NCBI GenBank assembly: GCA_016699875.1 | Contig: CP064989.1 | Coordinates: 10,631-74,630, forward strand | Origin: Candidatus Moraniibacteriota bacterium | Lineage (GTDB): Bacteria > Patescibacteriota > Minisyncoccia > Moranbacterales > UBA1568 | DNA: 64,000 nucleotides | Direction: 5' to 3' | Part shown: piece by piece, positions 1 through 64,000 of the stretch | Position numbering within the stretch: the stretch's first letter is position 1 | Layout of the letters: each line of letters opens with the position of its first letter | Position numbers and translations under genes: made by a program | Notes under the pieces: model-generated | Seen by the model: the letters and a program-made list of their open reading frames with translations, nothing else | Told to the model about the DNA's origin: nothing | Databases searched by the model: none

Positions 1-339
1 AAAACCGATCCGCTCTTGTTGGGACTTGTATCGCCGTTTCGTGCGTTCACAGGACACAAAGAGGCATGTGAGTCGGTGCCGGAAGGCGCGACGCTCTTGG
101 CGACATCGCCGACATGTCCGGTGCAGATGATTCGCGTGAAGCGCTCTGTATACGCGACGCAGTTTCATCCGGAGCTTGATCCGAAAGGTATTTGCGTGCG
201 TGTGGATGCGTACCGGCACCACGGTTACTTCGCACCCGAAGAGGCGGAGTCTCTCAAAGAGCGATGCCTCACCGAACAAGTAGTAGTTCCAATGGAAATT
301 CTTCGCCGTTTTGTCGAGCGGGCACGACAACTCTCGTAG
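1..339 (+). CDS. Class I glutamine amidotransferase-like protein, C-terminal fragment (5' end outside window)
   Basis: Open frame runs from position 1. Contains the '(Y)ATQFHPE' motif typical of the GATase-1 His/Glu region, followed by a C-terminal extension. No start codon inside the window. Confidence 0.45.
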   Translation, partial: KTDPLLLGLVSPFRAFTGHKEACESVPEGATLLATSPTCPVQMIRVKRSVYATQFHPELDPKGICVRVDAYRHHGYFAPEEAESLKERCLTEQVVVPMEILRRFVERARQLS

Positions 340-355
340 AGGGGTCTTGCAAAAT

Positions 356-3300
356 TCACGGCGTCCTCGGGTGAGAGAGCGCGGTGTGAAGATAGGGTGC
401 GGCCGGCCGAGGGAAGGGTTCTTTATCGATTGGCGGGATACCCTCATCAAGCACAAAGAGGGAATTTTGGACCAGGGGATGCGATTCGAAGAGACGGCTC
501 AAGAGTCGGTTGGAGAGGCAATTGCCGATCGCGGCAAGAATCATTCCTTGGTGGTGACTCATAAACATGTTGACCGGCGACCCGTGTCGTGAACGGTGGA
601 AGTCGATTGCTTCAATATAGCCATAGACGCCCCGGCCGCCATAGGTGGCGTAGGCGGCAAGATTCTTGAGTGTGGCGCGAGGGAAAGAGGATATCGACAT
701 GGCGATTCCATAAGCGGAGACGACGGAACGATCGTCAGCGGAAGGCGAGAGGGAGAGTGCGGGAAGTCCGAATGGTTTGTAGCGGAAGTTTCCGCCGCGG
801 TCGAGTTCGGCGTATCCGGATTCCGAGAGTCCCCATGCGGGGATATTTTTTTTCTTTGCGGAGTAGCGATTCATGAGGATGGCCGTTTGTATACTTCGGC
901 CAACCAGTGAATCTTTGTGTTCTTCAAGGAAAAGCGCTGGCATGAGGTATTCGAAGAGCGTGCCTGTCCAGGAAATGAGCGCGGGACCGGTACGGAGCGG
1001 TAAGACAGTGCGGTTCAATTTGTTCCATCCGCGGAAAGAGAGAGTGCCTTCGGCGAGTGCGAGCAGATTGGCGATTCGCGCCTCAGAGGCAAGCGTCTGG
1101 TAAAATCGATTTTCGAGGCGTTTTGTGGGCACGTGAAATCCGATAGAGATAAGAGAACGTTTGTTGGAGCGAAGAAAATCGAAACGCATTTCGGAAATGA
1201 TACTATCGAGTTTTCGTATGAGGTCAGAGTGCGAATTGTCTGTGTGTCCAGCAGTATTCGAAGAGACATTGGTTTGTTTGTTTGAGAGATGATATTGATA
1301 TTCGGAGATCGTGTCGCGCAGTTGTTCTCGAAGGAGTGCGAGTGTGTCGCGCACTTCTTCCGGGAGAGATTTTGGAATGGCGATATCGATCAGCGAAGTC
1401 TCGATGATTCGGAGTTGTTCAAATAAGCTCGATTCTTCATGGTTGAGCGGCAGGGTGTCAATCCGCGAGATGACTGTTTCCCAAATATCCGAGAACGATT
1501 GCATATCGAGCGTCTTCGGGATACGATCCCGGATAAGCTGCGCCATTGAATGAAGCCCTTTCTCGGTACGGTGAACAGACAACGTGGTTGTCTCATGCGC
1601 GAGCCATTGCCTTGTGACGATGAGTGCGGCACAGAGATTGCCGCTGTCAACGCTCGAGATAAAGAGTGGCGGTGCGGGGAGCGCTGTCTTCGTATGATAC
1701 CAGTTGTAAAAATGTCCCTGATAGCGCTCCATGCGTTCCAGTGAAGTGCATGTGCGCTCCAGTGAAGCATATGCTTTCTTTGTGGAGATAAATCCAAGCC
1801 GGTGCGCCACCAAAACCGATGTGAGGAAGAATCCTATATTGGTGATAGAGGTATACTCGGCCGTCTTCGGTGTAGGGCTGATTCGTATATAATCCGGCGG
1901 GAGGAAATGCGTTTCAGGTCCGACGGTTTGTTCAAAGAAACTCCAAGTTTCGAGCGCGTCTCGGCGGAGACCGTCTTCTTCCTGGCGCGAGAAATCATGC
2001 GCTTGCTTGTATGGTTTATTGAGTAGGAAGACGAGAATGGGAATACCGGTCCAGAGTACGAGCAGGAGTGCAAAGAGCGGATGTATGTTTCCCTCCGTAT
2101 GGAAATTCAACAGCACGATAAGCAGTGTGATACAGGGAAAGAGAAGTGGTATGCGCCCGGCTGGGTTTTCGAAATGCGCCGACGGCACCCACTCAAGCAT
2201 GTTCTTCTTGCTGATGAATCGACGGGAAATTGCCGTGATGATGGCATGCGTTGTATCAAGAGCGGCATAGGGGAGAGTGATGCACTCGAATGCTGCTTGC
2301 CGGCAAAGTCGGAAGCTCCGTGTTGCCGTACGCTTGAGTCGATACCCGATATGTTTCCATTTTCCGGTGAGCAGTTGATAACTCCAGCGGACCCAGTCGA
2401 TACACATATCGAGCAAGAAGAGATCGAGGAGAAATATGCTCCAGGCAAAAAGTAACAGGTGAGGATTGCCGACAATCCATGAGAGCACAGTGATGAGGAA
2501 TACGGCCGGGCGGAAGAGGCTTTGCAGGAGATTATCGGCAATTTTGAATCGATGAACAAATGCGAGTGTATTCTTGCGGACTCTGCCGGATTCGTCTCGC
2601 ACGGTCGGTGTGAGCCAATCGAGTATTTGCCAGTCGCCACGCGTCCAGCGGTGATTTCTTGCCAGCATGGCGCGGAGAGATTTTGGAAATTCATCAAAAA
2701 CATCAATATCCGCGGCATAGGCGGTTCGCGCGAGCGAACCTTCGAGCAGATCATGGCTCAGTATTTGGTCGGTTGGAAGCGCTCCGTCAAGCGCGGAGAG
2801 AAAAGCGTCTATATGAAAGGATCCCTTGCCGGCATAGCTTCCCTCAAGGAATATGTCCTGGTATATCTCCGGAAAAGTGGTGGAGTACGCGCTGAAGCGT
2901 TTTTCATCGAAGAAGATGCGAGGAAGGCGAAATCGGTGTCGATTCTTGAACCACTGTTTGACATGCGGCTGGATGAAAGTATAGCCGCGTATCAGCTCGC
3001 CGTTCGTATTAAGAATTGGCTTTTGGAGCGGATGCGAATGAATACCGAGCATGTCTTTGATGAAGTCCCGAGTAATAAAAGCGTCTTCATCAAGGGTGAT
3101 GATAAATTCCGCATGTGGAAGTCTCTTGGCGGATATGAAGAATGGCGATGAAGTTGCTTGCCCGCGAAGCGCTCTGGCGAAGTCAAGAAGCTTGCCGCGC
3201 TTGCGTTCCCATCCCATCCAGTGTCCCTGTCGGTTGGACCATGCGCGAGACCGAATAACGAAAGCAAACCGGTCTGTCTCGCCATAACGCTGATTGAGTT

Positions 3301-5521
3301 CGCGAAAGGCGTCTTTTGTTTCTTGGAGAAGCGAGGCGTCCTCCGGCATCGTCTCGCTTGCGGCATCGGTGTAGTCGAGCAAAAGATAGTATGAAATCGC
3401 ACTGGTTGTATTGCTGAGATAGGCGGTTTCGAGTTTGCCAAGGAGTGCGGAAAGGGTGTGTCGGTCTTTGAGAAGTGCGGGGATAACGAAGACAGCCGAG
3501 GCGGATTCGGGAATTCGCCGCCGAAAATTGAGACGAGGGAGGAATGTCGGCGGGACAACTCCGACAAACAGGCTGTCTATGAGATGTTTCGACGCCTTGT
3601 AGAGAATGGGGAAGGCGATGATCATGAGAAATCGGTAGTGGAGATAAAACACGGCAAAGACGCTCGCCGTGAAAAGAGAGAGTGAGAATATGAATCCGAA
3701 ATAGGCAACACGTAGTGCGGGAAGTTTTCGACGATCGTGATACCAATGCCACCAGGACATGTGCGTGCTGCCGGTCAATCGCTTGAGGAGCGCTGGAAGT
3801 CCGTCATCGACAAGATAAAACCCGACATGGCGCTGCGGGTCGCTGCTGTCTTTGTGTTCCTCGGCGAGGGCGAGGGCGGCTCGCGTGAATGTTTCTTCGG
3901 AAAGTCGGAGCGTCTTTGCTATCGAAGCCGCTTTCTTTCGGTACATCTCTTGGGAAAGTGAGGTCATCTGTTCGTAGATATCGGCAGGGTCTCGAACAAG
4001 GAGTCGGTGAAGGGCATTGGTTTTCCGGAGGAGCGCATTCCACTCGAATTCTCCCAGGAGGGGGAGCGAACGAAGCAAAACGCGAACCCTAGTGGCAAGT
4101 TCGCGTAAACTTTTTGCTTCGGCAGTCCTTGAAAACGATTTTACCGGTCGCTCCTCGTTTTTCTTGGAAGATGTCTCGCGGAATCGAGAGAGGGGATACA
4201 CTTCCTTGGAACGGCATTCTTCAAACGCATCGGCGAAAGCGTCGGCACAGAGAGGCCCGCGCTTTCTCCGAAGCGTATCGAGTAGCGTGTGATAGCGGGA
4301 GGAATTTGGCCCGAATTTATTGAAGTGTTTTCGCGCCAGTGCGCGAGATTTTTCGACATCGGACAGTCGAATGGCGACGGTTGAAAGCTTATCAAGCGAA
4401 AGAAGTCGCAGGATCGGTGAGATCGCTTCTGTCTCGGCGAGTGAGAGTGAAAAAGCGGCGGACTCTTGCCAGTCATTGAGCGTGCTGGCCAGTGTCTCTT
4501 CCGAGAAGCGGAAGGCTGTTTTTTCAACATACCCATTGAGGAGATATGTTGCGGCTATAAGGTTGGCAGGTGCCGTTTCATCGAAAGATACTTTGGAAAG
4601 CGTTGCCTCGAGCGAGCGGAACTCCGCCGCGATAGCCGCATGCTTCTTGAGAAGCCACCGCGTTGCGAGCAGGAGAGTGTCGGGAGGAATTGAAAGCGAA
4701 GACGTACCGGTATCTTCTCGAGATCGATTAAGCCAGGAAGTGTGCTTTTGGTAGGGGGTGTAGAAAGAAGAGAAACGCCGGTGGATTTCCCGCACTTTCC
4801 GCGAGAGATGTCTCTCGATGACACGCTGCCCCCGTCGAAGCGAGAGACTGGAAATAGCGGTTTCCATGTGTTCTAACCACTTTTCAGTAGGGATTTCCGG
4901 ATGATAGTGTTGCCTAAAAAGGCGGGAAAGTAACATAGAGACGAAGAAATACCAGGGGAATACTAAGCAGAGTATAGCAGGAAAGAAGGAAAAATGGCTA
5001 TACTGCGGTCTCGGATGCGAGCCCCTTTCAAAAGCAGGGGATATGGTGTACAGTATGGAACGTTTGATGGGGTTCGGAGAGTTTAAAACGCGAGTTGAGA
5101 GGATATCCGTTTGCATTATCATATGGAGCTGTCGGCATCTCATAAAAAACCTTTTGTAAAGGTATGCGTGCATCGGGATTGTTGCGAGAAGGGATCGGAT
5201 CGTCTCTATGCGAAGCTCTCGCATGAAGTCTCGTCTGATGAGGCGGATATTCAGAAAACCGAGGACTGCTTTCGATTTTGCAAAAAAGGGCCGAATATCG
5301 CCGTTGATGGCAATGTCTTGCACCATATGAATGAGCGAAATGTGGTATCGCGCGTTCGATCTGAGATTCGGCGTCCTTCTTTCAAAAAGGACGGCATTGG
5401 CACGCGCCCCATAGATGAACTCGACGATGTGCTTGACAATATCGGTGTATAGTCTGTTGTTTGTTGTCCGGAGGATGTTCTTGGTATTGTTTTCCATTGA
5501 AACGTGATATACTAATCGCAA
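356..5521 (-). CDS. Cyclic beta-1,2-glucan synthase-like giant membrane protein (GT84-like glycosyltransferase + GH94-like domain)
   Basis: Single 1721-aa ORF. 'ITLDEDAF' (DXD-like) and 'NHRWTRGDWQ' (QxxRW-like) motifs sit between hydrophobic segments. Downstream are 'GHFYNWYHT', 'EYLMPALFLEE' and 'SESGY', which resemble the GH94 / cyclic glucan synthase (NdvB/Cgs) catalytic region. The start is uncertain; an alternative in-frame ATG lies 24 nt downstream. Confidence 0.6.
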   Translation of the reverse strand: MRLVYHVSMENNTKNILRTTNNRLYTDIVKHIVEFIYGARANAVLFERRTPNLRSNARYHISLIHMVQDIAINGDIRPFFAKSKAVLGFLNIRLIRRDFMRELRIETIRSLLATIPMHAYLYKRFFMRCRQLHMIMQTDILSTRVLNSPNPIKRSILYTISPAFERGSHPRPQYSHFSFFPAILCLVFPWYFFVSMLLSRLFRQHYHPEIPTEKWLEHMETAISSLSLRRGQRVIERHLSRKVREIHRRFSSFYTPYQKHTSWLNRSREDTGTSSLSIPPDTLLLATRWLLKKHAAIAAEFRSLEATLSKVSFDETAPANLIAATYLLNGYVEKTAFRFSEETLASTLNDWQESAAFSLSLAETEAISPILRLLSLDKLSTVAIRLSDVEKSRALARKHFNKFGPNSSRYHTLLDTLRRKRGPLCADAFADAFEECRSKEVYPLSRFRETSSKKNEERPVKSFSRTAEAKSLRELATRVRVLLRSLPLLGEFEWNALLRKTNALHRLLVRDPADIYEQMTSLSQEMYRKKAASIAKTLRLSEETFTRAALALAEEHKDSSDPQRHVGFYLVDDGLPALLKRLTGSTHMSWWHWYHDRRKLPALRVAYFGFIFSLSLFTASVFAVFYLHYRFLMIIAFPILYKASKHLIDSLFVGVVPPTFLPRLNFRRRIPESASAVFVIPALLKDRHTLSALLGKLETAYLSNTTSAISYYLLLDYTDAASETMPEDASLLQETKDAFRELNQRYGETDRFAFVIRSRAWSNRQGHWMGWERKRGKLLDFARALRGQATSSPFFISAKRLPHAEFIITLDEDAFITRDFIKDMLGIHSHPLQKPILNTNGELIRGYTFIQPHVKQWFKNRHRFRLPRIFFDEKRFSAYSTTFPEIYQDIFLEGSYAGKGSFHIDAFLSALDGALPTDQILSHDLLEGSLARTAYAADIDVFDEFPKSLRAMLARNHRWTRGDWQILDWLTPTVRDESGRVRKNTLAFVHRFKIADNLLQSLFRPAVFLITVLSWIVGNPHLLLFAWSIFLLDLFLLDMCIDWVRWSYQLLTGKWKHIGYRLKRTATRSFRLCRQAAFECITLPYAALDTTHAIITAISRRFISKKNMLEWVPSAHFENPAGRIPLLFPCITLLIVLLNFHTEGNIHPLFALLLVLWTGIPILVFLLNKPYKQAHDFSRQEEDGLRRDALETWSFFEQTVGPETHFLPPDYIRISPTPKTAEYTSITNIGFFLTSVLVAHRLGFISTKKAYASLERTCTSLERMERYQGHFYNWYHTKTALPAPPLFISSVDSGNLCAALIVTRQWLAHETTTLSVHRTEKGLHSMAQLIRDRIPKTLDMQSFSDIWETVISRIDTLPLNHEESSLFEQLRIIETSLIDIAIPKSLPEEVRDTLALLREQLRDTISEYQYHLSNKQTNVSSNTAGHTDNSHSDLIRKLDSIISEMRFDFLRSNKRSLISIGFHVPTKRLENRFYQTLASEARIANLLALAEGTLSFRGWNKLNRTVLPLRTGPALISWTGTLFEYLMPALFLEEHKDSLVGRSIQTAILMNRYSAKKKNIPAWGLSESGYAELDRGGNFRYKPFGLPALSLSPSADDRSVVSAYGIAMSISSFPRATLKNLAAYATYGGRGVYGYIEAIDFHRSRHGSPVNMFMSHHQGMILAAIGNCLSNRLLSRLFESHPLVQNSLFVLDEGIPPIDKEPFPRPAAPYLHTALSHPRTP

Positions 5522-5551
5522 TCGTTTGTTTTAATGATGGGTAACCGTACA

Positions 5552-5558
5552 AGGAGGG
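5552..5558 (+). promoter_or_regulatory. Shine-Dalgarno-like site (AAGGAGG) for the 5574 CDS. Lies in the 52-bp divergent gap between the giant gene and the small gene.
   Basis: 'caaggagggg' about 15 nt upstream of the ATG at 5574. Confidence 0.4.
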
Positions 5559-5573
5559 GTACACATCGCATGT

Positions 5574-6032
5574 ATGGCGGAAGAACCGGTGACGAATGAC
5601 GAATTGTCCGAAGAGGAGGATGTGCCTATGAAGAGTCTTGGGGATCGTGCGCGAGAGTTTCGAAACAGTCTTCAGAAAAGGTTTGCTGAGGGGAGCGCGT
5701 TGACGCTTGTTTTGTTGTTTGTGCTCGGATTGCTGTTTGGTGCGGCTGCGAAGGCCGTTGCATCGAGAAGTATTTTAATCGGATATTGGGACTATACTAT
5801 TACCCCCAAAGAACGGGCCGCTGTGAATTTGAATGCTCTCCAAGAAGAGCTGGCCGCTCGTCAGAAGGAGGCGGCGAAGCCGCAAAATGCGGAAGATGCG
5901 ACCGCATCGCAGCCGGAGGATTCCGGAGGCGAATCAGTCTCAGGCCAAAGCTCATCGGAAGAAGAGTTGCCGCCATTGCCACCAACGCCAGAACCGCCAG
6001 CTTCTCCATCTCCGGAGGCGGAAAAAGAATAA
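5574..6032 (+). CDS. Hypothetical single-pass membrane protein with an acidic N-terminus and a Pro/Ser/Glu-rich C-terminus
   Basis: 152-aa ORF with RBS. Contains one hydrophobic helix (LTLVLLFVLGLLFGAAA). The C-terminus is low complexity (PPLPPTPEPPASPSPEAEKE). Confidence 0.5.
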   Translation: MAEEPVTNDELSEEEDVPMKSLGDRAREFRNSLQKRFAEGSALTLVLLFVLGLLFGAAAKAVASRSILIGYWDYTITPKERAAVNLNALQEELAARQKEAAKPQNAEDATASQPEDSGGESVSGQSSSEEELPPLPPTPEPPASPSPEAEKE

Positions 6033-6073
6033 GATACGCCTCTTTTTTCAGTTTTCATTAATATCGGATACTA

Positions 6074-7218
6074 TGGATTTTCTGAATAAAAAAGAATCGA
6101 ATGAGAAGGATGATGATCTCGAGTTGTCGTTTCTTGGTGATACCTCAGAGGATGCCGGCGATATGCCGGAGGAAACAGATAAAAATCGCGAACTTACCAA
6201 GAAGGTAAAGAATCTTACGGCGCTTTTGGTAATTGTCGGCGGGCTCTTTGTCGGGAGTCTCTATGTGGATTTCTCGCAATTGTTCACGAAATCCGGATTT
6301 TCTTCGCGGGCACTGAAAACAACCGATGTGGTCACGGCAGCGGGAAAAACCTGGGTTGCCTATGATCAGCCGATTGTGCATGTAACGGTGCTTTCGGAAG
6401 AATCGTGCAAAGAGTGCCAGACCGATGAGGCGGTTGTCTGGCTTCGCCGGATTTTGCCAACCGTATCGGTTGAAATACTCGATGTTTCAAAGGATTCGAA
6501 GGCGAAGGACATGGCAAAAGCCGCCAATGTGACGGCGATACCCGCTTTTATTTTCTCCAAAGAAGTGGCGGAAGTCCCGGTATACGAGCAGGCGCAACAG
6601 CTTTTCACGCCACTCAACGACAAGGACGGCCGATATATGCTCGATACGGCACAGGTTGGTATTCCGGTGGGGAAGTATCTCGAATTGCCTGAGGTGAACG
6701 ATGCGGACATTCAGTCGGGCTCGAAGGATGCGCCGGTTCGTGTGGTGGAGTTTACCGATTTCCAGTGCCCCTACTGCAAAGCGTTCCACGCAACACTCCA
6801 AGATACGCTCAAAGAGTATGGAGACAAAGTACTCTATGTCTACAAGAACTACCCGCTTCCGATTCACGCGCAAGCGGAGAATGCCGCGCTTGCTGGCGAG
6901 TGTGCCAATGAGCAGGGAAAGTTCGTGGAGTATGCGGACAATCTTTTTAACAAACAAGACGAGTGGGGCAAGACAACCGGCGTGCAAAAATTCAAAGACT
7001 ATGCGCGGACACTCAAACTTGATACGACTCAGTTCAACACTTGCTTGGATGACAAGAAGTATCAGGACCAAGTGACTGCCAGTCTTGATGAGGGGAAGAA
7101 ATTTGGCATCAGCGGCACGCCGGGAACCTTTGTGAATGGCACCTTCTTGAATGGCGCCGTTCCTCAAAGCGATCTCAAAGCCGCTATCGACGCGGAGATT
7201 GCCAGTGCTTCGAAGTAG
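6074..7218 (+). CDS. Membrane-anchored thiol:disulfide oxidoreductase with tandem thioredoxin-fold (DsbA-like) domains
   Basis: Start trimmed to 'MDFLNKK'. The upstream Arg-rich extension is an out-of-frame shadow of the 5574 gene. Has an N-terminal TM helix. The first domain carries a CKEC motif and the second a canonical DsbA 'FQCPYCKAF' motif. Confidence 0.7.
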
Positions 7219-7339
7219 CTTGCGGCAGTCGTTTGCCTTTGGCTCTCGGGTCGTCCCGTTGCGGCGGGACGACCCTTGTCTTTTTCCTGTAAGCGAGATA
7301 CACTGAAATTCAGTTTTAGTGCTTCCATTAGGCACTTCC

Positions 7340-7410
7340 GGGCCTGTAGTAAAGTGGTATTACGCAGCATTCGCATTGCTGAGTCGGGAGTTCGATTCTC
7401 CCCAGGTCCA
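7340..7410 (+). tRNA. tRNA-Ala (anticodon CGC)
   Basis: Cloverleaf: acceptor GGGCCTG/CAGGTCC with the G3:U70 Ala identity pair, D-stem GTAA/TTAC, anticodon stem CAGCA/TGCTG with loop TTCGCAT, and T-arm GGGAG-TTCGATT-CTCCC. CCA is not encoded. Confidence 0.85.
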
Positions 7411-7418
7411 CAGCAATT

Positions 7419-8135
7419 ATGAATAGACCATATACAACCCTTTTTTTACTTGTTTCCGTAGACGGTAAGATTTCCACAGGTGATGTGGATGCTATGGATG
7501 TTGATAAGGACTATCCAGAGATTGAAGGTCTCAAAGAAGGTCTGAAACAATACTATGACCTAGAAATGGAGACAGATCTTTTTTCTTTTAATACGGGTCG
7601 GGTATTTGCAAAAGTTGGAGTAAATGAAAAAACGGATGAACCTGAAAAGTTACCAGTCAGTTTTGTTGTTCTAGATAACGAACCACACCTGATCGATAAA
7701 GGAGTTGTCTATCTTGCAAAGAAGACAAAAAACCTTATCATTGCTACTACTAATGAGGACCATCCTGCTTTTGCATTGAAAGATAGTTTTGAAAATATCC
7801 ACGTTCTAAAATATGAGAACAAAATAGATTTTCGCGACTTATTTGAAAAAATCAGAGAACAATTTGGTGCTGAGAGAATGACAATTCAATCAGGCGGTAC
7901 GCTCAATGCTACCTTAGTAAGGGAGGGGCTTATTGACCGAGTGTTATTGGTGGTTGCACCTGCTTTGGTTGGCGGGAAAGACACGGCGACCTTGATGGAC
8001 GGAGAATCTCTTCATAACACAAGCGATCTCGGGAAGATTGTTACATTGGAGTTGGCACAAGCAAAACCATTACAAAACTCATACTTGCTTCTAGAATATA
8101 AGGTGAGACCTAGAGAGTCCGAGCCTGCTCAATAG
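7419..8135 (+). CDS. RibD C-terminal domain-like (dihydrofolate-reductase-like) reductase
   Basis: 'LFLLVSVDGKIS', 'TLMDGESL' and 'LLLEYKV' fit the RibD_C/DHFR-like fold. Starts 9 nt after the tRNA. Markedly AT-rich compared with its surroundings. Confidence 0.6.
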   Translation: MNRPYTTLFLLVSVDGKISTGDVDAMDVDKDYPEIEGLKEGLKQYYDLEMETDLFSFNTGRVFAKVGVNEKTDEPEKLPVSFVVLDNEPHLIDKGVVYLAKKTKNLIIATTNEDHPAFALKDSFENIHVLKYENKIDFRDLFEKIREQFGAERMTIQSGGTLNATLVREGLIDRVLLVVAPALVGGKDTATLMDGESLHNTSDLGKIVTLELAQAKPLQNSYLLLEYKVRPRESEPAQ

Positions 8136-8247
8136 CTATCCCGAGTTCCTGCCAAGCCCGGAGTTCTGCTGTGATAGAGTTCCAACTGTGTAGGAGGTAG
8201 TCCCAAAGATATAAAAAAGATGCCCATACAAGCATCTTTTTTATATC

Positions 8248-8404
8248 TTTGTGGGATATTCTGAATGTAGCGCGGACCCATTTTGAGAAAAATTGCTGAC
8301 GCAATTTTGCCAAATCTCTGAAATCCGCTCGGGCGCGGCGGAAGGAGGGGGTTGGGGGGAGGAATTCCGCCGCGCCCTCGCTCCGAAAAAGTTTGCGCCG
8401 ACAA
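8248..8404. repeat. Left copy of a 157-bp near-perfect inverted repeat pair (partner at 10358-10514). Carries an internal 13-bp-stem hairpin.
   Basis: ORFs 8129-8416(-) and 10358-10597(+) translate to the same 53 residues with one A/V difference, so the DNA copies are reverse complements with one mismatch. Inside is the palindrome gggcgcggcggaa...ttccgccgcgccc with a G-rich loop on this strand (ggagggggttggggggagg). Confidence 0.85.
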
Positions 8405-8449
8405 TTGCAAAAACAAATTCGATTAAATCTTAGCTGAAATAATTTACTT

Positions 8450-9187
8450 GGCTCTAGACTATCAGATTCACTCTGTATAGTCTGGAATTATGTATAACTA
8501 CGCCAAAATATCAACATACAAAATCGGAAAAATAATTTCACACTTTTGCGTTGATGTTACTGCTTCCAAAACCGCTGTCCTGTTGGACATGAATCGCAAT
8601 GCGATCAACCATTGGTATGGTATCTTTCGCAGAGCGATCTATGTTCATCAGACGAAAGAATGCAAGAAAATATTCGGTGAAGCAGAGCTAGATGAGAGTT
8701 ACTTTGGAGCTCGAAGAAAGCGCGGATACCATGGAAAACTCAAGCGAGGACGAGGAACATTCAAGCAACCGGTGTTTGGTATTCTGAAACGTAACGGACG
8801 GGTATACACTGAGATCATACCAAACTGTAAGAAAGCAACACTTTTGCCCATCATCAGGGGAAAAGTCGATCCATCGACGGTTATCTATTCCGATGGTTGG
8901 AGAGGATATGACGGACTGGTTGATGTAGGGTATGACAAACACTTCAGAATGAATCACGGTGAGAATGAGTTTGCCAAGAGAGGCACTGGAATTCACATCA
9001 ACGGGATTGAAAACTTCTGGAGCTTTACCAAACGAAGACTCTCAAAGTTCAATGGGGTCAAAACTCATTTTGAACTCCATCTCAAGGACTGCGAATGGCG
9101 GTATGGGAAGGAAGTCGCGGTACTTGAGACAGAGTTGAAAAGAATAGTTCGACGGTATTTGAATTGTTAAAGTGATAGTCTAGAGCC
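8450..9187 (+). mobile_element. IS1595-family insertion sequence (about 738 bp) with 15-bp perfect terminal inverted repeats GGCTCTAGACTATCA
   Basis: IRL at 8450-8464 and IRR at 9173-9187 (reverse complement). They bracket a single ISXO2-like DDE transposase ORF. No convincing target-site duplication was seen. Confidence 0.75.
8490..9170 (+). CDS. IS1595-family (ISXO2-like) DDE transposase
   Basis: 'DESYFGARRKRGYHGKLKRGRGTFKQPVFGILKRNGRVYTEIIPN', 'IYSDGWRGYDGL', 'HFRMNHGENEFAKRGTGIHINGIENFWSFTKRRL' and 'ELHLKDCEWRY' match the DDE_Tnp_IS1595 domain. No N-terminal zinc ribbon is present. Confidence 0.85.
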   Translation: MYNYAKISTYKIGKIISHFCVDVTASKTAVLLDMNRNAINHWYGIFRRAIYVHQTKECKKIFGEAELDESYFGARRKRGYHGKLKRGRGTFKQPVFGILKRNGRVYTEIIPNCKKATLLPIIRGKVDPSTVIYSDGWRGYDGLVDVGYDKHFRMNHGENEFAKRGTGIHINGIENFWSFTKRRLSKFNGVKTHFELHLKDCEWRYGKEVAVLETELKRIVRRYLNC

Positions 9188-9290
9188 TTTGTTTTTACAA
9201 TCAATCGTTCTTTGAATTTATGAAAAAGAAAAACGCACCAGAGGTCCGAAGACATGGCGCGTTGGTTGGGAAACGAGAGAAGTTGGCGGG

Positions 9291-10049
9291 TTAGGCAGTG
9301 AGGTCGGTGAGGACCTTGCCCCAGTCCTTCCGCTCGTGCACCGTAGTGTCGTGCGTCCCTTTGCCATTGCAGACGTGGCACGGTTTCGAATGCTCGGCGT
9401 CCTCTTTGGCATGGGGGCACTTCCCCTTGGCGTCCAACGGGGTTCGGCAGTAGCCGCAAGCGGTTCCACCGACGCAGTTGTAACACTCGACGCCGAGCGC
9501 CGGATCCTCCACAAACGGCGTGTGCACGAACATGACACGAGCGCCGTTGACCACGAAGTTGGGCTTGAAGCCGTGGTAGTACGCATCGCCGATATGGTCG
9601 ATGGCCGCGCTCATGGCACCCTGATGGTGATTGGTTTCCGTGACCATAGCCACGAACTTGGCGCCACACAGAGTCGCCTTGAGTGCGATGATGAAGCCGT
9701 AGGGCACCTGCTCGCCAGAGTTGAAAACTCCGGGGGCGAGTGTTTTCCTGCTCATCGGCATCATCATGTCCGTCAACACCACCTCGAACGGAAAGGGAAT
9801 TACCGACATGGCTCCCGCCTCGTCGTGAGCCTTCCAGTAAGCGCTCCACCGCTCCTTGTCCTTGGAGTCCGGCATCGTCGGGAAACCTGCCTCGACGAGA
9901 AGACGCTGAACGTTGTCCTTGTCGATCTTCTGCGACATGAGTTCCATCGCCTCGTCGAACGACTTGACGATGGTGAGCTCGTGCGCAGAAAGGGTTTCCT
10001 TGGCCGACTCGCGGTGAGACTGCTTGTCCTCGATAACCAGAATACGCAT
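9291..10049 (-). CDS. GC-rich passenger gene: atypical CheY-like receiver-fold protein with a C-terminal Cys-rich (4x CxxC-like) zinc-ribbon-like region
   Basis: 'MRILVIEDKQ' start is preceded by AAAGGAG 7 nt upstream. Contains 'VVLTDMMMP' (Asp-x-x-M-P phospho-acceptor-like) and 'CYNCVGGTACGYCRTPLDAKGKCPHAKEDAEHSKPCHVCNGKG'. GC is about 58%, against an AT-rich IS next door. Confidence 0.5.
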   Translation of the reverse strand: MRILVIEDKQSHRESAKETLSAHELTIVKSFDEAMELMSQKIDKDNVQRLLVEAGFPTMPDSKDKERWSAYWKAHDEAGAMSVIPFPFEVVLTDMMMPMSRKTLAPGVFNSGEQVPYGFIIALKATLCGAKFVAMVTETNHHQGAMSAAIDHIGDAYYHGFKPNFVVNGARVMFVHTPFVEDPALGVECYNCVGGTACGYCRTPLDAKGKCPHAKEDAEHSKPCHVCNGKGTHDTTVHERKDWGKVLTDLTA

Positions 10050-10095
10050 GGTAATTCTCCTTTCAGTTTGGTTCGTTTGATTTCGCCTACCCACA

Positions 10096-10140
10096 ATGAG
10101 TAGCGCACTAAATACCCAATTTAGACGTCCAATGCGCTAC
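10096..10140. promoter_or_regulatory. Palindromic candidate operator upstream of the GC-rich passenger gene
   Basis: 'gagtagcgcac' ... 'gtgcgctactc'-type inverted repeat (tgagtagcgcact / caatgcgctactcac) in the 5' region of the minus-strand gene. Confidence 0.3.
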
Positions 10141-10357
10141 TCACAGAGTAAGTAAGGAGAATTAACCGCTTCTTTTCTCTCGCTTATCAAAGAGCTATTT
10201 TCGCTAATTTTGGAGGAAGTATACCACCTCAAATTTCGCGTTAAGTGTAGCGTATTGTGTCTATTCTGTCAAGCCCAAACGCTATAATCAAAACTATGCC
10301 CAAAAACCAACAAAAAAAGCCCTTATTTCAAGGACAATTTCATATCTTCTTATTTGG

Positions 10358-10514
10358 TTGTCGGCGCAAACTTTTTCGGAGCGAGGGCGCGGCGGAATTC
10401 CTCCCCCCAACCCCCTCCTTCCGCCGCGCCCGAGCGGATTTCAGAGATTTGGCAAAATTGCGTCAGTAATTTTTCTCAAAATGGGTCCGCGCTACATTCA
10501 GAATATCCCACAAA
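10358..10514. repeat. Right copy of the 157-bp inverted repeat pair. Internal hairpin at about 10385-10431 with a C-rich loop on this strand.
   Basis: Reverse complement of 8248-8404 with one mismatch (gcaatt vs gtaatt). Both ends diverge sharply from the left copy outside the repeat. Confidence 0.85.
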
Positions 10515-10655
10515 ACACAAATTTTGAGGCTTTTCATAGCCTCTTTTTTGTATTGACACCGAGTCTAAAAAGGTGTACAATAATATGTTGTAAGTAAGAG
10601 CTTGCGACTGCCTCGATTCCCGGCATCCAGGGGATTTTCTTTGAAAAAGGAGATG

Positions 10656-11213
10656 GCGATGACGATTCAGTCGATCACGCAAGGCCAAGCAAATCAGAAG
10701 AAGCCCAGATCGCATTACCCGGTGCTTGCTGAAACCAGGCTCCTCAAACCTGTCGGCAAGTCAACTGTTCCAGTCAGGACGAATCCCTTCAATGCAGAAA
10801 AGTTCTACCAGACCGGCACCGGCCTTTACGTCTACGGCATGTTCCCAGGTCGCCTCAACTTGAGTTTTAGGCAGACAGTGGATTCGGCTCCCGAACGTCC
10901 CTACGTGGCTTTGCTCCTCAAGGAAAACGCCTACGACAGGAACATCCGCAAGAAACTGCCGGACATGCACCTGTCCACACTGGAAGACATCGCAGGCCTC
11001 ATTGAAGCACAGCCGGGCGGCAAGCCGGGCTTCCTGCTAAACAACGGCTACGCGAACATCTTCTACGTCGAGGAAAACAGTGAAGTCTTCGTCGTGGATG
11101 TCGGCTGGAAATTCGACCGCTGCGAGTGGGGCGTCGACGGCTGGAAGCTCGGCGAGGCTGGCCGCTGGCGCGTTGACACGCAGGTTCTCTGCCCAAGCAA
11201 CGCGGCGCTCTGA
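10656..11213 (+). CDS. Hypothetical protein (GC-rich, no recognisable domain)
   Basis: Start at 'MAMTIQS' with GGAG 8 nt upstream. About 55% GC. Followed by a hairpin plus T-run. Confidence 0.5.
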   Translation, partial: AMTIQSITQGQANQKKPRSHYPVLAETRLLKPVGKSTVPVRTNPFNAEKFYQTGTGLYVYGMFPGRLNLSFRQTVDSAPERPYVALLLKENAYDRNIRKKLPDMHLSTLEDIAGLIEAQPGGKPGFLLNNGYANIFYVEENSEVFVVDVGWKFDRCEWGVDGWKLGEAGRWRVDTQVLCPSNAAL

Positions 11214-11253
11214 CACCTTTTTAGTTCATTTGAACAAAAGACTTTTGTCTATT

Positions 11254-11300
11254 AAACCCTTGGAAGCTACAGTGTAACAACCAAGGGTTTTTTGTCTTTT
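11254..11300 (+). terminator. Rho-independent terminator candidate
   Basis: aaacccttgg-(17 nt loop)-ccaagggttt followed by ttttgtcttttttt. Confidence 0.5.
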
Positions 11301-11331
11301 TTTGTCTTGCCGAAAATAGGTACCAGAGAAG

Positions 11332-11544
11332 TCAGAACAAAATCTTTCCAATTGCGAAAAAAGCGATAATGGCCCAGAGAACATTCAGCACGCCTGGCTG
11401 ATATGTCTTCTTATGGAAGGAGATGGCGACGATACCGAGTGCGCCTGTTCCATTGAGAAGCTGGTACACAATACTCGTTGGTGTCAGGAATGAGAAACTT
11501 ATCAGGGCATAGGCGAGAGAATGATGGAGACTGTTCCGTACCAA
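11332..11544 (-). CDS. Small hydrophobic membrane protein, possibly one gene interrupted by a frameshift with an upstream 24-codon ORF
   Basis: The 70-aa ORF (TTG start) is almost entirely hydrophobic. An ATG ORF 'MNKDRLIALFGWYGTVSIILSPMP*' begins at 11579 in another frame and overlaps it. Confidence 0.3.
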   Translation of the reverse strand: MVRNSLHHSLAYALISFSFLTPTSIVYQLLNGTGALGIVAISFHKKTYQPGVLNVLWAIIAFFAIGKILF

Positions 11545-11579
11545 CCGAAAAGCGCAATGAGTCTATCTTTATTCATAGA

Positions 11580-11984
11580 TCAATCAATGAGATCTTTTGA
11601 TTTCAGATCATCGAAGATGAGTTGATCCACGGGCGATATCTCATTTCGTCTCGAGGAGTCAAACCAATCCATTTGTTCCACTTCAGCACTGGGCGCAAGC
11701 TTCCCTGAGTATTTTCCTTGGTAGCAAGTCATTCTTACGAGAGTTCCTTCCGGTTTTCCGTGAGCTTGTGCCTCAAAGGTTCCGTAGTGCTTGAGAGTTT
11801 CGGGAATGATGTCGATCTGCAGCTCCTCTTTCATTTCTCGCATCAGAGCTTCTTGATCGCTTTCATTATTCTCGCGTTTTCCTCCCGGAATGTACCAAGC
11901 GTCTTTTCCATAACTACGCGTCTCCAAGACTCTCCGGTTAAGAATTTCAATAAAGGCCAGTTTGTCGATGTATGTTGTTTCCAT
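11580..11984 (-). CDS. NUDIX hydrolase
   Basis: Nudix box 'GGKRENNESDQEALMREMKEELQI' (GX5EX7REUXEEXGU). Confidence 0.85.
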   Translation of the reverse strand: METTYIDKLAFIEILNRRVLETRSYGKDAWYIPGGKRENNESDQEALMREMKEELQIDIIPETLKHYGTFEAQAHGKPEGTLVRMTCYQGKYSGKLAPSAEVEQMDWFDSSRRNEISPVDQLIFDDLKSKDLID

Positions 11985-12017
11985 ATATATTGCATCTAAT
12001 GAGGAATGAGGGATGCT

Positions 12018-13721
12018 TTAAGAATCACTCCTCTCAGTTTCCGAGAGGAGAGCGTCTTTGTTTGCATCTTCAGAGAAAGTGACGGAATCTTTGGCGAAGC
12101 CGCTTGCTTGCATGTCTATGTTGTGTGAATCGGCTCCGGAGATCGTGAGACAGTCTTTGCGGACGAGAGGGCACTTGGTGTTTATGAACGAGAGATTGGC
12201 GCCATCCTTGATATCGAAGACCGTGCCCTTGGTGGGGACGGCAGTAACTCTGTCAAAAGTGATATATTCCGCCTTTTCTATTTGAGCGCCCCATTTCGAG
12301 GAAATTTTGACGTTCTTGAAAACAACGTCAATAATCGGCTGTTCCACGAGCCCGTTGATTTCTATTGAGCGATCGGTTTTCCCGACAGACATATCTTCGA
12401 TGGCGATGTTGCGAAAGAGGGGGATAGCGCCGCGGCCTTTGATAAAGGAGTTTTCATAGGCGGTTGTGAGTTGTACCGCAGCTATGGAGGCGTAGTCGAT
12501 ATTCACTATATTGGCGTGGATATTTTCTACGATTCCGCCGCGGCCCTTTGAGGACTTGATGCGGAACCCATACTGAACCATATTTGCGGAAAGGTTTTCA
12601 ATGAAAATATTGCGCACATCGCCGGACATCTCGCTCCCGATGGCGACAGCGGCATGCGCTTCGAGTATGGAATTATTTCTGATTAAGACATTTTCCGTTG
12701 GTTCTCGAACACGGAGACCGTCACTATTTCTTCCTGACTTGAGGACAATGGCATCATCGCCGGTACTGAAAACGTTATCCTCAATAAGGACATTTATTGA
12801 AGAGTCGAGTGCTACGCCATCGGTGCTTGGTCCGGCACTGGTCTCAATATGAACACCGCGAACAATGATATGTGTACTGTAGAGCGGATGAATCGTCCAC
12901 ATGGGACCGTTTTGTATGGTGACGCCCTCGACGAGTACGCGGTGGCAATTCATAAATTCGATGAATGCCGGGCGAAGAGCGTCTGCGACGGTTCCGAAAA
13001 CGCGCTCGGACACGGGTACATCGTCGTCGCCCATTCGGTAGAGATTTTTGATAGACTTGTTCCAGTCACGCATCGCTTCCCACCAAACGGCGCCTTGTCC
13101 ATCGAGCGTGCCTTCACCCGTAATGGCAACATTGAAAGCATTGGCAGTATAGATAGGAGCGGAATAGTTGTAATATTCAATGCCCTCGAAGCGAGAGAAA
13201 ACGACCGGCAGATACTCTTCAAAGTTCGTGCTGAAAAGAATGGTCGATCCCTTTTCGAGGTGAAGATTGATATTGCTTTTGAGATGTATCGCTCCGGTGA
13301 ACCAGGTGCCTTTGGGAACTTGGACGGTCCCGCCTCCGGTACTGGCGCAGTCCTCTATCGCTTTCCGAAACGCTTCAGTATCGGAGGTGATGCCATCACC
13401 CTTCGCACCGTAGTCGGCGATGGAACAAACTCTGTCCGGAAAACCCGTTTCCTCAATACTGAGCGAGCCACCGGAAAGTGTCTGAAGTGTGGCAATCGAT
13501 GTTGCCAGCGGAATGGATTGCGATATATCCGGGAATTCCCGAGGGATTTCCGGTTCGGTCGGCAGTGTTTCTTCGGGAGAAGCTTCTCTCGTAAAATCCT
13601 GTGATGATGAGAATATTGTTCGTATCCGGTCTCCGAACAGTTTCCAACCTCCAAGGATAACTCCGACAATGCAGAGAGCAAAAAGGAGGAGAAGAATGGC
13701 TGTTCGACGCTGCTGAATCAT
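12018..13721 (-). CDS. Membrane-anchored right-handed beta-helix glycoside hydrolase (GH28 / pectate-lyase-3 family)
   Basis: N-terminal TM helix. 'DYGAKGDGITSDTEAFRKAIEDCASTGGGTVQVPKGTWFTGAIHLKSNINLHL' is the hallmark of the Pectate_lyase_3/GH28 beta-helix. Paralogous to 23682-25217. Confidence 0.75.
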   Translation of the reverse strand: MIQQRRTAILLLLFALCIVGVILGGWKLFGDRIRTIFSSSQDFTREASPEETLPTEPEIPREFPDISQSIPLATSIATLQTLSGGSLSIEETGFPDRVCSIADYGAKGDGITSDTEAFRKAIEDCASTGGGTVQVPKGTWFTGAIHLKSNINLHLEKGSTILFSTNFEEYLPVVFSRFEGIEYYNYSAPIYTANAFNVAITGEGTLDGQGAVWWEAMRDWNKSIKNLYRMGDDDVPVSERVFGTVADALRPAFIEFMNCHRVLVEGVTIQNGPMWTIHPLYSTHIIVRGVHIETSAGPSTDGVALDSSINVLIEDNVFSTGDDAIVLKSGRNSDGLRVREPTENVLIRNNSILEAHAAVAIGSEMSGDVRNIFIENLSANMVQYGFRIKSSKGRGGIVENIHANIVNIDYASIAAVQLTTAYENSFIKGRGAIPLFRNIAIEDMSVGKTDRSIEINGLVEQPIIDVVFKNVKISSKWGAQIEKAEYITFDRVTAVPTKGTVFDIKDGANLSFINTKCPLVRKDCLTISGADSHNIDMQASGFAKDSVTFSEDANKDALLSETERSDS

Positions 13722-13737
13722 GGCGGACGAGAGTTAT

Positions 13738-15597
13738 TTATTCCGAGGATGGGTTTCCTAAAAGGAGTTGCTCGGCGGGAATCACTTTCACAAAATTTTC
13801 CGGGCGATTGCCGATAACGAACGTCTTTGAGGTCTCTTCGGTTGCATATGCTTTTTTGAAATCAATAGGATCGCTGCCGGGGTGAGAAAGCTTTGTGGTT
13901 CTGGATCGACGCCCGGACGAGACTACGACATAGTCAAAATGGAGATCTCGCAAATCTTTCTGACTGAGTCCGGTGCGGCACTCCCCGATAAAGACGGCGC
14001 AGACAGCCCCCTTATCCGCCCATATGGAGATTTCGCGGGGATTTGGCAGGTGGTTGAGAAAGTCGGCGGCTTCCCAACTTCCATCGCCCATATCCTTCAA
14101 ATTGACGAAATAGGGTTCCGGAAGAAGAGATGATGTGTAGGCGAAATAGTACGGCTTGACGGAGAAAAGGCTGATGAATGAAAGAAGTGCCACCGCTGAT
14201 ATTGCGGCAAGGGAGGTGTGGGAATGCTTACGAAGGCGTTCGGACTTGAGAAGAAAAGCAATGCCAAGAGCAGCTAGAATAAAAGCGAAAGGGAAGATGG
14301 TTATTTGGTAGCGTATGGTGGCAACTACGTGATTGACGGTTGACGCGACGTAGTAGAGAAGGATAAAGAGCGTGATAAAGAAAGCTATTTTTGTTTCTTG
14401 TGACGTTATATACTTTTTTGTTGAGCCAAAAACAAGCGCTACAACCAGAGTAATAAGCGCAAACGGCGAAATGCCGAACATAAGACTATATAAATCGGCA
14501 ACGACAGTGTCGGTAAAAATATACAAGCGTGAGCTGTCTCCTCCGGAGCCTTTCGGAGAGGCAAGCGAGGCATCGGTATTGAAGAGACTCATGCCGTTGA
14601 GCGTATTCAGTAAGACGAAAAGAATAGCAGCAATAAAGAATATGAAAACCATTCGAATAAAAAGTATTCGATATCGTGAGAGGGTGTGCAAAATAGCGGC
14701 AGTAAATTTGTTCTTGAATAAAACAGCGTCGAGCGCAATAAGCGCAATGATGCTTGCAAAAAGCGGCCAGGTGCTCTCGAAAGCCTTGCTAAGGAATGTC
14801 CCTTCGAAGACCATTTCCGGATGCTTCCATGTCGCAGGGAAAAGCGCAAAGAATGTCGCCAGAGAGATGCTCACCAAGATGAGGTAATGAAGAGCTGATT
14901 GTCTTATGTAGGTTCGAAGATCCGGTTTTTCCTGAGAGAGGATGTACTCCAAAAAGGGAAGTGCGAAGAAGAATATATAGAGAATATTGGCGACGTATTT
15001 GGTAAGAAGAGAGAGTCCGAGGAGCACTCCGCTTGCATAGAGGTACTTTTTTTCAGCGCTTTTCTGGAAAACAAAATAGCTCAGTGTCGAGAGCGGAAGA
15101 AATATCCAGAGAAGCGAGTCGGGGTTGATAATGAGCGAGATTCCGAGGAGGATCGGTGAGAATCCTATAAAAACAAAGGCGATGAGAGCGGTCGTTTCAT
15201 CGAAGAGTTTTTTAAGAAGAATGAAAAAGAATGGGAGAGAGAGGAGACAAAAAAGAAAAATGGGCAGACGGAAGAAGAAGTTGATATCATTTATGGCTTG
15301 AAACTCTTCATCGGTTTTTACGTTATCGCGCAGACCCTTGTAGGGAAGGGGGTCTATTGTAAGAAGTCCGGCGCCGGAGAGGATTGCGGTCGTGATGCCG
15401 GGTTTGTCATTGATATTGGTGGATCGCCATTTTCCTTCGGCGATCGCCTTCCAAAACTTCGGTGTTCGCTGGTATGTCCAGTAGGGCTCATCAACTGCCG
15501 AATACGACTCGAGACGCGACAGTCCGAGCGCTAAGTTTATGGCAAGTACGGCAACGATAACAAGCGGCGCGAAGCACTTTCGGCAATTGAGTTTCAT
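13738..15597 (-). CDS. GT-C fold membrane glycosyltransferase (GT39/GT83, ArnT/PMT-like) with canonical DE motif
   Basis: More than 10 predicted TM helices. First loop reads 'SAVDEPYWTY'. Has a C-terminal soluble domain. Diverges from the neighbouring paralog at 15722. Confidence 0.7.
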   Translation of the reverse strand: MKLNCRKCFAPLVIVAVLAINLALGLSRLESYSAVDEPYWTYQRTPKFWKAIAEGKWRSTNINDKPGITTAILSGAGLLTIDPLPYKGLRDNVKTDEEFQAINDINFFFRLPIFLFCLLSLPFFFILLKKLFDETTALIAFVFIGFSPILLGISLIINPDSLLWIFLPLSTLSYFVFQKSAEKKYLYASGVLLGLSLLTKYVANILYIFFFALPFLEYILSQEKPDLRTYIRQSALHYLILVSISLATFFALFPATWKHPEMVFEGTFLSKAFESTWPLFASIIALIALDAVLFKNKFTAAILHTLSRYRILFIRMVFIFFIAAILFVLLNTLNGMSLFNTDASLASPKGSGGDSSRLYIFTDTVVADLYSLMFGISPFALITLVVALVFGSTKKYITSQETKIAFFITLFILLYYVASTVNHVVATIRYQITIFPFAFILAALGIAFLLKSERLRKHSHTSLAAISAVALLSFISLFSVKPYYFAYTSSLLPEPYFVNLKDMGDGSWEAADFLNHLPNPREISIWADKGAVCAVFIGECRTGLSQKDLRDLHFDYVVVSSGRRSRTTKLSHPGSDPIDFKKAYATEETSKTFVIGNRPENFVKVIPAEQLLLGNPSSE

Positions 15598-15721
15598 GAA
15601 AAAATCGAGAAATTACACATTTGGCAATACCCGAATGATACAAGAAATTCCCTCGGCTTGCAAAAATTTCAGGCTTTCAGAGCATCTTTCGGCTTTACGA
15701 ACGACGGAGGAGAATGATAGA

Positions 15722-17512
15722 ATGTCTCATATTGCCGTACGCGTTTGTATGGATATTCTGAGACAGTACAGATGGACTCTTGCCTTGCTCGCCATACTTT
15801 TTGGCGCTATTTTCGTGCGGACCTATTCCTTGGACGAGTGGCTCTATTTCAAGATGGACCAAGCGCGAGATGCGCTTCTGATTACCGATATTCTCGAAAA
15901 TGGGCCGAGCAGTCTTCCTCTTCTCGGTCCCCGGGTCGGTGCGGTAGAACTCAAGAGCGGGTTTCTGCGCCTGGGTCCCATATACTACTACTTTCAGTAT
16001 CTTGCCGGCATCTTGTTCCATTCGTCGGAGCCATCGGTTTTTGCGTATCCGGATGTATTCTTCTCAATCGCGGCGATTCCTCTCCTGTACGCGTTTGCCC
16101 GCCTTTACTTTGAGAAACGCCATGCGCTCATGGTAACGGCGATGTACGCTTTCTCGTTTCTGGTGATTCAATACTCTCGCTTTGCATGGAATCCAAACTC
16201 GTTGCAATTTTTCATTCTATTGAGTTTCTATGGACTCCTGCGATTTCTCAATGAGGAGCGATTTTCATCAAAATGCCGCTGGCTAGCTCTTTGGGCTGTT
16301 GGCAGTGCTATCGGTTCACAACTCCATTTTTTCGGATTTTTTAGTTTACTGGGTATTTCAGGACTCCTCGTGCTCTTTCATGGGCGCATTTGGAGGAAAA
16401 CATCCTGGCAGACAATGTTTCACAGAGAATCCCTTCGACAGTTCGCCGTATTCTCAGCTATAGTTGTCGGGATATTCGCTTTTTTCTACACGCCGGTTGT
16501 ATTGAGTGACAGTCTTCGCGGCGGAGAAAATACCAGGAACTTCTTTGAAGCGCTCGGATCGAAAGCGGAAAAGAAACCCCTTGTTGAGAAACTTCAGAAG
16601 ACGGTGACAGAAAATCTGAAGTATTCCTGCCTGTTGCTCACATCGGAATGTTATGCCGGCGACGTCGATTCTCAAGAGAATGTGCCATTTATTGTTCTCA
16701 CGGCCACGATATTTCTTGTCGGAGCGATATTGGCAGTTCGAGGACTGAGAAGGGAGGATAATACTCTCCGCCGTGATTTTCTAGCGCTTGCACTTCTCTG
16801 GATCGGCGTTTTTGTCGTGCTCACGGAACCGGTTTCCTTTCAGCTTCGACCGCGCTTCTACATTGTGATTTTTGCGATCCCGTTTCTTTTTCTGGGATTT
16901 CTCTATGAATTTCTTGAAAGTCGATTTGGCAGGCGAGTGTTTCCCGTATCGATTTTACTGACACTAGGTATCGTAGCGCTCAATGCTCATGGCACATTCC
17001 TGTGGTTTAGAGAACAGGCGAAGGCGCAAACGAAAGCGATCCCGGTAAAGCGGACTCTTATTTTAAAAACCAAGGATGGCGTAACACTCGGGCAACTGCG
17101 AGGTGCGGCGGACTGGGCATATGCTCGCATGAAACCAGGAAATACGCTCTACTATTATGTGAAACCGGAGCATCAGCGCCCGATCAAGTTTCTTTTGCGC
17201 TCGCATGGAGACAGCTTGCTTCGCGTCGAATCGCTTACGATAAATGAGGATCCGACGGCGCAATTTTTCGCAATCACGCCAGCAAAGAACGGCAAGAAAG
17301 ATGTTGCCAAAAAACTGAAGTTGTCCGAAGGAGACTGTATCATTCTTGATTCAAAACAATTCGGTGAGCTTCTGGTATCGGAGATAAACTTCCCAAATCG
17401 TCATATTTCCGATACGTTCAAATATAAAGAGAATAAAGAGGTTGATCGGGAAGGCGAGGGCGACCGAAGTTATTGGAGGGATATTCTCCCGGCACTGTCC
17501 GGGGAAGAGTAA
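15722..17512 (+). CDS. ArnT/PMT-like GT-C membrane glycosyltransferase, paralog 1 of 4 (DQARD variant)
   Basis: Start set to 'MSHIAV' (GGAGGA 13 nt upstream). The longer ORF would overlap the divergent gene. Carries 'DQARDALL', 'LGPIYYYFQ', 'AYPDVFFS' and 'YSRFAWNPN', followed by a C-terminal extracytoplasmic domain. Confidence 0.7.
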   Translation: MSHIAVRVCMDILRQYRWTLALLAILFGAIFVRTYSLDEWLYFKMDQARDALLITDILENGPSSLPLLGPRVGAVELKSGFLRLGPIYYYFQYLAGILFHSSEPSVFAYPDVFFSIAAIPLLYAFARLYFEKRHALMVTAMYAFSFLVIQYSRFAWNPNSLQFFILLSFYGLLRFLNEERFSSKCRWLALWAVGSAIGSQLHFFGFFSLLGISGLLVLFHGRIWRKTSWQTMFHRESLRQFAVFSAIVVGIFAFFYTPVVLSDSLRGGENTRNFFEALGSKAEKKPLVEKLQKTVTENLKYSCLLLTSECYAGDVDSQENVPFIVLTATIFLVGAILAVRGLRREDNTLRRDFLALALLWIGVFVVLTEPVSFQLRPRFYIVIFAIPFLFLGFLYEFLESRFGRRVFPVSILLTLGIVALNAHGTFLWFREQAKAQTKAIPVKRTLILKTKDGVTLGQLRGAADWAYARMKPGNTLYYYVKPEHQRPIKFLLRSHGDSLLRVESLTINEDPTAQFFAITPAKNGKKDVAKKLKLSEGDCIILDSKQFGELLVSEINFPNRHISDTFKYKENKEVDREGEGDRSYWRDILPALSGEE

Positions 17513-17521
17513 ATCGAGAAT

Positions 17522-19174
17522 GTGAAGTGGATGAATTTCAGAGATCGATGTTTTATTATGTTTCGGAAGCCCTCAGCATTTCGAACTGCTTGGATTCTCT
17601 GTGGTATTGTGGTGGTCGGCATATTTATCCGCACATATCACTTTCGGGAGTGGCTTCACTTCGGATCGGATCAGGCTCGTGATGTTATGCTGGTGGGCGA
17701 CGTGGTGCATGGAGTGGAGCCTTGGCCACTGCTTGGTATGGAGGCGGGAAATACCCGGTTTGATCTCGGTCCCGTCTACTACTATTTCCAAATAGCATCG
17801 GCGCATATCTTTGGTGTGCGCCCCGATACGCTGGCCTATCCGGATCTTTTGTTTTCCATTCTGACGATTCCGCTCGCTTTCTTCTTGTTCCGAAAACTCT
17901 TTGAGACGAATCTCTCACTTGCACTTACCGGGCTTTACTCGATTTCTTTTTACATAGTCGAGTATTCCCGCTTTGCATGGAATCCGAATATGATCCCATT
18001 TTTTGTCGGGCTTTTCCTGCTTTCTCTCACAGAGTTCATGGAAGCGGACGAGAAGACCAAGTGGCGATGGATATTCGCACTCGGCATAGCGATCGGTATC
18101 GGAGTGCAGCTGCATACGATATTACTCTTCTTGTTCCCGGCAATGCTGCTTGGCATGTTCCTTATCTTTTCGAAAAAGAATATTGGGGCCATAGTGCGTC
18201 TCGTCAGCATTGTCGCCATAGCTTTCGCACTGAATATTCCTCAAGCTATCAGTGAAGTTCAGACTCATGGAAAAAATACCAAACTCTTCTTCAAGGCGCT
18301 CACTGATCGTTCGGGAAGTGGCAGCTCGCAATTTGCAGAAAGTCTCAAAACAGATATCCTCTGTCATGCACAGGCAAATTCACATATGCTTTCGGCACTT
18401 GGACATCACGGTAATTGCAATTTTCTCTCCCTCATTGACCATCCGGAGAGATTCTCAGGCGGTTTCTCTTTACTGCTTGCATATGGCAGCATCATGCTCA
18501 GTGTCATCTTTTCTGCGATAGGATATGGACTGCTAGCATTCCTTGTTTTCACTGAGGCGGATCCGAAGCGACGGAAATTTCTTCTCGTTATTTTCATCTA
18601 TACGGGACTTTCATTTCTCATTCTTTTTTCAGTTATCATAGGAGCGCCGCTTCGGTATTTTATTCATGCGACGTTCATTCCTTTTATTCTGCTTGGATTG
18701 ATTCTTGTGCGGATTCGGAAGTATTCTTTTCCTTTTGCTCGAACAGTTGTTTGGGCAGTTATTGCCACGTCAGCACTGCTCAATGTCCGAGCGATTGGCA
18801 TTGAGGCGTCTCAACTTGCATCGGGGACGCGTGGAAATCCGGGATTTGTCGTGCTTGGTGAAGCGGAACGCATGGTAGACTATATGAGAGAGCGTTCCGG
18901 ATCATGGACGGAGGCGAATCTTGCCGGAGGGACGGCTTACTTTTCAACGTATTATAAACCGCTCAAATATATTGCCGCACAGAAAGGTCTTGATATTCAT
19001 CTGGCCAAGCGAAAGCGGCCTCCGGTTTCGGAAATCCCTTATTTCTTCGTCTACCGGCCCTCTGATCGAAGAGACCCGTCTTTTGCCAAAGGATATGATG
19101 TGCTTGATTATCGAGATTTCGGGCAGATAGGCATATATCACTTGCAAAGCGTGAAGTACCGAGTGCAAGAATGA
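17522..19174 (+). CDS. ArnT/PMT-like GT-C membrane glycosyltransferase, paralog 2 of 4
   Basis: 'DQARDVML', 'LGPVYYYFQ', 'LAYPDLLFS' and 'YSRFAWNPN'. Multi-TM N-terminal domain plus a C-terminal soluble domain. Confidence 0.7.
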   Translation: MKWMNFRDRCFIMFRKPSAFRTAWILCGIVVVGIFIRTYHFREWLHFGSDQARDVMLVGDVVHGVEPWPLLGMEAGNTRFDLGPVYYYFQIASAHIFGVRPDTLAYPDLLFSILTIPLAFFLFRKLFETNLSLALTGLYSISFYIVEYSRFAWNPNMIPFFVGLFLLSLTEFMEADEKTKWRWIFALGIAIGIGVQLHTILLFLFPAMLLGMFLIFSKKNIGAIVRLVSIVAIAFALNIPQAISEVQTHGKNTKLFFKALTDRSGSGSSQFAESLKTDILCHAQANSHMLSALGHHGNCNFLSLIDHPERFSGGFSLLLAYGSIMLSVIFSAIGYGLLAFLVFTEADPKRRKFLLVIFIYTGLSFLILFSVIIGAPLRYFIHATFIPFILLGLILVRIRKYSFPFARTVVWAVIATSALLNVRAIGIEASQLASGTRGNPGFVVLGEAERMVDYMRERSGSWTEANLAGGTAYFSTYYKPLKYIAAQKGLDIHLAKRKRPPVSEIPYFFVYRPSDRRDPSFAKGYDVLDYRDFGQIGIYHLQSVKYRVQE

Positions 19175-19274
19175 GCGGTTATTGTCATCGCTGCTGATAC
19201 AGAGAGTTGAATTTGATATTCGCCAAACGGTACATGGGTAACGCAGGTCATTCACCACGAGCCTTTCTCTGACT

Positions 19275-20852
19275 ATGAATTCTTTTGTCAGTACATTTCG
19301 GAAAATTTCCCCATCCGTATTCGTCCTCGCGGCGATTTTCATCATCGGAATATTTTTGCGCACGTTTTATTTTCATGATTGGCTTCGATTCAATGCCGAT
19401 CAGTCAAGGGATGCCGGTATTGTGAGCGATGTTGTTGAAGGGAAAACGCCGGCTCCGCTCCTCGGTCCGAAAGCTGGCGGAACAGAGTTTCGTCTCGGGT
19501 CGGCATTTTATATTTTTCAAATTGCTTCTGCGAGTCTCTTCGGAAATCGGCCTGACACAATGGCGTATCCTGACCTCATAAGTTCTCTTCTTGCCATCCC
19601 GCTTCTCTACGCTTTCCTGCGTCTGTATTTCGAGAGAAAGACTGCGCTCTTCCTGACAGCTCTCTTTGCGGTTTCTTTCTATGGAGTGAAGTATTCTCGC
19701 TTTGCGTGGAATCCGAATTCATTGCCTTTCTGGACGCTGCTCTTTTTCTTTTCTTTGCATCGTCTTCTGGCATTTCCGGAAAAGGCCGGGGTGGTATGGA
19801 GCATCATTTTGGGAGTCGCGCTGGGTGTCGGTGTTCAATTGCACACGTTGACGCTCATATTGTTTCCTATAGCGGCCGCACTTACATTCGGATATCTCGC
19901 ATTCTTACGAAGAGAACGTCTCGGAAGAGTATTCCTGGTAGTCTCAACAGTGGCTGTTCTCCTGAATGCCGGACAGATACTGAGTGAGATTCGAACGGGC
20001 GGAGAAAATCTGTCGGCATTCTTTTCCGGGATTGATGCAAAAGAAGAGAAAGGATCCGGTTTTTCAAAGAACATCGTAAAAGACTCGGTTTGTTTCGTTC
20101 AGGGAAGCGTGTATATCCTAACTTCGCACGAGATTTCCGACACTTGCGATACGAAATCTATCAGAAATGGCTCTAATGGAATATTTTTTGCCGGAGGCAT
20201 TCTTCTTTTCTTTGGCGGGATAGCACTTGCTTTTCGGGCATTTTATCGTGAGCGAGAGGCGTCAAAACGATATTTTCTTATAATAAACATGGCGTTTCTT
20301 TTACTTTCATTTCTTTTGTTCATTCCGCTTGCCAATGAAATATCAATGCGATTCTTCCTCGTGACCGTATTTCTGCCCTTTATATTGCTCGGTCTCTGGT
20401 TTAACCTCTTTGTCGAGGTCTTTCCGCGTTGGGCATTTGTCGGAATAGCGGCTATTTCATCGATATTGATACTCGCCAATGTATATGCGGTACAGCAATC
20501 CTTTTCCGAATATGCCTCATACTTGGACAAACATTCCGAAGCGGGGATGGACAATGTCTTGCTTCGTGAAGTCGAAGAAGCTGCGGATTTTATCGTCAGC
20601 CGTTCGGGAGATTCGAATACAGTCTCGCTTGGAGGAGATTCGAGATATCTTTTCAAGGCATTGAAATCTATTCGGTACTTTACGGAAAAGCAGGGAATCG
20701 ATATTATCCAACAGAAGAATGGAAAAACAGATACTTTTCCTCAATTTATTGTTGACAACACAAAGCATGCCGATGATTTCCTCAAAGAAAACCCCGATGT
20801 GATAGACTGGAAAACAATCGGACGGTTTACTCTTTTCCAAGTACGTAGATGA
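19275..20852 (+). CDS. ArnT/PMT-like GT-C membrane glycosyltransferase, paralog 3 of 4
   Basis: 'DQSRDAGI', 'MAYPDLISS' and 'YSRFAWNPN'. Confidence 0.7.
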   Translation: MNSFVSTFRKISPSVFVLAAIFIIGIFLRTFYFHDWLRFNADQSRDAGIVSDVVEGKTPAPLLGPKAGGTEFRLGSAFYIFQIASASLFGNRPDTMAYPDLISSLLAIPLLYAFLRLYFERKTALFLTALFAVSFYGVKYSRFAWNPNSLPFWTLLFFFSLHRLLAFPEKAGVVWSIILGVALGVGVQLHTLTLILFPIAAALTFGYLAFLRRERLGRVFLVVSTVAVLLNAGQILSEIRTGGENLSAFFSGIDAKEEKGSGFSKNIVKDSVCFVQGSVYILTSHEISDTCDTKSIRNGSNGIFFAGGILLFFGGIALAFRAFYREREASKRYFLIINMAFLLLSFLLFIPLANEISMRFFLVTVFLPFILLGLWFNLFVEVFPRWAFVGIAAISSILILANVYAVQQSFSEYASYLDKHSEAGMDNVLLREVEEAADFIVSRSGDSNTVSLGGDSRYLFKALKSIRYFTEKQGIDIIQQKNGKTDTFPQFIVDNTKHADDFLKENPDVIDWKTIGRFTLFQVRR

Positions 20853-20903
20853 CGAAATTCCAAGCGTCAAGCGTATTGTCTCTATCTCATTTAGCGAGCA
20901 GTT

Positions 20904-21602
20904 ATGAAGAAGCAGTCAAACATGATCTTTGCCGCAGATGATTTCGGCATTAGTCAAAAAGCGAATGAGCGAATCTTGAAGCTTGCCGAGGCGGGAGTGC
21001 TTGATCGTGTAGCCGTTATGACAAAGGGAGGTGCAACCAAAGAATCTTTGGATCGTCTCGCGAGATCGGCCGTAAAAATCGATCTTCATGCCGAGCTTCG
21101 CGATGATATCGACCCCAATAGAAAACTTGCTGCGGGTGCATTCCGAAGAACTCTCACATTTATGAAGAACCTCTTTTTCGGAGAGAACCGACCGGCTCAG
21201 GTTGCTGCTCGCTGGGAAGCGCAGATTCTCGATTTCCATTCCATGTTTGGAAAGTATCCCGACGGATTGAACTCGCATGAACACACTCATTTCTTCCCGC
21301 CATACTTCAAGCATGCTCTCTATTTAGCGCGGAAATATCACATCTCGTTTATTCGATTTGGGAGAGAATCATTTCCGGGAGGCGCAGCGGTTTCATATAT
21401 TCTCAATACGCTTCGGCTGGTAGATAAGAGGTCATTCTCTCGAGCGAACATTGCCTCATCGGATATAATGGTCAGTTTCGATTGGATAAGATCACTCGAT
21501 GTTCTCAAAGGATATCCGAAAGAAAAATCCATTGAAATATTGTTTCACCCCGAGCGTGATGAAGAGATGATTTTTTTGGAAGAAAATTTTCTTGAGAAGT
21601 GA
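20904..21602 (+). CDS. YdjC/ChbG-family carbohydrate deacetylase
   Basis: 'IFAADDFGIS' near the N-terminus, and 'LNSHEHTHFFP' as the His-rich metal-site motif of the YdjC family. Confidence 0.75.
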   Translation: MKKQSNMIFAADDFGISQKANERILKLAEAGVLDRVAVMTKGGATKESLDRLARSAVKIDLHAELRDDIDPNRKLAAGAFRRTLTFMKNLFFGENRPAQVAARWEAQILDFHSMFGKYPDGLNSHEHTHFFPPYFKHALYLARKYHISFIRFGRESFPGGAAVSYILNTLRLVDKRSFSRANIASSDIMVSFDWIRSLDVLKGYPKEKSIEILFHPERDEEMIFLEENFLEK

Positions 21603-21652
21603 AAATTTTCGCAATGATGAGAAGTTGAACGAGTTATTTTTTTGAAAGTGAT

Positions 21653-23272
21653 ATGAGTGTCTGGAAAATATGGCAGGAAAAAATACGAAGCAGAAAGCGT
21701 ATCCAATATATACTCCTCGCCAGTATTGTTGTGCTTGGCCTGTTTCTTCGAACTTTCCACTTTCAATCATGGATGGAGTTCTCTCCGGATCAGGCGCGCG
21801 ATGCAGCACTTATCGATGATGTTCTCTCCGGAGAGAAGTCACTGCCGTTTCTCGGTGCCGAATCCGGAAACACAGGATTCAAGCTTGGCCCGATAGCGTA
21901 TCACTGGCAGTATCTTTCCAGCCTGCTTTTCGGGTCCGAACCGTACAATTTGGCATATCCGGATCTCCTCTTTTCGATATTTGCCATCCCTTTGTTTTTC
22001 TTGTTGATGCGGAAGTACTTTGCCGCTGAAATATCGCTCGTGCTTACTTTCTTCATGAGCTCATCGTTTTTTCTTGTGAAATACGCTCGCTTCGCTTGGA
22101 ATCCGAATGCCGCCCCATTTTTCTCAGCTCTCTTTCTCTTTTCGCTTCTTGAGGTGCTTGATCCCAAGAGGAAGGACAAGCTTCTCTGGCCGGCACTTTT
22201 GGGTATTTCAATGGGAATTGCCATTCAATTGCATACGCTCTTCATATTTATTCTTCCAGCTGTTGCCGGTGTCGGGTTTCTTATTTGGATCAAACGCAGA
22301 CTCTTCTCATGGCGAGGACTCGTACTGTTTGTTGCATGCTTCCTGGTTATGAATTGGGCGCAGATATATCGCGATGCAAATCACAACTATTCGAATGTCA
22401 ACCGCTTCCTCAAAGCTATTACAAAGACGTCATCAGGAGATGGCGAAAACATGTTGCTGAGAAATATGGATGAAGCAACTGCTTGTGAGGTGCAATCAAG
22501 CGCCTACATTGTTTCGTCATGGGGAAACCTTGGGAAATGCGAAGTCTGGGAATCTGTCTTGCGTCCACATGATACGGAGTTGCGAATAACTTTTATTCTT
22601 GGATTTATCCTGGTCTTTGGCGGGTATGTACTGCTCGGTTATTACTGGCAGCGGGAAGATAATGATAGACGGCGAGACTTTCTTTTCTTTGCGGGACTTT
22701 ACGCTCTGGTTGCTTTCATAATGAGTGTTCCCATAATCACACAAGTTTCCACGCGTTACTATATTACTTCTTTTTTCATTCCGTTTGTTCTCCTCGGGCT
22801 ATGGATGAAATTCCTTGGAGGGCAATCGGGAAGAATCAGTGTGATATTCAAGATACTACTGCTCGCCTTGATAATCATTCTTGTCGCGGGCAATACACGT
22901 TCAATTGTCTCATGGTCGGAAAAGCTCGCTCACGGTTCGGCAAGTGACTCGAAAACCGTATTTTATACCGAGGTACGAGATATGATGAGTTATATGGAAG
23001 AATCCTTGCCTCAACAAAGTATCGGCCTCCTTGGAAACAATGACTATATGTCTCGATTCTTGAAACCACTCAATTACTTCGCCGTGCGCGACAGCATCGA
23101 ATTGCTTGACCTTTCCAATAAACACCGGGATCCGGAGGGAAGATTCTTCTACATAGGCGGCGTCATCCCCGAATCAGAACTGCTTACACAATCAACATAC
23201 AAAGGGTACATCATTGAGAGTTATCGATTGTTTGGTCAGGTTATGATATTGATGCTTCGAACAAAAGAATGA
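21653..23272 (+). CDS. ArnT/PMT-like GT-C membrane glycosyltransferase, paralog 4 of 4
   Basis: 'DQARDAAL', 'LGPIAYHWQ', 'LAYPDLLFS' and 'YARFAWNPN'. Confidence 0.7.
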   Translation: MSVWKIWQEKIRSRKRIQYILLASIVVLGLFLRTFHFQSWMEFSPDQARDAALIDDVLSGEKSLPFLGAESGNTGFKLGPIAYHWQYLSSLLFGSEPYNLAYPDLLFSIFAIPLFFLLMRKYFAAEISLVLTFFMSSSFFLVKYARFAWNPNAAPFFSALFLFSLLEVLDPKRKDKLLWPALLGISMGIAIQLHTLFIFILPAVAGVGFLIWIKRRLFSWRGLVLFVACFLVMNWAQIYRDANHNYSNVNRFLKAITKTSSGDGENMLLRNMDEATACEVQSSAYIVSSWGNLGKCEVWESVLRPHDTELRITFILGFILVFGGYVLLGYYWQREDNDRRRDFLFFAGLYALVAFIMSVPIITQVSTRYYITSFFIPFVLLGLWMKFLGGQSGRISVIFKILLLALIIILVAGNTRSIVSWSEKLAHGSASDSKTVFYTEVRDMMSYMEESLPQQSIGLLGNNDYMSRFLKPLNYFAVRDSIELLDLSNKHRDPEGRFFYIGGVIPESELLTQSTYKGYIIESYRLFGQVMILMLRTKE

Positions 23273-23329
23273 TATTTTAGGATGTTCCACCATGGAAGCG
23301 CACGTGCTTTCCCGACTAAAAACGGAATG

Positions 23330-23650
23330 TGTCTCCGGTATCGCTCGCTTTTTCGTTTCAATGCGAACAGCACTCATTCTAGTGGGGATTACATGCGTTG
23401 GAATATGGAATTCCATATCGGACCGATTACACACTACTTCTCGTTTCTTTCGGGGTTAATCCTCGGTTGGACGCCGGCAGCGCTGGCGTACCCGGATCTT
23501 TTGTTTTCCGTGCTCACCATTCCATTGATGTATGTACTCATTGCGAAGATGTTTGGCAGAAACATGGCATTGGTCTTTCCAACGGCAATATCCGGATTCA
23601 TTGTAATAACCGAAATTAATGATCAAGAAATCATAAATCGCATTGCAAGT
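23330..23650 (+). pseudogene. Decayed internal fragment of a further GT-C paralog
   Basis: 'MEFHIGPITHYFSFLSGLILGWTPAALAYPDLLFSVLTIPLMYVLIAKMF' aligns to the 'LGPVYYYFQ...LAYPDLLFSILTIPLAFFLF' block of the paralogs. It lacks the N-terminal DQARD region and everything after the equivalent of TM4, and is only 136 codons in ORF context. Confidence 0.5.
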
Positions 23651-23681
23651 GGACGCGTCAGTATGTTTCAAATAAGGGAGT

Positions 23682-25217
23682 ATGGCAAATAAAAAACAAC
23701 TTCTCACTGTAGTGGCACTCTCCATCTCTGCACTCTTCCTAATTGGCGGAGCACTTTTCTTCAAGATCAATTTCATCGCTCACAAAAAGAATGACACGCT
23801 TTCGAAAGAAGCTGCGCGTGAGACAGTGAAGGGTGTTGATAGCAATACTCTGACAATCCCACAAACACTCTCTCTTTCGGAGCCTGTATTCCCCGATAGA
23901 GTATGCAATATCATGGATTTCGGGGCAATCGGAGATGGACAAACCATGAATACCGATGCTTTCCGAGAAGCTATTGCGGAATGCTCTCGACTCGGTGGCG
24001 GAAAGATAGTTGTTCCGAAAGGGGAATGGTTGACTGGTCCGATTGTTTTGCAGAACAATATATGGCTTTTCCTCGAACAGGATTCTGAGATCCTTTTTAG
24101 TGCTCAGAAAAACGATTACCTTCCTGTTGTCCGTTCGCGATTCGAAGGTGTTGAATACTACAATTATTCCCCGCCCCTCTCCGCGAGAAACGCGAAGAAC
24201 ATTGCAATTACCGGAAAGGGGACGCTGAACGGGCAAGCAGAGAAGTCATGGTGGACATCGGTGGATGATCCGAGAGTGGCGGCCTCTATGATGGAACTGT
24301 ACACAATGGGGCAAAACGGCACCCCTATTAACGATCGGGTCTTTGGAGGAGAGAAGGGGCTACGGCCGGCATTTATAGAGTTTTTCGAGTGTCAGACGGT
24401 GCTTATTGAGGGCGTTACTTTTGTAAACGGCCCCATGTGGACGATTCACCCGCTCTATAGCGATACCCTCACTATTCGCGATGTTTCTATTCGAACGCAT
24501 GATGGAAGAAATACGGACGGAATCGTCGTAGATTCTTCGCAAAACGTCGTCATCGAAGGCTCAAAATTTTCTACAGGAGACGATGCTATTGCCATAAAAT
24601 CAGGGAGAGACAACGATGGGATGCGCGTCGGGAGGCCATCAAAGAATATCCTCATAAAGAACTGTGCCGTTGAAGAGGCTCATGCAGCCATAGCTATTGG
24701 CAGCGAGGTTTCCGGCGGGATACAAGATGTTTTTGTAGATACGATGCATGTGAAAGAAGCTGATTTCGGCATTCGTATGAAATCGAGTCCCGGGAGAGGT
24801 GCTTCTGTCCATACGATCCGAATTCAAAATATGAACATTGAAAGTGCGCGGATTGCCGCAATCGAACTCGACCAGATGACTGGCGAAGCCGTATCAGTCG
24901 GGACGGATCTCACAGACTTTAGCGATATTCGTATTGCAAATATACGGTGCGATTGGACCAGAAAGCCCTTTCTACTGAATGGAGCCGCTGAAAACCCTCC
25001 GTACGACATAGAACTGAACAATCTTTCACTCTCCGCAAGCGGAACAGCGCTCCTGAAAAATGTTCAACAAATACTCCTTAAAGATATCACTTTCGCATCC
25101 TCAAGAAAGGGGAAGGAAGCCGGTCTTGAGGTGATTGACAGCAAAGATATCGTCATTGACCAAATAAACCTTCCGAAAGAAAGGATGCTCTGTGCAAAGG
25201 GATGTACTTACCGGTAG
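23682..25217 (+). CDS. Membrane-anchored beta-helix glycoside hydrolase (GH28 / pectate-lyase-3 family), paralog of 12018-13721
   Basis: N-terminal TM helix. 'DFGAIGDGQTMNTDAFREAIAECSRLGGGKIVVPKGEWLTGPIVLQNNIWLFL' is collinear with the first copy along its whole length. Confidence 0.75.
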   Translation: MANKKQLLTVVALSISALFLIGGALFFKINFIAHKKNDTLSKEAARETVKGVDSNTLTIPQTLSLSEPVFPDRVCNIMDFGAIGDGQTMNTDAFREAIAECSRLGGGKIVVPKGEWLTGPIVLQNNIWLFLEQDSEILFSAQKNDYLPVVRSRFEGVEYYNYSPPLSARNAKNIAITGKGTLNGQAEKSWWTSVDDPRVAASMMELYTMGQNGTPINDRVFGGEKGLRPAFIEFFECQTVLIEGVTFVNGPMWTIHPLYSDTLTIRDVSIRTHDGRNTDGIVVDSSQNVVIEGSKFSTGDDAIAIKSGRDNDGMRVGRPSKNILIKNCAVEEAHAAIAIGSEVSGGIQDVFVDTMHVKEADFGIRMKSSPGRGASVHTIRIQNMNIESARIAAIELDQMTGEAVSVGTDLTDFSDIRIANIRCDWTRKPFLLNGAAENPPYDIELNNLSLSASGTALLKNVQQILLKDITFASSRKGKEAGLEVIDSKDIVIDQINLPKERMLCAKGCTYR

Positions 25218-25290
25218 AAAATCGGGTAGATTCCTCAAGTGTAGCAGATGGTGGAATGAGCTATAGATGAAGAATGTCCCCACATGAGAA

Positions 25291-25322
25291 CTAAAAAACG
25301 AGGAATGAGCAGGGCATTCCTC
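25291..25322 (-). terminator. Rho-independent terminator for the minus-strand GT2 gene
   Basis: gaggaatg-agcaggg-cattcctc hairpin. The minus strand follows it with GTTTTTTAG. Confidence 0.5.
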
Positions 25323-25347
25323 TAGTGGCAAGCAATTACGAATACGG

Positions 25348-26286
25348 CTAAGATTTCCTCCGAATGATATATAAGGGACGACCGAGAACTTCCCGGTGAA
25401 TATTCTCAATATAAAGTGAGAGTAACCCAATAGACATAAGGAGAATGCCTACAAGAAAGACAATGAAGATGGCAAGATTTTCGGCATCAGAGAATGTCGA
25501 GGCGAAATGCCAGCGAAAGAAATATTTTCCAAGCAATATGTAGAAACCGGCAATGGAAGAAGTAGCCGTTATGAAAATGCCCAGATAACCAGCCAACCGA
25601 AGCGGGAGGAGACTCAGTGAGACAAAGCTGTTGAAAGCAAGTCGAGCCAATTTCCAAAAATTGTAACTCGCCGTCCCATGGAGTCGCTCATGAGCATCGA
25701 AGAATATATAGGTACGCTTAAATCCCATCCAATCGATAAGTCCGCGCGTCATTCGATTGACTTCGGTAAGTCGATTGAATTCATTGACCACCATCCGATC
25801 AAGAAGTCGAAAATCAGTTGAGTTTGGCACAACCTTTGTCTCAACAATTTTGTTGAGTATGGCGTAAAAAATGACGGATCCAACTTTCTTTATCCATGAA
25901 TCGCTCCGGCTTTTGTTCCGAATGCCCACTACAACTTCAAAACCGCGCTCCCACTGATTGACAAACTCAGGGATCAATTCGATTGGATGCTGAAGATCCG
26001 CATCTATAAGAATACATGCATTCCCGGAAGCATGGTGAAGTCCGGCAGTTGTCGCTATTTCTTTACCGAAATTTCTCGAGAAATCAATATATCGTATACG
26101 CGAGTCACGTGAAGACGCTTGTTTCAGAACCTCCAGCGTCTCATCGGTGCTTCCATCATTGACGAAGAGAATTTCGTAGGAGTATGCTTCACCAAGCGAC
26201 TCAAGTATTGGTTGCGCCCGCTCACAGAAAACAGGGATATTCTCCGCTTCATTGTGTGCAGGGACAATTATGGAGATAACCTTCAT
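25348..26286 (-). CDS. GT2 polyprenyl-phosphate glycosyltransferase (DPM1/GtrB/ArnC-like, lipid-linked sugar donor synthase)
   Basis: 'MKVISIIVPAHNEAENI', 'VNDGSTDET' and 'ILIDADLQHP' form a GT-A catalytic domain. Two C-terminal TM helices are typical of Dpm1/GtrB/ArnC. The longer upstream extension has no support. Confidence 0.8.
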   Translation of the reverse strand: MKVISIIVPAHNEAENIPVFCERAQPILESLGEAYSYEILFVNDGSTDETLEVLKQASSRDSRIRYIDFSRNFGKEIATTAGLHHASGNACILIDADLQHPIELIPEFVNQWERGFEVVVGIRNKSRSDSWIKKVGSVIFYAILNKIVETKVVPNSTDFRLLDRMVVNEFNRLTEVNRMTRGLIDWMGFKRTYIFFDAHERLHGTASYNFWKLARLAFNSFVSLSLLPLRLAGYLGIFITATSSIAGFYILLGKYFFRWHFASTFSDAENLAIFIVFLVGILLMSIGLLSLYIENIHREVLGRPLYIIRRKS

Positions 26287-26465
26287 AAGAGAGAATCGTG
26301 ACAAGCGAGATAAAAACAAGCCTTCTTTCTTTGAAGTATATCGTAAAAAAAGCATGAGTGTAAAGAGCAGAACACTCTATTATGGCTATTCCTTGCCATT
26401 TTAAAGATTCTCTGGTAGGCTAGTTGAGGCTACGAAAGAAGCTCTATTTTCTCTTAAAGATAAAC

Positions 26466-26542
26466 GGACAATTAGCTCAGCTGGTTAGAGCGCTGCATTC
26501 ACATTGCAGAGGTCGCTGGTTCGAGTCCAGCATTGTCCACCA
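26466..26542 (+). tRNA. tRNA-Val (anticodon CAC), CCA encoded
   Basis: Acceptor GGACAAT/ATTGTCC, D-arm GCTC-AGCTGGTTA-GAGC, anticodon stem CTGCA/TGCAG with loop TTCACAT, T-arm GCTGG-TTCGAGT-CCAGC, then ACCA. Confidence 0.9.
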
Positions 26543-26569
26543 ATCGAGATATTTTTTAGGTACATATTT

Positions 26570-27016
26570 ATGCAGACAAAGGTAGTCTTTACGAAGACGA
26601 TAGATGGCGTTGCCAAGGTGGGCGATATTCGCCTTGTTTCTGCCGGATATGCGAGGAATTTCCTTTTCCCTAAGAATCTTGCCGAGCCGGGAACAGAGCG
26701 GGCGCTTCTCAATGCCAAAAAGCGTCAGGCTGATGAGACGAAGAAGGAAAATGACATCATCACTAAAGTCAAGGAAGAGTCGCAGGCGCTCCGTGAACGA
26801 GAAGTTCGCATTGCGGTAAGAGAAAAAGATGGGACCATGTTCGGATCAGTAACCGCTAAAGATATTGTGAAAGCGCTCGAGAAGGACGGGGTGGTCATTT
26901 CGGAAAAAAATATCGTTCTGCCAAAGCCGCTCAAGACACTCGGCGAGCACGAACTCACTGCTGATTTTGGACATGGCATATCGGTGCCATTTGTGGTACT
27001 GTTGAAGGGAGAGTAA
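26570..27016 (+). CDS. rplI: 50S ribosomal protein L9
   Basis: 'MQTKVVFTKTIDGVAKVGDIRLVSAGYARNFLFPKNLA' matches the L9 N-domain consensus. Start trimmed so it does not overlap the tRNA. Confidence 0.85.
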   Translation: MQTKVVFTKTIDGVAKVGDIRLVSAGYARNFLFPKNLAEPGTERALLNAKKRQADETKKENDIITKVKEESQALREREVRIAVREKDGTMFGSVTAKDIVKALEKDGVVISEKNIVLPKPLKTLGEHELTADFGHGISVPFVVLLKGE

Positions 27017-27164
27017 AAAACGAAAGCACCTTTCAGAATATTTGGGGGAGTCGCTCTAATCGGGCGACTCTCTGTCTTTATGAAAGGATTCGTCGAGAGT
27101 GATAATAGGGAAGAGCTCGGGGTACATCTCGGTATTTATCCATAATCCGGTAGGCAGAATCTCT

Positions 27165-28823
27165 ATGGTAAAAACAAAGAAAATGCGGACGCGCTTCATT
27201 TTTGTAGTCGGCGGCGTAATGAGTGGTGTTGGAAAGGGAATAGCTTCTTCATCAATCGGGAAGATTCTTTCGTCGCGCGGCTTTAATGTGACGGCGCTGA
27301 AGATAGATCCGTACATCAATGTTGACGCCGGTACCATGAACCCCACGGAACACGGAGAAGTTTTCGTGCTCCAAGACGGTTATGAGACAGATCAGGATAT
27401 GGGGAACTATGAACGATTTCTTGGCAAGAGTCTTTCGCGAGAGAACTACATGACAACCGGGAGTGTTTATCAATCAGTCATAAACCGCGAGAGAAATCTG
27501 AAATATAATGGAGCCTGTGTCGAGGTAGTACCACATATTCCGCTCGAAGTGATATCGCGCATCAAACGTGCCGCTGAGAATGATCAGGCAGACATTGCCA
27601 TCATAGAAATCGGCGGGACTATCGGCGAATACCAAAATATCCTTTTCCTCGAAGCGGCTCGCATGATGAAAATCAACCACCCGGAAGATGTGCTCTTTGT
27701 GCTGGTGAGTTATCTGCCAGTCCCAAGCAAAATCGGTGAAATGAAAACGAAGCCAACGCAGTATGCCGCACGAACACTCAATAGTGCCGGCATCCAACCG
27801 GATATTATTGTTGCCAGGAGTGATCACTCGCTTGATGAAAAGAGAAAGGAAAAAATAGCTGTCTTTTGCAATGTAAAAAAGGAAGACGTCGTCAGTGCGC
27901 CGGATGTTGAAAGTATTTACGATGTCCCGGTAAACTTTGAGAAGGATAATCTCAGCACGCTTATTCTCAAGAAACTCAGCTTGCGCGCACGAATGAAAGA
28001 TATGAAACAGTGGAACAGTCTCGTTTCGCGCATTCACGGCCTTGAAGAAACCGTCAAGATTGGTATTGTCGGAAAATACTTCAAGACCGGAGATTTCGTC
28101 TTATCCGATGTCTACATTAGCGTGATTGAAGCGATTAAGCATGCTGCGTACTCGATTCGTCGAAAGCCGATAATCGAATGGCTCGAGAGCGGCACCTATG
28201 AAGGTGATCCCGCTTCCCTCAAAGAGCTGACCCGCTATGATGGCATCCTCATTCCCGGAGGTTTCGGCTCGCGCGGCATCGAGGGAAAGATTGCCGCTAT
28301 AGGGTTTTGTCGCGAGAAGAAAATTCCTTACTTCGGACTTTGCTATGGTATGCAGCTTGCTGTCATTGAATACGCACGAAACGGAGCCGGGTTGAAAGAT
28401 GCGAATACTGTGGAGATCGACAAACACGCGACATGCCCTGTTATCGATATTATGCCGGAACAAAAAGAGCGCCTCAAGAAAAAAGAATACGGCGCTACTA
28501 TGCGGCTCGGCGCCTATCCGGCAACTCTCAAAAAAGAAACGATAGCAAGAAATGCATATAATAGAAAAGACATCTCGGAACGACATCGTCATCGATACGA
28601 GGTCAATCCCGAGTACATTGAGCGACTGGAGAAAGCGGGGCTCATATTCTCAGGAACATCGCCCGATGGTAAGCTTATGGAAATCGCCGAGCTTCCACGA
28701 GAGAAACACCCGTTCTTCCTGGGAACTCAATTTCATCCGGAGTTCCAGTCGGCACCGCTTGCCCCACATCCGCTCTTTGTTGAATTCCTCAAAGCTTGTG
28801 TGGAAAAAGAAGCGAGCATCTAA
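27165..28823 (+). CDS. pyrG: CTP synthase
   Basis: 'FIFVVGGVMSGVGKGIASSSIG', 'GLCYGMQLAVIEYARN' (GATase Cys) and 'GTQFHPEF'. The start could instead be the ATG at 27183. Confidence 0.9.
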   Translation: MVKTKKMRTRFIFVVGGVMSGVGKGIASSSIGKILSSRGFNVTALKIDPYINVDAGTMNPTEHGEVFVLQDGYETDQDMGNYERFLGKSLSRENYMTTGSVYQSVINRERNLKYNGACVEVVPHIPLEVISRIKRAAENDQADIAIIEIGGTIGEYQNILFLEAARMMKINHPEDVLFVLVSYLPVPSKIGEMKTKPTQYAARTLNSAGIQPDIIVARSDHSLDEKRKEKIAVFCNVKKEDVVSAPDVESIYDVPVNFEKDNLSTLILKKLSLRARMKDMKQWNSLVSRIHGLEETVKIGIVGKYFKTGDFVLSDVYISVIEAIKHAAYSIRRKPIIEWLESGTYEGDPASLKELTRYDGILIPGGFGSRGIEGKIAAIGFCREKKIPYFGLCYGMQLAVIEYARNGAGLKDANTVEIDKHATCPVIDIMPEQKERLKKKEYGATMRLGAYPATLKKETIARNAYNRKDISERHRHRYEVNPEYIERLEKAGLIFSGTSPDGKLMEIAELPREKHPFFLGTQFHPEFQSAPLAPHPLFVEFLKACVEKEASI

Positions 28824-28833
28824 AACTAATGCA

Positions 28834-29280
28834 ATGCGTATGGAACTCTCCGAAAACATACCTCGCCAGGAAAGGAATCTGGCTATAGAAGAGAGAAAAC
28901 ATGAGGAGACTCTGAGCTGGTTCGATATGAATCTGCAAGTGTGCGCTATCGAAGAAATAGTCAGAAGAACAACGCCTGACAGTGAAAGTTTGGACCATCT
29001 CGACAGACAACAAAGAGGACAGTTGCGACTAGGGATTATTACAAGTGGATTCTCCACGTGGTATAGAGAAGAAAAAATTTCGCAGCGATTCACGGAAAAT
29101 TCAGAGACATTCTCAAAGATAGCGGCTCTGCATGAAAAACATCTCCAAACAAGCAAATCAAAAGGAGAGGGGAGTGATAACGCCCGGCTGATATTGGAAC
29201 AAGATTTCCTGGAATTCTCTAAAGAAGTAGCAGATTCCTGGCAATTGTTTCATCAATCGGAGAGCAGTATGCGACATTAG
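28834..29280 (+). CDS. Hypothetical charged/coiled-coil protein
   Basis: ORF trimmed to 'MRMELSENIP' to avoid overlapping pyrG. No recognisable motif. Confidence 0.4.
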   Translation: MRMELSENIPRQERNLAIEERKHEETLSWFDMNLQVCAIEEIVRRTTPDSESLDHLDRQQRGQLRLGIITSGFSTWYREEKISQRFTENSETFSKIAALHEKHLQTSKSKGEGSDNARLILEQDFLEFSKEVADSWQLFHQSESSMRH

Positions 29281-29373
29281 AATACTCACTGAAAAATTAT
29301 CAAAATACTATATGGAGGAGAAAGAGGGAAAAAGCGAGCAGATAGTGTCACGTTCTATTCTTTCCCAAGCCAG

Positions 29374-29410
29374 AAAACCCACCAATATTTGGTGGGTTTT
29401 CTCTTTTCTC
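29374..29410. terminator. Bidirectional rho-independent terminator between the convergent genes 28834-29280(+) and rpmA(-)
   Basis: cccaccaa-tat-ttggtggg hairpin flanked by an A-run (5') and a T-run (3'). Confidence 0.55.
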
Positions 29411-29451
29411 TTCGGAATTCCGGAGTAGTGTACAATGCCAGCTCTCTTTTG

Positions 29452-29733
29452 TTATGCTGACAGCTTCACGTGAACAAAAATTCGTTTCGCAAGTTTGCCT
29501 GTAAAAGCAAGCATTTTCTTGTGTTGAAAAGACACCTTCCCATCCGCAAGAGCAAAAAGAGTGTCATCCGCTCCTTTTTTTACATTCTGACCAGGGTGAA
29601 ATTTGGTACCCCGCTGACGGACAATAACTTCACCCGGGTGTACTGATTGACCGCCAAACCGCTTTACGCCGAGGCGTTTTGCGATGGAATCGCGGCCAAG
29701 ATCGGTAGATCCGCCTGCTTTACGATGCGCCAT
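29452..29733 (-). CDS. rpmA: 50S ribosomal protein L27 (with C-terminal extension)
   Basis: '[51 protein letters not shown]'. Confidence 0.85.
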
Positions 29734-29928
29734 AAACCTGAAATATAGGGATAGACAGATACGATAACAGGGAAATGGTATCGCTTTTTCATGATACTGT
29801 CAATATCCGATGGAAGACACTGGAAGAACATGATTTCTGCATATAAAACAAAAGAAATTGACCAAAAAAGAGATACAGCTTGCCTTTTTTGCCTCTAGAA
29901 GATACGATAGCGCCATTATACATACGGC

Positions 29929-30390
29929 ATGGGACCCTTTCTGAAAAAACCTTTTCGACATGCGAAAGAAACCGGAGCACAATGGTTTCAGGGGCACGGA
30001 CAAAGCCTGATACTCTTCGTCGGAGTCGCCGCTTCGCTAATGCTGGCTTTTGAGGGAGGTTTTCTCATTGGAAAAGATCGGCAATCCGCACCCATCTACG
30101 TAGAGAAACCAGCCGATCCATGCGTATGCACAACAGTACCCTCTGATCAGAGAGGGGAAGATACCCTCGTGCAAAACTCCCAGAACTCTGTGGGAACAGC
30201 AGCTGGAGATTCCGATAATTTAAAAGATATGGGTGATCAGGTCTGCGTATTTGTCGGGAGTCGGAATTCGGATAAGTATCATCTGCCCAAGTGCAGCTGG
30301 GCAAAACGGATCAAACCGGAAAACCGAATATGCTTCACGTCCGCTGCTGATGCCGAATCAAAAGGATATAAACCGGGGTGCATAGAATGA
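29929..30390 (+). CDS. Membrane-anchored protein with an Ada-type zinc-binding domain
   Basis: One TM helix (LILFVGVAASLMLAF), then 'CVFVGSRNSDKYHLPKCSWAKRIKPENRICFTSAADAESKGYKPGC'. This resembles the Ada_Zn_binding pattern (YH-P-C ... pen-rv-F-s-eeAe-aGyrPC). Confidence 0.5.
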   Translation: MGPFLKKPFRHAKETGAQWFQGHGQSLILFVGVAASLMLAFEGGFLIGKDRQSAPIYVEKPADPCVCTTVPSDQRGEDTLVQNSQNSVGTAAGDSDNLKDMGDQVCVFVGSRNSDKYHLPKCSWAKRIKPENRICFTSAADAESKGYKPGCIE

Positions 30391-30447
30391 TGCCAAAGCC
30401 ACAATAAACACTTCGACAGCTTCAGAGTTTTCTGTGATAATAAGAGC

Positions 30448-31719
30448 ATGTCAGAAGCTACGGAAAGTTCATTGCGGCATTCCGAACAATACGATTCTCT
30501 GCAAACGCGCCGACTCAGTGGCATAGCGTTTCTTTTTGGTTTTGCCGACTCATTTTTGGTCTACATCCTCTCAGCATACTTCTCGGAATCAATCGGGAGC
30601 GCCAATGTCAGCGCATTTTACTTCATCGCTTTTGGAATTATGCTTGCATTCCTCTTCTCTTTGCAAGCAGTTGTCCGATCAATTGGAGAAACATCGCTCT
30701 TTATGCTCTTCATCCTCGGTGTCATCGGGGTGCAGATACCACTTACTTTTCTGCCAACGTCAATTTCAGGGTCGATGCTTATCATGGGATACCTTGTTGC
30801 TACGGCGCTGGCTTGGGTCACATTGGATATGGTGCTTGAACGCTCTTCCGAAGACCGGCGATCAGGGAGGATACGCGGCATGAATCTTTCCGCAATGAAT
30901 CTCGGGATATTGTTCGCCCCATTTCTTTCCGCGACCATCCTCGGTCATTTCGGATTTTCCGGAGTATTTTTTGTCAGTCTTATTTTCTATTCGATCCTGT
31001 TTCTTCTTGCACTTCTTCTTTTGGCATCGTCAAAAAGACCGATTGAACGACAAGTTTCACCGGTCAATATTTTCAGAAAGGTGCGGCGCCGCACTGACAT
31101 CGCAAGAATCTATATTGTTTCATTCGCGCTCAATTTTTTCTACGCAACCATGATCGTCTACACATCGCTCCGCCTCCGAGAACTTGGTATGAGCTGGAAC
31201 CACATCGGAATTGTTTTCACAATTATGCTCATTCCCTTCGTCATCATTCAGTATCCGCTGGGCAATATTGCGGATCGACGGACTGGCGAAAAAGAGCTTC
31301 TTATTGGTTCATTGATTCTTTCAGCGCTCTCAACAGCTTCGCTTGTCTGGATAGAGAGTCCGAGCGTGGTGCTCTGGGCAACGCTGCTTTTTATAACTCG
31401 AGTTGGCATTGCCGGAGTCGAAGTTCTGAGTGATTCGTATTTCTACAAGCGTATTGACGGGAGCGATAATGATCTTATTGCCTTTTTTCGGACAGCTCGT
31501 CCGGTTGGTAATATTATCGCCGCACTCTTCCTTGGAACCTGGCTTATCTTCTTTCCGCTTTCAAGTATTTTCATTTTGCCCGCCATCATATTATTAGTCG
31601 CTCTCATCCCAGCTATCTCCCTCCAAGACAATCCGAGCGAACGCGAACAAGACTCAATCTTGCATGGAAATCAGCCGATCGAAGCACGTATTAATTCCTA
31701 TGGAACCGGAACTTTTTGA
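30448..31719 (+). CDS. MFS transporter
   Basis: About 12 hydrophobic helices arranged as two 6-helix halves. A 'GRIRGMNLSAMNLG' motif follows TM2. Confidence 0.75.
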   Translation: MSEATESSLRHSEQYDSLQTRRLSGIAFLFGFADSFLVYILSAYFSESIGSANVSAFYFIAFGIMLAFLFSLQAVVRSIGETSLFMLFILGVIGVQIPLTFLPTSISGSMLIMGYLVATALAWVTLDMVLERSSEDRRSGRIRGMNLSAMNLGILFAPFLSATILGHFGFSGVFFVSLIFYSILFLLALLLLASSKRPIERQVSPVNIFRKVRRRTDIARIYIVSFALNFFYATMIVYTSLRLRELGMSWNHIGIVFTIMLIPFVIIQYPLGNIADRRTGEKELLIGSLILSALSTASLVWIESPSVVLWATLLFITRVGIAGVEVLSDSYFYKRIDGSDNDLIAFFRTARPVGNIIAALFLGTWLIFFPLSSIFILPAIILLVALIPAISLQDNPSEREQDSILHGNQPIEARINSYGTGTF

Positions 31720-31900
31720 GAAAATACAGAACATCGAACAGAAAGTCGATCGGATGTTTGCAAGCGTCGAGAAGCTCCGGCGATATTTTCTTTGGACACT
31801 GATCATTACGCTGGTCACGGTGGTTCTCCCGATTATCGCCCTTATGTTCGCCATACCTTGGGCGTTTGGGATCCTTTCGAACGCCTACAATATTTCATAA
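31700..31900 (+). CDS. Small hypothetical membrane protein
   Basis: 'MEPELFEKIQNIEQKVDRMFASVEKLRRYFLWTLIITLVTVVLPIIALMF'. Overlaps the MFS stop by about 20 nt. Confidence 0.3.
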   Translation: MEPELFEKIQNIEQKVDRMFASVEKLRRYFLWTLIITLVTVVLPIIALMFAIPWAFGILSNAYNIS

Positions 31901-31908
31901 TCGTTTCT

Positions 31909-33024
31909 ATGGCTCGTTTACTGCAAGGCGTAATAGTTGTATGCGTTGTTTTAGGCATTCTCTCCGGAGCGCAATTTTTTGTATACTTTTCAATTGTACG
32001 GTTTTTCTCTGTTACTCATGAGACTGACAAATTACTGCTCTACATAAGCACGGCGGCCATACCAATTGCATTCATTCTCGCCTCCATACTCGGGAGAATG
32101 CGAGAAAATATATTCACAAAATCATTCTACATAGTGACTGGTATCCTTCTCGGCATAGGTGCGAATATCGTACTGGCATCTCTTGCTACATGGGGGATAC
32201 TGTTGTTTTTCAATAATTCGATAGTTGTCTCGCCAACCATCATCGCCGCAATATGCTTTGCTATGGCAATCTCTTTATCTGTCTACGGCGTCTGGAATGC
32301 GTCCCATCCGGTTGTCAAGCATATCGAGGTAACTATTCCAAATCTCCCAGATCTGTGGAAAGGGAAGCGAGTTGTCCAATTGTCAGATATTCATCTCGGA
32401 TATGTCTATCAGTTAAACTTCATGCGTCGAGTCGTTTCTCAGGTCAATACAATTCATCCGGAGGCCGTCTTCATTACCGGAGACCTTTTTGACGGTATGG
32501 ATGGCGATCTCGAGCATGCTGTGGATACACTCGGGGATATTCGCTCAAAGTACGGCGTATTTTTTGTGAACGGGAATCATGAGACATATTTCGGACTGGA
32601 GAAATCTTTCGCTCTTATCGGCAGAACCCCGGTCCGAATCCTTCGAGACGAAGTGATCGATATCGATGGTCTCAAGGTTATCGGTATTGGTTATCCGGAT
32701 CAAGGAGAGCGAAAAGATATCGTAGGCGTCGCAAGATCCCTTGAGAACTCTTGGAAGGGGAGCCCGAATATCCTTCTCTATCATGCGCCATCGCATATTC
32801 GAGGATTCCGAGAGGCGGGAATACATCTCCAACTCTCGGGACACACTCATAAGGGGCAGATGTTTCCCTTCGGACTCATCACAAAAATAGCGCACAAAGG
32901 GCATGACTACGGATTGTATACAAAAGGGGATTATACGCTCTATACAACAAGCGGCATCGGCACATGGGGACCGTCAATGCGACTTGGGAATCGCCCGGAA
33001 ATCGTCGCCATTACATTGCGGTAA
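31909..33024 (+). CDS. Membrane-bound metallophosphoesterase (calcineurin-like)
   Basis: Four N-terminal TM helices, then 'VVQLSDIHLG', 'ITGDLFDG', 'GNHETY' and 'SGHTHKG'. Start trimmed to 'MARLLQ'. Confidence 0.75.
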   Translation: MARLLQGVIVVCVVLGILSGAQFFVYFSIVRFFSVTHETDKLLLYISTAAIPIAFILASILGRMRENIFTKSFYIVTGILLGIGANIVLASLATWGILLFFNNSIVVSPTIIAAICFAMAISLSVYGVWNASHPVVKHIEVTIPNLPDLWKGKRVVQLSDIHLGYVYQLNFMRRVVSQVNTIHPEAVFITGDLFDGMDGDLEHAVDTLGDIRSKYGVFFVNGNHETYFGLEKSFALIGRTPVRILRDEVIDIDGLKVIGIGYPDQGERKDIVGVARSLENSWKGSPNILLYHAPSHIRGFREAGIHLQLSGHTHKGQMFPFGLITKIAHKGHDYGLYTKGDYTLYTTSGIGTWGPSMRLGNRPEIVAITLR

Positions 33025-33132
33025 ATCACACATGCCACAGATATCTTGTCAACGTTGACACAAAAAAGCGTTTCTCTTTACAATGGCGAAGTATGATCGT
33101 TTTTTATCCGGATTCTCCCTTTTCCTTCCTCT

Positions 33133-34059
33133 ATGATTACACTCAAGAATGTCACGAAGTATTTCGGAAGAGTGAAAGCGGTCAATGACCTGTCATTTTC
33201 AGTGAATTCAAGCGAGGTCATCGGATTTCTTGGGCCAAATGGCGCAGGAAAAACAACGACTCTGCGGATGATGACTGGATTTTTTTCGCCCGATCGAGGG
33301 TCGATCATCGTTGATGACATCAATATCGAGCGTGATCCGGTAGCGGTACAAAAAAAGATAGGCTACCTCCCCGAAAACAACCCGCTCTATACGAATATGC
33401 TGGTGTCGGAGTTTCTTGATCTCGCTGCGAGACTTCACCAAATATCGCCATCAGAGAGGAAAGAGGCTACTGGTCGCGTTGTGCACGCTGTTGGTATCGA
33501 AGAGATGTTCTATCGGCCGATACGAGAACTTTCAAAAGGATTCCGTCAGCGAGTCGGCATCGCTGCTGCGCTTATCCATAAGCCGGACATTATCATTCTT
33601 GATGAACCAACCGAAGGACTTGACCCGAATCAGCGAGGTGACATTCGAGCACTTATCAAAGATCTCGCAAAGAAACATACGGTCATCATGAGTACACACG
33701 TTATGCAAGAGGCTTCCGCGGTGTGTAGCCGGCTGCTCATATTGAACAAAGGGGGACTCGTCGCCGATGGAACGGTACAGGAACTTTCCGCCAAAGCGGA
33801 AGGGAAGCGAATGCTGTCAGTCGATATTGAAGGCGACGACGTAGAGCAGGAGCTTACACGTCTTGCTGGAGGAAGGGACACCTTTTCAGTAAAAGATCGG
33901 AAGAAAAATCGATTCTCTGCTACCCTCTCAATTGAAGAAAACCGGGAAATTCGTCCCGATATATCAAAACTCGCCTGGAAACACCACTGGATCTTGTGGG
34001 ATATGCATGAGGAAGAGCGAAAACTTGAAGATATTTTCCAAGAACTCACCAAGGAATAG
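33133..34059 (+). CDS. ABC transporter ATP-binding protein (GldA-like)
   Basis: Walker A 'GPNGAGKTT', signature 'LSKGFRQRVGIAAAL', Walker B 'IILDEPTEGLD'. Confidence 0.85.
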   Translation: MITLKNVTKYFGRVKAVNDLSFSVNSSEVIGFLGPNGAGKTTTLRMMTGFFSPDRGSIIVDDINIERDPVAVQKKIGYLPENNPLYTNMLVSEFLDLAARLHQISPSERKEATGRVVHAVGIEEMFYRPIRELSKGFRQRVGIAAALIHKPDIIILDEPTEGLDPNQRGDIRALIKDLAKKHTVIMSTHVMQEASAVCSRLLILNKGGLVADGTVQELSAKAEGKRMLSVDIEGDDVEQELTRLAGGRDTFSVKDRKKNRFSATLSIEENREIRPDISKLAWKHHWILWDMHEEERKLEDIFQELTKE

Positions 34060-34072
34060 ATTTCTACCACCT

Positions 34073-36385
34073 ATGAAAAACATTCTCACACTCATTCGAA
34101 AAGAATTGCAAGCTTTTTTTAATAACCCGACAGCCTACATTGTAATCGCCGCATTTCTTCTCCTCTGGGAATTTTTGTTCTTTCGCCAGGTGTTCCTTAT
34201 CGGAGAAATATCCGTCAGGGGACTGTTTGACTTTCTACCTTGGCTCCTTCTTCTGGTCATCCCAGCCCTTACTATGGGATCTCTCGCAGAAGAAAAAAGC
34301 GAGGGAACTCTTGAATTTCTCCTCACTCGACCAGTGCGGCCGATAGAGCTGATTCTTGGAAAGTTTTTCGGAATACTAGCTTTCTTTTCGATAGCTACCG
34401 CTTTTGTTTTCCCAATCGCCTGGAGCTTCCACTTTTTTGGCGCTGTTGATTGGGGTCAAACAATAGCGCAGTACTTGGGTGGAGTATTTCTTGCCGCTAT
34501 TTTAGCGAGCCTCGGTATAGCCATTTCGAGCCTGGCACGAAGCCAGATAACAGCTTTCGTCGTATCTGCTATTGCCAGTTTCTTTCTCATCATCTCCGGA
34601 ATGGAGATAGTCACATCGAGAATCCCTCTATCAATGGCGTCGTTCTTCGAACAATTTTCCGTCTTCAATCACTTCGTATCACTTGCCCGCGGGGTTATCG
34701 ATACTCGAGACATTTGGTATTTTATCTCCTTTACCTCCGTATTCTTGAGCGTCGCATTTCTCACGATTCTCCAATCAAAACTCGGGAAGCGCCGAAAATC
34801 CTACCAACAATACCGGCTCGCACTGGCAGTACTATTCGGTATCGCATTCTTCTCAAATATTGTCGGAGCAAGAATTCCCGGACGCATAGATCTTACCCGC
34901 AACCAAATATACACGCTCTCTTCGTCCGCAGATGCGATACTCGCATCGCTTCCTAATGATATTGTCAATATATCACTCTATGCTTCAGGGCAACTCCCGT
35001 CTGAATTCCAACCCGTCCTGCGTGATACAAAGGACATGCTTTCGGACTATCAACGAATTGCTGCCGGAAAGATTCAACTCACCACGAAGGATCCCTTATC
35101 TGATGAATCAATCGCCAGCGAAGCGCAATCCCTTGGTGTCCAGCCGGTGCGTTTCAATGTTGTCTCGCAAGAAGCATATCAAGTGAAGGAGGGTTACCTT
35201 GGAATTGTCATTTCATTTGGAGGTAAACATGAGACCATCCCTTTTGTTCAAAGTACCGACACCTTGGAATATCAACTCTCCAGCCTCCTCACCAAACTTA
35301 CAACCGATAAAAAACCGTCTGTTGGCATACTCTCCGGACATGGAGAGAAAAGTCTCTTCCGGGATTATTCCCGCATTGCCGATGAATGGGGGAAGCAATT
35401 TGACGTACATGAAATTGCCGCGGAAAGCGATGCCTCGACGGATTCAAATAACAGCAAAACAAATCCCGCTCAGAAATCACCAGAAGATGCTCCGGCAAAA
35501 CATTTCACTTTATCAGATGACCTGAAAGTGCTGATCGTTGCCGGACCAACTGAAAATTTCTCCGACGATGAAAAGAAAACAATTTCCGACTTTCTGAAAA
35601 GGGGAGGGAGCGCACTCTTTCTTGTCGATGGCGTAACAGCCTCACCAAGCACGATGAGCGCTTCAAAAAATGCCAGTAATTTCTCAGATTTCATTAGGGA
35701 TGAGCTCGGCGTAACTGTTCGGAAGGACATGGTCTATGATCTCCGCGCCAATGAGTCTGTTAGTTTTGGTGGGGGAAAGAATATGCAGTATATCTTGCCG
35801 TATCCGCTCTGGATTCGAGCGCAAAAATCTGAGAGCAACTCCCCACTCACGGCATCAATTAATGAAATTTCCCTCCCATGGACAAGCTCTATAGAAACTG
35901 ATAGTGACACCGTTCAGAAACAAGGATACGCACAGACAGCCCTTTTCGTCACAACGCCCTTTGCCGGGCAAGAAGAGACGGACCTTAACATAGCACCGGA
36001 TCAAGACTTTCCAAAAACTGACCTTGCAACGCACACCGTTGCTATCGAATTGACACGAGATCACGAAGAAACAAGCAATTTTGCATCCCACATTATCATT
36101 GTCGGGAATTCTGGATTTCTCACAGATCAGTTCGTTGGAAATAATCCATCAAACCTGTCTTTCGGTATCGGAGCGCTTGCATTCTTGGGACAGGAATCTT
36201 CCCTCGGATCGATAGCGGCCAAAAATGTCTCGGCGGAGAAATTTCATTTTACCAATGCCTCCGAACCAACTATTCTGAAGTTTGGTAATATAGCATTCGC
36301 TCTCTCCCTCACTCTCGGATATGGCATGTTCCGACTTATTCGAAGAAACAGAAAACGACGATTCTCCTATGAAGAAGATATCTAA
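34073..36385 (+). CDS. Fused ABC-2 permease (GldF-like) and GldG-like auxiliary domain protein
   Basis: N-terminal six TM helices of the ABC-2 type. A roughly 480-aa extracytoplasmic domain follows, ending in a C-terminal TM anchor (IAFALSLTLGYGMF...RRNRKRR), as in GldG/ABC_transp_aux proteins. Start trimmed to 'MKNILTL'. Confidence 0.65.
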   Translation: MKNILTLIRKELQAFFNNPTAYIVIAAFLLLWEFLFFRQVFLIGEISVRGLFDFLPWLLLLVIPALTMGSLAEEKSEGTLEFLLTRPVRPIELILGKFFGILAFFSIATAFVFPIAWSFHFFGAVDWGQTIAQYLGGVFLAAILASLGIAISSLARSQITAFVVSAIASFFLIISGMEIVTSRIPLSMASFFEQFSVFNHFVSLARGVIDTRDIWYFISFTSVFLSVAFLTILQSKLGKRRKSYQQYRLALAVLFGIAFFSNIVGARIPGRIDLTRNQIYTLSSSADAILASLPNDIVNISLYASGQLPSEFQPVLRDTKDMLSDYQRIAAGKIQLTTKDPLSDESIASEAQSLGVQPVRFNVVSQEAYQVKEGYLGIVISFGGKHETIPFVQSTDTLEYQLSSLLTKLTTDKKPSVGILSGHGEKSLFRDYSRIADEWGKQFDVHEIAAESDASTDSNNSKTNPAQKSPEDAPAKHFTLSDDLKVLIVAGPTENFSDDEKKTISDFLKRGGSALFLVDGVTASPSTMSASKNASNFSDFIRDELGVTVRKDMVYDLRANESVSFGGGKNMQYILPYPLWIRAQKSESNSPLTASINEISLPWTSSIETDSDTVQKQGYAQTALFVTTPFAGQEETDLNIAPDQDFPKTDLATHTVAIELTRDHEETSNFASHIIIVGNSGFLTDQFVGNNPSNLSFGIGALAFLGQESSLGSIAAKNVSAEKFHFTNASEPTILKFGNIAFALSLTLGYGMFRLIRRNRKRRFSYEEDI

Positions 36386-36406
36386 AACTGTGACTCGAGC
36401 ACCTCT

Positions 36407-37036
36407 ATGAAAAATATTTCCTTTCTCAAGATCGCTTCCATTATTCTAGTCGGACTCTTCCTTATAGCTATAATCCCATGGATCAGCAACGTACTTTCAT
36501 CGAAGGAAGATGTTGATATTGATATAAAGAATATCGCTCCAAGTATTAACCTCTCGTCGTTTACAGAAAATACTGTTACCTCCATAAAGATAACCAGGAA
36601 AGATGCTGATGATGTTGTTTTAGAGAAAAAAGGTGGCGCGTGGAAAATAGGTGCGGACGACGCCGACACTACAAAAGTAACCGCTCTTTTCCAGTCATTT
36701 GAGACGCTCGTACCACATGAAATAGTCTCGAAAAACGAAGATAATTTCAGTAAATTCGGCGTCACAAAAGACGATGGAATCCGGCTCGAAATCAGCACGA
36801 GCGGAAATCCCTCCGTGTTTTATATAGGAGCTGATAGCGATGTTCCTCAAGAATTCTATCTTCGAAAAGACGGGATAAAGAATACCTACTCCGCAAGAGG
36901 AACTCTCCGGAACCTCCTCACACAAAGCGTTTCCTACTGGAAGAAAGTCCCCACAGAGGAGAAGGCTAGTGATAACGCATCTGCCGATAAAATAAATGAC
37001 AACGCGGGGAGTTTCTCGAAAGAAGCAGGGGAGTAG
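36407..37036 (+). CDS. Hypothetical N-terminally anchored secreted protein (DUF4340-like position next to the GldG-like gene)
   Basis: N-terminal TM helix. Context only; no strong motif. Confidence 0.4.
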   Translation: MKNISFLKIASIILVGLFLIAIIPWISNVLSSKEDVDIDIKNIAPSINLSSFTENTVTSIKITRKDADDVVLEKKGGAWKIGADDADTTKVTALFQSFETLVPHEIVSKNEDNFSKFGVTKDDGIRLEISTSGNPSVFYIGADSDVPQEFYLRKDGIKNTYSARGTLRNLLTQSVSYWKKVPTEEKASDNASADKINDNAGSFSKEAGE

Positions 37037-37151
37037 TGTATACTCCTGAAAGATGAAAGATGTGAAAAAAGATGACAAAAAAATAGCGAGAAGAACAACT
37101 TCTTCTTTGGTAAATTAAATAAAGAAAAATTGATAAATAATAACTAACTAT

Positions 37152-37505
37152 ATGTCAGATATTCAAAGCATCTTTGATCATTTGAGTGAAATGAAGAAAG
37201 AGCAAAAAGAAATAAAAAAAGAGTACCGGGACATACTTGCGCAAAACCTCGATTACGAAAAAGCAATTGAAGAGCTCGAAAAAACTCGAGAAAAAAAGTC
37301 TACCCTCGAACAAAAAGCCAAAGATTCTCTCGGCAAGCGCTACGAACGATACGAGGAACTCGCAGATGAAATCAAAGCTAATCAAGAAATGTTGTCAGAT
37401 ATGGCTATGACAACGCTTATGGATGGAAAAACAGTTGAAGCTGTCGATGAGTACGGCAACAAATACGAACCAATTTTTGCAGTTCGCTTCAAGAAGCAGG
37501 GATAG
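37152..37505 (+). CDS. Hypothetical charged coiled-coil protein
   Basis: 117 aa, rich in K/E. Confidence 0.4.
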   Translation: MSDIQSIFDHLSEMKKEQKEIKKEYRDILAQNLDYEKAIEELEKTREKKSTLEQKAKDSLGKRYERYEELADEIKANQEMLSDMAMTTLMDGKTVEAVDEYGNKYEPIFAVRFKKQG

Positions 37506-37829
37506 GGATAGGGGGAAATTCCCAACTCCTTCAAAAGGTGTAAGATGTAGCGCACCAGTTACTTTTATATTAAGTATGTCGCATAATGTAAGTTATGCGA
37601 CATATACATAACAAACAGCTGCTTCAAAAATCTAAGTCCTTTATATATATCACGCTTCTCTACTACCAAACTACCAACTTTCCTGGATTTTCTTGGATTT
37701 TTTTTAGATACACAACAAAAACAAGAACAAGCCTCTCTGTAAATCTGTAAATACTGTAAATAAATGAGTAAACGACTTGTTGGCGATATTTTTTTGTGCA
37801 TCTTTTCTTCTGGTTTCTTCGGTGTATAT

Positions 37830-37869
37830 ACGCAAGGGAAGACCTCTCCCAGGGTATAATGTTATAATA
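37830..37869 (+). promoter_or_regulatory. Candidate promoter with tandem TATAAT boxes, 8-17 nt upstream of the 37878 start (short-leader or leaderless)
   Basis: 'cagggtataatgttataatatcgggtat ATG'. Confidence 0.35.
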
Positions 37870-37877
37870 TCGGGTAT

Positions 37878-39710
37878 ATGGTGGACATACATGAGAAGAA
37901 ACAGACAACCTCTTCCCCGCTTTTATTGTCCGAATCAGACGCCTCAATCGTTGAGCGAATTTCAGGAGCTTGGATAGCATTTCTCTTCGGAGCATTCCTT
38001 TTGGCTATAGGCGGGAAATTCACCGATAATACAATTCTTTTTCTTTCTCTTGCTGTAGTGACAGGCGCACTTATAGCGCTCCGGAAACTACGCCCATCGA
38101 AGAAATTCGCACTGGTCAGTGTAGCGATCTTTTTCTTCATCTTCAGTACCTCTTTTTCGCCCTCCCCTTCCGCATCTGTTTTTTCGGGACGTGACCAAGG
38201 ATCGTATGCAGAAGCAGCTATTCGACTTGCACACGAACATTCATTGCACTCATATACCCCCTCTGTTGAAAGAAACTTCTTCCGCCTCTACGGAACTGGG
38301 AAGGCTCTCAATTTCCCGGGATTTTTCTTCGCTCCGGATGGGTCACTCGTTACGCAATTTCCGCTTGGAAATATCGCTTGGTTTGGAGCAAACATTTCAC
38401 TGTTCGGCATAGCTGGACTCTCCATTGCCAATGCGTTTACGCTTTTCATATCACTTCTCGTCCTTTTTACCCTCCTATGGAGATTCTTGCCATTCCAATT
38501 CGCCGTCGGAGGAGTGGCTATTGCCGCACTTTCGTTCCCCTTCATATGGATACAAGAGCAGACATTGAGTGAAAATCTCGCACTCCCTCTCTTCCTCATA
38601 CTCTCCTTCTGTGCCGTCTTATTCCTGAATCAACCGAGACGATGGACATACTTGCTGGCCCTATCGTCATCGGTATTTCTTTGCCTGACCCGCATAGAAG
38701 GTTTTGCGATTCTCGTGGCCGTGGCAACCCTCTTTCTTTCCCGGGGAAGCTCTCGGAAATACATCCTCACACATTGGCCCACAACAATCCTGTTTGCACT
38801 AGTCGTAACCGGAGCCGTTATTGGTGTGGATATTTTCTTTAACACACCCTTCTATAAAACAATAGGAAAAGCCGCTACCGAATCATCCGCCAATACTTCG
38901 CAGGTGATCCCCTCATTTATTTCCTCGGCATTACATTCGATTGTACACGTATCAAGTGTATTCTGGACATACGGGATAATCTCAGTAACATCGCTTTCGC
39001 TCCTCGGCATCGTGTTTCTTTTCAAAAAACGGGAGCATCTCAAGCTCGTACCCTTCTGGTTGGCACTGCCGACATTTGCCTACATTTTCAGTCCCCAGAT
39101 ATCCTCGGACCATCCCTGGATGCTCCGGCGATTTGTATTTGCATTCTGGCCGACTGTTGTCATATTAGCTATCTTCGCACTCGCGCAGTTGCAAAGATAC
39201 TTCAAGAATCGCTACCCGGAGAAAATTATATTCAGGCCGACCATTTTCTCGGCTCTATTCAGTACACTCCTCATTCTCCCTGCAATCCCTGCGACCGCGC
39301 CAAGACTTTTTTTTGCTGAGAATAGAAATTTACTCGCCGATGTCGAAACGCTTTCAAACAACTTCTCCGATCATGATCTTGTGCTTGTTGATCGTATGTC
39401 ATCCGGAGATCCATTCTCAATTATTGCCGACCCCATGAGTACTTTGTTTGGGAAGAATGCTGTGTACTTCTTTAATCCGAGTGATCTCTCGAACATTGAC
39501 ACGGATCAATTCGAACATATATACCTCATTGCCCGAGATGGAGATGAGATAGCATATCAGACAGCTTTTAAACACCGGTTCGAATTACAAAAGATTCATC
39601 CGTATACACTGCGGACATCCCTCTTCAGTCGCGAAACCGACTCCTCTCGATTATCAGTTCGAAATGATGCCATCGTATCAGGATCGATATTTCTTGTTGT
39701 GCCAAAATGA
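37878..39710 (+). CDS. Multi-TM membrane protein, putative GT-C fold glycosyltransferase (ArnT-like motif 'RDQGSYAEAAIRLA')
   Basis: More than 10 TM helices. The first loop holds 'SGRDQGSYAEAAIRLA', which resembles the ArnT DEXRYAE motif with E->Q as in the 15722-23272 paralogs. Followed by 'QFPLGN'. Confidence 0.5.
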   Translation: MVDIHEKKQTTSSPLLLSESDASIVERISGAWIAFLFGAFLLAIGGKFTDNTILFLSLAVVTGALIALRKLRPSKKFALVSVAIFFFIFSTSFSPSPSASVFSGRDQGSYAEAAIRLAHEHSLHSYTPSVERNFFRLYGTGKALNFPGFFFAPDGSLVTQFPLGNIAWFGANISLFGIAGLSIANAFTLFISLLVLFTLLWRFLPFQFAVGGVAIAALSFPFIWIQEQTLSENLALPLFLILSFCAVLFLNQPRRWTYLLALSSSVFLCLTRIEGFAILVAVATLFLSRGSSRKYILTHWPTTILFALVVTGAVIGVDIFFNTPFYKTIGKAATESSANTSQVIPSFISSALHSIVHVSSVFWTYGIISVTSLSLLGIVFLFKKREHLKLVPFWLALPTFAYIFSPQISSDHPWMLRRFVFAFWPTVVILAIFALAQLQRYFKNRYPEKIIFRPTIFSALFSTLLILPAIPATAPRLFFAENRNLLADVETLSNNFSDHDLVLVDRMSSGDPFSIIADPMSTLFGKNAVYFFNPSDLSNIDTDQFEHIYLIARDGDEIAYQTAFKHRFELQKIHPYTLRTSLFSRETDSSRLSVRNDAIVSGSIFLVVPK

Positions 39711-39770
39711 GCAATGAGCGTCTCGCCGTTTAGTCCGCGAGTATGCGGAAAAGAACTATAATAAAACTTT

Positions 39771-41126
39771 ATGTTAAAGAATCGTCTTGGAAAGCCCTGG
39801 AAAAGGCTCTACATGGCTCTTCGCGCAATGTTGTGGGGAGCTTTTCTCGCAAGTATGGCACTATTCGCTTTTTCGATACTTTTCCCATCGCAAGACCTCT
39901 CCTATACTTTCTCGGATTCTAAAACCGGAGGTAATGAAATTGAACGACCGCGGACAGATGCCGGAGATACTCGAGAGAGTGGGCGCCTCCGCAAAGGAGA
40001 GACTCTCGTTTTAGATGCATCGGTTCTTGGTGATTTTTCCCATGCAAGAGTAAGCATTTCCGGGAAAGACACTTCTGATAATCAAGCAATGGAAAATATT
40101 CGTATTACAGCAAAACGCTCGCAGCAAGCATTTTTTTACCCAAAAGGACCCTCGGCAACCTTCCCTTCGGGAACACTCATGAAACACCATGAGGAAATAT
40201 TTCTTGTAGGATCCGACGGATTGAGACATCGATTCGATTCAGAGAAAGACGCTGCGTTATGGGGATACGATACGAGTACGTTCCTCTCGGTTTCCGACGA
40301 AGAGCTCCTTGCCAATTCGGAAGGAGATGCCCTGCCCAGTCCTCTTCACACAGGCATCGACGAATCATTACCCGATGGGGCATTTATTCGATCAGACGAC
40401 ACCTACTATGCTTGGAAGAACGGTATGCTCTATCCATTTGTTAGCACTGGCGCATTCCTCGAGCAATTCCCGGAGAAGTGGGCGCTCATCCGAGAGAACA
40501 CCTTCATAAAGAACCACGCCATCTCCGATGAATGGATTGGCTATCCAAGCGGATCTTTGCTCGCTTGGGGAGACGGTGTTTTCATTATGGACGGTTCTTC
40601 GCCACGACCCGTTCTTGGAGCAGATATCTTTCTCTCCTTGGGTTACTCTTGGGATGATGTCCGTACGGTAAGCGATGAGGAGATTAGTCTGGAACAAAAA
40701 GGGAAATTTGTTGATATAAGTGTTCCACAACCGGATGGAACTGTCTTCATGGACACGGACGAGCATCGCTACTTCCTCGTCCAAGGCGAGACACTCCGGG
40801 AAATACATGGGGAATCGATGCTTCATATGTGGCTTGGCAAAAGACACCCCGTACTTGTTTCTTCCAAGGACTCTGGTAGGAATGCTTCTTGCACACTAAC
40901 CAAAGCGTCGATCTTTTCTACAAGTACGATGGCGTGCTCGATCCCACTTGAGAGTTTTGCTAATATACGCGGAGATACCTATGAACTCTCCTTTTTAACA
41001 AACAAAGAAATTGCTCTTGATCGAATGGACATTGTCTTCGAGAGTTCCCTAAAAGAACAAACTCTCGTCACAACTCTTTCAAAACTCAAATCAAGAATAC
41101 TCTCACGATACCTTCCCTCTCAATAA
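39771..41126 (+). CDS. Hypothetical N-terminally anchored extracytoplasmic protein
   Basis: A TM/signal-anchor segment, then a 400-aa domain without recognisable motifs. Confidence 0.45.
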   Translation: MLKNRLGKPWKRLYMALRAMLWGAFLASMALFAFSILFPSQDLSYTFSDSKTGGNEIERPRTDAGDTRESGRLRKGETLVLDASVLGDFSHARVSISGKDTSDNQAMENIRITAKRSQQAFFYPKGPSATFPSGTLMKHHEEIFLVGSDGLRHRFDSEKDAALWGYDTSTFLSVSDEELLANSEGDALPSPLHTGIDESLPDGAFIRSDDTYYAWKNGMLYPFVSTGAFLEQFPEKWALIRENTFIKNHAISDEWIGYPSGSLLAWGDGVFIMDGSSPRPVLGADIFLSLGYSWDDVRTVSDEEISLEQKGKFVDISVPQPDGTVFMDTDEHRYFLVQGETLREIHGESMLHMWLGKRHPVLVSSKDSGRNASCTLTKASIFSTSTMACSIPLESFANIRGDTYELSFLTNKEIALDRMDIVFESSLKEQTLVTTLSKLKSRILSRYLPSQ

Positions 41127-41198
41127 AATAAAAATGCGCGGAAAGGCAAGAAGAACACATATACAAGAGTGAAATTCTAAGAATTCAACGAAAGAATT

Positions 41199-41705
41199 AT
41201 GGGTGGCGAAAAAAACACAAAGAGAAAAGATATGGCAGATACAACATTGCTCTCTTTGGTAAAAAAAATAATTAAAAAAGAAGAGCTTCGAATAATAGTT
41301 GTGTTGCTCCTACGCGAGACAATTGCACTCTCCCTCTTTTCACTTGCCATTCTTCTTTCACTGGAAAGTCTTCTCCCGGGAACTGTCTCCCTTCGAGAAA
41401 GCATGTTGCTCTTTATCATCGGAATAGCCGGAACACTTCTCGTAGAACGAAAACTCTCCTCTATTCTCAAGCCAGTGTCATCGAGCCGTGAAGGCACATC
41501 TCATCAACTGCCTACTCAAAAAAAACAAACCTTCTTATTCCGGGGATTCATTATCTGGTCAGCATTTCTTCTGGGAAATGCGCTCTTTGGATTCCATCCG
41601 GCCATTATCCTCATTCTTCTCATCATAACCACTCCGCTTCTTGCCATTTTTTTCGATATCACATTTGGAAAAACCGGGAAAATCAGTGAAATGCTCCCGA
41701 AATAA
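41199..41705 (+). CDS. Hypothetical small membrane protein (3-4 TM)
   Basis: Hydropathy only. Confidence 0.4.
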   Translation: MGGEKNTKRKDMADTTLLSLVKKIIKKEELRIIVVLLLRETIALSLFSLAILLSLESLLPGTVSLRESMLLFIIGIAGTLLVERKLSSILKPVSSSREGTSHQLPTQKKQTFLFRGFIIWSAFLLGNALFGFHPAIILILLIITTPLLAIFFDITFGKTGKISEMLPK

Positions 41706-41797
41706 TCCAATTAGATTAAACGAGATACAATTTTCCCTCCCTATCTCTCTTCTCTGACACTTGTTCGCATCTGGTTTAGAAATTTTCGAGAAAAGTG

Positions 41798-42928
41798 CTA
41801 CCGGATAATCCATTCTGCCGTCTCCTGAGCGCACTGATCCCAAGAAAATTTTCGGAGTTGGCCCTTCCCCTTCTCGATAAGAGATTCTCGCTCCTGTTCA
41901 TTGGACCAGAGCTGAGAAAACGCATCTGCCAACGCATCGCATCGAGCAGATTCAAAGAATCGGGCGGCGTTGCCGGCCACTTCCGGAAGGCTTGAATTGT
42001 TAGCACATACGACAGGCACACCAAAAGAAAACGCTTCCAATATTGGAAGTCCGAATCCCTCATACAATGATGGGTAGGCGAATATTTTCGCGTGCCTGTA
42101 AAGTGCAGACCGCTCTTCAAAAGACACTTGGCCAGTCATAATGATACGATCACGAAAGGTATGCTGCTCCCTTGCCAGGAATATCGGCTCGCTCATCCAT
42201 GCCGCCTCGCCAGCAAGAACAAGCTTTACCGAAAGGTGTTCCCTTCCGAATACTTCGAATGCATCCATCAAACAAAGGAGATTTTTTCTTGGCTGAAGGG
42301 CGCCGACATATAGAATATATTCTCCGGAAGAGAGATGAAATCTTTCCAGGGTACTCGCACCTCTGTTTATTCCATCATCGTCACGTGCTGCTACGCCACT
42401 CTGCATCGCATTGTCAAAGCCGTGATGAATAACGCGGATTTTCTGTTCGGAAACTTGCGGATACCAGCGAATAATATCTCGTTTCGTTGATTCTGAGATA
42501 GCGATAAGCCGCGTCGAATTCCGAACAGCAAAATCCGTCAGCCAATTCAGCTTCCGAACATCGCGGGGCGGGAAATGTTCCGGAAATAGCTTGAAAGCAA
42601 GATCATGAATCGTCACTACCGATTCAACTCCTCGCGGACGAAAAACCGGAAGCGCCTGCACGGGCATAAACAGGCGATCGGGACGAAATCGGAATATCTC
42701 CCATGCGAAACGCGTATGTGTCCAGGCGATCGGAAAAGGAACAGCATGAATATGGTAGTTCCCAAATAACGGTGGGACTAGATTCACATTGAAGTCAGCG
42801 CGATGAAAGAGGTGCCATATCTCATCTGGGAACATCAATCCGAAACGCTCGAGAAGTCGCAGAATATAAACTCGCGTCCCATCAATGCGTTCAGCATCAA
42901 GGTCAGCCGCCTGAATGGCAATCCGCAT
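41798..42928 (-). CDS. GT4 family glycosyltransferase
   Basis: 'YEGFGLPILEAFSFGVPVVCANNSSLPEV' is the GT4 (EX7E) motif region. Confidence 0.8.
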   Translation of the reverse strand: MRIAIQAADLDAERIDGTRVYILRLLERFGLMFPDEIWHLFHRADFNVNLVPPLFGNYHIHAVPFPIAWTHTRFAWEIFRFRPDRLFMPVQALPVFRPRGVESVVTIHDLAFKLFPEHFPPRDVRKLNWLTDFAVRNSTRLIAISESTKRDIIRWYPQVSEQKIRVIHHGFDNAMQSGVAARDDDGINRGASTLERFHLSSGEYILYVGALQPRKNLLCLMDAFEVFGREHLSVKLVLAGEAAWMSEPIFLAREQHTFRDRIIMTGQVSFEERSALYRHAKIFAYPSLYEGFGLPILEAFSFGVPVVCANNSSLPEVAGNAARFFESARCDALADAFSQLWSNEQERESLIEKGKGQLRKFSWDQCAQETAEWIIR

Positions 42929-42943
42929 AGAGGAGAGTCTTTA

Positions 42944-43648
42944 TCATCGGATCGTTGTACCAATAAAATCCCCACCGAGAAAATATCGTTCAAGATTGCC
43001 GATATCCAAACCATTCATAACGACAACAGAGAATCCTTCTTCCTCAGCAAGTTTCGAAGCAACCGGATCAAAAGGCGCGCTCATGCCCGGACTCCACGTA
43101 TCTCCTACCAGCCCGCGAAACACCGGCCATGTGAGATGATTAAAGCGTTGCGCATCAGCATTCTCTCGAGGATCAGCATTGTAGACTCCATCCGTATTTG
43201 AGAGGTTGATAATCGTCTTGAAGTCGAGATATTTTGCCAAGACAGTTGCAATATAATCCGTGGAAAATCCCGGCCTCCATCCACCAGCCACAATAATCGG
43301 CTCTTTCACCTGGTAAAAGTCTTCGAGATCATGCGGATTGGTATTGATGCGCGGATGCGCCCACTCACGGAAAATCGTGCGCAGGAAATGCGCATTCATA
43401 CGTGTCGCATGGATGCCAAGCCAGTCTTGGTCATCATTTTCAATGGAGTGAACTCTCGAAGCGGCTTCGATATAGTTGCGCGCAGTTCGTCCGCCGCCAA
43501 CGACCAATATAAACGAATAGCCCTCTTGTACTCGATCCACAATACAATCATGAAACCGCTTGACAAAATCCGTATCAATACCGCCATCAGGAACAACGAG
43601 TGATCCGCCGACAGAGATGAGAAATCGTTTCGATTGATCGTGTTTCAT
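42944..43648 (-). CDS. pyrH: UMP kinase (archaeal-type uridylate kinase)
   Basis: 'FLISVGGS', 'LVVGGGRTARNYIE', 'VAGGWRPGFSTDYIATVLA' and 'NTDGVYNADPR'. The start overlaps the proS stop by 4 nt. Confidence 0.7.
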   Translation of the reverse strand: MKHDQSKRFLISVGGSLVVPDGGIDTDFVKRFHDCIVDRVQEGYSFILVVGGGRTARNYIEAASRVHSIENDDQDWLGIHATRMNAHFLRTIFREWAHPRINTNPHDLEDFYQVKEPIIVAGGWRPGFSTDYIATVLAKYLDFKTIINLSNTDGVYNADPRENADAQRFNHLTWPVFRGLVGDTWSPGMSAPFDPVASKLAEEEGFSVVVMNGLDIGNLERYFLGGDFIGTTIR

Positions 43649-44937
43649 GCTCGTGTTGTATTGTGAACAAACATGCTCAGAGCTTTTTCAAGAGAAAGAA
43701 CGGTTGTTTCCTCATCTGTCCGCCGCTTCATTTCCGCGCCGCCATGCTCAAGCGATCGCTTCGAAACTACCAACCGATACGGCATGCCCAGCAAGTCGCT
43801 GTCACCGAATTTCTCACCAGCGCTTACATCGCGATCATCGTACAGTATATCGATGCCATGGGCAGTAAGTTTTTCATACCACTCGCCTGCTTCTTTGTTC
43901 GCTCCAAGCGAAATAAGGTGCACCCGAAACGGCGCCACACTCTCCGGCCAGACAATTCCTTTCTCATCGGAGAGCAACTCAACAATCGTTCCCAAGAGTC
44001 GGGTTGGCCCAATGCCATAACTTCCCATTACAACCGGCTTTGAGATACCGTTCTCATCGATATACAACAGGCCCAATGCTTCAGAAAATCGAGTGCCAAG
44101 TTTAAAGATATTTCCTACTTCAATGGATTTTACCTGCTCAAGATCATCCTTCTGAAGACCGAGATCGCGCAGCACTTCTTCCGTATATACCTCTTCATTC
44201 ACCGCTATACCTTTTGCTTTCGACAAATAAATAGTATCTTCACCGGCATCGCTTACAGCCTGGAACTCATGGCTGTATTTGGAAAACACTCCGCCGCTCG
44301 CAAATGTCTTGAATGTTAAACTGCCAATGCCGACTCGTGCGAATATTTTCGCATACGATTCAGCGCATCGACCATAGAATATATCGAGGTCCTCCTCTGT
44401 TGCACTAAAAGAATACAGGTCCTTCATTAAGAACTCTCGTCCGCGCATGATGCCGCTCTTTGCTCGTTCCTCGTTCCGAAATTTTGTCTGAATCTGATAC
44501 GGATACGCCGGGAGATCGCGATAGGACGAAATATGCTGTCTCATAATCGCCGTGATCGCTTCTTCGTGGGTAAAGCCAAGTCCAAGTTCCGATCCACTCC
44601 TCAGCGTTGTCTTAAACCAATTGTCCACGATGGCATCATCCCATCGTTGTGTCTTCTGCCATAATTCCGGATTTTGAAGTGCTGTCAGAAGCACTTCGCG
44701 ACCGCCGATCATCTCTATCTCATCTCGGATAATCTGCTCGATATTTCGAAGAGTCCGCAAACCAAGTGGCAGAAACGAATATACGCCTGCCATTTCTTTG
44801 TGAACAAACCCGGCACGAATCAAAAGTTGCGCATTACGACTCACTTCGTCCGCTGGGTTCTCTTTGCGGGTCTTCGTAAAAAGTTCAGAGTGTCTCATAG
44901 GTGTAGAAAACGCTTTCATATCCCCTGTTCTTCCCAA
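43645..44937 (-). CDS. proS: Proline--tRNA ligase, short bacterial-type form without the INS editing domain
   Basis: 'QLLIRAGFVHKEMAGVYSFLPLG' and 'QIQTKFRNEERAKSGIMRGREFLMKDLYSF' (class II motif 2), plus a C-terminal anticodon-binding domain. Confidence 0.8.
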   Translation of the reverse strand: MGRTGDMKAFSTPMRHSELFTKTRKENPADEVSRNAQLLIRAGFVHKEMAGVYSFLPLGLRTLRNIEQIIRDEIEMIGGREVLLTALQNPELWQKTQRWDDAIVDNWFKTTLRSGSELGLGFTHEEAITAIMRQHISSYRDLPAYPYQIQTKFRNEERAKSGIMRGREFLMKDLYSFSATEEDLDIFYGRCAESYAKIFARVGIGSLTFKTFASGGVFSKYSHEFQAVSDAGEDTIYLSKAKGIAVNEEVYTEEVLRDLGLQKDDLEQVKSIEVGNIFKLGTRFSEALGLLYIDENGISKPVVMGSYGIGPTRLLGTIVELLSDEKGIVWPESVAPFRVHLISLGANKEAGEWYEKLTAHGIDILYDDRDVSAGEKFGDSDLLGMPYRLVVSKRSLEHGGAEMKRRTDEETTVLSLEKALSMFVHNTTRA

Positions 44938-45019
44938 GAGTACACTAATTATGGTACACTGGCAATCTCCTCTGCTTTTGATTTTTCATGCTCGAATTAT
45001 TTACAACGCCAAAAAAATT

Positions 45020-45934
45020 ATGGCTATCATTTCCGTACAGCATCTCTCAAAAACATACGATTCCGGACTTCACGCACTTCGAGATGTCTCGATTGATATC
45101 CGTTCTGGAGAAATCTTTGCCCTCCTCGGACCAAATGGCGCCGGGAAAACCACGCTTATCGGTATCATCACCGGACTCGTCACTAAAACATCAGGCAGCG
45201 TATTAGTCGATGGCAAAGATATCGAAAAAGACTATCGCTACACACGGAGTCTCATCGGATTCGTCCCGCAAGAAATCTCTCTCGATATTTTCCTCTCCGT
45301 CGAGCAAATTCTCAAAAACCAACGCGGCTTCTATGGGAAACCGGCAAACCCAGCACTCCTCGAGCGCATCATGCGCGATCTCTCGCTCTGGGACAAGCGC
45401 CACGCGGAAGTCCGCTCGCTTTCCGGTGGTATGAAGCGACGAGTACTTATTGCCAAAGCACTTACGAATGAGCCAAAAATTCTCTTTCTTGATGAGCCGA
45501 CCGCTGGCGTCGATGTCGATCTTCGCAAAGATATGTGGGAGCAAGTGCAAAAGCTCCGCGCATCCGGCACCACCATCATTCTCACGACACACTATATCGA
45601 AGAAGCTGAACTCCTCGCCGATCGAATTGGCGTCATCAACGAAGGCAAGCTCATATTGGTCGAAGAAAAAGAAACACTCATGAAAAAAATGGGTGAAAAG
45701 ACGCTTATTGTCCAGCTTAAAAAACCACTGGAAGCTATTCCGCCCACAATTGTCAGCCCTCGACTCTCACTTTCCGAGGACAGACGATCCCTCTCATTGC
45801 AGTATTCCTCCGAAGAGCCGACTGTCTTCCCTTTTCTGCAAGCACTCGAAAAACACAGTATTTCCGCATCCGATATAACCACAACCGAAACTTCACTCGA
45901 AGAAATATTCGTCACACTCATTGAAAAAAAATAA
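45020..45934 (+). CDS. ABC transporter ATP-binding protein (ABC-2 exporter type)
   Basis: 'GPNGAGKTT', 'LSGGMKRRVLIAKAL', 'LFLDEPTAGVD'. Start trimmed to 'MAIISVQH'. Confidence 0.85.
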   Translation: MAIISVQHLSKTYDSGLHALRDVSIDIRSGEIFALLGPNGAGKTTLIGIITGLVTKTSGSVLVDGKDIEKDYRYTRSLIGFVPQEISLDIFLSVEQILKNQRGFYGKPANPALLERIMRDLSLWDKRHAEVRSLSGGMKRRVLIAKALTNEPKILFLDEPTAGVDVDLRKDMWEQVQKLRASGTTIILTTHYIEEAELLADRIGVINEGKLILVEEKETLMKKMGEKTLIVQLKKPLEAIPPTIVSPRLSLSEDRRSLSLQYSSEEPTVFPFLQALEKHSISASDITTTETSLEEIFVTLIEKK

Positions 45935-45947
45935 CATCCATATTATG

Positions 45948-46706
45948 AATTGGATCGGATTCAAAACTATCTTCATGAAAGAAGTTGGGAGATCGAAAGA
46001 TGTTCTCGTCCAAGCGTTTCTCTCACCAGTCATCACGACGCTTCTCTATTTTCTCGTCTTCGGCAGCGCGATCGGCGGCAATATCAAACCGATTCACGGC
46101 GTGCCCTACGATCACTTCATCGTACCGGGACTCATCATGATGGCACTTCTCATGAACTCTCTCATGGCGGCATCGAGTGGCATCTATTTCCCTCGCTTCA
46201 TTGGCACCATGAGCGATCTTCTGACTTCCCCTCTCTCCTATCTCGAGATCGTGATGGGATTTGCACTTTCCGCAGCCGCCCGCGCACTCGCCATTGGCAT
46301 CACCATATTCGTCATCTCCTGGATTATTACCGGCATCACGGTCGCTCATGTTGTTTTCACTCTCATCTTCGGACTCCTCACCGCGCTCACGTTTGCCCTA
46401 CTCGGACTCGTCCTTGGCATTTGGGCGAAGGACTTCGAACAGCTCAGCATGGTCCCGACACTCCTCCTCACCCCGCTCACTTTTTTGGGCGGCATCTTCT
46501 ATTCGGCAAACATGCTTCCGCCGATGTGGCAAAACGTCACAAAGGCGAATCCGGTTTTCTACATGATTGACGGCTTGCGATGGGGCTTCTTCGGCGTCTC
46601 CGACACCGATCCGATCATAAGCCTCGTCATCACCGGCGCCGTCCTCACGCTCTCCATACTCATCCTTCGCCGAATGTTCCAAACCGGCTATCGACTGAAA
46701 TCGTAA
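45948..46706 (+). CDS. ABC-2 family transporter permease
   Basis: Six TM helices. Directly follows the ATPase. Confidence 0.75.
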   Translation, partial: NWIGFKTIFMKEVGRSKDVLVQAFLSPVITTLLYFLVFGSAIGGNIKPIHGVPYDHFIVPGLIMMALLMNSLMAASSGIYFPRFIGTMSDLLTSPLSYLEIVMGFALSAAARALAIGITIFVISWIITGITVAHVVFTLIFGLLTALTFALLGLVLGIWAKDFEQLSMVPTLLLTPLTFLGGIFYSANMLPPMWQNVTKANPVFYMIDGLRWGFFGVSDTDPIISLVITGAVLTLSILILRRMFQTGYRLKS

Positions 46707-46756
46707 ACTTGAGAGAGATATCTACCCCTCATTCCTGGAAAGATTTCAATCTTTCG

Positions 46757-46870
46757 GAAGGGGGTTCTATTTCACCAATTCGTGTTCGCTGCTGGCGAAG
46801 ACGCGGTTAGTAATGAGTGCGTCGCCAACGAGGGCGCCATCCACGATAGTATAATGATAGCAGAGACAAA
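46757..46870 (-). pseudogene. Remnant 3' end of a MacB/LolD-like ATPase gene (encodes '...LSVDGALVGDALITNRVFASSEHELVK*')
   Basis: About 73-85 bp with roughly 93% identity to the 3' end of the intact ATPase gene at 47524-47600. The differences are mostly synonymous. No upstream body remains. Confidence 0.6.
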
Positions 46871-46892
46871 AACCGATCCTCATCAGAGGATT

Positions 46893-47453
46893 TTAATAGC
46901 AGACAGCAATAATAAAGCTGATTGGTAAAGACCACAAGGTATACTTGAAGGTGTTCAGCAACACCGAGTACCATTTACCGGTCAAGCTGTTTTTAATCCA
47001 TAAAAAAATTAACCCGTTAACGGGTTTCACGCCCACTTGACCAACTCCAATGTTCTTAATAGTTGGATATGTAATGCCAGTTATTTCCTGAATAGGTGCT
47101 AAGCAGGCAATAGCAACAAATGTTCCAGCAAGTCCAATCATTACAATAAGCGATAACATTTTTAGAGAACTAAACGCCAATATCGCGTAAAATGTTGTAT
47201 AAAACCCAAACGCAACTCCTAAAAGAGAAAGAAAAGTTAAAATAAATAATGAAATAAGCTCAACTACTACAAAGGATCTCCGTTTATCGAGTCGCCAGTT
47301 TGGCGTATAGAGTGACACAATAGATTGATGCCATTCGAGCCTTTTAATAATGAGGATTTTAAAATATATGATTAAATCAAAGATTAAAATTAATGAAAGT
47401 ATATACAAAAGAACTTCAATGTGGATTGTAAAGATCCGTAATGATAATGACAT
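46893..47453 (-). CDS. Very AT-rich (about 28% GC) hypothetical four-TM membrane protein, probably foreign
   Basis: 186-aa ORF with four hydrophobic segments. Compositional outlier. Sits between the two homologous ATPase 3' ends. Confidence 0.45.
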   Translation of the reverse strand: MSLSLRIFTIHIEVLLYILSLILIFDLIIYFKILIIKRLEWHQSIVSLYTPNWRLDKRRSFVVVELISLFILTFLSLLGVAFGFYTTFYAILAFSSLKMLSLIVMIGLAGTFVAIACLAPIQEITGITYPTIKNIGVGQVGVKPVNGLIFLWIKNSLTGKWYSVLLNTFKYTLWSLPISFIIAVCY

Positions 47454-47523
47454 AACCGTGATATTTTTTAATGCCTAGTTTCAAACTATCAAGATGAAGT
47501 TCCAAAATATCTATCCGCGTCAT

Positions 47524-48366
47524 TCACTTCACCAATTCGTGTTCGCTGCTGGCGAAGACGCGGTTGGTAATGGGCGCGTCGCCAACGAGGGCGCCGTCCA
47601 CAAGGGAGAGCATGCGCTTCCCATGGCGAGCAGTAGTCGATTCGTGCGTCACCAGCACAATCGTCTTTCCTTCGTCGTTCAGCTTCTGCAAAATCGCCAT
47701 AACGGCAAGTCCGGACTTCGAATCAAGATTGCCCGTCGGCTCATCGGCAAAAATAATATCCGGATTATTCACGAGCGCACGGGCAATCGCAACTCGCTGC
47801 ATTTCCCCGCCGGAAAGCTGATTGGTAAAGTAATCGGCACGATGCTCCATTCCAACCGAATGCAGCGCCGCCATAACCCGCTCGCGGTGCGCTGCTTGCC
47901 CCATACCCGCCCAGGCAGAACCCAGGGAGGCAACCATGCTCTTAAGTCCGCCCGACTTCCATACGCCGCGAAAGGTTCGCCGATGAATACCGTATACATC
48001 GTAGAGCATCGGAAGCTCGACATTCTCAAAGACGCTCGTTCGCGGAAGAAGATTGAACGATTGAAAGACGAATCCGAGGCTTTTATTGCGTATCTCGGCA
48101 AGTCGGTCCGTCAGAAGTCGGCTCGTATCCTCGCCAGAGAGAAGGTACTGTCCCGATGTCGGCCGATCCAAGAGTCCCAGCAGATGCATTAGCGTGGACT
48201 TTCCCGATCCGGACGGTCCCATGAGCGCCACAAATTCGCCTCGATCAATCGAAAACGTCGCGCCACGAAGTGCGATGGTCTGCACATTCTCCTCGGATGT
48301 ATATGTTTTCGAAAGATCGCGACAAACAATAAGCGCTCCCATACGTACGCAGTTCAGAAATTTCAC
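47524..48366 (-). CDS. MacB/LolD-family ABC ATP-binding protein (with an insertion of about 30 aa before the signature motif)
   Basis: 'GPSGSGKSTLMHLL', 'FVFQSFNLLP', 'LSGGEMQRVAIARAL', 'IFADEPTGNLD'. The start overlaps the upstream HlyD stop by 4 nt. Confidence 0.8.
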   Translation of the reverse strand: MKFLNCVRMGALIVCRDLSKTYTSEENVQTIALRGATFSIDRGEFVALMGPSGSGKSTLMHLLGLLDRPTSGQYLLSGEDTSRLLTDRLAEIRNKSLGFVFQSFNLLPRTSVFENVELPMLYDVYGIHRRTFRGVWKSGGLKSMVASLGSAWAGMGQAAHRERVMAALHSVGMEHRADYFTNQLSGGEMQRVAIARALVNNPDIIFADEPTGNLDSKSGLAVMAILQKLNDEGKTIVLVTHESTTARHGKRMLSLVDGALVGDAPITNRVFASSEHELVK

Positions 48367-49673
48367 GAAGCATTCGACACCACCTTCTCCCCTTCGGAGA
48401 GTCCCGAACGAATCTCGATCTGACCATCATCACCTCGGAGACCCACGCTTACTTCACGATCTTTGACCGAACCGTCCGGCGTCAACACTCTGGCAAAGTA
48501 TGCGCCATTTTCTTCGCGCAAGAGCCTCGAGGGAATTTCAAGAACATTTTTTTGTTCATCGATATGAATGTCGGAATCGCCACTCATTCCCGGCTTGAGA
48601 CGCGGGTCAACCGATGTAAGACGGAGTTTCACAATATAGTACACAACATCCTGAATCACTGTCGAATCCGGTTTGATTTCAATCACCTCAGCGGGGAGTA
48701 TATCGTTCGAGTCGAAAGCATCGAAAGATATGCCGGCAGACTGTCCAAGCTTTACCTTGGTAATATCCGATTCCGGAACCTTCGCTTCAAGCAAGAGATC
48801 ATACGAAAGCAATTTCCCGAAAGCGCCGGATATTGCCGTCCCGACAACCTCGCCCTTTGAAAAATTCACTTTGGTAACCAGTCCATTGACTGGCGCGACG
48901 ATATCCGCCTTCCTGGCATTGGCCTGCGCGATCGCGAGTGCCGCATCTGCCGATCGTATGGCGCTCGTCTCAATAGTCGTTTGTGCCGAAGACTCGAGCG
49001 TCTCGGTTCTTTCTCGAGCCGCATCCCATGAGTTTTTCGCATATCGAATCGCCGTATCACGATTCTTCTGCGCCGTGTCACGCGCTTCATTTGCCGCCTT
49101 CCGCGCATTGGTTGCGGCGGTGAATGTTAGCTTTGCACTCTTTGCTGTCGAGCTCGATGCACCACTCTCCGATACGACCTGATTGTAATACGACTCCGCA
49201 TCGTCTTCGTAGTCCTTGGCGCTCTCATAAGCGGCATCTGCCGCGCTCACCTTTTGATTCTCCGCCTCTTGCACGGTATCATAGTACGTTTTCAAATCCT
49301 TTTCACTTGCCTGCGCCTCACGAAGCGCATGATCGCTCATGCTCGCATCAGCCCGCGCCCGTTCCAAAGCCGCACTCGCCCGATCCACTTCTCCTTCCAG
49401 AGTTGCCGATTCAAGAGAGGCAATCGCCTCACCGGCTGCTACCTTTTGCCCCTCGGAAACCGCGATCGACTTGATACGTCCGGCTATTTCAAAATTCAAA
49501 TCGATTTCATCCGACGCAACCAGTGAAACGCTTGCCGAGACTGTTTCCGTCACATCGCCTCTCACCACCGATGCGGTTTCGTAATTCGGTGTCGCCGAAG
49601 ATTTCTTCCAATACCAAAACCCGCCTCCGAGAGCTATGATGACAATGATAACAAGCCACTGTTTCAACTTCAT
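48363..49673 (-). CDS. HlyD-family periplasmic adaptor / membrane fusion protein (MacA-like)
   Basis: N-terminal TM helix, biotin-lipoyl-like 'VVRGDVTETVSASVSLVASDEIDLNFEIAGRIKSI', a long Ala/Glu-rich coiled coil, and a C-terminal beta-barrel. Confidence 0.8.
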   Translation of the reverse strand: MKLKQWLVIIVIIALGGGFWYWKKSSATPNYETASVVRGDVTETVSASVSLVASDEIDLNFEIAGRIKSIAVSEGQKVAAGEAIASLESATLEGEVDRASAALERARADASMSDHALREAQASEKDLKTYYDTVQEAENQKVSAADAAYESAKDYEDDAESYYNQVVSESGASSSTAKSAKLTFTAATNARKAANEARDTAQKNRDTAIRYAKNSWDAARERTETLESSAQTTIETSAIRSADAALAIAQANARKADIVAPVNGLVTKVNFSKGEVVGTAISGAFGKLLSYDLLLEAKVPESDITKVKLGQSAGISFDAFDSNDILPAEVIEIKPDSTVIQDVVYYIVKLRLTSVDPRLKPGMSGDSDIHIDEQKNVLEIPSRLLREENGAYFARVLTPDGSVKDREVSVGLRGDDGQIEIRSGLSEGEKVVSNAS

Positions 49674-49686
49674 AGAAAAACGAAGG

Positions 49687-50106
49687 CTATCTTCTTACTG
49701 TCGCTTTGTCCAAAGCCTCATTCACCATATGATCCGCCTCGGTATTTTCCTCTCGCGGAACATGATGAAAACTTACCTTGCCAAACTTTGGAACCTCCTG
49801 CTGTATAAGCGAAAACCAATGCTTCATATGCGGATGCTTTACGCGGTAGCGCCCGGTGAGCTGCCGCATCGCCAGTTCGCTATCCATCCGACATTCGAGA
49901 TGCGTTTCTTTTGCGCGCGCCGTTCCAATAATTTCAATCGTTCGCTTCATACCGGAAAGAATCGCCGCATATTCCGCTTCATTGTTCGTGCCCGTCCCGA
50001 GAAACTCGCCAAACCGAACATCAAGCGTTTCCAAGAACACTCCCAACGCCGACGGTCCCGGATTCCCCCTCGATCCCCCATCCGTATACATCACAATCGT
50101 TTCCAT
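49687..50106 (-). CDS. rnhA: Ribonuclease HI
   Basis: 'MYTDGGSRGNPGPSALG', 'NNEAEYAAIL', 'HVPREENTEADHMVNEA'. Confidence 0.85.
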   Translation of the reverse strand: METIVMYTDGGSRGNPGPSALGVFLETLDVRFGEFLGTGTNNEAEYAAILSGMKRTIEIIGTARAKETHLECRMDSELAMRQLTGRYRVKHPHMKHWFSLIQQEVPKFGKVSFHHVPREENTEADHMVNEALDKATVRR

Positions 50107-50271
50107 CTCAGACAGTACAGGAAATTATTCAAGCACCATTTTTTAAAGTATACCATTTTTCCATTCTAAAAGAAAAACGCCGCGCACTATTTTCTTGGTA
50201 GTTGCGCGGCCAGAGTAATATTCAACAGCGATCTCAATCATGAGAAATTTCCTCGTATCCCTCTCATCTGT

Positions 50272-50871
50272 CTAACGGGAAAGGTGCAAGTGAAAGTCGG
50301 TATTGCTCAATGAAAAGAACCGACGACGAAACCAATCCATCCTTCCCGTCACATAATCATAATCGCCTGCATGTCTCCACGCTATAAAGAACTGAAGCAA
50401 CACATACGCCTCAGGGTGAATAGGGATGTGACCCTGTTTTTTGTAGTGTTCCCTTAGGATTGGGAATTCTTTCAAGAGAGCATGGAGACCTCCGTGGAGA
50501 CAAAACCAACCAACTAGGATAGCCTGTCCATAATCGTGGTGGCTGGGATCCAGTGACAGGTTGACAGCAGTGAAATACCGGTTCACCGGATCAAACATCT
50601 GTTCCGCCATACGACGGCAAAATTCCGCCTCCTGGCACTTCAACGCCTGTTGTTTACGATATTGCGTGAGGAACAGTATTTCCCATGGCTCCATCTCTCG
50701 GAAAGCCTGGCAAGGGTACGTTAGCATATTTCCCTCCTCGAGCTTTGCTCTTTTCGGGTTTTTTGAGTAACAAAAAACCACCTCTACGGGGGCATGTTCA
50801 TCGGTCGGACATGTCGGTCGTATGGTGATTCCCAGATTGTGAAGGAACGAAACCCCTTCACGTTCTATCAT
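50272..50871 (-). CDS. Hypothetical protein
   Basis: About 200-aa ORF immediately downstream of recJ. His/Cys/Trp-rich, no recognisable motif. Start chosen to avoid overlapping recJ. Confidence 0.4.
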   Translation of the reverse strand: MIEREGVSFLHNLGITIRPTCPTDEHAPVEVVFCYSKNPKRAKLEEGNMLTYPCQAFREMEPWEILFLTQYRKQQALKCQEAEFCRRMAEQMFDPVNRYFTAVNLSLDPSHHDYGQAILVGWFCLHGGLHALLKEFPILREHYKKQGHIPIHPEAYVLLQFFIAWRHAGDYDYVTGRMDWFRRRFFSLSNTDFHLHLSR

Positions 50872-50875
50872 CGTT

Positions 50876-52582
50876 TTAGCGCTTCTTTCGAGATATGTCA
50901 AGAAGCCTCAACTCCAGCTTGGTTGAGCCATTCCATCGGTTTTCTTCGAGGTGAAACACCACATCTATTCGTTCGCCTTTCCGGAGATTCCCCCACTCCG
51001 CTCCCATGCCGAATCCGATTGCGCCGAAGGTGCCCTTTTCGGTGGCAAGAGAAAGTTTGAGGTGCTTTTCCCCATTCCCGACAAGACGAGCTTCATCTAC
51101 CGAAACATCGCGGATGAGAAATGTCGGCTCCGGATTCCCAATACCGAAGGGCCCGAGCTTTTTAAGACGATTCGAGAAGTCCCGTGTGATATGGAATGGG
51201 GATATTTCAAGGTCGATATCCAGCCGCACCGTCATATCCGTCTCGGCAAGTTTCCGATTTACTATTCCCTCGAGCCTCTCGGCGAATGTGCCGAGTTTTT
51301 CATTGCGAATGGTCGCGCCCGCCGCCTGGCTATGTCCGCCGAAACGCACCAAAAGATCGGAGCATTCCTCTATCGCTTCGATAATGCTGAGCGCTGGAAT
51401 ACTCCGAAACGATCCGGTGCTTTCCGTTTCGGCCCGATGAAAAACAGCCGTAGGTTTTCCAAGCTCATGCGCGATTTTTCCGGCAACAAGACCGGCAACG
51501 CCCAGAGGAAATTGCTCCCCCGCAGCAAAGATAAGCTTTCGATCGCGATACGCCGTCTCGGCAAGCGCGCGCACATCGTTTGCCGCCGCTTCGCTTACTT
51601 TCTGTCGAGCACGATTCTGTTCCTCAAGTTCGAGAGCGAGCATTCTCCCTTCCGTCCGTTGCTCGGTCATCAAAAGTTCATGAGCCGTCTTTGCATGTGC
51701 CATGCGGCTCGCCGCATTGATACGCGGAGCAATCTGAAAGGCAATCGTCTGCGCCGTCGGAACATGATCCTCATCAATCGGGATTTTCCCAACCGCAAAC
51801 ATCTCCTGGAGACCGATATGTCGAGTCTTTGAAAGCACGATAAGTCCGTATTTTACCAGCACGCGATTCTCTCCAAGAAGCGGCATACAATCCGCTACCG
51901 TACCGATCGCCGCGATATCGAGAAGCCATTTGAGTTCATCCGCCTTCTCCGGAAGAAAAGTTTGGTAGAGAGCGCGCGCCACCGTAAAGGTCGTACCCGC
52001 ACCACAGAGTTCATCGAAAGGATATTTCGATCCTGGCAATTTCGGATTTACAATGGCAAACGCCGCCGGAAGTTCCTCCGGCACATGATGGTGATCGATA
52101 ACGATAACCTCCATGTCGCGCGTCACCGCTTCACGTATTTCAGCATGATTCATCATGCCGCAATCAACCGTAAATAAAAGTTTTACCCCCGCTTCACCAA
52201 AAGCGTTGAGCGCATTGACATGAAGTCCGTGTCCTTCGGTCAATTTGTCGGGAATATACGGAACAACCGCCAGCCCGAGTCGTTCCAATACGCGCCGCAA
52301 GATCACTGACGACGTAACGCCATCCGCATCGTAATCTCCAAAAACGCCGACTGTCTCCTTCCGATCAAGCGCCAATCGAATCCGATCGACCAGCTTCTGC
52401 ATATCGGCAAAAAGGAAGGGATCGTGAAGATCCGCATCATAATTCGGCATCAGAAATTTCTTCCGATCGTCTTCGGTTGCAATGCCGCGGAGTTCAAGCA
52501 GCATCTCAACCGGATCATGAGCCGCCAAACTACTGTCCGCTCTGCTCGAAAGCGAACCCCGTATATTCCACGTATGCTTCAT
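50876..52582 (-). CDS. recJ: Single-stranded-DNA-specific exonuclease RecJ
   Basis: DHH motifs 'VGVFGDYDADGVTSS' and 'VIVIDHHH', and DHHA1 'GGHSQAAGATI'. Confidence 0.85.
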   Translation of the reverse strand: MKHTWNIRGSLSSRADSSLAAHDPVEMLLELRGIATEDDRKKFLMPNYDADLHDPFLFADMQKLVDRIRLALDRKETVGVFGDYDADGVTSSVILRRVLERLGLAVVPYIPDKLTEGHGLHVNALNAFGEAGVKLLFTVDCGMMNHAEIREAVTRDMEVIVIDHHHVPEELPAAFAIVNPKLPGSKYPFDELCGAGTTFTVARALYQTFLPEKADELKWLLDIAAIGTVADCMPLLGENRVLVKYGLIVLSKTRHIGLQEMFAVGKIPIDEDHVPTAQTIAFQIAPRINAASRMAHAKTAHELLMTEQRTEGRMLALELEEQNRARQKVSEAAANDVRALAETAYRDRKLIFAAGEQFPLGVAGLVAGKIAHELGKPTAVFHRAETESTGSFRSIPALSIIEAIEECSDLLVRFGGHSQAAGATIRNEKLGTFAERLEGIVNRKLAETDMTVRLDIDLEISPFHITRDFSNRLKKLGPFGIGNPEPTFLIRDVSVDEARLVGNGEKHLKLSLATEKGTFGAIGFGMGAEWGNLRKGERIDVVFHLEENRWNGSTKLELRLLDISRKKR

Positions 52583-52606
52583 ATCCCAAAGAAAGAGAGA
52601 AGGTTT

Positions 52607-52960
52607 TCAAAACCGGGCACTCTTGTCCAGCGTGAGTTTCTTCTTAATACTCCGCGCACCGCGACGGGCAAGTGAACCCTCGCGATCTTTTGTCTCGGTA
52701 ATCTGTCGTTCGATATCATCAACAACCGCATCGGTTGACGCCTCAACGCTCTCGCTCGTTTCTTCCGAACGAAAAAGTTTTTGCTTCGGCACATCAACCA
52801 TAACTTCGACACGGAATTTCCCTGCTTTGTTCCGGTTGACTTCCACCTCGAGTTTCGAGGTTTCTGGCACAAGTTTTTCAACACGAAGCAAACGCTTCGC
52901 CACATATTGCATCGTCTTTCCGCTCAACTCCACGCCCTGAAACAGAAATCGCGTTTTCAT
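52607..52960 (-). CDS. hpf: Ribosome hibernation promoting factor (RaiA/HPF family)
   Basis: 'MKTRFLFQGVELSGKTMQYVAKRLLRVEKLV...LEVEVNRNKAGKFRVEVMVDVPKQ'. Confidence 0.75.
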   Translation of the reverse strand: MKTRFLFQGVELSGKTMQYVAKRLLRVEKLVPETSKLEVEVNRNKAGKFRVEVMVDVPKQKLFRSEETSESVEASTDAVVDDIERQITETKDREGSLARRGARSIKKKLTLDKSARF

Positions 52961-53041
52961 AGATTCAAGCCTTACCGAATTATCTTTCCTCCTTGGGAAT
53001 ACAGTATAGCACGGCACCCAAAACACATCGAGGGAACCGGC

Positions 53042-53977
53042 TCAAAATCCAACCATCTGAACTTCTTCCCGAAGACGAACATTCGCCTCGGTGCGGACCT
53101 TCTGTTTGATAATACTGGTCAATATAAGGATACTTTCCGCCGTCGCCGTTCCGGTATTGATGATATAGTTCGGGTGGATATCGCTCACTTTGGCGCCGCC
53201 AACCTCCTTGCCACGCAACCCAACATGATCAATCACCCACCCGGCAGGCAATTTATCATCCTTGACCGGCATACCCGTATCGAGTTCAAATTCCCTGCGG
53301 AGCGACGCATCGGAAACAACCGGATTCATAAAAAATGAACCGGCGCACAAGAGGCGCTGCGGATGTTTTGTCTCGCGCGTCGCTATGGTTTCGCGCATAG
53401 TTTTCTCCAAATCATCGGGAGACTGCCCGGGAGCCAGCGACAAAACAGCTGATAAGACAACAAGCTCCGGATGTTTTTTGAAAATGCTCATGCGATAAGA
53501 GAACTCGCATTCCTCCCGCGAGTATTCTCGAACCCGGAACGTCTCGCGATCCAGCGCTCGAACCGATGTCACTGCCGACGCTGTTTCCGCGCCGAAAGCG
53601 CCGGCATTGCCGCGCACTGCGCCACCGATAGTCCCCGGTATTCCGGCAAGCCGCTCAATACCGCCATAGCCGTGGTCCTTCGCACATTCCACGGCCGAAT
53701 GAAGGAGAGTGCCTGCACCGACTCGGAGCCGTCCTTCGCCCATATCAGCAAGATCGCAGAGCTCGATTTTGATCACGAGTCCATCCCACCCGCTATCCGA
53801 GAAGAGCACATTGCTTCCGCCTCCCAAGACGAATACCTTCGTACTCCGATCTTTTGCCCACCGAAGCGCTTCGCAGATATCTTCCTCGGTCTTCGCCTCA
53901 ACAAAATACCGAGCCTTCCCACCGACGCGAAATGTCGTAAGCGGGTGCAAATCCACATATTCTTGCGGAGTCATCAT
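53042..53977 (-). CDS. murB: UDP-N-acetylenolpyruvoylglucosamine reductase
   Basis: FAD-binding 'TTFRVGGKARYF' and 'VFVLGGGSNVLFSD', plus a C-terminal MurB domain. Confidence 0.85.
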   Translation of the reverse strand: MMTPQEYVDLHPLTTFRVGGKARYFVEAKTEEDICEALRWAKDRSTKVFVLGGGSNVLFSDSGWDGLVIKIELCDLADMGEGRLRVGAGTLLHSAVECAKDHGYGGIERLAGIPGTIGGAVRGNAGAFGAETASAVTSVRALDRETFRVREYSREECEFSYRMSIFKKHPELVVLSAVLSLAPGQSPDDLEKTMRETIATRETKHPQRLLCAGSFFMNPVVSDASLRREFELDTGMPVKDDKLPAGWVIDHVGLRGKEVGGAKVSDIHPNYIINTGTATAESILILTSIIKQKVRTEANVRLREEVQMVGF

Positions 53978-54081
53978 AAGAGTTTGTTATATTTCCAAAG
54001 ACGAGATCTGAATGCTCTGCCGCCAAAATCCGAGGGTCGAAACAGAATACGGATATAGCGAACGCGCTCCCGGAATATCCT

Positions 54082-55479
54082 TCACGACAAGACGCCCCGA
54101 CCGACTCGCCACACATCGCCGGCACCCAGAGTCACCAAGAGATCATTGGCTCTGAGGGTCTCTTTGAGAACACGAATCGCCTCTTCCGAAGTCGGAATAT
54201 GCACGGCTCGGTCTGGGCGATATCGATTCATCAGAGCAACCAAATCAGCCGAAGAAACACCCCCAATGCTCTCACGAGCGCTCCCATAGATATCAAGCAC
54301 GATCACGCGATCAGCCGCATCGAAACTCTGTGCAAAATCCTCAAGCAATGCTTTAGTTCGCGAAAACGTATGCGGATGGAAAACAGCAACGATATCTCTC
54401 TCCGGAAAAAGTTCGCGGAAAGCCGAAAGTGTTGCACGGATTTCCTCGGGATGATGAGCGTAGTCGTCATAGACAAGCGCGCCTCGATACTCCCCTACCC
54501 GCTCAAAGCGTCGAACCGTTCCAAAGAAATGCTCCATGCCTCGGCGAATATCATCGACATCGAATTTGAGCTCCAAGAGAAACGCGATAACCGCCGCCGC
54601 ATTCTGCGCATTATGTTTTCCAGCCAATCGGAGACGAAACAAGCCGAGATCTCTCTCTCCTTCGAAAAGACGGAATTGCTGATAAAACGGTCCTTCGCGA
54701 AGAGGCTCGTAATCAGCAATACGAATGTCATTCTCCGACAGAAACCCGTACGAACGTTTCTGTGCACGCGCAGAAGCTGCCACATCGGCAACCGCCGCGC
54801 TATCCCCACAGAAGATCAAGAAACCGTGCGGCGGAATACGGCGAAGGAGCGCGCGAAAAGTCTCGGCATACGACTCCGCATCGGGGAAAAAATCCGGATG
54901 ATCCCAATCAAGACTCGTAAGAAAAACACTCCAGGGTTTATAGTAACGGAATTTGTTTTGATATTCATCCGCCTCCAACACGAAATATTTCCCCGATCCC
55001 AAGAGTGCGTTGCCGCCCCAATTTGAAATGGAACTCCCAACCAAGGCAAGCGGATCGGCATGCAGCGCCTTCAGCGTCTCAGCGAGCAACGCGCTGGTTG
55101 TCGTCTTCCCGTGCGTCCCCGAAACCAGCACGGAGAGCCGCTCTCGCGAGATCGCGCCCACGGCTTCCGGATAGCTCATGAGACAGATGTCCGACTTCCG
55201 AGCACGATCGAAAGCAGCCGCGAGTTCGCGATTGTTCTCGGGCGTATAGGCGGTTGAGTACACGATGCCATCGGCGTCCTCCGGAATATTGTCCGGAGAA
55301 AATCCTTCCGCGTATCGGATACCTCGCCGTCGAAGCACATCATCCGTAAAGAAATGTTCGCTCGTATCGGATCCGCCGACGGAGATATGGCGACCAGAGA
55401 GAATCTCCGCAAGCGCCGCCATTCCGGCGCCTTTAATACCTATCATGTGCACCCGTTTCGTCTCGGCAAGAGATTTCAT
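54082..55479 (-). CDS. murC: UDP-N-acetylmuramate--L-alanine ligase
   Basis: 'VHMIGIKGAGMAALAEIL' and 'VSGTHGKTTTSALLAETL'. Confidence 0.85.
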   Translation of the reverse strand: MKSLAETKRVHMIGIKGAGMAALAEILSGRHISVGGSDTSEHFFTDDVLRRRGIRYAEGFSPDNIPEDADGIVYSTAYTPENNRELAAAFDRARKSDICLMSYPEAVGAISRERLSVLVSGTHGKTTTSALLAETLKALHADPLALVGSSISNWGGNALLGSGKYFVLEADEYQNKFRYYKPWSVFLTSLDWDHPDFFPDAESYAETFRALLRRIPPHGFLIFCGDSAAVADVAASARAQKRSYGFLSENDIRIADYEPLREGPFYQQFRLFEGERDLGLFRLRLAGKHNAQNAAAVIAFLLELKFDVDDIRRGMEHFFGTVRRFERVGEYRGALVYDDYAHHPEEIRATLSAFRELFPERDIVAVFHPHTFSRTKALLEDFAQSFDAADRVIVLDIYGSARESIGGVSSADLVALMNRYRPDRAVHIPTSEEAIRVLKETLRANDLLVTLGAGDVWRVGRGVLS

Positions 55480-55533
55480 AAAAACTGCGGTTCATCCATT
55501 CGAACAAATCCAAATTCCATCGAATACCACGCT

Positions 55534-56706
55534 CTACCGACGGAAAAAAGAAACGATACGGTCGATTAATGTGACACGACTCTCCCGATCGCGGATAAGT
55601 GTTACCAAAGATTCTGCAATTCTTGCCGAAGCATCGGCATGATAGAAACCGCGAATCGAATCAGTCATTCTCTGGCGCAGCACGGCATCATTCAAGAGCT
55701 CTTCTATTTTCCCCGCGAGAAGATTCTCGCCAAGGTTGCTTTCTTCCAAAACAAGGGCGCCGCCGGCACGCGCGATTTCATAGGCATTCATACGCTGTTC
55801 ATCATTCGCGGCCGAAGGAAGCGGGATGAGTATGGAGGGTTTACCAACAGCGGCGATCTCGGAAATCGTATTGGCGCCCGCTCGCGACACAATCAAGCCA
55901 GCGAGAGCGAAAGCATCGGACAACTCACCGGTATCAAAGAACGGCGCCATATGGAGTTTCCCGGTCGTATCGCCGAGAGCATGCTCTTCCAAACGAGAAT
56001 GCGCCTCCTCATAATTCGCTTGTCCGGTCTGGTGGATCACAAAAAAGCGTTCAAGAAGACGCGGAAGAATCCGAACTATAGCTCGATTAATCGCCTGTGA
56101 CCCAAGACTTCCCCCAAGCACCAATAGAGCCAACTTTTCCGGTGGACATCCGAACCGTCCGCGCGCGCGGTCAACATTCCCGAGGAGTAGCCCTTCGCGT
56201 ATCGGATTCCCCGTAATAGCCACCCGGGAAGGCTCGAAAAATCTGGTCGCCGACGGATATGCGACAGCGATACGATCAGCGAACTTCCCCATAATTCGAT
56301 TGGCGACACCCGGTGTCGCATCGGAATCCTGCGTCAGTATCGGGATACGGTACACCCACGCCGCCAAGACAACCGGCACTGCCGCATAGGCGCCCTTGGA
56401 GAACACTGCGTCCGGCATATACCGGTACAGATAGTACAGCGACTGAAAAAAACCGGCGATATTCCTAAAGATATCGCTCACATTACGCAGATCGAAATAG
56501 CGCCGCCACTTGCCGCTCAAGATGCGGATCGATGCGATTCCCGCCTCGCTGATGATTTTCTTTTCCAATTCTCCGGTCGGTCCGAAATACAAAAGTTCGG
56601 TATCATCTCCGAGTTGCGCGCGAAGCTCTTTGGCGACGGGAACCAGCGGGAAAATATGCCCCCCTGTCCCTCCGCCCGCAAGCACAATACGGTATTTTTT
56701 CCCCAT
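55534..56706 (-). CDS. murG: Undecaprenyldiphospho-muramoylpentapeptide beta-N-acetylglucosaminyltransferase
   Basis: 'IVLAGGGTGGHIFPLVPVAKEL' with GT28 N- and C-terminal domains. Confidence 0.85.
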   Translation of the reverse strand: MGKKYRIVLAGGGTGGHIFPLVPVAKELRAQLGDDTELLYFGPTGELEKKIISEAGIASIRILSGKWRRYFDLRNVSDIFRNIAGFFQSLYYLYRYMPDAVFSKGAYAAVPVVLAAWVYRIPILTQDSDATPGVANRIMGKFADRIAVAYPSATRFFEPSRVAITGNPIREGLLLGNVDRARGRFGCPPEKLALLVLGGSLGSQAINRAIVRILPRLLERFFVIHQTGQANYEEAHSRLEEHALGDTTGKLHMAPFFDTGELSDAFALAGLIVSRAGANTISEIAAVGKPSILIPLPSAANDEQRMNAYEIARAGGALVLEESNLGENLLAGKIEELLNDAVLRQRMTDSIRGFYHADASARIAESLVTLIRDRESRVTLIDRIVSFFRR

Positions 56707-56717
56707 AGAAATAGACT

Positions 56718-57845
56718 CTATTGTCCTTTCAGTGTAGAATCTTTCCCGATTCGTATCAAGATGCCCATAGCCGCCATCAGGAATACGATAGATGTGCCGC
56801 CATAGCTTACAAACGGAAGCGGAATACCGGTAAGAGGAATGAGTGCCGTCGCCGCCGCAATATTGATAAACGCCTGAAAGATAACCCAGGACACAATACC
56901 CGCCGCCGCATACCGCCCAAAGTCATCCGGCGCAAGCCGCGCGATGCGAAGCCCTTGCCACGCAATAAACACGAAGAGCCCAATCAGCAGAACCGATACA
57001 AAGAATCCCCACTCTTCCGAGAAAATAGCGAAAATGGAATCCGTCACCGGTTCGGGAAGATAATTGAACTTCTGCCGGCTGAGTCCGAGTCCGAGTCCGA
57101 AGAGCCCGCCACTCCCGATCGCGATAAGCGCCTGATTTATCTGATACCCCGCTCCCTTCGGATCGAAGTCCGGATTCATAAATACCATGAAGCGCTGAAG
57201 CCGATAGGGAGCCAGCTTAATAAGGAGTGCGAGCATAGCCAGTCCGGAAACGAAGAGTCCGAAGAGATGGGAAATCTTCGCTCCCGCAATAAAATAGACC
57301 GATACCGCCATGAGAAAGATGAGTCCGAATGTCCCCGTATCGGGCTGTTTCATAATGAGGAATCCGACCACCCCCAAAACCACGAGAAACGGCACGAGGT
57401 CTTCAAGAAAGTCGCCGACCAGCTTTCTCTCTTTTCGCGAGAACCACGCCGCAAGGTAGAGCACAAATGAGAACTTCGCCATCTCAGACGGCTGAAAAGA
57501 AAACGGCCCGATCGAAAGCCAGCGGCTCGCTCCATACACACGATCGCCGACACCGGGAATAAGCACGGCAATGAGCGCCAAAACCGTCGCCACAAACAGC
57601 GGAAAAGCAAGTCGGCGCCATACATGATAGTCGAGCTGCTGGAAAGCGAAAAGTGCTATCAACCCGATACCGACACCGAGAAGCTGCCGTTTCAGAAAAA
57701 AGTAGTCATCACCGAATCGCGTCTCGCCATAAAAAACACCGGCACTCGCAATGGTCACGAGCCCGATGACCACAAGAGCCAAGACCGAGAAAAAGAGGCT
57801 TCGACTATGAAATGAAGATGAGGAAGAATGAGCATCGGATCGCAC
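56718..57845 (-). CDS. ftsW: SEDS-family peptidoglycan glycosyltransferase / lipid II flippase (FtsW/RodA)
   Basis: 10-TM SEDS architecture. 'QPSEMAKF' and 'DSIFAIFSEEWGF' motifs. Confidence 0.75.
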   Translation of the reverse strand: MRSDAHSSSSSFHSRSLFFSVLALVVIGLVTIASAGVFYGETRFGDDYFFLKRQLLGVGIGLIALFAFQQLDYHVWRRLAFPLFVATVLALIAVLIPGVGDRVYGASRWLSIGPFSFQPSEMAKFSFVLYLAAWFSRKERKLVGDFLEDLVPFLVVLGVVGFLIMKQPDTGTFGLIFLMAVSVYFIAGAKISHLFGLFVSGLAMLALLIKLAPYRLQRFMVFMNPDFDPKGAGYQINQALIAIGSGGLFGLGLGLSRQKFNYLPEPVTDSIFAIFSEEWGFFVSVLLIGLFVFIAWQGLRIARLAPDDFGRYAAAGIVSWVIFQAFINIAAATALIPLTGIPLPFVSYGGTSIVFLMAAMGILIRIGKDSTLKGQ

Positions 57846-57905
57846 AGCGTTTTGTTGACAATTTGTATATTGATATACCCCTCCAACAGCAGATCCCGAA
57901 ACCCG

Positions 57906-58562
57906 TTACCGTCTCTCTGAGGAATGTTCCTGTCGCCACCGATCGATATCGGCATGATTTCCGGAGAGCAAGACCTCCGGAACCTTCCACCCATTGAATA
58001 CTTCCGGTTTCGTATACTGAGGATGTTCGAGATACCCCGGTTCACGATGTGATTCCGTGTCCGCGCTCGTCTCATTGCCGAGCACTCCCGGCACAAGACG
58101 CGCCACCGCATCGATCACCGTGAGCGCCGGCAACTCGCCGCCCGTCAGCACAAAGTCTCCAATCGAAAGTTCTTCGTCCGCTATATGTTCCGCCACGCGC
58201 TCATCCACTCCTTCATAGCGCCCGCAAATAAAGATGAGCTGTTCATACGCCGACAGTCTCCGCACATCTTCTTGTCGGAACGCCTTCCCCTTTGCCGACA
58301 GCAAGATGACGCGACGCGATGCTGCAGGCTGCATTCTCAATGATTCAACCGCCTTCCAAATAGGCTCCGCCTTCATCACCATGCCTGCTCCTCCGCCATA
58401 GGGCGTATCATCGGTTTTGTGATGTTTGTCAGCGGTAAAGTCGCGAATATTGTGCGTCGCAATCGAGATATGCCCCGCCTCCTGCGCGCGCTTCAAAATA
58501 GACTCGCCGATATAGGAGTCAAACATGCGAGGAAAGAGTGTGAGAATATCGAAACGCATCAT
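57906..58562 (-). CDS. trmD: tRNA (guanine37-N1)-methyltransferase
   Basis: '[14 protein letters not shown]', '[10 protein letters not shown]', '[12 protein letters not shown]'. Confidence 0.85.
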
Positions 58563-58737
58563 ACATTGGTGATAAGCAAGCAAATGAATAATAGCACGCC
58601 GAAAATGATGAAAAAAGCCGGCTTACTTTCAAAAGGCAAAGCGATAAAAAAACAAACCGCCTCTTCTCCTCCTTATTATTCGGAGAACAGGCGGTCAAAC
58701 AAAACAATCGACTCTATTATCTGTCGCGAGAACTCAC

Positions 58738-59064
58738 TTAGTAACACCCGTACGCATTTCTCTGATTGCGACAGCGCCGTGGTGGCGGTCCGGGATCGTC
58801 ATGATGCCGATGTCTGCCATACCGATAATACGGAGGCGGACCCGGATCATATCCGCGACGAGAGGGCTTGCCCGACATACGTCCAAGAGCAAACCAAACA
58901 AAAGCTCCAACAGCAGCACCTACAATAGCAGCGCCCTCATTATTGCTGTCCACTTGCTGACGAGGCACATTCCGAGAGGAACCATAGTTCTGTGGCGGAT
59001 TGGCACATCCAAAAAGGAGTGACGCAGCCAGCAAGAACACGATGCCATTCCGAGAGCCTTTCAT
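58738..59064 (-). CDS. Putative lipoprotein with a glycine-zipper segment and a Pro/Arg/His-rich tail
   Basis: 'MKGSRNGIVFLLAASLLFGC' (signal peptide plus lipobox-like LFGC), 'GAAIVGAAVGAFVWFALG', then 'PGPPPYYRYGRHRHHDDPGPPPRR'. Confidence 0.45.
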   Translation of the reverse strand: MKGSRNGIVFLLAASLLFGCANPPQNYGSSRNVPRQQVDSNNEGAAIVGAAVGAFVWFALGRMSGKPSRRGYDPGPPPYYRYGRHRHHDDPGPPPRRCRNQRNAYGCY

Positions 59065-59179
59065 AGCAATCTCCTTCCCCGATCGTATCGGGCGCAGTTT
59101 GAAGAGAAAAAATGAACTACAGACAAGCCACTCTTTTGTAGCACAGAAACAGCTATCTGTCCAGAGCATTCATCTCGAT

Positions 59180-59929
59180 CTATCGACAATATCGCTCCGC
59201 GCGCTTGAGTTGATCAGGGTCATTGATGCCGAGAGCTTCGTGCGTATCCCGCACAGCAAGAGCCACGACGCGCTCTCCGCTCTCGCGGGCAATACGCACA
59301 AGGTCGGTCAGGTAGTATTCTCGAGCGGCATTGTCTCGAGAGAGCGCCCCGATATGCGCGCGGAGCCACTTCGCATCGAAGGCATAGTAGCTCGTATTCA
59401 CCTCGCGAATATCCCGTTCGCTCTCGGACGCATCCTTCCACTCAACAATGCTTTCCACATCCCCCGCCTCATTTCGAAGAATACGCCCGTAGTGCAAAAA
59501 GGTCGCGTTCTCCCCGTCAAAGTCCGGCACTACCGCCGTCACCAGCGCAATACGTGCGGCCGTCTCTTTCTGAAACGCGAGAAGTCTCTCAATCGTCTCC
59601 CGACTGATAAGCGGGTGGTCCCCCGGCACCACGACGACTCGCTCTATTTCCTCGTCCGGAAGCATATCCATCGCTGAGCGCACCGCATCCCCCGTCCCGA
59701 GCGGCTCCGCCTGCACCGCATACAAGAGCTCCTCGCCCAGCGCGCGCCGCACTTCTTCCCCTTTGTACCCGATCGTCACAACCGGTTTCGGGAAGATCGG
59801 CGTGAGCGCATCAAGCAATCGCCGTACGATCGGCACGCCGTTCACCAAGTGCAATACCTTCGGCATCTCCGACCGCATCCGCGTCCCCTTCCCCCCGGCA
59901 AGAATAATGAGTTGATCCATATCCCCCAT
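59180..59929 (-). CDS. Sugar-1-phosphate nucleotidyltransferase (GlmU N-terminal uridyltransferase-like, no acetyltransferase domain)
   Basis: 'LAGGKGTRMRSEMPKVLH' and 'LGTGDAV'. Ends without the left-handed beta-helix hexapeptide domain. Confidence 0.7.
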   Translation of the reverse strand: MGDMDQLIILAGGKGTRMRSEMPKVLHLVNGVPIVRRLLDALTPIFPKPVVTIGYKGEEVRRALGEELLYAVQAEPLGTGDAVRSAMDMLPDEEIERVVVVPGDHPLISRETIERLLAFQKETAARIALVTAVVPDFDGENATFLHYGRILRNEAGDVESIVEWKDASESERDIREVNTSYYAFDAKWLRAHIGALSRDNAAREYYLTDLVRIARESGERVVALAVRDTHEALGINDPDQLKRAERYCR

Positions 59930-60057
59930 ACTACTCTGGTTTCCAAAAACTTTTCAAGCGCCCGCCAAACATCTACCTAAAATAAAAACCCTCGGAAGCA
60001 TGCGGCGGTTACCGCTTTATTCCGAGGGTGTATTAACTTCAATTTCACAGGCAGATA

Positions 60058-60525
60058 CTACTGCCCGGTATCCTTTTTGTAGCGATCTATCGCCTCTCGC
60101 AGATCCCTAGCTGTCGAGACAAGATCAAGGAAATACAGGGTCATAACCTGTCGCATCATGTCCGGATCAGACATGACGGATGACACATCTGCCAAACAAG
60201 TGCCTCCCGAGAGTCTCCCTACTTCTTTCAGCACTTCAGAGACGAGATTCTCTGACGGCGACCCCAAGGGGATCTTCTCGAATTCTTGAAGAGCCTTATT
60301 TGTCAAATCTTCAAGGCGCTTCTTTTCATCGGATCCCTTGGCAAAGTCGAGATCATGGACATGAACCAAGCATTGCTGCTCAGCAGAGTTGGGAACATCT
60401 GTTCTTTCACTGGAAACTACTGATGAAATTCCAATCAAACCCAGCAAAACAAGAGCTGCCGGATTCTGAAACAACACATGAATCAGCGCTGTGCAGCAAG
60501 ACGTTAACGATGCGGGAGCATACAT
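60058..60525 (-). CDS. Hypothetical exported protein
   Basis: N-terminal hydrophobic segment. No motif. Confidence 0.35.
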   Translation of the reverse strand: MYAPASLTSCCTALIHVLFQNPAALVLLGLIGISSVVSSERTDVPNSAEQQCLVHVHDLDFAKGSDEKKRLEDLTNKALQEFEKIPLGSPSENLVSEVLKEVGRLSGGTCLADVSSVMSDPDMMRQVMTLYFLDLVSTARDLREAIDRYKKDTGQ

Positions 60526-60540
60526 GGCAATAACACTCCT

Positions 60541-60984
60541 CTACCAGTTTGGACCGCCAGCTGAAATGCCGATATAGACGGAAACAATGGATTCATTGTC
60601 CCCGCCATCGAAGTACATATATCGACCGGCACGAACGCCCACAGACACATCTCCCCATTTCCCATTTCCGAGATCAATCGGTTTTCTCGCTTCAATGCCA
60701 AGCCACGGCTCCGCCCGATTATTCCAAGGTTCGTCCGAGTGCTCCGAAGCTTTGATGCCGGCAGCTACGTAGGGCACGAGAAACCATCCATTTCCCAAAT
60801 TCGAAACGACATACCCTTGCTTGAAATAGCCGTCGAATTTGAATCCAGACTCCTCGCTGGAACTGGAATCGGTATAACTTCCTTCGCCCCAGCCAATCCA
60901 TGGCGTATCGCCCCGTTCAAGAGCAAATACCGGCGAAATAGAAATCATGCTCAGCAATGCCCCAACAACGATAGAACTTTTCAT
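60541..60984 (-). CDS. Hypothetical secreted protein (Gly/Trp/Tyr-rich, beta-rich)
   Basis: Signal peptide 'MKSSIVVGALLSMISISPVFA'. Confidence 0.4.
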   Translation of the reverse strand: MKSSIVVGALLSMISISPVFALERGDTPWIGWGEGSYTDSSSSEESGFKFDGYFKQGYVVSNLGNGWFLVPYVAAGIKASEHSDEPWNNRAEPWLGIEARKPIDLGNGKWGDVSVGVRAGRYMYFDGGDNESIVSVYIGISAGGPNW

Positions 60985-61046
60985 TAGTTCACCTCATTAC
61001 GAGAGTTGGAAAGACAGATAAAAGATGTAGCCAGATTATCCACAAC

Positions 61047-61880
61047 CTACTTTTGCCGAATCCTTTCAGCAATTTCCTGAACACCTCCTGAAATAGTGAC
61101 ACATCGAAGCTTTCCCAGATCGCGAAGCCCCGACACCCTCCTCAAGAACAAGTCGAAATCGCCCCTCTTCACCGTAAATCTGTCAACCGGATCAGCGGAG
61201 CTCTCTGTCGATATCGCTATCTTATGAAAAACGATAACGACAAGCCCCTGAGTACCCAGCACTTTTTGGAGAATGGACTCCATGGAGTCATACGAAGTTC
61301 CGACATGCGAAAGATCGAATACCGGAATCGCTCGAACATCAAGATTCTCAGGAAGAATGACGCTTTCTCCCCATGCCATACGGTTGGTTGAGAAACGCAT
61401 CATAACGACCGATTGAATATCACGAGTAAATTCTCCGTAGGGAGCGGCAAACGATGTCGCTCGTATGCCGTGGCGTTCCAAATCTCTCGAAGATTGTTCG
61501 ATTTCATCGACAACCGACGCAATAGGTATCTTTGTCAGGTTCGCATGAGTCGCCGAATGATTGGCTATTTCCCAGCCGCTATCTCGTGCTCTCTCGATAT
61601 CCTTCCATGTCGCATGAAAATCATACGCGCCGATAAGCCTTGTCGGAACATAGACCGTCCCAACCAACCCTTCGCGATGCATACGGTCTATAGCATACGG
61701 GAACGATCGATGAGCATCATCAAAAACAATGGCCACCAGCGGAAAACGATCGCCATTGACAGCCGCCAAAGAAGGCGGAAGTAATGATGAGAACAGTCCG
61801 GATATACAGAATATTGCCAAGAACAATCTCCGAACAGCAAAAGACACTTTCTCTGCATATTTCACATTGCATCTCCTCAT
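61047..61880 (-). CDS. Polysaccharide deacetylase (CE4 / NodB homology domain)
   Basis: 'VAIVFDDAHRSF' and 'WEIANHSATHANLT' (CE4 motifs 1 and 2). Has a signal anchor. Its start overlaps the upstream GT2 gene. Confidence 0.8.
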   Translation of the reverse strand: MRRCNVKYAEKVSFAVRRLFLAIFCISGLFSSLLPPSLAAVNGDRFPLVAIVFDDAHRSFPYAIDRMHREGLVGTVYVPTRLIGAYDFHATWKDIERARDSGWEIANHSATHANLTKIPIASVVDEIEQSSRDLERHGIRATSFAAPYGEFTRDIQSVVMMRFSTNRMAWGESVILPENLDVRAIPVFDLSHVGTSYDSMESILQKVLGTQGLVVIVFHKIAISTESSADPVDRFTVKRGDFDLFLRRVSGLRDLGKLRCVTISGGVQEIAERIRQK

Positions 61881-61900
61881 TTCTGTCACACCATGGCACT

Positions 61901-63046
61901 TCAATGCCCCTTCTGCCATTTTCCAAGATTTCTTCCGAGAATTATTTCAAGCCATAACGCCCTCCACAGTACACAAGCATTGATGATCAGGATAGGGAAA
62001 TAACAGAAGAAAGACACGAGAACCGTCCGCAGTCTTCCCATCATGAATCCTTTTACGGAACACACGGAAAAGAGCAGCAAGACCTGCAAAAGCAATGCTA
62101 TGCTGCCGCCCCGAAACAGACTTCCCGTATAGAGAGACAGTCCGACAACAAACGTTACCCAGCCGAACATGAAATCCAGAATATACCAGTAAGCCAAGAG
62201 ACCGAGCTTCCAATTCCGAAATCGACCCCGTCGGACCTTCATACACTGGAGATAGCCGCAATACCATCGGTTTAGCTGAGCAACAAGTATCGAGAAGCTC
62301 GGAGGATCGACTGGGTAGCACATCGCCTCCCCGACAAAAGCAACTTCTTTTCCTTTATCGAGCAGCTCCCAAGTAAGATCCATGTCTTCGGCTATAGTCC
62401 GCTCTCGAAACAATCCCGCGCCGTCGATAGCGCTTTTCCGAAAAAGCGCAAAACACCCGCTGCAAACGAAGACTGCTCCGATGTGATTCTGAGCGCGCTT
62501 ATAAATCGCTATACCAACGATATATTCGATAAACCTCGCCCGCTCCCAAAAGGATTTGATTCTCTGAGGAACAACATATCCACAAGCTGCTACCACCTTT
62601 TCGATATGAAATGCCGGAAGCACTTTCTCCAAAGCATCTCTCTCGAGAATCGTATCTCCATCAACAATACAGACAAATTCCGATTGAATTCTTCTCAAGG
62701 CGTAATTCAGAGCCTGGGACTTCGTCCCTGAATTTCTTGGAGTACGAAGTACTGTTACACCAAACCGCTGGGCTATCTCGCCGGTTCCATCCGTTGAACA
62801 GTCGTCAACAACGATAATTTCCCGAACGGGGAAAGTTTGTCGCTGAATACTCAACACTGTCATTCCAATAGATTTTGCTTCATTAAAAGCCGGGATGACC
62901 ACTGTCACCTCCCACGTCTTTCGAGGCGCCACCTTCATATGTTTTGGAGGAAGACCAAACCACCAATGCCAGTCAGTCAAACGATTCCAGGCTTTGTTGT
63001 ACGCCGTCACCTCCGCACCTTCTCCTACACCATCTTTCACTTTCAT
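61901..63046 (-). CDS. Processive family-2 glycosyltransferase (PgaC/IcaA/NodC-like N-acetylglucosaminyltransferase type)
   Basis: 'VVIPAFNEAKSI', 'VVDDCSTDGT', 'CIVDGDTILE' and 'QLNRWYCGY' (QxxRW), with C-terminal TM helices. Confidence 0.75.
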   Translation of the reverse strand: MKVKDGVGEGAEVTAYNKAWNRLTDWHWWFGLPPKHMKVAPRKTWEVTVVIPAFNEAKSIGMTVLSIQRQTFPVREIIVVDDCSTDGTGEIAQRFGVTVLRTPRNSGTKSQALNYALRRIQSEFVCIVDGDTILERDALEKVLPAFHIEKVVAACGYVVPQRIKSFWERARFIEYIVGIAIYKRAQNHIGAVFVCSGCFALFRKSAIDGAGLFRERTIAEDMDLTWELLDKGKEVAFVGEAMCYPVDPPSFSILVAQLNRWYCGYLQCMKVRRGRFRNWKLGLLAYWYILDFMFGWVTFVVGLSLYTGSLFRGGSIALLLQVLLLFSVCSVKGFMMGRLRTVLVSFFCYFPILIINACVLWRALWLEIILGRNLGKWQKGH

Positions 63047-63244
63047 TGCATTCTCTCCTTCGCAAGGATTGCATATTTCATACTTACAAATTGTCAATGA
63101 GCAGAAAGTTCAGTATGTACAATGATAGCTTTCCTGTCAAGTGGAAATGCGTCTGTGTTTGACAGTAGAGGATATATATGGTTAATTCCATACGTATACA
63201 TCTTCTAGCTCATTCACAACACGTCAATCGGAGCGATCGATACC

Positions 63245-63814
63245 ATGTACTATTCCAGAAAGTATACGAAGTATGCATTAGGCGCACTTCTTGCAATCTT
63301 TGTCTCCATTTCCTCATTCCTAGCGAGAGATGCCTTGTGCGACGAACACTCCCAGCAAAAGCATGAGCCGAAAATTATCGTTGACCTCAATCGATTTGAA
63401 CTGAAGTATTACGACAATTCCGGAAAACTTCGCCTTCAATCGATAGCAACAGGTGGAGCCCGTTGGTGCAACGACATCAACCGCTCATGCCAGACGCCTT
63501 CCGGTACATATCGCATCGTAAGAAAATATGGAGATAATTACCGGTCTAAAAGCTACCCGATTTCTTGTTTTCAGCCTTGCAATAAAAGTGGTAGCTGCGT
63601 AAGAAGCCGAATTTGTGGAGCAAAAATGCCCTATTACATGGAGCTATCTGAGAAATATGCATTTGGAATCCACGGAGGATTCGTGCCACGAGAGCCGCTT
63701 GCACACGTAACACATGCCTGCATACGCATACCCTGGGGAAAAGCGCGAGAAATTTCTCAGCTCGCCCCCGAAGGTACCCTTGTCATTGTGTTGCCGTACA
63801 TGCCAAACTTCTAG
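63245..63814 (+). CDS. L,D-transpeptidase (YkuD family)
   Basis: Signal peptide. Catalytic 'GIHGGFVPREPLAHVTHACIRIP' (H...SHGC[IV]R motif). Confidence 0.8.
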   Translation: MYYSRKYTKYALGALLAIFVSISSFLARDALCDEHSQQKHEPKIIVDLNRFELKYYDNSGKLRLQSIATGGARWCNDINRSCQTPSGTYRIVRKYGDNYRSKSYPISCFQPCNKSGSCVRSRICGAKMPYYMELSEKYAFGIHGGFVPREPLAHVTHACIRIPWGKAREISQLAPEGTLVIVLPYMPNF

Positions 63815-63844
63815 TGGAAAGATATCCACATAGGCAATAACCGA

Positions 63845-63898
63845 AAAACGACCCCTTCCAACATTGCTTGGAACTCGGGTCGTTTTTTCTATTTTTTC
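63845..63898 (+). terminator. Rho-independent terminator after the L,D-transpeptidase gene
   Basis: aaaacgaccc-(loop)-gggtcgtttt followed by tctattttttc. Confidence 0.55.
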
Positions 63899-63920
63899 AA
63901 CACATCAATCCTAAATCTTC

Positions 63921-64000
63921 TTATTCCTTGCGGGAATCAGCGCCAGTAGTTTGTTCCTTCACATCGATTGTCCCAGCATTATTATCGTGCACATGTACCA
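63921..64000 (-). CDS. 3' end of an unidentified minus-strand CDS (extends beyond window)
   Basis: Open frame ending '...VHVHDNNAGTIDVKEQTTGADSRKE*' with stop at 63921-63923. Too short to classify. Confidence 0.25.
   Translation of the reverse strand, partial: VHVHDNNAGTIDVKEQTTGADSRKE

Follow-up and report, generated by a model that had tools for sequence, protein, structure and literature searches.

A 14-kb cluster of ten open reading frames (ORFs) in a Candidatus Moraniibacteriota genome (CPR; ~1.09 Mb) can, with a confidence slightly better than even (roughly 0.55), be read as the central part of an envelope glycosylation island that is shared across the Moraniibacteriota and operates at the outer face of the cytoplasmic membrane. 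The product of the island is probably a glycan fed by polyprenyl-phosphate sugars, a uronic acid included, and perhaps also contains a deacetylated hexosamine. The island is conserved across the Moraniibacteriota; among 74 related loci, 73 possess an ortholog of the DE-type GT-C membrane glycosyltransferase GTC0, and the 33 loci with full flanks have a median of four and up to seven GT-C genes per island.

Within the 64-kb window, i.e., the whole stretch of DNA that was analysed, all ten ORFs were confirmed between positions 12018 and 26286 (Table 1). The genes cover 13.7 kb, or 21% of the window, in agreement with the share of about 20% estimated in the first-pass annotation, and the island amounts to ~1.3% of the genome. 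The gene set described there, a DE-type GT-C, four full-length tandem paralogs, a fragment, a YdjC-type deacetylase, a GT2, and two GH28 proteins, was borne out by the ORFs and by Pfam, with matches to PMT_2, Glycos_transf_2, YdjC, and Glyco_hydro_28. The start originally given for GTC1 (15539) was set aside because the ORF would run into GTC0; ortholog N-termini indicate a start at 15749, while a GGAGGA Shine-Dalgarno sequence precedes the alternative ATG at 15722. Promoter-like hexamers on both strands of the GTC0/GTC1 intergenic region are no more frequent than expected by chance, and scans for promoters and terminators, likewise at chance level, leave an operon structure unsupported.

Table 1. 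Features of the glycosylation island, with positions counted from the first nucleotide of the window
Feature	Position	Strand	Description
GH28a	12018..13721	-	Predicted membrane-anchored (N-terminal TM) GH28 beta-helix glycosidase, 567 aa
GTC0	13738..15597	-	DE-motif GT-C membrane glycosyltransferase, 619 aa
Intergenic GTC0/GTC1	15598..15748	.	Divergent, 124-151 bp; presumed bidirectional promoter region
GTC1	15749..17512	+	First gene of the array, most divergent paralog; alternative start 15722
GTC2	17558..19174	+	Tandem GT-C paralog; annotated product P0001, 538 aa
GTC3	19275..20852	+	Tandem GT-C paralog, 525 aa
YdjC	20904..21602	+	YdjC-family putative carbohydrate deacetylase, 232 aa, cytoplasmic
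GTC4	21653..23272	+	Tandem GT-C paralog, 539 aa
Remnant ORF	23282..23692	+	136 codons, carries fragment of tandem-type GT-C
GH28b	23682..25217	+	Second predicted membrane-anchored GH28, 511 aa, paralog of GH28a
GT2	25348..26286	-	GtrB/ArnC-type polyprenyl-phosphate glycosyltransferase (predicted), 312 aa, convergent with array

Two GT-C families and a remnant

All five full-length GT-C genes match PMT_2 above the gathering cut-off (47 bits for GTC0), and GTC0 (29 bits) and GTC1 also match PMT. The tandem paralogs GTC1-4 are 26-36% identical to one another over nearly their full length (E 1e-45 to 1e-99), with GTC1 at 26-34% to the other three and GTC2 at 35% to GTC3 and 36% to GTC4. GTC0, as judged by profile comparison, is merely a distant relative of this array (hhalign probability 60%, E 8e-5, 87 columns). 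Thus, of the six related genes originally placed between 13738 and 23650, the kinship holds at the level of the superfamily and not as close paralogy of GTC0 with GTC1-4. The C-terminal domains, of which each paralog was described as having its own, are mutually homologous in GTC1-4 and do not differ from gene to gene in origin, and the C-terminal extracytoplasmic domain of GTC0 has two conserved cysteines. Both families possess conserved acidic residues in the first extracytoplasmic loop, directly after TM1. In GTC0 these belong to the DE motif AVDEPYW (residues 34-40), of which V35-W40, including D36 and E37, are invariant in the 48 C0-family (GTC0-type) sequences; GTC1-4 have a DQxRD motif (DQARD in GTC1), with D38, Q39, and D42 invariant in 63 Ct-family (tandem-type) sequences.

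The assignment to the GT-C fold stood up to structure prediction. The AlphaFold model of GTC2 (pLDDT 92) and the AF2 model of GTC0 (pLDDT 85, pTM 0.90) match GT-C enzymes only, and the N-terminal 7-TM module and long first extracytoplasmic loop of the GT-C_A class are present, including in the GTC0 model. ArnT is the top Foldseek match, the fold matches include AftA, AftB, AftD, EmbA, and PimE, and GTC0 matches STT3, AglB, ALG12, ArnT, and Pmt4 (E 1.7e-6 to STT3 and AglB). At the level of sequence, profiles of the two families recovered no solved GT-C enzyme, no PDB chain of a PMT at E<=1, and no ArnT sequence; there was no match to the NCBIfam ArnT (GT83) model and a weak match to the Agl23 subfamily, far below its cut-off.

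The Pfam matches to PMT and PMT_2, together with the PMT-like DE motif of GTC0 (VDEPYW), could be taken to suggest protein O-glycosylation, in which PMT-like GT-Cs would attach a monosaccharide delivered on a lipid to Ser/Thr residues of proteins that are secreted or lie at the surface (pili, S-layer, large adhesins) and each paralog would serve a different set of proteins, close to the earlier proposal of one donor and several acceptors. The best NCBIfam match of the GT2, PgfS of the Streptococcus mutans Pgf adhesin glycosylation system (232 bits, below the 500-bit cut-off), points the same way. We consider this reading rather unlikely, as GTC1-4 have DQxRD in place of the DE motif, the PMT match spans only profile positions ~74-228 of 245, neither MIR nor PMT_4TMC was matched by Pfam in the GT-C genes, and the family profiles find no PMT or other solved GT-C by sequence. 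Further, simple O-monoglycosylation would not be expected to involve a tethered or fused galacturonidase, a GT4, a UDP-glucose dehydrogenase (Ugd), and another lipid-sugar synthase (see below).

The tandem genes have 1:1 orthologs in the same order in related loci, with 64-79% identity compared to 26-36% among the paralogs. GTC1 (72-79%) is positionally conserved in L003 and L005, GTC3 orthologs in the same two loci are 65-68% identical, and those of GTC4 64-73%. By these comparisons the array is ancient, with paralogs that are differentiated and individually retained. The remnant ORF carries ~70 residues (~41-110) of a tandem-type GT-C, corresponding to the end of loop 1 and TM2, that share 47-51% identity with GTC2 and GTC4 across 57 aa and up to 53-56% with the tandem-type GT-C of relatives (E 4e-21, ~55-70 residues; blastp and tblastn), and the position of the catalytic DQxRD reads NSTHS. 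DNA repeats mark conserved motifs that the four paralogs and the remnant have in common (repeat D2 at 23450-23523). To describe the remnant as a decayed fifth copy of the tandem genes, as had been proposed, is too simple: the same slot holds a full 634-aa second DE-type GT-C in sister genomes (L079 and L005); a search for a trace of this second DE-type gene at the remnant slot of the present genome found none.

GH28 proteins paired with the DE-type GT-C

GH28a and GH28b (48% identical, E 1e-130) match Glyco_hydro_28 (E 1e-27 and 5.5e-32, respectively) and have the right-handed beta-helix and the NTD, G/QDD, G/xHG, and RIK motifs of the family, with three catalytic Asp, the His, and the carboxylate-binding Arg and Lys. 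Residues D301, D322, D323, and K389 are invariant in 124 of 124 homologs and H356 and R387 in 116 of 124, and the NTD, GDD, H, and R-x-K motifs are also intact in GH28b. The closest solved structure to GH28a is the exo-polygalacturonase of T. maritima (3JUR, E 7e-87), and the NCBIfam model for the alpha-D-galacturonidase BT4155 scores 323 (GH28a) and 300 bits, below its cut-off of 800 bits. This implies exo-galacturonidase-like hydrolases with a putative role in alpha-galacturonosyl hydrolysis, and an N-terminal hydrophobic segment in each is predicted to anchor them to the membrane.

The first-pass annotation had placed the GH28 paralogs on either side of the array, which is correct as to position, and the related loci show them to be more than flanking genes. 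GH28 occurs in 30 of the 74 loci and in 20 of these adjoins the DE-type GT-C on the same strand, as does GH28a, 16 bp downstream of GTC0. Three loci (L005, L006, and L079) each have two pairs of DE-type GT-C and GH28; in L079, the GH28b ortholog (P0320) follows the second DE-type GT-C, while GH28b in this genome is 'orphaned', without a DE-type partner. Natural fusions of the two (P0223 and P0211; 1060 aa, 78% identical to each other) are present in two organisms whose data come from independent datasets, in which the GH28, lacking its anchor, is joined to the C-terminus of the GT-C. Its adjacency to the DE-type GT-C, their joint duplication, and their natural fusion mark GH28 as a partner of that enzyme.

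GH28 enzymes are classically catabolic pectinases, and the two genes could be unrelated to the GT-C cluster beside them and digest environmental or host galacturonans for carbon. Their closest characterised relatives are exo-polygalacturonases and the RG-II alpha-galacturonidase of pectin degraders, their catalytic machinery is intact, and GH28 genes of Patescibacteria have been read as catabolic CAZymes (PMC9868632). Such a role is nonetheless very improbable given the same-strand adjacency in 20 loci, the duplication and fusion with the GT-C, the predicted membrane anchor in place of secretion, and the finding of no genes for uronate uptake or catabolism in the window or the flanks examined. 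No description of a recurrent pairing and fusion of GT-C with intact GH28 was found in the literature; searches on CPR/Patescibacteria and GT-C or GT39 returned nothing, and for Patescibacteria and ArnT the matches listed were surveys of microbiomes or communities that did not touch on it.

Predicted lipid-linked sugar donors and accessory genes

The GT2 (Glycos_transf_2, E 1e-30) aligns over residues 4-308 to positions 28-326 of GtrB (Synechocystis 5EKP, E 7e-70), C-terminal TM helices included, to positions 8-311 of ArnC (E 4e-38), and to DPMS (E 5.5e-15), with an ArnC NCBIfam score of 151 bits against a cut-off of 529. With its C-terminal hydrophobic segments it fits the family layout of a GT-A catalytic domain with DxD, then juxtamembrane helices and two C-terminal TM helices; it has the signatures of lipid-phosphate glycosyltransferases and, as originally assigned to the Dpm1/GtrB/ArnC-like class, is by homology a polyprenyl-phosphate glycosyltransferase of the GtrB/ArnC type. 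The YdjC protein (Pfam E 1.8e-28, 100.6 bits vs. a 29.7-bit cut-off) carries the DDFG motif and His-rich metal site of its family (FAADDFG and NSHEHTH), matches 2I5I and 7VI8 in the PDB and, below their cut-offs, the NCBIfam chitin disaccharide deacetylase and HpnK models, and has no hydrophobic or TM segment, predicting a cytoplasmic location. Its position inside the array is confirmed and is shared with L003, L005, and L079, and the GT2 is positionally conserved in L003 and L079; across the 74 loci, a GtrB-like GT2 is linked to the island in eight and YdjC in five.

A different set of genes commonly adjoins the island in relatives. In 26-43 of the 74 loci (43 for LPG_synthase_TM), the island has as its neighbour a block of LPG_synthase_TM, GT4, UDP-glucose dehydrogenase, and an ArnC-like GT2, with the UDP-glucose 6-dehydrogenase TuaD-like (538 bits) and the second GT2 ArnC-like over its full length (181 bits), and the ancestral island, to judge from this distribution, also held these four genes. 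The block is found neither in the 64-kb window nor in the flanks of the closest relatives (L003 and L079), and no GtrA, ArnE/F, or LPG_synthase_TM flippase candidate occurs among the window ORFs scanned. The locus cannot, therefore, be called the 'complete' periplasmic-face module it was first taken for. No UDP-GlcA 4-epimerase was seen in any of the 74 loci.

Proposed stepwise assembly of a surface glycan and its known counterparts

In the favoured reading, the GtrB-like GT2 would use a nucleotide sugar to load polyprenyl phosphate with a sugar at the cytoplasmic face, and the soluble YdjC would deacetylate the lipid-linked sugar if that sugar is an N-acetylhexosamine. The GT2 could instead load plain glucose, leaving YdjC without a proposed substrate. 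Lipid-linked sugars would then be flipped across the membrane, with the LPG_synthase_TM protein as the flippase candidate in relatives, and each of the five GT-C enzymes may add a sugar to its own position of an extracytoplasmic acceptor, such that a surface glycopolymer (lipoglycan or wall polysaccharide) would be built or decorated stepwise. The DE-type GT-C and membrane-tethered GH28 would work as a pair, with the hydrolase trimming or editing the product; such a role would place an alpha-linked galacturonic (uronic) acid in the glycan, a reading that fits the UDP-glucose dehydrogenase and ArnC-like GT2 beside the island in relatives. One donor serving several acceptors, as suggested by the first-pass annotation, is one option, and multi-step polymer assembly fits at least as well, with ancient paralogs kept in conserved order and, across the wider family, evidence that there are two lipid-sugar synthases.

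The trio of GT2, YdjC, and GT-C has a direct precedent in the lipid A galactosamine modification of Francisella (FlmF2/NaxD/FlmK), which comprises the same three classes (an ArnC/GtrB-type GT2 making a polyprenyl-P-HexNAc, a YdjC-superfamily deacetylase, and an ArnT-like GT-C on the outer face) and in which NaxD deacetylates undecaprenyl-phosphate-GalNAc before transfer to lipid A (PMC11279074); by analogy, and from the context of its conserved place in the array, the island YdjC would have a putative NaxD-type activity on a polyprenyl-phosphate-linked N-acetylhexosamine. The Moraniibacteriota island differs in having five GT-C genes instead of one, GH28 partners, no lipid A acceptor in view, and GT-C families without a sequence-level match to ArnT. 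The glucosamine modification by LgmA/LgmC/LgmB in Bordetella is a similar system. The lgmA-C genes have been reported (PMC4993483). The GtrB/GtrA/GtrC and CsbB/GtcA/YfhO types follow the same logic of lipid-P-sugar synthesis, flipping, and GT-C transfer, and the GT2 is nearest to GtrB; the island differs from these in that the window has no GtrA-family flippase, the GT-Cs are not of the GtrC or YfhO families, and there are multiple GT-Cs plus GH28 and YdjC. Rhizobium leguminosarum RgtE and RgtA/B/C/D reportedly carry out galacturonosyl transfer to LPS, with one polyprenyl-P-GalA synthase said to feed several ArnT-like GT-C paralogs that act at different sites on the outer face. There the acceptors are LPS core and lipid A, there is no GH28, YdjC, or GT4, and GalA in the present island is suggested by just two features, the GH28 partner and the Ugd of relatives.

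Taken as models, these systems (GtrABC, CsbB/YfhO, ArnC/ArnT, FlmF2/NaxD/FlmK, and RgtE/RgtA-D) would have the island decorate an existing wall polymer or lipid as a three-component system of GT2, flippase, and GT-C, with single substituents, e.g., cationic hexosamine or anionic GalA, set at different sites and altering surface charge instead of building a polymer. The Francisella enzyme set is indeed reproduced, one GT2 with several GT-Cs acting at several sites has a parallel in RgtE and RgtA-D, and ArnT is the top structural match. This reading is nevertheless considered rather unlikely. No pathway for LPS or lipid A is in view and the peptidoglycan genes of the window are of the Gram-positive type only, which would call for a different acceptor; up to seven GT-Cs per island with a GT4 and a dedicated hydrolase exceed known decoration systems, and we know of no described three-component decoration system with a hydrolase partner.

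Two further groups of systems resemble the stepwise assembly of a polymer. For lipomannan (LM), LAM, and arabinogalactan in the Corynebacteriales, many GT-C paralogs (MptA/B/C, PimE, AftA-D, and EmbA-C) each form one linkage outside the membrane from polyprenyl-P-monosaccharide donors (Ppm1 or DPA), on a lipid anchor started by a cytoplasmic GT4. Several of these enzymes are fold matches of the Moraniibacteriota GT-Cs, though there is no sequence-level relation, the phylum is different, the envelope has no outer mycomembrane, the genes lie together in a single island, and a glycoside hydrolase is partnered or fused. For exopolysaccharides, BcsZ, PslG, PelA, PgaB, and AlgL are product-specific glycan-cleaving enzymes encoded with the synthase and acting beside it on the outer face, to which the GH28/GT-C pairing looks analogous, but the synthases there are processive GT2/GT4 enzymes, not GT-C, and to our knowledge no GT-C-glycosidase fusion occurs among them.

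It is tentatively proposed, at a strength well short of that given to the island as a whole, that the Moraniibacteriota make a hitherto undescribed uronic-acid-containing surface lipoglycan or wall polymer wholly on the outer face, using a unit of DE-type GT-C and GH28 'editing' galacturonidase and up to seven clade-specific GT-Cs. If true, this would be a GT-C-glycosidase machine, sometimes a single polypeptide, without a described counterpart, and GH28 genes of the CPR counted toward pectin catabolism would really be envelope biogenesis genes. The island suggests that metagenomic CAZyme surveys may misread these GH28 genes as pectin degradation. The GT2, YdjC, GH28, and GT-C offer concrete enzymes for heterologous study. 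The CPR/Patescibacteria represent a large share of bacterial diversity with an envelope chemistry that is almost unstudied, and, given a lifestyle of attachment to other cells, surface glycans probably play a central part in it. A conserved island that takes up such a share of a small genome and retains each of an ancient set of GT-Cs argues for an important and complex surface glycoconjugate.

Gene content and GT-C families of the locus

The ten genes that the first-pass annotation had placed at the locus were recovered as described and together span 13.7 kb, or 21% of the window, in line with the share of about 20% first estimated. A start at 15539 for GTC1, the head of the four tandem GT-C paralogs (GTC1-4), was not retained, as it would run into the DE-motif GT-C gene, GTC0; the N-termini of orthologs and a GGAGGA Shine-Dalgarno sequence place it at 15749 or 15722, leaving a divergent intergenic region of 124-151 bp. 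Promoter and terminator scans at the locus returned no matches above chance level, and an Rfam scan of the locus returned a tRNA-Val and nothing else. Elsewhere the window holds housekeeping genes along with a peptidoglycan set (MurB, Mur ligase, MurG, FtsW and a YkuD transpeptidase). The protein encoded by GTC2 matches, at 100% identity, an NCBI entry from a Candidatus Moraniibacteriota MAG, which makes the source a member of the CPR/Patescibacteria.

Genes of the locus, from the ORF list and profile searches
Gene	Coordinates	Strand	Remark
GH28a	12018-13721	-	
GTC0	13738-15597	-	
GTC1	15722/15749-17512	+	two possible starts
GTC2	17558-19174	+	
GTC3	19275-20852	+	
YdjC	20904-21602	+	
GTC4	21653-23272	+	
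remnant ORF	23282-23692	+	136 codons
GH28b	23682-25217	+	
GT2	25348-26286	-	

PMT_2 matches in all five full-length GT-C proteins exceed the Pfam gathering cut-off, and the GT-C fold proposed for them is reproduced in the models of GTC2 (AlphaFold2, 63-sequence alignment; pLDDT 92, pTM 0.92) and GTC0 (pLDDT 85, pTM 0.90). Foldseek matched the GTC2 model to ArnT first (E 1.4e-8), then to STT3, AglB, PglB, ALG12, AftA, DPY19 and PMT, and matched the GTC0 model to the same set. Based on these matches, both families have the GT-C fold and lie roughly equidistant from every characterised subfamily; when the PDB was searched with a profile HMM of each family, neither found a solved GT-C relative. 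Of the six genes originally described as related, GTC1-4 are indeed paralogs (26-36% mutual identity, near full length), while GTC0 is just distant kin (hhalign probability 60%, E 8e-5, 87 columns). DNA repeats fall on conserved coding motifs (YSRFAWNPN and AYPDLLFS), including a copy in the remnant (23450-23523).

In the tandem family, D38, Q39 and D42 (DQxRD), right behind TM1, are invariant, and YPD, WNPN, QLH and R366 are too. Members of the GTC0 family share an invariant VDEPYW; their C-terminal domain carries KDMGDGS as well as two invariant cysteines (C533 and C540), a possible extracytoplasmic disulfide pair. Together the two families number 578 representatives (E<=1e-30) among 1.84 billion proteins.

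Distribution of the island among relatives

A GTC0-profile scan of GTDB species genomes yielded 74 loci, nearly all from Moraniibacteriota or Paceibacteria MAGs, which were annotated using HMMs made from the window and one relative. The recurrent layout consists of a tandem GT-C array with a GTC1 ortholog at its head, a DE-type GT-C divergent from the array and often followed by GH28 and a further tandem-type gene, and, on the opposite strand, a block of LPG_synthase_TM, GT4, UDP-glucose 6-dehydrogenase (Ugd; 538 bits against the TuaD model) and an ArnC-like GT2 (full-length match, 181 bits). Counted over all 74 loci, many of them truncated at contig ends, DE-type GT-C genes were present in 73, tandem-type genes in 57, LPG_synthase_TM in 43, GT4 in 42, GTC1 orthologs in 39, GH28 in 30 (directly adjoining the DE-type GT-C in 20), Ugd in 28, the ArnC-like GT2 in 26, a GtrB-like GT2 in eight and YdjC in five. 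Among the 33 loci flanked by 8 kb or more on each side, the number of GT-C genes had a median of four and a maximum of seven.

The closest relatives of the window are L003, L005 and L079 (CP064974.1, a complete 1.11-Mb genome), all of which share the layout GTC1-GTC2-GTC3-YdjC-GTC4 ... GT2 with 1:1 orthologs at 64-79% identity. The paralogs are thus ancient and individually kept, and a recent amplification of GTC1-4 is rejected from the identities of orthologs compared with those of paralogs. The LPG_synthase_TM block does not adjoin the island in this sublineage, and the window lacks it altogether. Elsewhere it occurs in 26-43 of the 74 loci, depending on the gene, and in L010 (15389-21561) it includes two ORFs (152 and 317 aa) without any family match. 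Many TPA MAG records with the island (L005, L006, L020, L025, L032, L038 and others) are titled 'uncultured Bdellovibrionales', which looks like mislabelled taxonomy in the submissions.

Several other genes surround the locus in the window. Upstream are a giant 1721-aa protein resembling cyclic beta-1,2-glucan synthase (356-5521, - strand), with a Glycoamylase domain at its C-terminus, a weak GT2 match (Glyco_trans_2_3) in its middle part and an ortholog at the same relative position in L003, and a 461-aa membrane-associated DsbA/thioredoxin-like protein (5833-7218, + strand), also syntenic in L003. Between the locus and tRNA-Ala/RibD_C there is an IS1595-family transposase (8490-9170, + strand; DDE_Tnp_IS1595, E 1.6e-26); ORFs at 9336-11213 have no family match, and synteny with L003 breaks in this region. 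Downstream, an ABC ATPase, an ABC-2 permease/ABC_transp_aux fusion (GldG-like, 817 aa) and a DUF4340 protein (33133-37036, + strand) probably constitute an uncharacterised transport system. A PgaC/chitin-synthase-type GT2 (398 aa) with a 19-bp overlap with a Polysacc_deac_1 polysaccharide deacetylase (290 aa; 61047-63097, - strand) is predicted to be a second, separate exopolysaccharide synthase-deacetylase pair.

Pairing of GH28 with the DE-type GT-C

The two GH28 proteins (48% identical) each have a single N-terminal hydrophobic anchor. The nearest structures to GH28a are the Thermotoga maritima exo-polygalacturonase 3JUR (E 7e-87) and the RG-II galacturonidase-like 5OLP from Bacteroides thetaiotaomicron, and key residues are retained across homologs (the three catalytic Asp and the Lys in 124/124, His and Arg in 116/124). 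Two 1060-aa proteins from independent datasets, P0223 (JGI) and P0211 (Logan), 78% identical to one another, are GTC0 orthologs with the GH28 catalytic domain fused at the C-terminus and the GH28 membrane anchor gone. These fusions would put the GT-C C-terminal domain and GH28 on the same, extracytoplasmic side, and argue for a GT-C-GH28 functional unit. GH28 in Patescibacteria has elsewhere been read as catabolic (PMC9868632), and it is very improbable that the GH28 genes here are likewise catabolic and unrelated to the GT-C cluster.

Two pairs of DE-type GT-C and GH28 are present in L005, L006 and L079. Between GTC4 and GH28b, both L079 and L005 have a complete DE-type GT-C of 634 aa (40% identity to GTC0), whereas the same slot in the window is only 410 bp. 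The remnant ORF in this slot carries a tandem-type GT-C fragment of ~70 residues (E 4e-21), with the catalytic motif now NSTHS. Descent of the remnant from that second DE-type GT-C was rejected, as tblastn of the L079/L005-type protein against 23000-23900 had no hit (E 1.4), in contrast to E 1e-21 for tandem-type genes. With a slot of 410 bp and no trace of a DE-type gene, GH28b has evidently lost its DE-type GT-C partner in this genome.

Lipid-linked sugars and the proposed surface glycopolymer

The GT2 had been assigned to the class that makes lipid-linked donors, and it does carry the lipid-phosphate glycosyltransferase signature, with a full-length match, including the membrane helices, to GtrB 5EKP (E 7e-70) and next to ArnC (E 4e-38). 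The putative deacetylase YdjC has no hydrophobic segment. In ArnC/ArnT, GtrB/GtrC and Ppm1/Pmt systems, a cytoplasmic-face GT2 makes a polyprenyl-phosphate sugar that is flipped and transferred outside by the GT-C. The Bordetella lgmA-C genes look comparable to the GT2, YdjC and GT-C set of the locus. These genes are required for glucosamine modification (PMC4993483). A direct precedent for the set is NaxD, a member of the YdjC superfamily that deacetylates undecaprenyl-P-GalNAc prior to transfer of GalN to lipid A (PMC11279074). In its general form, an outer-face, lipid-sugar-dependent function of the GT-C enzymes is highly probable.

The intact carboxylate-binding residues of GH28, together with Ugd and the ArnC-like GT2 in relatives, point to a product containing uronic acid, most simply alpha-GalA. 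In Rhizobium (RgtE/RgtA-D), polyprenyl-P-GalA can reportedly supply several GT-C paralogs. The number, age and fixed order of the GT-C paralogs, and the GT4 and candidate flippase in relatives, make the island resemble the lipoglycan GT-C assembly lines of Corynebacteriales more than single-substituent decoration. We therefore favour (probability of about 0.55) a role in which the GT-C enzymes would build or decorate a surface glycopolymer step by step and GH28 would trim the glycan product. Decoration of an existing polymer is unlikely, and protein O-glycosylation is similarly doubtful. A tandem-type GT-C with a C-terminal calcineurin-like metallophosphoesterase fusion (P0492, 811 aa, from the tandem-family profile) and a stand-alone Metallophos gene 5.5 kb downstream of the locus (31792-33024, + strand; one is also downstream in L079) may hint at a phosphodiester-containing acceptor.

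Taken one by one, the enzyme classes of the locus and the three-component logic are already known. The composition, which the first reading did not recognise as a described system, was likewise not found in literature on CPR/Patescibacteria GT-C, GT39 or ArnT or on Parcubacteria mannosyltransferase and cell envelope; for Patescibacteria and ArnT the matches listed were just unrelated surveys, and for Parcubacteria mannosyltransferase and cell envelope they were unrelated work only. What distinguishes the island are its clade-specific GT-C families, its conservation in CPR genomes of about 1 Mb and the pairing or fusion of the DE-type GT-C with GH28.

Follow-up and report, generated by a model that had tools for sequence, protein, structure and literature searches.

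What does it mean that four tandem glycosyltransferase-like genes read DQ at the place where ArnT and the PMTs carry their DE pair? GT-C enzymes build key envelope structures (lipid A modification, protein O-mannosylation, arabinan), and discussion of how they work usually centers on a few charged residues. The original prediction for the window (the whole stretch of 64,000 nucleotides analyzed, from a Candidatus Moraniibacteriota (CPR) genome) held that four tandem paralogs share a DQ(A/S)RD block and an RFAWNPN block, which translations and a motif scan bear out for every one of the four ORFs. Residues are numbered here according to paralog B.

15722..17512, + strand, paralog A: DQARDALL (DQARD at nt 15857-15871), YSRFAWNPN (RFAWNPN at nt 16178-16198), QLH at nt 16319-16327
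17522..19174, + strand, paralog B: DQARDVML (DQxRD at nt 17669-17683), YSRFAWNPN (RFAWNPN at nt 17969-17989); key residues D50, Q51, R53, D54, L82, R150, N154, P155, N156, Q196, L197, H198, and R378
19275..20852, + strand, paralog C: DQSRDAGI (DQSRD at nt 19398-19412), YSRFAWNPN (RFAWNPN at nt 19698-19718), QLH at nt 19836-19844
21653..23272, + strand, paralog D: DQARDAAL (DQARD at nt 21788-21802), YARFAWNPN (RFAWNPN at nt 22088-22108), QLH at nt 22226-22234

The ORF of paralog A is open from 15539, with 15722 as its likely start. Paralogs of this type carry the name "glycosyltransferase family 39 protein" in databases. All four pass the curated gathering threshold of Pfam PMT_2 (PF13231, 26.1 bits), with 29.6 bits for A, 50.8 for B, 38.8 for C, and 29.0 for D, and paralog A is also above the cutoff of Pfam PMT. 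The A1 HMM scores paralogs A, C, and D at 429, 569, and 590 bits, respectively. Pairwise identity among the four is only 25 to 35%, and they split over four separate deep clades; paralog B is 100% identical to a protein from one Moraniibacteriota MAG in the database comparison.

The paralogs adopt a GT-C fold. The AlphaFold2 model of paralog B (pLDDT 91.7, pTM 0.91) finds ArnT as its best Foldseek PDB match (5ezm; E 3.5e-8, TM 0.52), followed by STT3/AglB/ALG12/AftA/DPY19/PMT, and the top 27 PDB matches are all GT-C enzymes. With ArnT (GT83; the lipid A 4-amino-4-deoxy-L-arabinose transferase, 5EZM/5F15), the closest structural match, the model shares its topology: the helix that carries the Asp follows TM1, and an extracytoplasmic α/β domain lies at the C terminus. 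As anticipated, the DQ motif lies in the first extracytoplasmic loop, directly after TM1 and outside by the positive-inside rule, and D50 aligns with ArnT D55; an Asp-bearing first extracytoplasmic loop after TM1 is one mark of GT-C(A).

The residue correspondences come from profile alignment. In hhalign, the family (461 sequences) aligns with ArnT at Prob 87% and E 3.9e-6, with high column confidence at the DQ block: D50/Q51/R53 fall on the D-E-x-R of the first loop, D-Q being placed on D55-E56. L82 falls on K61 of Escherichia coli ArnT (K85 in the Cupriavidus metallidurans enzyme) and H198 on K179 (K203), and the Pfam PMT_2 register concurs, with paralog B residue 83 and E. coli ArnT residue 62 both at profile position 3. 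The NPN stretch straddles D135 (D158) in a register that is uncertain by 1 to 2 residues (low column confidence), and the family has no conserved acid in this segment. A further comparison is offered by the gene next to the array, which was correctly predicted to carry DE.

13738..15597, - strand, canonical DE-type GT-C (Pfam PMT_2/PMT), divergently transcribed from the array; motif AVDEPYW

The family of this neighbor, whose invariants are D36-E37, K65-P66, N158-P-D160, T199-K200, and R429, aligns with the DQ family at Prob 91%, placing NPN on NPD, QLH on LTK, and R378 on R429. Since the neighbor family itself matches ArnT weakly (Prob 1.5 to 10%), the chain through it is weaker than the direct alignment of the DQ family with ArnT. 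In the model of paralog B, the loop that leads into TM4 holds N154 to N156, and H198 sits where the chain breaks directly behind TM5, the same positions at which ArnT D158 and K203 are placed (PMC7801869). A profile of 47 family sequences gave a marginal match to Pmt2 in the PDB (E 1.6), in which the S-R-F.. segment before TM4, with its N/D position, aligns with GRFILLD of Pmt2. Searches of the PDB with single sequences of paralog B or the DE-type neighbor (phmmer), or with the neighbor-family profile, returned nothing relevant. A search for ArnT homologs seeded with the E. coli and C. metallidurans proteins gave only close Escherichia/Citrobacter sequences and barely increased profile depth.

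The DQ block thus corresponds to the DE loop of ArnT, as proposed, a conclusion to which a DE clade within the family adds. The idea that it is a chance, nonhomologous look-alike of DE is ruled out by the alignment, the topology, and this clade. RFAWNPN had at first been left unassigned, but it aligns with LIINPD of the neighbor and with LD158 of ArnT and RxxLLD of PMT, directly N-terminal to TM4; on this evidence it is the family version of that segment, in which N-x-N stands in place of the essential Asp, the Asp-to-Asn change being its notable feature.

Are these features particular to four genes or common to a family? We assembled a sample of about 480 members, made up of 257 database relatives and, drawn from 70 other genomes, 223 ORFs of full length. 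DQ is found in 244 of the 257 relatives, nearly all of which have N-x-N and QLH. The 223 ORFs read DQ in 204 cases, DE in 10, DA in 4, and DT in 1; all have His198 and 220 have Asn156. Q51 is therefore present in 91 to 95% of the roughly 480 members, which share only about 35% identity, and D50, D54, N156, and H198 are essentially invariant, the exceptions at D50 being two EQ and one TQ sequence in the first set and an IQ sequence in the second. The position aligned with ArnT K85 is Leu, Ile, Val, or Met in more than 95%. Because the window paralogs are only 25 to 35% identical and the motifs are conserved in relatives, the motifs reflect a family-wide constraint rather than chance. The family profile matches 600 clusters (50% identity) at E ≤ 1e-30, and the range of the family appears to be limited to Moraniibacteriota and related Parcubacteria. 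Literature searches for GT39/ArnT-like families in CPR/Moranbacteria gave nothing relevant. Judged from these sequences, the family is large, strongly conserved, apparently lineage-restricted, and previously uncharacterized.

The claim that an E-to-Q change defines a distinct subfamily therefore survives in part. The subfamily is distinct and unnamed, but Q is not its defining change, since one paralog clade within it is DE and another DA, both keeping all other family signatures. DQ and the N-x-N of the RFAWNPN block usually occur together, although these two clades indicate that the Q is not obligatory.

Relative to ArnT, the predicted pocket changes are E56 to Gln (usually), K85 to Leu, D158 to an Asn-x-Asn loop, and K203 to an invariant His, accompanied by a new invariant Asp at +4 of DQxxD. 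From homology, we infer that D50, Q51, D54, N154, N156, and H198 cluster in one pocket. The family reads DQxRD against DExRYAE in ArnT, the YAE part being absent; it has Leu in place of Lys85, which in ArnT belongs to E-K-P-P and contacts the carrier phosphate, and N154-P-N156 and His198 in place of the Asp158-Lys203 pair. Sequence identity to ArnT is about 13%, and the Pfam PMT match of the paralog is partial, at 35 bits versus 211 bits for E. coli ArnT. The PMTs (GT39; yeast Pmt1/Pmt2 6P25, Streptomyces coelicolor and Mycobacterium tuberculosis Pmt) share the GT-C(A) fold and the Asp of the DE motif, whereas the family lacks a MIR domain and matches them structurally in a weak, partial manner (TM 0.32 to 0.34). 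The Asp of RxxLLD (D233 in S. coelicolor) is Asn in the family and the Lys (K302) is His. [quoted passage not shown] No invariant loop-1 Arg equivalent to Pmt1 R138 was identified in the family alignment.

The genes around the array suggest where the substrates might come from.

12018..13721, - strand, membrane-anchored GH28-like β-helix protein (Pfam Glyco_hydro_28, 1e-27), downstream of the DE-type GT-C
20904..21602, + strand, YdjC-like carbohydrate deacetylase (Pfam YdjC, 1.8e-28), between paralogs C and D
23682..25217, + strand, second membrane-anchored GH28-like protein (Pfam Glyco_hydro_28, 5.5e-32), at the array end
25348..26355, - strand, GtrB/ArnC-type GT2 (phmmer versus PDB: Synechocystis GtrB 5ekp, E 5.5e-70, full length; ArnC, E 2.5e-38)

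Conserved arrays that combine the DE-type gene with 3 to 8 DQ paralogs recur in most of 70 loci. GtrB-like GT2 and GH28-like proteins are often near arrays and a YdjC deacetylase sometimes: the GT2 occurs in about 14 of some 70 related loci, GH28 in about 15, and YdjC in only 3 (L008, at the same position, L065, and L069). The GT2 is a probable polyprenyl-phosphate-sugar synthase that would make the lipid-linked donor, and the YdjC-like protein has a PDB match to chitooligosaccharide deacetylase. Both GH28-like translations in the window contain NTD/GDD/RIK-like motifs, which we take to be meaningful for GH28. The window ORFs scanned included no other arn operon genes (arnB/A/D/E/F), so that the arnBCADTEF-type context of ArnT is missing, and no UDP-sugar dehydrogenase/epimerase. 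Nor did the window, where small nearby ORFs were examined, yield a GtrA-type flippase.

We consider it probable that the four genes descend from ancient duplications within a Moraniibacteriota/Parcubacteria-restricted GT-C(A) subfamily of ArnT/PMT-like (PMT_2) integral-membrane proteins which kept the catalytic Asp, rewired the pocket around it, and would transfer sugars from polyprenyl phosphate. Extracytoplasmic glycosylation from polyprenyl-P-sugar donors is the most likely function of the family. Each paralog would take a sugar from a polyprenyl-monophosphate-sugar, probably supplied, as for ArnT, by an ArnC/GtrB-type GT2 (here the adjacent one) and possibly N-deacetylated in this genome by the YdjC-like enzyme, and would hand it over, at the membrane's outer face, to a glycan or protein of the cell envelope. 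D50 may position or activate the acceptor. Where PMT and ArnT form Glu-Arg and Asp-Lys salt bridges, the paralogs may instead have a hydrogen-bond network of neutral Gln, Asn, and His residues, with different paralogs conferring different acceptor or linkage specificities. An altered donor specificity or mechanism, as first suggested, can reasonably be hypothesized.

This arrangement of a GtrB-like GT2, a GT-C protein, and a YdjC deacetylase resembles the three-component extracytoplasmic glycosylation systems (GtrA/GtrB/Gtr*) and the FlmF2-NaxD-FlmK and ArnC-ArnD-ArnT pathways; in Francisella, NaxD, of the YdjC family, deacetylates Und-P-GalNAc before GT-C transfer (PMC11279074). Those systems use a single GT-C instead of 3 to 8 tandem paralogs, no GtrA or ArnE/F-type flippase was found near the array, and YdjC is not a constant partner. 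Mycobacterial EmbA/B/C and AftA-D offer an analogy for why paralog arrays might exist: they comprise several GT-C paralogs, partly in tandem, that use a polyprenyl-P donor and make their own linkages, and AftA and EmbB are among the Foldseek matches. They differ in belonging to GT53/GT85, with a DDx motif and large carbohydrate-binding domains, and their sequence relationship is undetectable beyond the fold.

How much has the pocket really changed in function? These could be ordinary ArnT/PMT-type enzymes in which the substitutions are neutral and both chemistry and substrate class are unchanged. The S. coelicolor Pmt variant E114A is fully functional in vivo (PMC8698208), the first Asp is the one residue that all GT-C enzymes share (PMC7801869; PMC11127046), and the DE and DA clades fit as well. 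We nevertheless find neutrality unlikely, given that Gln persists in sequences so divergent, that Asn156 and His198 are essentially invariant, and that four coordinated changes would hardly all be neutral; moreover, the conservative substitutions D233N and K302H/R each abolish the function of S. coelicolor Pmt (PMC8698208), indicating that the residues replaced here are not trivially dispensable. The loss of the K85, D158, and K203 equivalents could also be read as loss of the catalytic apparatus, leaving a scaffold, a flippase-associated protein, or a carrier-binding subunit, and the best NCBIfam match is indeed TIGR03663 ("flippase activity-associated protein Agl23"). That match, however, reaches 26 to 35 bits against a cutoff of 126.25, the universal D50 is invariant, a second Asp (D54) has been gained, and the replacing residues are themselves invariant and polar, as is typical of an active pocket, which makes a noncatalytic role highly improbable.

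Two other readings bear on the substrate and the reaction. E-to-Q and D-to-N changes might relieve charge repulsion with anionic sugars, adapting the enzymes to uronic acid glycans built, for example, from polyprenyl-P-GalA. ArnT-family GalA transferases exist in Rhizobium, and GH28 (the polygalacturonase family) flanks the array twice, recurs in related loci, and in other genomes forms a fusion with the partner GT-C (P0211 and P0223). Yet it is the DE-type gene, not the DQ type, to which GH28 is linked or fused; the two lysines K85 and K203 are also gone, which speaks against simple charge repulsion, YdjC points to an amino sugar, and the window ORFs scanned lack a UDP-sugar dehydrogenase/epimerase. 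We therefore give this adaptation little credence. A neutral pocket might instead mean another reaction. With the salt-bridge pairs and the phosphate-binding Lys gone, a distinct GT-C mechanism could rely on a single carboxylate (or an Asp-Asp i/i+4 pair) and a His for polyuronide glycan assembly; this we regard as a doubtful reading, but if it were true, the arrays and their GH28-like partners would build a previously unknown polyuronide-type CPR surface glycan, possibly with acidic donors or acceptors.

For the preferred reading of a rewired but active pocket, the retention of the catalytic Asp alongside replacement of four residues essential elsewhere would make the family a natural experiment that could reveal the residues really needed. 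It may also be a sign of an expanded envelope-glycosylation machinery in uncultured Moraniibacteriota, where a genome of about 1 Mb can carry up to eight paralogs.

The window contains two more genes of interest, one more distant than the array and one degraded.

37878..39710, + strand, GT-C-like membrane protein, motif RDQGSYAE
23282..23692, + strand, degraded fifth DQ-family paralog (A1 HMM E 7e-24, profile positions 69-127)

The first was predicted to have DQ as well, and its translation does read GRDQGSYAEAAIRLA, a motif conserved in a homolog of 53% identity. It has no Pfam hit and falls outside the DQxxD/NxN/QLH family, to which hhalign relates it at Prob 44% and E 2e-4 with DQ aligned on DQ. 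The remnant retains approximately residues 85 to 155 and the last 30 or so residues of a full-length protein, without the DQ loop, and its phmmer matches are to the C-terminal ends of family members.

Paralogs A to D, the tandem DQ-type GT-C genes, are four ORFs on one strand, and they pass the Pfam PMT_2 gathering threshold, as does the divergent DE-type neighbor (13738-15597, minus strand), whose translation contains AVDEPYW. Translation and motif scanning recovered the DQxRD and RFAWNPN strings exactly as originally predicted:

15722-17512, plus strand: paralog A (ORF opening at 15539), DQARDALL, YSRFAWNPN
17522-19174, plus strand: paralog B, DQARDVML, YSRFAWNPN
19275-20852, plus strand: paralog C, DQSRDAGI, YSRFAWNPN
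21653-23272, plus strand: paralog D, DQARDAAL, YARFAWNPN

The 61 codons of the paralog A ORF located 5' of its likely start (15539-15721) overlap the 5' end of the divergent gene by 59 bp; the lengths of orthologs (583 to 598 aa) favor 15722 as the predicted start. What remains of a fifth DQ-family paralog is a degraded 136-aa ORF at 23282-23692 (plus strand). The family HMM matches this ORF at profile positions 69 to 127 (E = 7e-24), and the tail of the ORF matches the last ~30 residues of full-length members, a pattern indicating N-terminal truncation and a large internal deletion. At this position, the locus of the closest relative (L008) carries a full-length 644-aa DE-type (A2-class) GT-C gene.

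The DQ block corresponds to the DE loop of ArnT, as had been assumed. To carry over residue numbers, E. coli ArnT (Ec) from NC_000913 was aligned to the chain of C. metallidurans ArnT 5EZM (Cm), yielding D31/E32 = D55/E56, K61 = K85, D135 = D158, and K179 = K203; DQ-type residues are numbered as in paralog B. Aligned to ArnT by hhalign, the family (461 sequences) matches over nearly the full length (Prob 87%, E = 3.9e-6; Prob 73% with a smaller family alignment), and the columns pairing F-G-S-D-Q-A-R-D with W-Q-P-D-E-T-R-Y have high per-column confidence. In the structural model, the DQ motif follows TM1 by ~12 residues and opens the first loop helix (H49-62), and this loop is placed outside the cytoplasm because the N terminus is rich in Lys/Arg. 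Moreover, one orthologous paralog clade within the family carries DEARD while keeping all other family signatures, confirming that Q and E are alternatives at a single site.

RFAWNPN, initially considered unassignable, also has a counterpart in known enzymes. The sole PDB sequence match of the family profile places "ySRFAWNpNsipFF" on "GRFILLDSMLLFF" of yeast Pmt2, and both hhalign and hmmalign place SRFAWNPN on SL-IINPD of the canonical neighbor family. In the ArnT alignment, D135Ec/D158Cm falls on P155, between two Asn residues, with low confidence and a register uncertain by 1 to 2 residues. The segment is modeled as a short loop leading directly into TM4 (helix from residue 158); ArnT D158 is located immediately N-terminal to TM4 (PMC7801869), and the equivalent block of S. 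coelicolor Pmt is R228-L231-L232-D233, in which D233A and D233N are inactive (PMC8698208). Taken together, these data show RFAWNPN to be the form that a known GT39/GT83 block takes in this family; its notable feature is Asn in place of the essential Asp.

Further positions, beyond those named in the original prediction, covary. Q196-L-H198, which is invariant, is matched at high confidence to M-T-K179/203 of ArnT and L-T-K200 of the neighbor, and in the model H198 sits at the helix break directly after TM5, the position of ArnT K203 (PMC7801869). In ArnT, K203 forms a salt bridge with D158; at K302, its S. coelicolor Pmt equivalent, replacement by Ala, His, or Arg is not tolerated (PMC8698208). 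L82 (Leu/Ile/Val/Met in >95%) aligns by hhalign with K85 of F-E-K-P, a register supported by Pfam PMT_2 coordinates (residue 83 of paralog B and residue 62 of EcArnT both fall on profile position 3). The invariant D54 lies on the same helix as D50, four residues further on, and is paired in the alignment with the Tyr of ArnT RYAE. The canonical neighbor family retains D-E, K-P, N-P-D, T-K, and R-Y.

Among 257 database members, the motif reads DQ in 244, DE in 5, EQ in 2, and TQ in 1; D54 is present in 249, N154/N156 in nearly all, QLH in 245, and H198 in 255. In 223 full-length ORFs from 70 GTDB loci, DQ occurs 204 times (DE 10, DA 4, DT 1, IQ 1), D54 219 times, NN at 154/156 209 times (SN 11), QLH 208 times, and H198 without exception (223/223). 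In a rough neighbor-joining tree, rooted on the DE-type family and indicative only, the main DE group and the DA group both fall within DQ clades, and paralogs A to D are spread over four different deep clades. Gln at position 51 is strongly preferred, not obligatory. The emphasis of the original prediction on E-to-Q was misplaced, as was that on metal binding. More telling is that the ArnT K85, D158, and K203 equivalents are replaced in a coordinated way. Natural variation at the Gln site is seen in two orthologous paralog classes that the window lacks: one reads D-A-F-R-D, the other D-E-A-R-D together with SRFASNPN. Their loci form two sets: L002 (8322-9998), L007, L059, and L066; and L004 (4989-6635) with its orthologs.

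The proposal of a distinct subfamily was correct: its invariant signature is D...D / NxN / QLH. Paralog B is 100% identical to a Candidatus Moraniibacteriota MAG protein annotated "glycosyltransferase family 39 protein", and among 120 listed relatives, those with names all come from Moranbacteria/Pacebacteria-type CPR MAGs. When one genome per GTDB species was scanned with a sequence pattern, 280 relatives emerged. Among the best 80, several carry no taxon ("uncultured bacterium", "MAG: bacterium") and a few come from MAGs labeled "uncultured Bdellovibrionales" or "Candidatus Fimivivens"; all others are from Moraniibacteriota, Parcubacteria, Paceibacterota, or Patescibacteria MAGs. Loci from "uncultured Bdellovibrionales" MAGs (L008, L010, L049, L074, and L077) are up to 78% identical to the Moraniibacteriota array; in these cases CPR bins were probably given the wrong taxon. 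Against 1.84 billion cluster representatives, the family profile retrieved 600 clusters at E<=1e-30 and 2108 at E<=1e-10. Taxonomy and cluster counts thus describe a large, lineage-restricted family. Neither sequence relatives nor the literature yielded a characterized member, and the libraries searched held no characterized subfamily with the same residue constellation.

The AlphaFold2 model of paralog B (47-sequence alignment; pLDDT 91.7, pTM 0.91) identifies DQ-type proteins as GT-C(A)-fold enzymes with ArnT nearest: the first Foldseek match in the PDB is C. metallidurans ArnT 5ezm (E = 3.5e-8, TM 0.52), followed by STT3/AglB/PglB, ALG12, AftA, DPY19, and PMTs. The product of 37878-39710 (plus strand; 610 aa, multi-TM, motif GRDQGSYAEAAIRLA) has no Pfam match and aligns weakly with the DQ family (hhalign Prob 44%). 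Its RDQGSYAE, kept in a 53%-identical metagenomic homolog (L078), is close to ArnT PDEGRYAE with E replaced by Q; S-E-N at the NxN site and L-T-R at the QLH site place it in a different GT-C-like family.

In most related loci, a DE-type GT-C gene and a tandem array of 3 to 8 DQ-type paralogs are divergently transcribed. The window also encodes:

12018-13721, minus strand, and 23682-25217, plus strand: membrane-anchored GH28-like beta-helix proteins bracketing the GT-C cluster, with (S/N)TD, GDD, and R(I/M)K motifs
20904-21602, plus strand: YdjC-like deacetylase, between paralogs C and D
25348-26355, minus strand: GtrB-like GT2, which carries a DADLQHP motif and, at its C terminus, two TM helices

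Of ~70 related loci, ~15 have GH28-like, ~14 GT2, and 3 YdjC partners (L008, in the same place, L065, and L069). Along its entire length the GT2 aligns with Synechocystis GtrB 5ekp (E = 5.5e-70), and it also matches ArnC (E = 2.5e-38), indicating a polyprenyl-phosphate-sugar synthase type; it likely makes the lipid-linked sugar donor for the array. No GtrA-like flippase was found near the array. The presence of YdjC in these few loci hints that some genomes use an amino-sugar donor. In Francisella, a GT-C transfers GalN once the YdjC-family protein NaxD has deacetylated Und-P-GalNAc (PMC11279074), so that GT2, YdjC, and GT-C together follow a known logic for amino-sugar transfer. GH28 is fused to DE-type GT-C in some genomes (1060-aa proteins, e.g., P0211 and P0223), which argues for a functional link, possibly concerning a uronic-acid-containing glycan.

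The most likely role of the DQ-type proteins is that of active, inverting transferases that depend on polyprenyl-monophosphate sugars and act outside the membrane. D50 would activate or position the acceptor, a neutral Gln/Asn/His network would take the place of the salt bridges formed by Glu-Arg in PMT and by Asp-Lys in ArnT, and D54 may provide the second carboxylate. Loss of catalysis is unlikely, since D50 is invariant and the replacement residues are polar and invariant. Alternatively, these could be ordinary ArnT/PMT-type enzymes whose changes are neutral decoration, or the changes could reflect adaptation to acidic sugars, at which the GH28 partners hint. The paralog arrays are analogous to the mycobacterial Emb/Aft sets, which suggests that an envelope polymer is glycosylated stepwise or at multiple sites.

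An IS1595/ISXO2-like DDE transposase ORF (8490-9170, plus strand) is found upstream of the cluster. The left edge of the window carries a very large ORF of 1721 aa (356-5521, minus strand).

Follow-up and report, generated by a model that had tools for sequence, protein, structure and literature searches.

An AT-rich membrane-protein gene at the 3′ end of a MacB/LolD-type ATPase gene in a Candidatus Moraniibacteriota genome, bracketed by a second copy of the ATPase tail

The ATPase locus and its repeated tail

Within the window analyzed here (the whole 64-kb stretch of Candidatus Moraniibacteriota DNA), the 3′ end of an ABC transporter ATPase gene occurs twice as a direct repeat. The two copies bracket a stretch more AT-rich than any other in the window, where an open reading frame (ORF) for a 186-aa membrane protein lies. 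The features of the locus are as follows.

45921..46706, plus strand: convergent ABC-2 type permease gene, the conserved right-hand neighbor (Pfam ABC2_membrane, 1.4e-34)
46707..46766, no strand: ~60-nt spacer from the orphan tail to the ABC-2 permease stop, with an imperfect hairpin at 46725-46763
46767..46844, minus strand: orphaned ATPase tail, consisting of the distal 74-nt repeat copy (46771-46844), the third base of a Lys codon, and TAG
46845..46859, minus strand: 15 nt of junction filler from the distal repeat to the foreign block (local alignment)
46860..47514, minus strand: foreign block, a one-gene unit homologous to ~9760-10412 of the plasmid-like contig L001 described below (BLAST and local alignment)
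46866..46891, minus strand: terminator-like hairpin (ATCCTC-TGAT-GAGGAT plus a T-run) directly 3′ of the AT-rich ORF
46893..47453, minus strand: AT-rich ORF, 186 aa, 34.0% GC, encoding a small polytopic membrane protein of an uncharacterized family
47463..47492, minus strand: promoter-like site TTGATA-18-AAAAAT, in the foreign block just upstream of the ORF (consensus scan only)
47515..47523, minus strand: 9-nt junction filler (ATGACGCGG on the minus strand) from the ATPase stop to the start of L001 homology (local alignment)
47524..48342, minus strand: intact MacB/LolD-type ABC ATPase gene
47528..47601, minus strand: proximal repeat copy, the functional ATPase 3′ end, followed by G and TGA at 47524-47527
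48363..49673, minus strand: periplasmic adaptor gene (MacA/HlyD-type membrane fusion protein; Pfam HlyD_D23/HlyD_3), the first gene of the operon

The ATPase gene is intact and MacB-like, as an earlier note on this DNA had proposed. It encodes 272 aa from the ATG at 48342 (an alternative GTG start at 48366 overlaps the adaptor stop), it matches ABC_tran at 2.8e-33, and its translation contains complete Walker A (GPSGSGKST), signature (LSGGEMQ), Walker B (IIFADEPT), and H-loop (VTHE) motifs. Its best NCBIfam matches are MacB, DarD, LolD, and FtsE, all under their equivalog cutoffs, and the NCBIfam match falls into two stretches separated by a clade-specific insert of ~27 aa. Orthologues are of equal length and 78 to 97% identical; no other assembly has the exact protein on record, whichever start is assumed. 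The adaptor matches NCBIfam RND_mfp over the cutoff (1.2e-41) and is syntenic in all relatives. On the other side, the convergent ABC-2 permease has its own ATPase at 44864-45934 and is syntenic in seven relatives (L087-L091, L095, and L098).

Alignment confirmed that the ATPase tail is duplicated across the AT-rich gene and corrected the dimensions given previously: the repeat measures 74 nt per copy (46771-46844 and 47528-47601; 78 nt with the Lys codon and stop) instead of 73 bp, with 70 of 74 positions identical, and the copies lie 757 nt apart instead of 767. There is no third copy within 45.5 to 49 kb. Read on the minus strand, the repeat encodes VDGALVGDA(P/L)ITNRVFASSEHELV and the first two bases of a Lys codon, which is the 3′ end of the ATPase gene; the residues preceding VDG in the distal copy are ...YTI, where ...LS had been reported. 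Past the repeat, Lys and a stop follow at once in both copies, as AAG TGA in the proximal and AAA TAG in the distal, so that three of four bases differ right after 38 identical ones. Because the distal copy has this Lys-stop of its own, we delimit the orphan tail at 46767-46844. It has no start codon, and alignment found no ATPase-like sequence upstream of it.

The four mismatches between the copies (46809, 46816, 46818, and 46839) are all transitions. Three are synonymous and one changes Pro to Leu, so the description of the differences as mostly synonymous is right as a count but, with four sites only, has no statistical weight. The distal copy carries the A/T state at every mismatch (five, if the Lys codon is included), a pattern that also fits neutral decay of a duplicate made in situ. 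Between differences on both sides lies a core of 38 nt identical in the two copies. This core is conserved at 38/38 in one relative (L088) and 37/38 in another (L098), against ~79% identity of those genes overall. An identical core between differences also fits att sites. At the proximal junction there is a GTGAA-GTGAA microrepeat.

The junctions can be recognized in other data by the junction 30-mers GAATTGGTGAAGTGAATGACGCGGATAGAT and GCTATCATTATACTATCGTGGATGGCGCC. The junction without the insert would read ...GAATTGGTGAA joined to ATAGAACCCCC, and a circular form would read ...ACTATC joined to GTGGA...GTGAA, in turn joined to GTGAATGACG.

Empty sites in relatives and the source of the insert

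Useful relatives came from a protein search combined with contig look-ups; among GTDB representative genomes, the nearest match is 56%. Seven syntenic loci with ATPases 78 to 97% identical contain neither an AT-rich gene nor a second ATPase nor an FtsX permease. The shared gene order runs RecJ, RNase H-like, adaptor, ATPase, convergent ABC-2 permease with its ATPase, ProRS, UMP-kinase-like, and GT. Fully syntenic empty sites are found in L087/L088 (ATPase 89% identical), L089-L091 (86%), and L098 (79% at the nucleotide level), and in four lineages the ATPase stop is separated from the convergent ABC-2 permease stop by 0 to 12 nt. The ~60-nt spacer seen here is missing from these relatives; as a candidate repeated element it was rejected, being single copy in the window with an unexceptional fold (z = −1.6). 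The Lys-stop of the ATPase in relatives is AAG TAG (L088/L089), AAA TAA (L098), or AAG TGA (L095).

No FtsX/MacB_PCD gene lies at the locus in the window or in the seven relatives, and tblastn found none elsewhere in the 64-kb window. Among homologues ≤56% identical, such a permease gene always follows the ATPase. Its clade-wide lack indicates that the permease was already absent before the insertion, and, since the ancestral ATPase stop abutted the ABC-2 permease stop, the AT-rich gene and the second tail were added with nothing replaced. The event is an insertion, an ordinary scar of horizontal gene transfer, and it left the ATPase reading frame whole. What follows the ATPase stop (MTRIDILELHLD...) was considered as the start of a lost FtsX gene and rejected, as it aligns to an intergenic region of L001 and the relatives never had the gene.

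Two relatives have other material at this position. In the strain with the 97% identical ATPase (L085, in SRR28385526/29), the junction between the ATPase and the ABC-2 permease is occupied by a different insert of 375 nt, which contains a 61-aa ORF and a terminator and has no flanking repeat. Identity to the ATPase gene studied here is 96.8% over the first 741 nt and 24/39 over the last 39 nt, and no recombination breakpoint is visible in the ATPase body. In L095 (CP064994.1) there is a 545-nt gap of 37% GC with a possible second tail remnant. The different insert at the same junction in L085 marks the ATPase 3′ end, to judge from these genomes, as a local hot spot of recurrent recombination. 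The two repeat copies diverge from each other by 5.4%, more than the 3.2% divergence from L085, a strain without the AT-rich insert. Against the L085 tail, each copy has mismatches at 3 of the first 36 positions, both tails alike, and because the tails are equidistant, neither can be called resident or imported.

The source of the block between the tails can be traced. It matches L001, a proteobacterial plasmid-like contig binned as Ca. Competibacter (JBAOHI010000035.1), over 594 nt at 86.5% identity by BLAST, and local alignment extends both ends to ~655 nt, to 9 nt from the ATPase stop and 15 nt from the distal repeat. The match covers one of the gene units of a low-GC module of three genes. 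The neighbors of the homologous gene in L001 include ParA, a toxin-antitoxin system, ArdC, and an IS, along with a small tyrosine recombinase, encoded ~190 nt away, that best matches proteobacterial plasmids. No virus matches were found for the module, no ATPase-tail-like sequence is present in L001-L004, and a literature search returned nothing relevant on an association between Moranbacteria and Competibacter. Absence from all syntenic relatives, outlying GC content, and a single close homologue lying in a mobile-element context on the contig of another phylum together identify the AT-rich gene as evidently foreign. The earlier note had taken it for a foreign cassette, and had reasoned that conservation in relatives would instead make it ancestral; since it is not conserved in them, the insertion stands.

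The AT-rich gene itself

The composition of the gene is extreme, as noted before: it falls in the 500-nt window with the least GC in the 64 kb (32.6%; mean 48.0%, standard deviation 4.2). The ~28% GC previously attributed to the whole ORF is reached only in its 5′ 200 nt. The four transmembrane segments once proposed are likewise approximate, as hydropathy and an AF2 model give three long transmembrane helices plus C-terminal helices, the last of them shortened. A 1-nt indel near codon 181 alters and shortens the C terminus, which reads SFIIAVCY* here and SFTVLPVIIKIFFR* in homologues; the full-length form is kept in P0003 and six remote homologues. Compared with the L001 copy (181 codons aligned without indels), dN/dS is 0.22 and dS 0.38, a signature of purifying selection pointing to a real, selected gene elsewhere.

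The family is rare. Homologues number 3 among 5.8e9 proteins, and a full HMMER profile search yielded 8 representatives among 1.84e9 proteins; across both sets the gene is present in one CPR genome only. The contigs of those eight are mostly ~1 kb and uninformative, with one showing a resolvase and a SHOCT neighbor. Outside this window, homologues follow the gene for a 908-aa PKD-domain protein, not an exporter, and the AT-rich protein is there a partner of a large PKD-domain surface protein. The ORF was also considered as a degenerate FtsX permease and rejected, having no FtsX/MacB_PCD match and homologues that adjoin the PKD protein and not an ABC system. The protein has no match in Pfam or NCBIfam at E ≤ 0.1, none in PADLOC or PHROGs, and no fold match in PDB or BFVD. 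With none of these matches, and with linkage to an exporter in this window only, the suggestion of an immunity or toxin-related function finds no footing. Transcription could come from the gene's own promoter-like site or from read-through of the adaptor-ATPase operon. Lacking its partners and with a shortened last helix, the gene is most likely a passenger here.

How the insert may have arrived

The account we prefer, and to which we give about an even chance, is that a horizontally acquired one-gene unit of ~680 nt was joined to the outermost 3′ end of the ATPase gene by homology-facilitated illegitimate recombination (HFIR) anchored on the tail. The unit would have been self-contained, with its promoter-like site, 186-aa ORF, and terminator-like hairpin, and the incoming DNA would have come with its own allelic version of the ATPase 3′ end. 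The different Lys and stop codons in the two tails argue for two alleles, both Lys-stop forms serve as real gene ends in relatives, and the incoming DNA therefore most likely brought this allele along, although the A/T-ward mismatches and the equal distance of the tails from L085 would also fit duplication in situ. The donor was probably another Moranbacterium that already had the unit immediately 3′ of the orthologous ATPase gene. One junction may have formed by recombination within the tail homology and the other by illegitimate joining, so that one tail was kept on the gene and the other displaced downstream as an orphan. The repeated tail thus plausibly had the role in recombination that had been suggested for it. 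Neither the 5.8e9- nor the 1.84e9-protein set contains another arrangement with the AT-rich gene adjacent to the ATPase, as expected of a donor. For type VI secretion (T6SS) and rhs loci, HFIR leaving orphaned 3′ regions has been put forward (PMC5361080).

Two other explanations seem to us unlikely, in equal degree. According to the first, the insert is a remnant or minimal site-specific integrative element (CIME-like): an attP resembling the ATPase tail recombined with attB within the 38-nt core to give hybrid attL and attR, with the recombinase acting in trans or lost by internal deletion. Direct repeats of att length do flank foreign DNA, the target 3′ end is restored with the ATPase ORF intact, the core is identical between differences and conserved in L088 and L098, the L001 homologue lies close to a tyrosine recombinase gene, and the junction varies between strains. 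The insert itself, however, encodes no recombinase, and tblastn found no relatives of the L001 tyrosine integrase, the DDE transposase, or the L102 serine resolvase in the 64-kb window. The tail has no counterpart in L001-L004, and a 26-mer of the core has no match in viral contigs and one in metagenome contigs, which is an ordinary empty-site ATPase end. The different insert of L085 lacks flanking repeats, and the cargo here amounts to one gene that brings its own promoter and terminator, without any conserved backbone of an element. A transposon or IS insertion was rejected separately: the insert ends have no inverted repeats, there is no transposase, and the duplication is 74 nt (versus 2 to 15 bp).

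The second, of the same standing, is duplicative insertion in situ, in which a break, or template switching during replication, led to capture of foreign DNA, the 74-nt target was duplicated, and the orphan decayed. Every difference between the copies runs from G/C to A/T in the noncoding distal copy, which is what mutation bias would produce where selection is absent; short fillers and the GTGAA-GTGAA microrepeat mark the junctions, and no donor arrangement was found. Yet the insert would have had to supply the last Lys base and an immediate stop by chance, and we estimate at ~2 to 4% the chance of a purine and a stop after a target duplication ending in GTGAA. The distal Lys-stop would also differ at three of four bases beside 38 identical ones, the divergence between the copies (5.4%) is larger than that from L085 (3.2%), a strain lacking the insert, and a 74-nt target duplication is far beyond any transposase product.

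A bolder proposal, which we regard as a long shot, is that the 38-nt core is a genuine attachment site for recombinase-less mini-cassettes and that the cassette shared with a Competibacter-binned element from the same kind of habitat is a record of DNA having passed directly between a CPR episymbiont and the host. Less probable again is an assembly chimera, in which strain variants and an unrelated AT-rich fragment were joined through the repeated tail. The source is a metagenome-assembled genome (it holds IPK84_00290), strain-level variation occurs at exactly the same junction in L085, and the exact ATPase protein is on record nowhere else; against this, the two repeat copies have four mismatches and end in different stop codons, the insert comes within 9 nt of the gene end and stands 13.5% apart from the single close relative it has, and the ORF is annotated in a public 1.09-Mb contig, intact and with the low dN/dS given above.

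Scarcely credible, finally, is the scenario of the earlier note, that most of a tandem ATPase paralogue, or of an ATPase-permease unit, was deleted and a cassette put in its place, leaving the distal tail as the remains of the second gene: the tail resembles a genuine gene end and a permease does follow the ATPase in more distant homologues, but the seven clade loci have neither a second ATPase nor a permease, relatives with 79 to 89% identical ATPases have 0 to 12 nt between the stops, the permease was absent before the insertion, and neither FtsX-like sequence in the window nor ATPase-like sequence upstream of the distal tail was found.

The closest parallel is with HFIR and C-terminal displacement arrays, as in rhs, CDI, and T6SS effector-immunity loci (PMC5361080). 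There, as here, a conserved gene serves as the homologous anchor, incoming DNA supplies a new 3′ end and a small downstream gene while the old end persists as an orphan, and neighboring strains have different inserts at the same junction. Unlike in those arrays, the tails here are nearly identical and encode the same housekeeping C terminus, with no toxin tip diversified; there was one displacement step, the small gene is not a demonstrated immunity gene, and the host belongs to the CPR.

ICESt1/ICESt3-type elements target the 3′ ends of genes, and their cis-mobilizable deletion derivatives keep attL and attR without recombination genes. Such derivatives share with this locus direct repeats of tens of bases, a reconstituted target 3′ end, and the lack of an internal recombinase; they differ in that the present insert is a single 680-nt gene unit, tblastn showed no recombinase in the window, and the same repeat was not found around other cargo. 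The canonical MacAB tripartite exporter operon (adaptor, ATPase, and FtsX/MacB_PCD permease) resembles the locus in its co-oriented adaptor and MacB/LolD-type nucleotide-binding domain, and the AT-rich membrane gene occupies the usual permease position. Unlike that operon, the locus lacks a permease gene clade-wide, the AT-rich protein has no FtsX/MacB_PCD similarity, and the nucleotide-binding domain carries the ~27-aa insert.

The locus should not be taken for a decayed second transporter or an immunity cassette, and our understanding of exporters or mobile elements is unchanged by it. Were the 38-nt att core and the CPR-host exchange true, they would offer a sequence-based handle on host identity. 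What the locus does provide is a cleanly documented instance of a reduced CPR genome gaining a gene: relatives show the empty site, the foreign source can be traced, and both junctions can be seen. In this Moranbacteria clade, accessory DNA has repeatedly entered at the near-zero spacer between two convergent transporter genes, and a rare uncharacterized membrane-protein family connects a chromosome of the CPR with a mobile element of proteobacteria.

The repeated gene end and its locus

A direct repeat of the ATPase gene tail, as claimed in the earlier note, was borne out by repeat search and MAFFT alignment: 70 of 74 nt are identical between 46771-46844 (distal copy) and 47528-47601 (proximal copy), with a spacing of 757 nt rather than the 767 nt first given. 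On the minus strand the repeat is the 3' end of an intact ABC ATPase gene, and the genes concerned are as follows.

46893-47453, minus strand: AT-rich ORF of 186 aa, 34.0% GC, between the repeat copies
47524-48342 (or 48366 from an upstream GTG), minus strand: intact ABC ATPase gene, all NBD motifs present
48363-49673, minus strand: MacA/HlyD-type adaptor gene, preceding the ATPase gene

The four mismatches are all transitions (three synonymous, one Pro to Leu), with the A/T state always in the distal copy. Past the 74 nt, a Lys codon is completed and a stop follows immediately, as AAG TGA in the proximal copy and AAA TAG in the distal one; a run of 38 identical bases is followed by four of which three differ, Lys-stop being encoded by both copies. 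Both forms are natural gene ends among relatives, and each copy has the look of a whole gene end in its own right. Each tail has three differences from that of the closest strain (contig L085, Logan SRR28385526; ATPase 97% identical) over the first 36 positions, so neither can be assigned as the resident one.

Over its last 38 nt (AACCGCGTCTTCGCCAGCAGCGAACACGAATTGGTGAA; window 47528-47565 and 46771-46808; 2991-3028 in relative L088; also in L098) the ATPase coding sequence matches at 38/38 or 37/38 positions across lineages, although the whole genes are only ~79% identical between the lineages concerned, and this stretch includes a small TTCGC-N5-GCGAA hairpin. The 60-nt spacer that separates the orphan tail from the stop of the ABC-2 permease gene (46707-46766), with an imperfect hairpin at 46725-46763, occurs once in the window and in none of the relatives; its arrival may have been part of the insertion or a separate event.

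Among GTDB representative genomes the closest ATPase homologue is 56% identical, and a large protein collection supplied orthologues at 97, 89, 86, 83, and 78%, all of 270 to 274 aa. The relatives' contigs are syntenic (MurC, MurB, RecJ, RNase H-like, adaptor, ATPase, convergent ABC-2 permease and its ATPase, ProRS, kinase, and glycosyltransferase). The ATPase stop lies 0 to 12 nt from the convergent permease stop in L087/L088 (89%), L089-L091 (86%), and L098 (79% at the nucleotide level, from a metagenome DNA scan), and all of these loci lack the AT-rich gene; neither a second ATPase nor a tail remnant nor an FtsX/MacB_PCD gene occurs in them. By this comparison both the AT-rich gene and the extra tail were added to the locus, which confirms the foreign cassette proposed earlier. 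In the L092-L094 lineage, DnaJ follows the ATPase in place of the ABC-2 pair; a 45-nt insertion inside a terminator-like inverted-repeat region, ~70 to 115 nt past the ATPase stop, sets L093 and L094 apart from the otherwise near-identical L092.

The best family matches of the ATPase are the MacB, LolD, and FtsE NBDs. An insert of ~27 aa (residues ~115 to 141) separates two halves matching the LolD and MacB NBD profiles, and the longer form (266 to 274 aa versus ~240 aa) is kept in all homologues at least 62% identical. Adaptor and ATPase (47524-49673; L085, L087-L095, L098) are a conserved pair in the Moranbacteria clade with no adjoining FtsX/MacB_PCD permease gene. Every homologue at most 56% identical has a 405- to 490-aa permease gene directly downstream, and tblastn with four verified queries found no MacB_PCD+FtsX permease in the 64-kb window or the relatives; since the clade relatives have none, the permease was already missing before the insertion event.

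The AT-rich gene and its relatives

The AT-rich ORF lies inside the lowest-GC 500-nt window of the 64 kb (32.6% versus a mean of 48.0%, sd 4.2) and is thus the compositional extreme it was said to be, at a measured 34% GC rather than 28%. Only three proteins among 5.8e9 resemble its product: one is the ORF's own entry from a 1.09-Mb Ca. Moraniibacteriota contig, and the others are P0002 (79% identical) and P0003 (45% identical). A profile search run exhaustively over 1.84e9 representatives added only six remote members of 144 to 191 aa. The product had no match in any family library searched and no fold match; AF2 models it as a bundle of membrane helices plus a small beta-hairpin (pLDDT 76). 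An FtsX permease was rejected by family search.

P0002 is encoded in a 56-kb contig (L001) binned as Ca. Competibacter, as the last gene of a three-gene, 40%-GC module, after genes for a 60-aa product and a PKD-domain protein of 908 aa. Around the module lie ParA, toxin-antitoxin genes, ArdC, an IS, and a tyrosine recombinase of 211 aa; the ArdC-like protein and the recombinase have their best matches in proteobacterial plasmids. The window and L001 align over 181 codons without indels (dN/dS 0.22, dS 0.38), and we take the ORF to be a real gene, at least elsewhere. P0003 keeps the full-length form, and in the window copy a 1-nt indel near codon 181 has replaced and shortened the last hydrophobic helix.

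The DNA homology (594 nt at 86.5%) widens by local alignment to ~46860-47514, at most 9 nt from the ATPase stop and 15 nt from the distal repeat. The transferred piece is the membrane-gene unit alone, and the 64-kb window holds no other module genes and no recombinases related to those of L001 or of L102, a resolvase-bearing contig. Two further features lie within the unit.

47492-47463, minus strand: promoter-like site
46891-46876, minus strand: terminator-like hairpin

Transcription of the ORF may start at its promoter-like site or reach it by read-through, since the stretch separating the ATPase stop from the ORF start showed no terminator-like site. Nothing supports the immunity or toxin role suggested earlier, and only in the window does the gene stand next to an exporter; we therefore treat the ORF as a stranded passenger. 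At 86.5% identity (dS 0.38), the cross-phylum link implies a transfer that was neither recent nor necessarily direct.

Between L001 (6602-10450) and L004 (248-4022), the low-GC module (membrane protein ~190 aa) is 76% identical and the flanking backbone 92 to 96%, so that the module acts like a variable cassette within a backbone that is conserved and plasmid-like, beside the 211-aa tyrosine recombinase; L001 has an extra IS at 5710-6601.

Possible routes to the present structure

The L085 ATPase gene is 96.8% identical to that of the window over 741 nt but matches at only 24 of the last 39, and its tail (…IFAVDERELVK*) is similar to those of more distant relatives; the last ~28 nt have been exchanged for a divergent allele. 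At the same ATPase/ABC-2 junction (the region L085 3246-3660) it carries a different, 375-nt insert (61-aa ORF at 3399-3584, clear intrinsic terminator) with no flanking repeat. The closed Ca. Moraniibacteriota genome CP064994.1 (L095) has a 545-nt gap of 37% GC after the ATPase gene (4820-5364) where, 33 nt past the stop, 11 nt identical to part of the window-type tail (CACGAATTGGT) run into TGA (1/1000 shuffles), perhaps what is left of a second orphaned tail of greater age. Its adaptor gene is split into ORFs of 134 and 310 aa. The end of the ATPase gene thus visibly recombines.

Three kinds of mechanism would account for a foreign segment between 74-nt direct repeats. The reading we favour, with about as much doubt as confidence, is that the incoming DNA brought an ATPase tail of its own, through which it recombined, either by homology-facilitated illegitimate recombination (HFIR) or by a single crossover of a circularised fragment. 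Under HFIR, a linear fragment would have undergone a homologous crossover in the ATPase gene, or in the ABC-2 gene from the other side, with an illegitimate join at its other end; a proposal along the same lines exists for the orphaned 3' regions of T6SS and rhs loci (PMC5361080). The natural, different Lys-stop ends of the two copies favour either this or site-specific integration, and the recombining gene end in L085 (tail swap, other insert) and L095 (gap, 11-mer) favours recombination through an incoming tail. The body of the ATPase gene shows no breakpoint, and no donor with an ATPase-then-AT-rich-gene arrangement was found in the protein sets of 5.8e9 and 1.84e9.

Site-specific integration with the ATPase tail as att site would equally account for two independent-looking gene ends whose Lys-stop differs in three of four bases after 38 identical ones, but we think it unlikely: there is no recombinase in the insert and none was found in the 64-kb window, the source element (L001) has no tail-like sequence, the core sequence has 0 matches in viral contigs and only an ordinary empty site in metagenomes, and the L085 insert differs and lacks a flanking repeat. 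In-situ duplicative insertion is no more probable, since the insert would need to have supplied a purine and a stop by chance (estimated at 2 to 4%), although the uniform A/T-ward mismatches are also expected from decay of a duplicate. An assembly chimera is very improbable. The earlier model, in which a tandem ATPase paralogue or ATPase-permease unit was deleted and replaced, is scarcely credible and is refuted by relatives' loci with stops 0 to 12 nt apart and no second ATPase or FtsX. A transposon was rejected (no terminal inverted repeats, no transposase, and far too long a duplication).

Likeness to known systems and meaning

The structure works like a one-step case of C-terminal displacement, or an HFIR scar; it is also similar to an att-flanked mini-island but departs from one in recombinase and reuse. 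This type of event is already known, and what is new is an example in an unusual host, a CPR bacterium. Of the leads, the apparent link between CPR and a proteobacterial mobile element is the most interesting: a membrane-protein family that is very rare and uncharacterised would be common to a CPR chromosome and a proteobacterial mobile element. Its basis is how a single contig was binned, together with the 86.5% identity.
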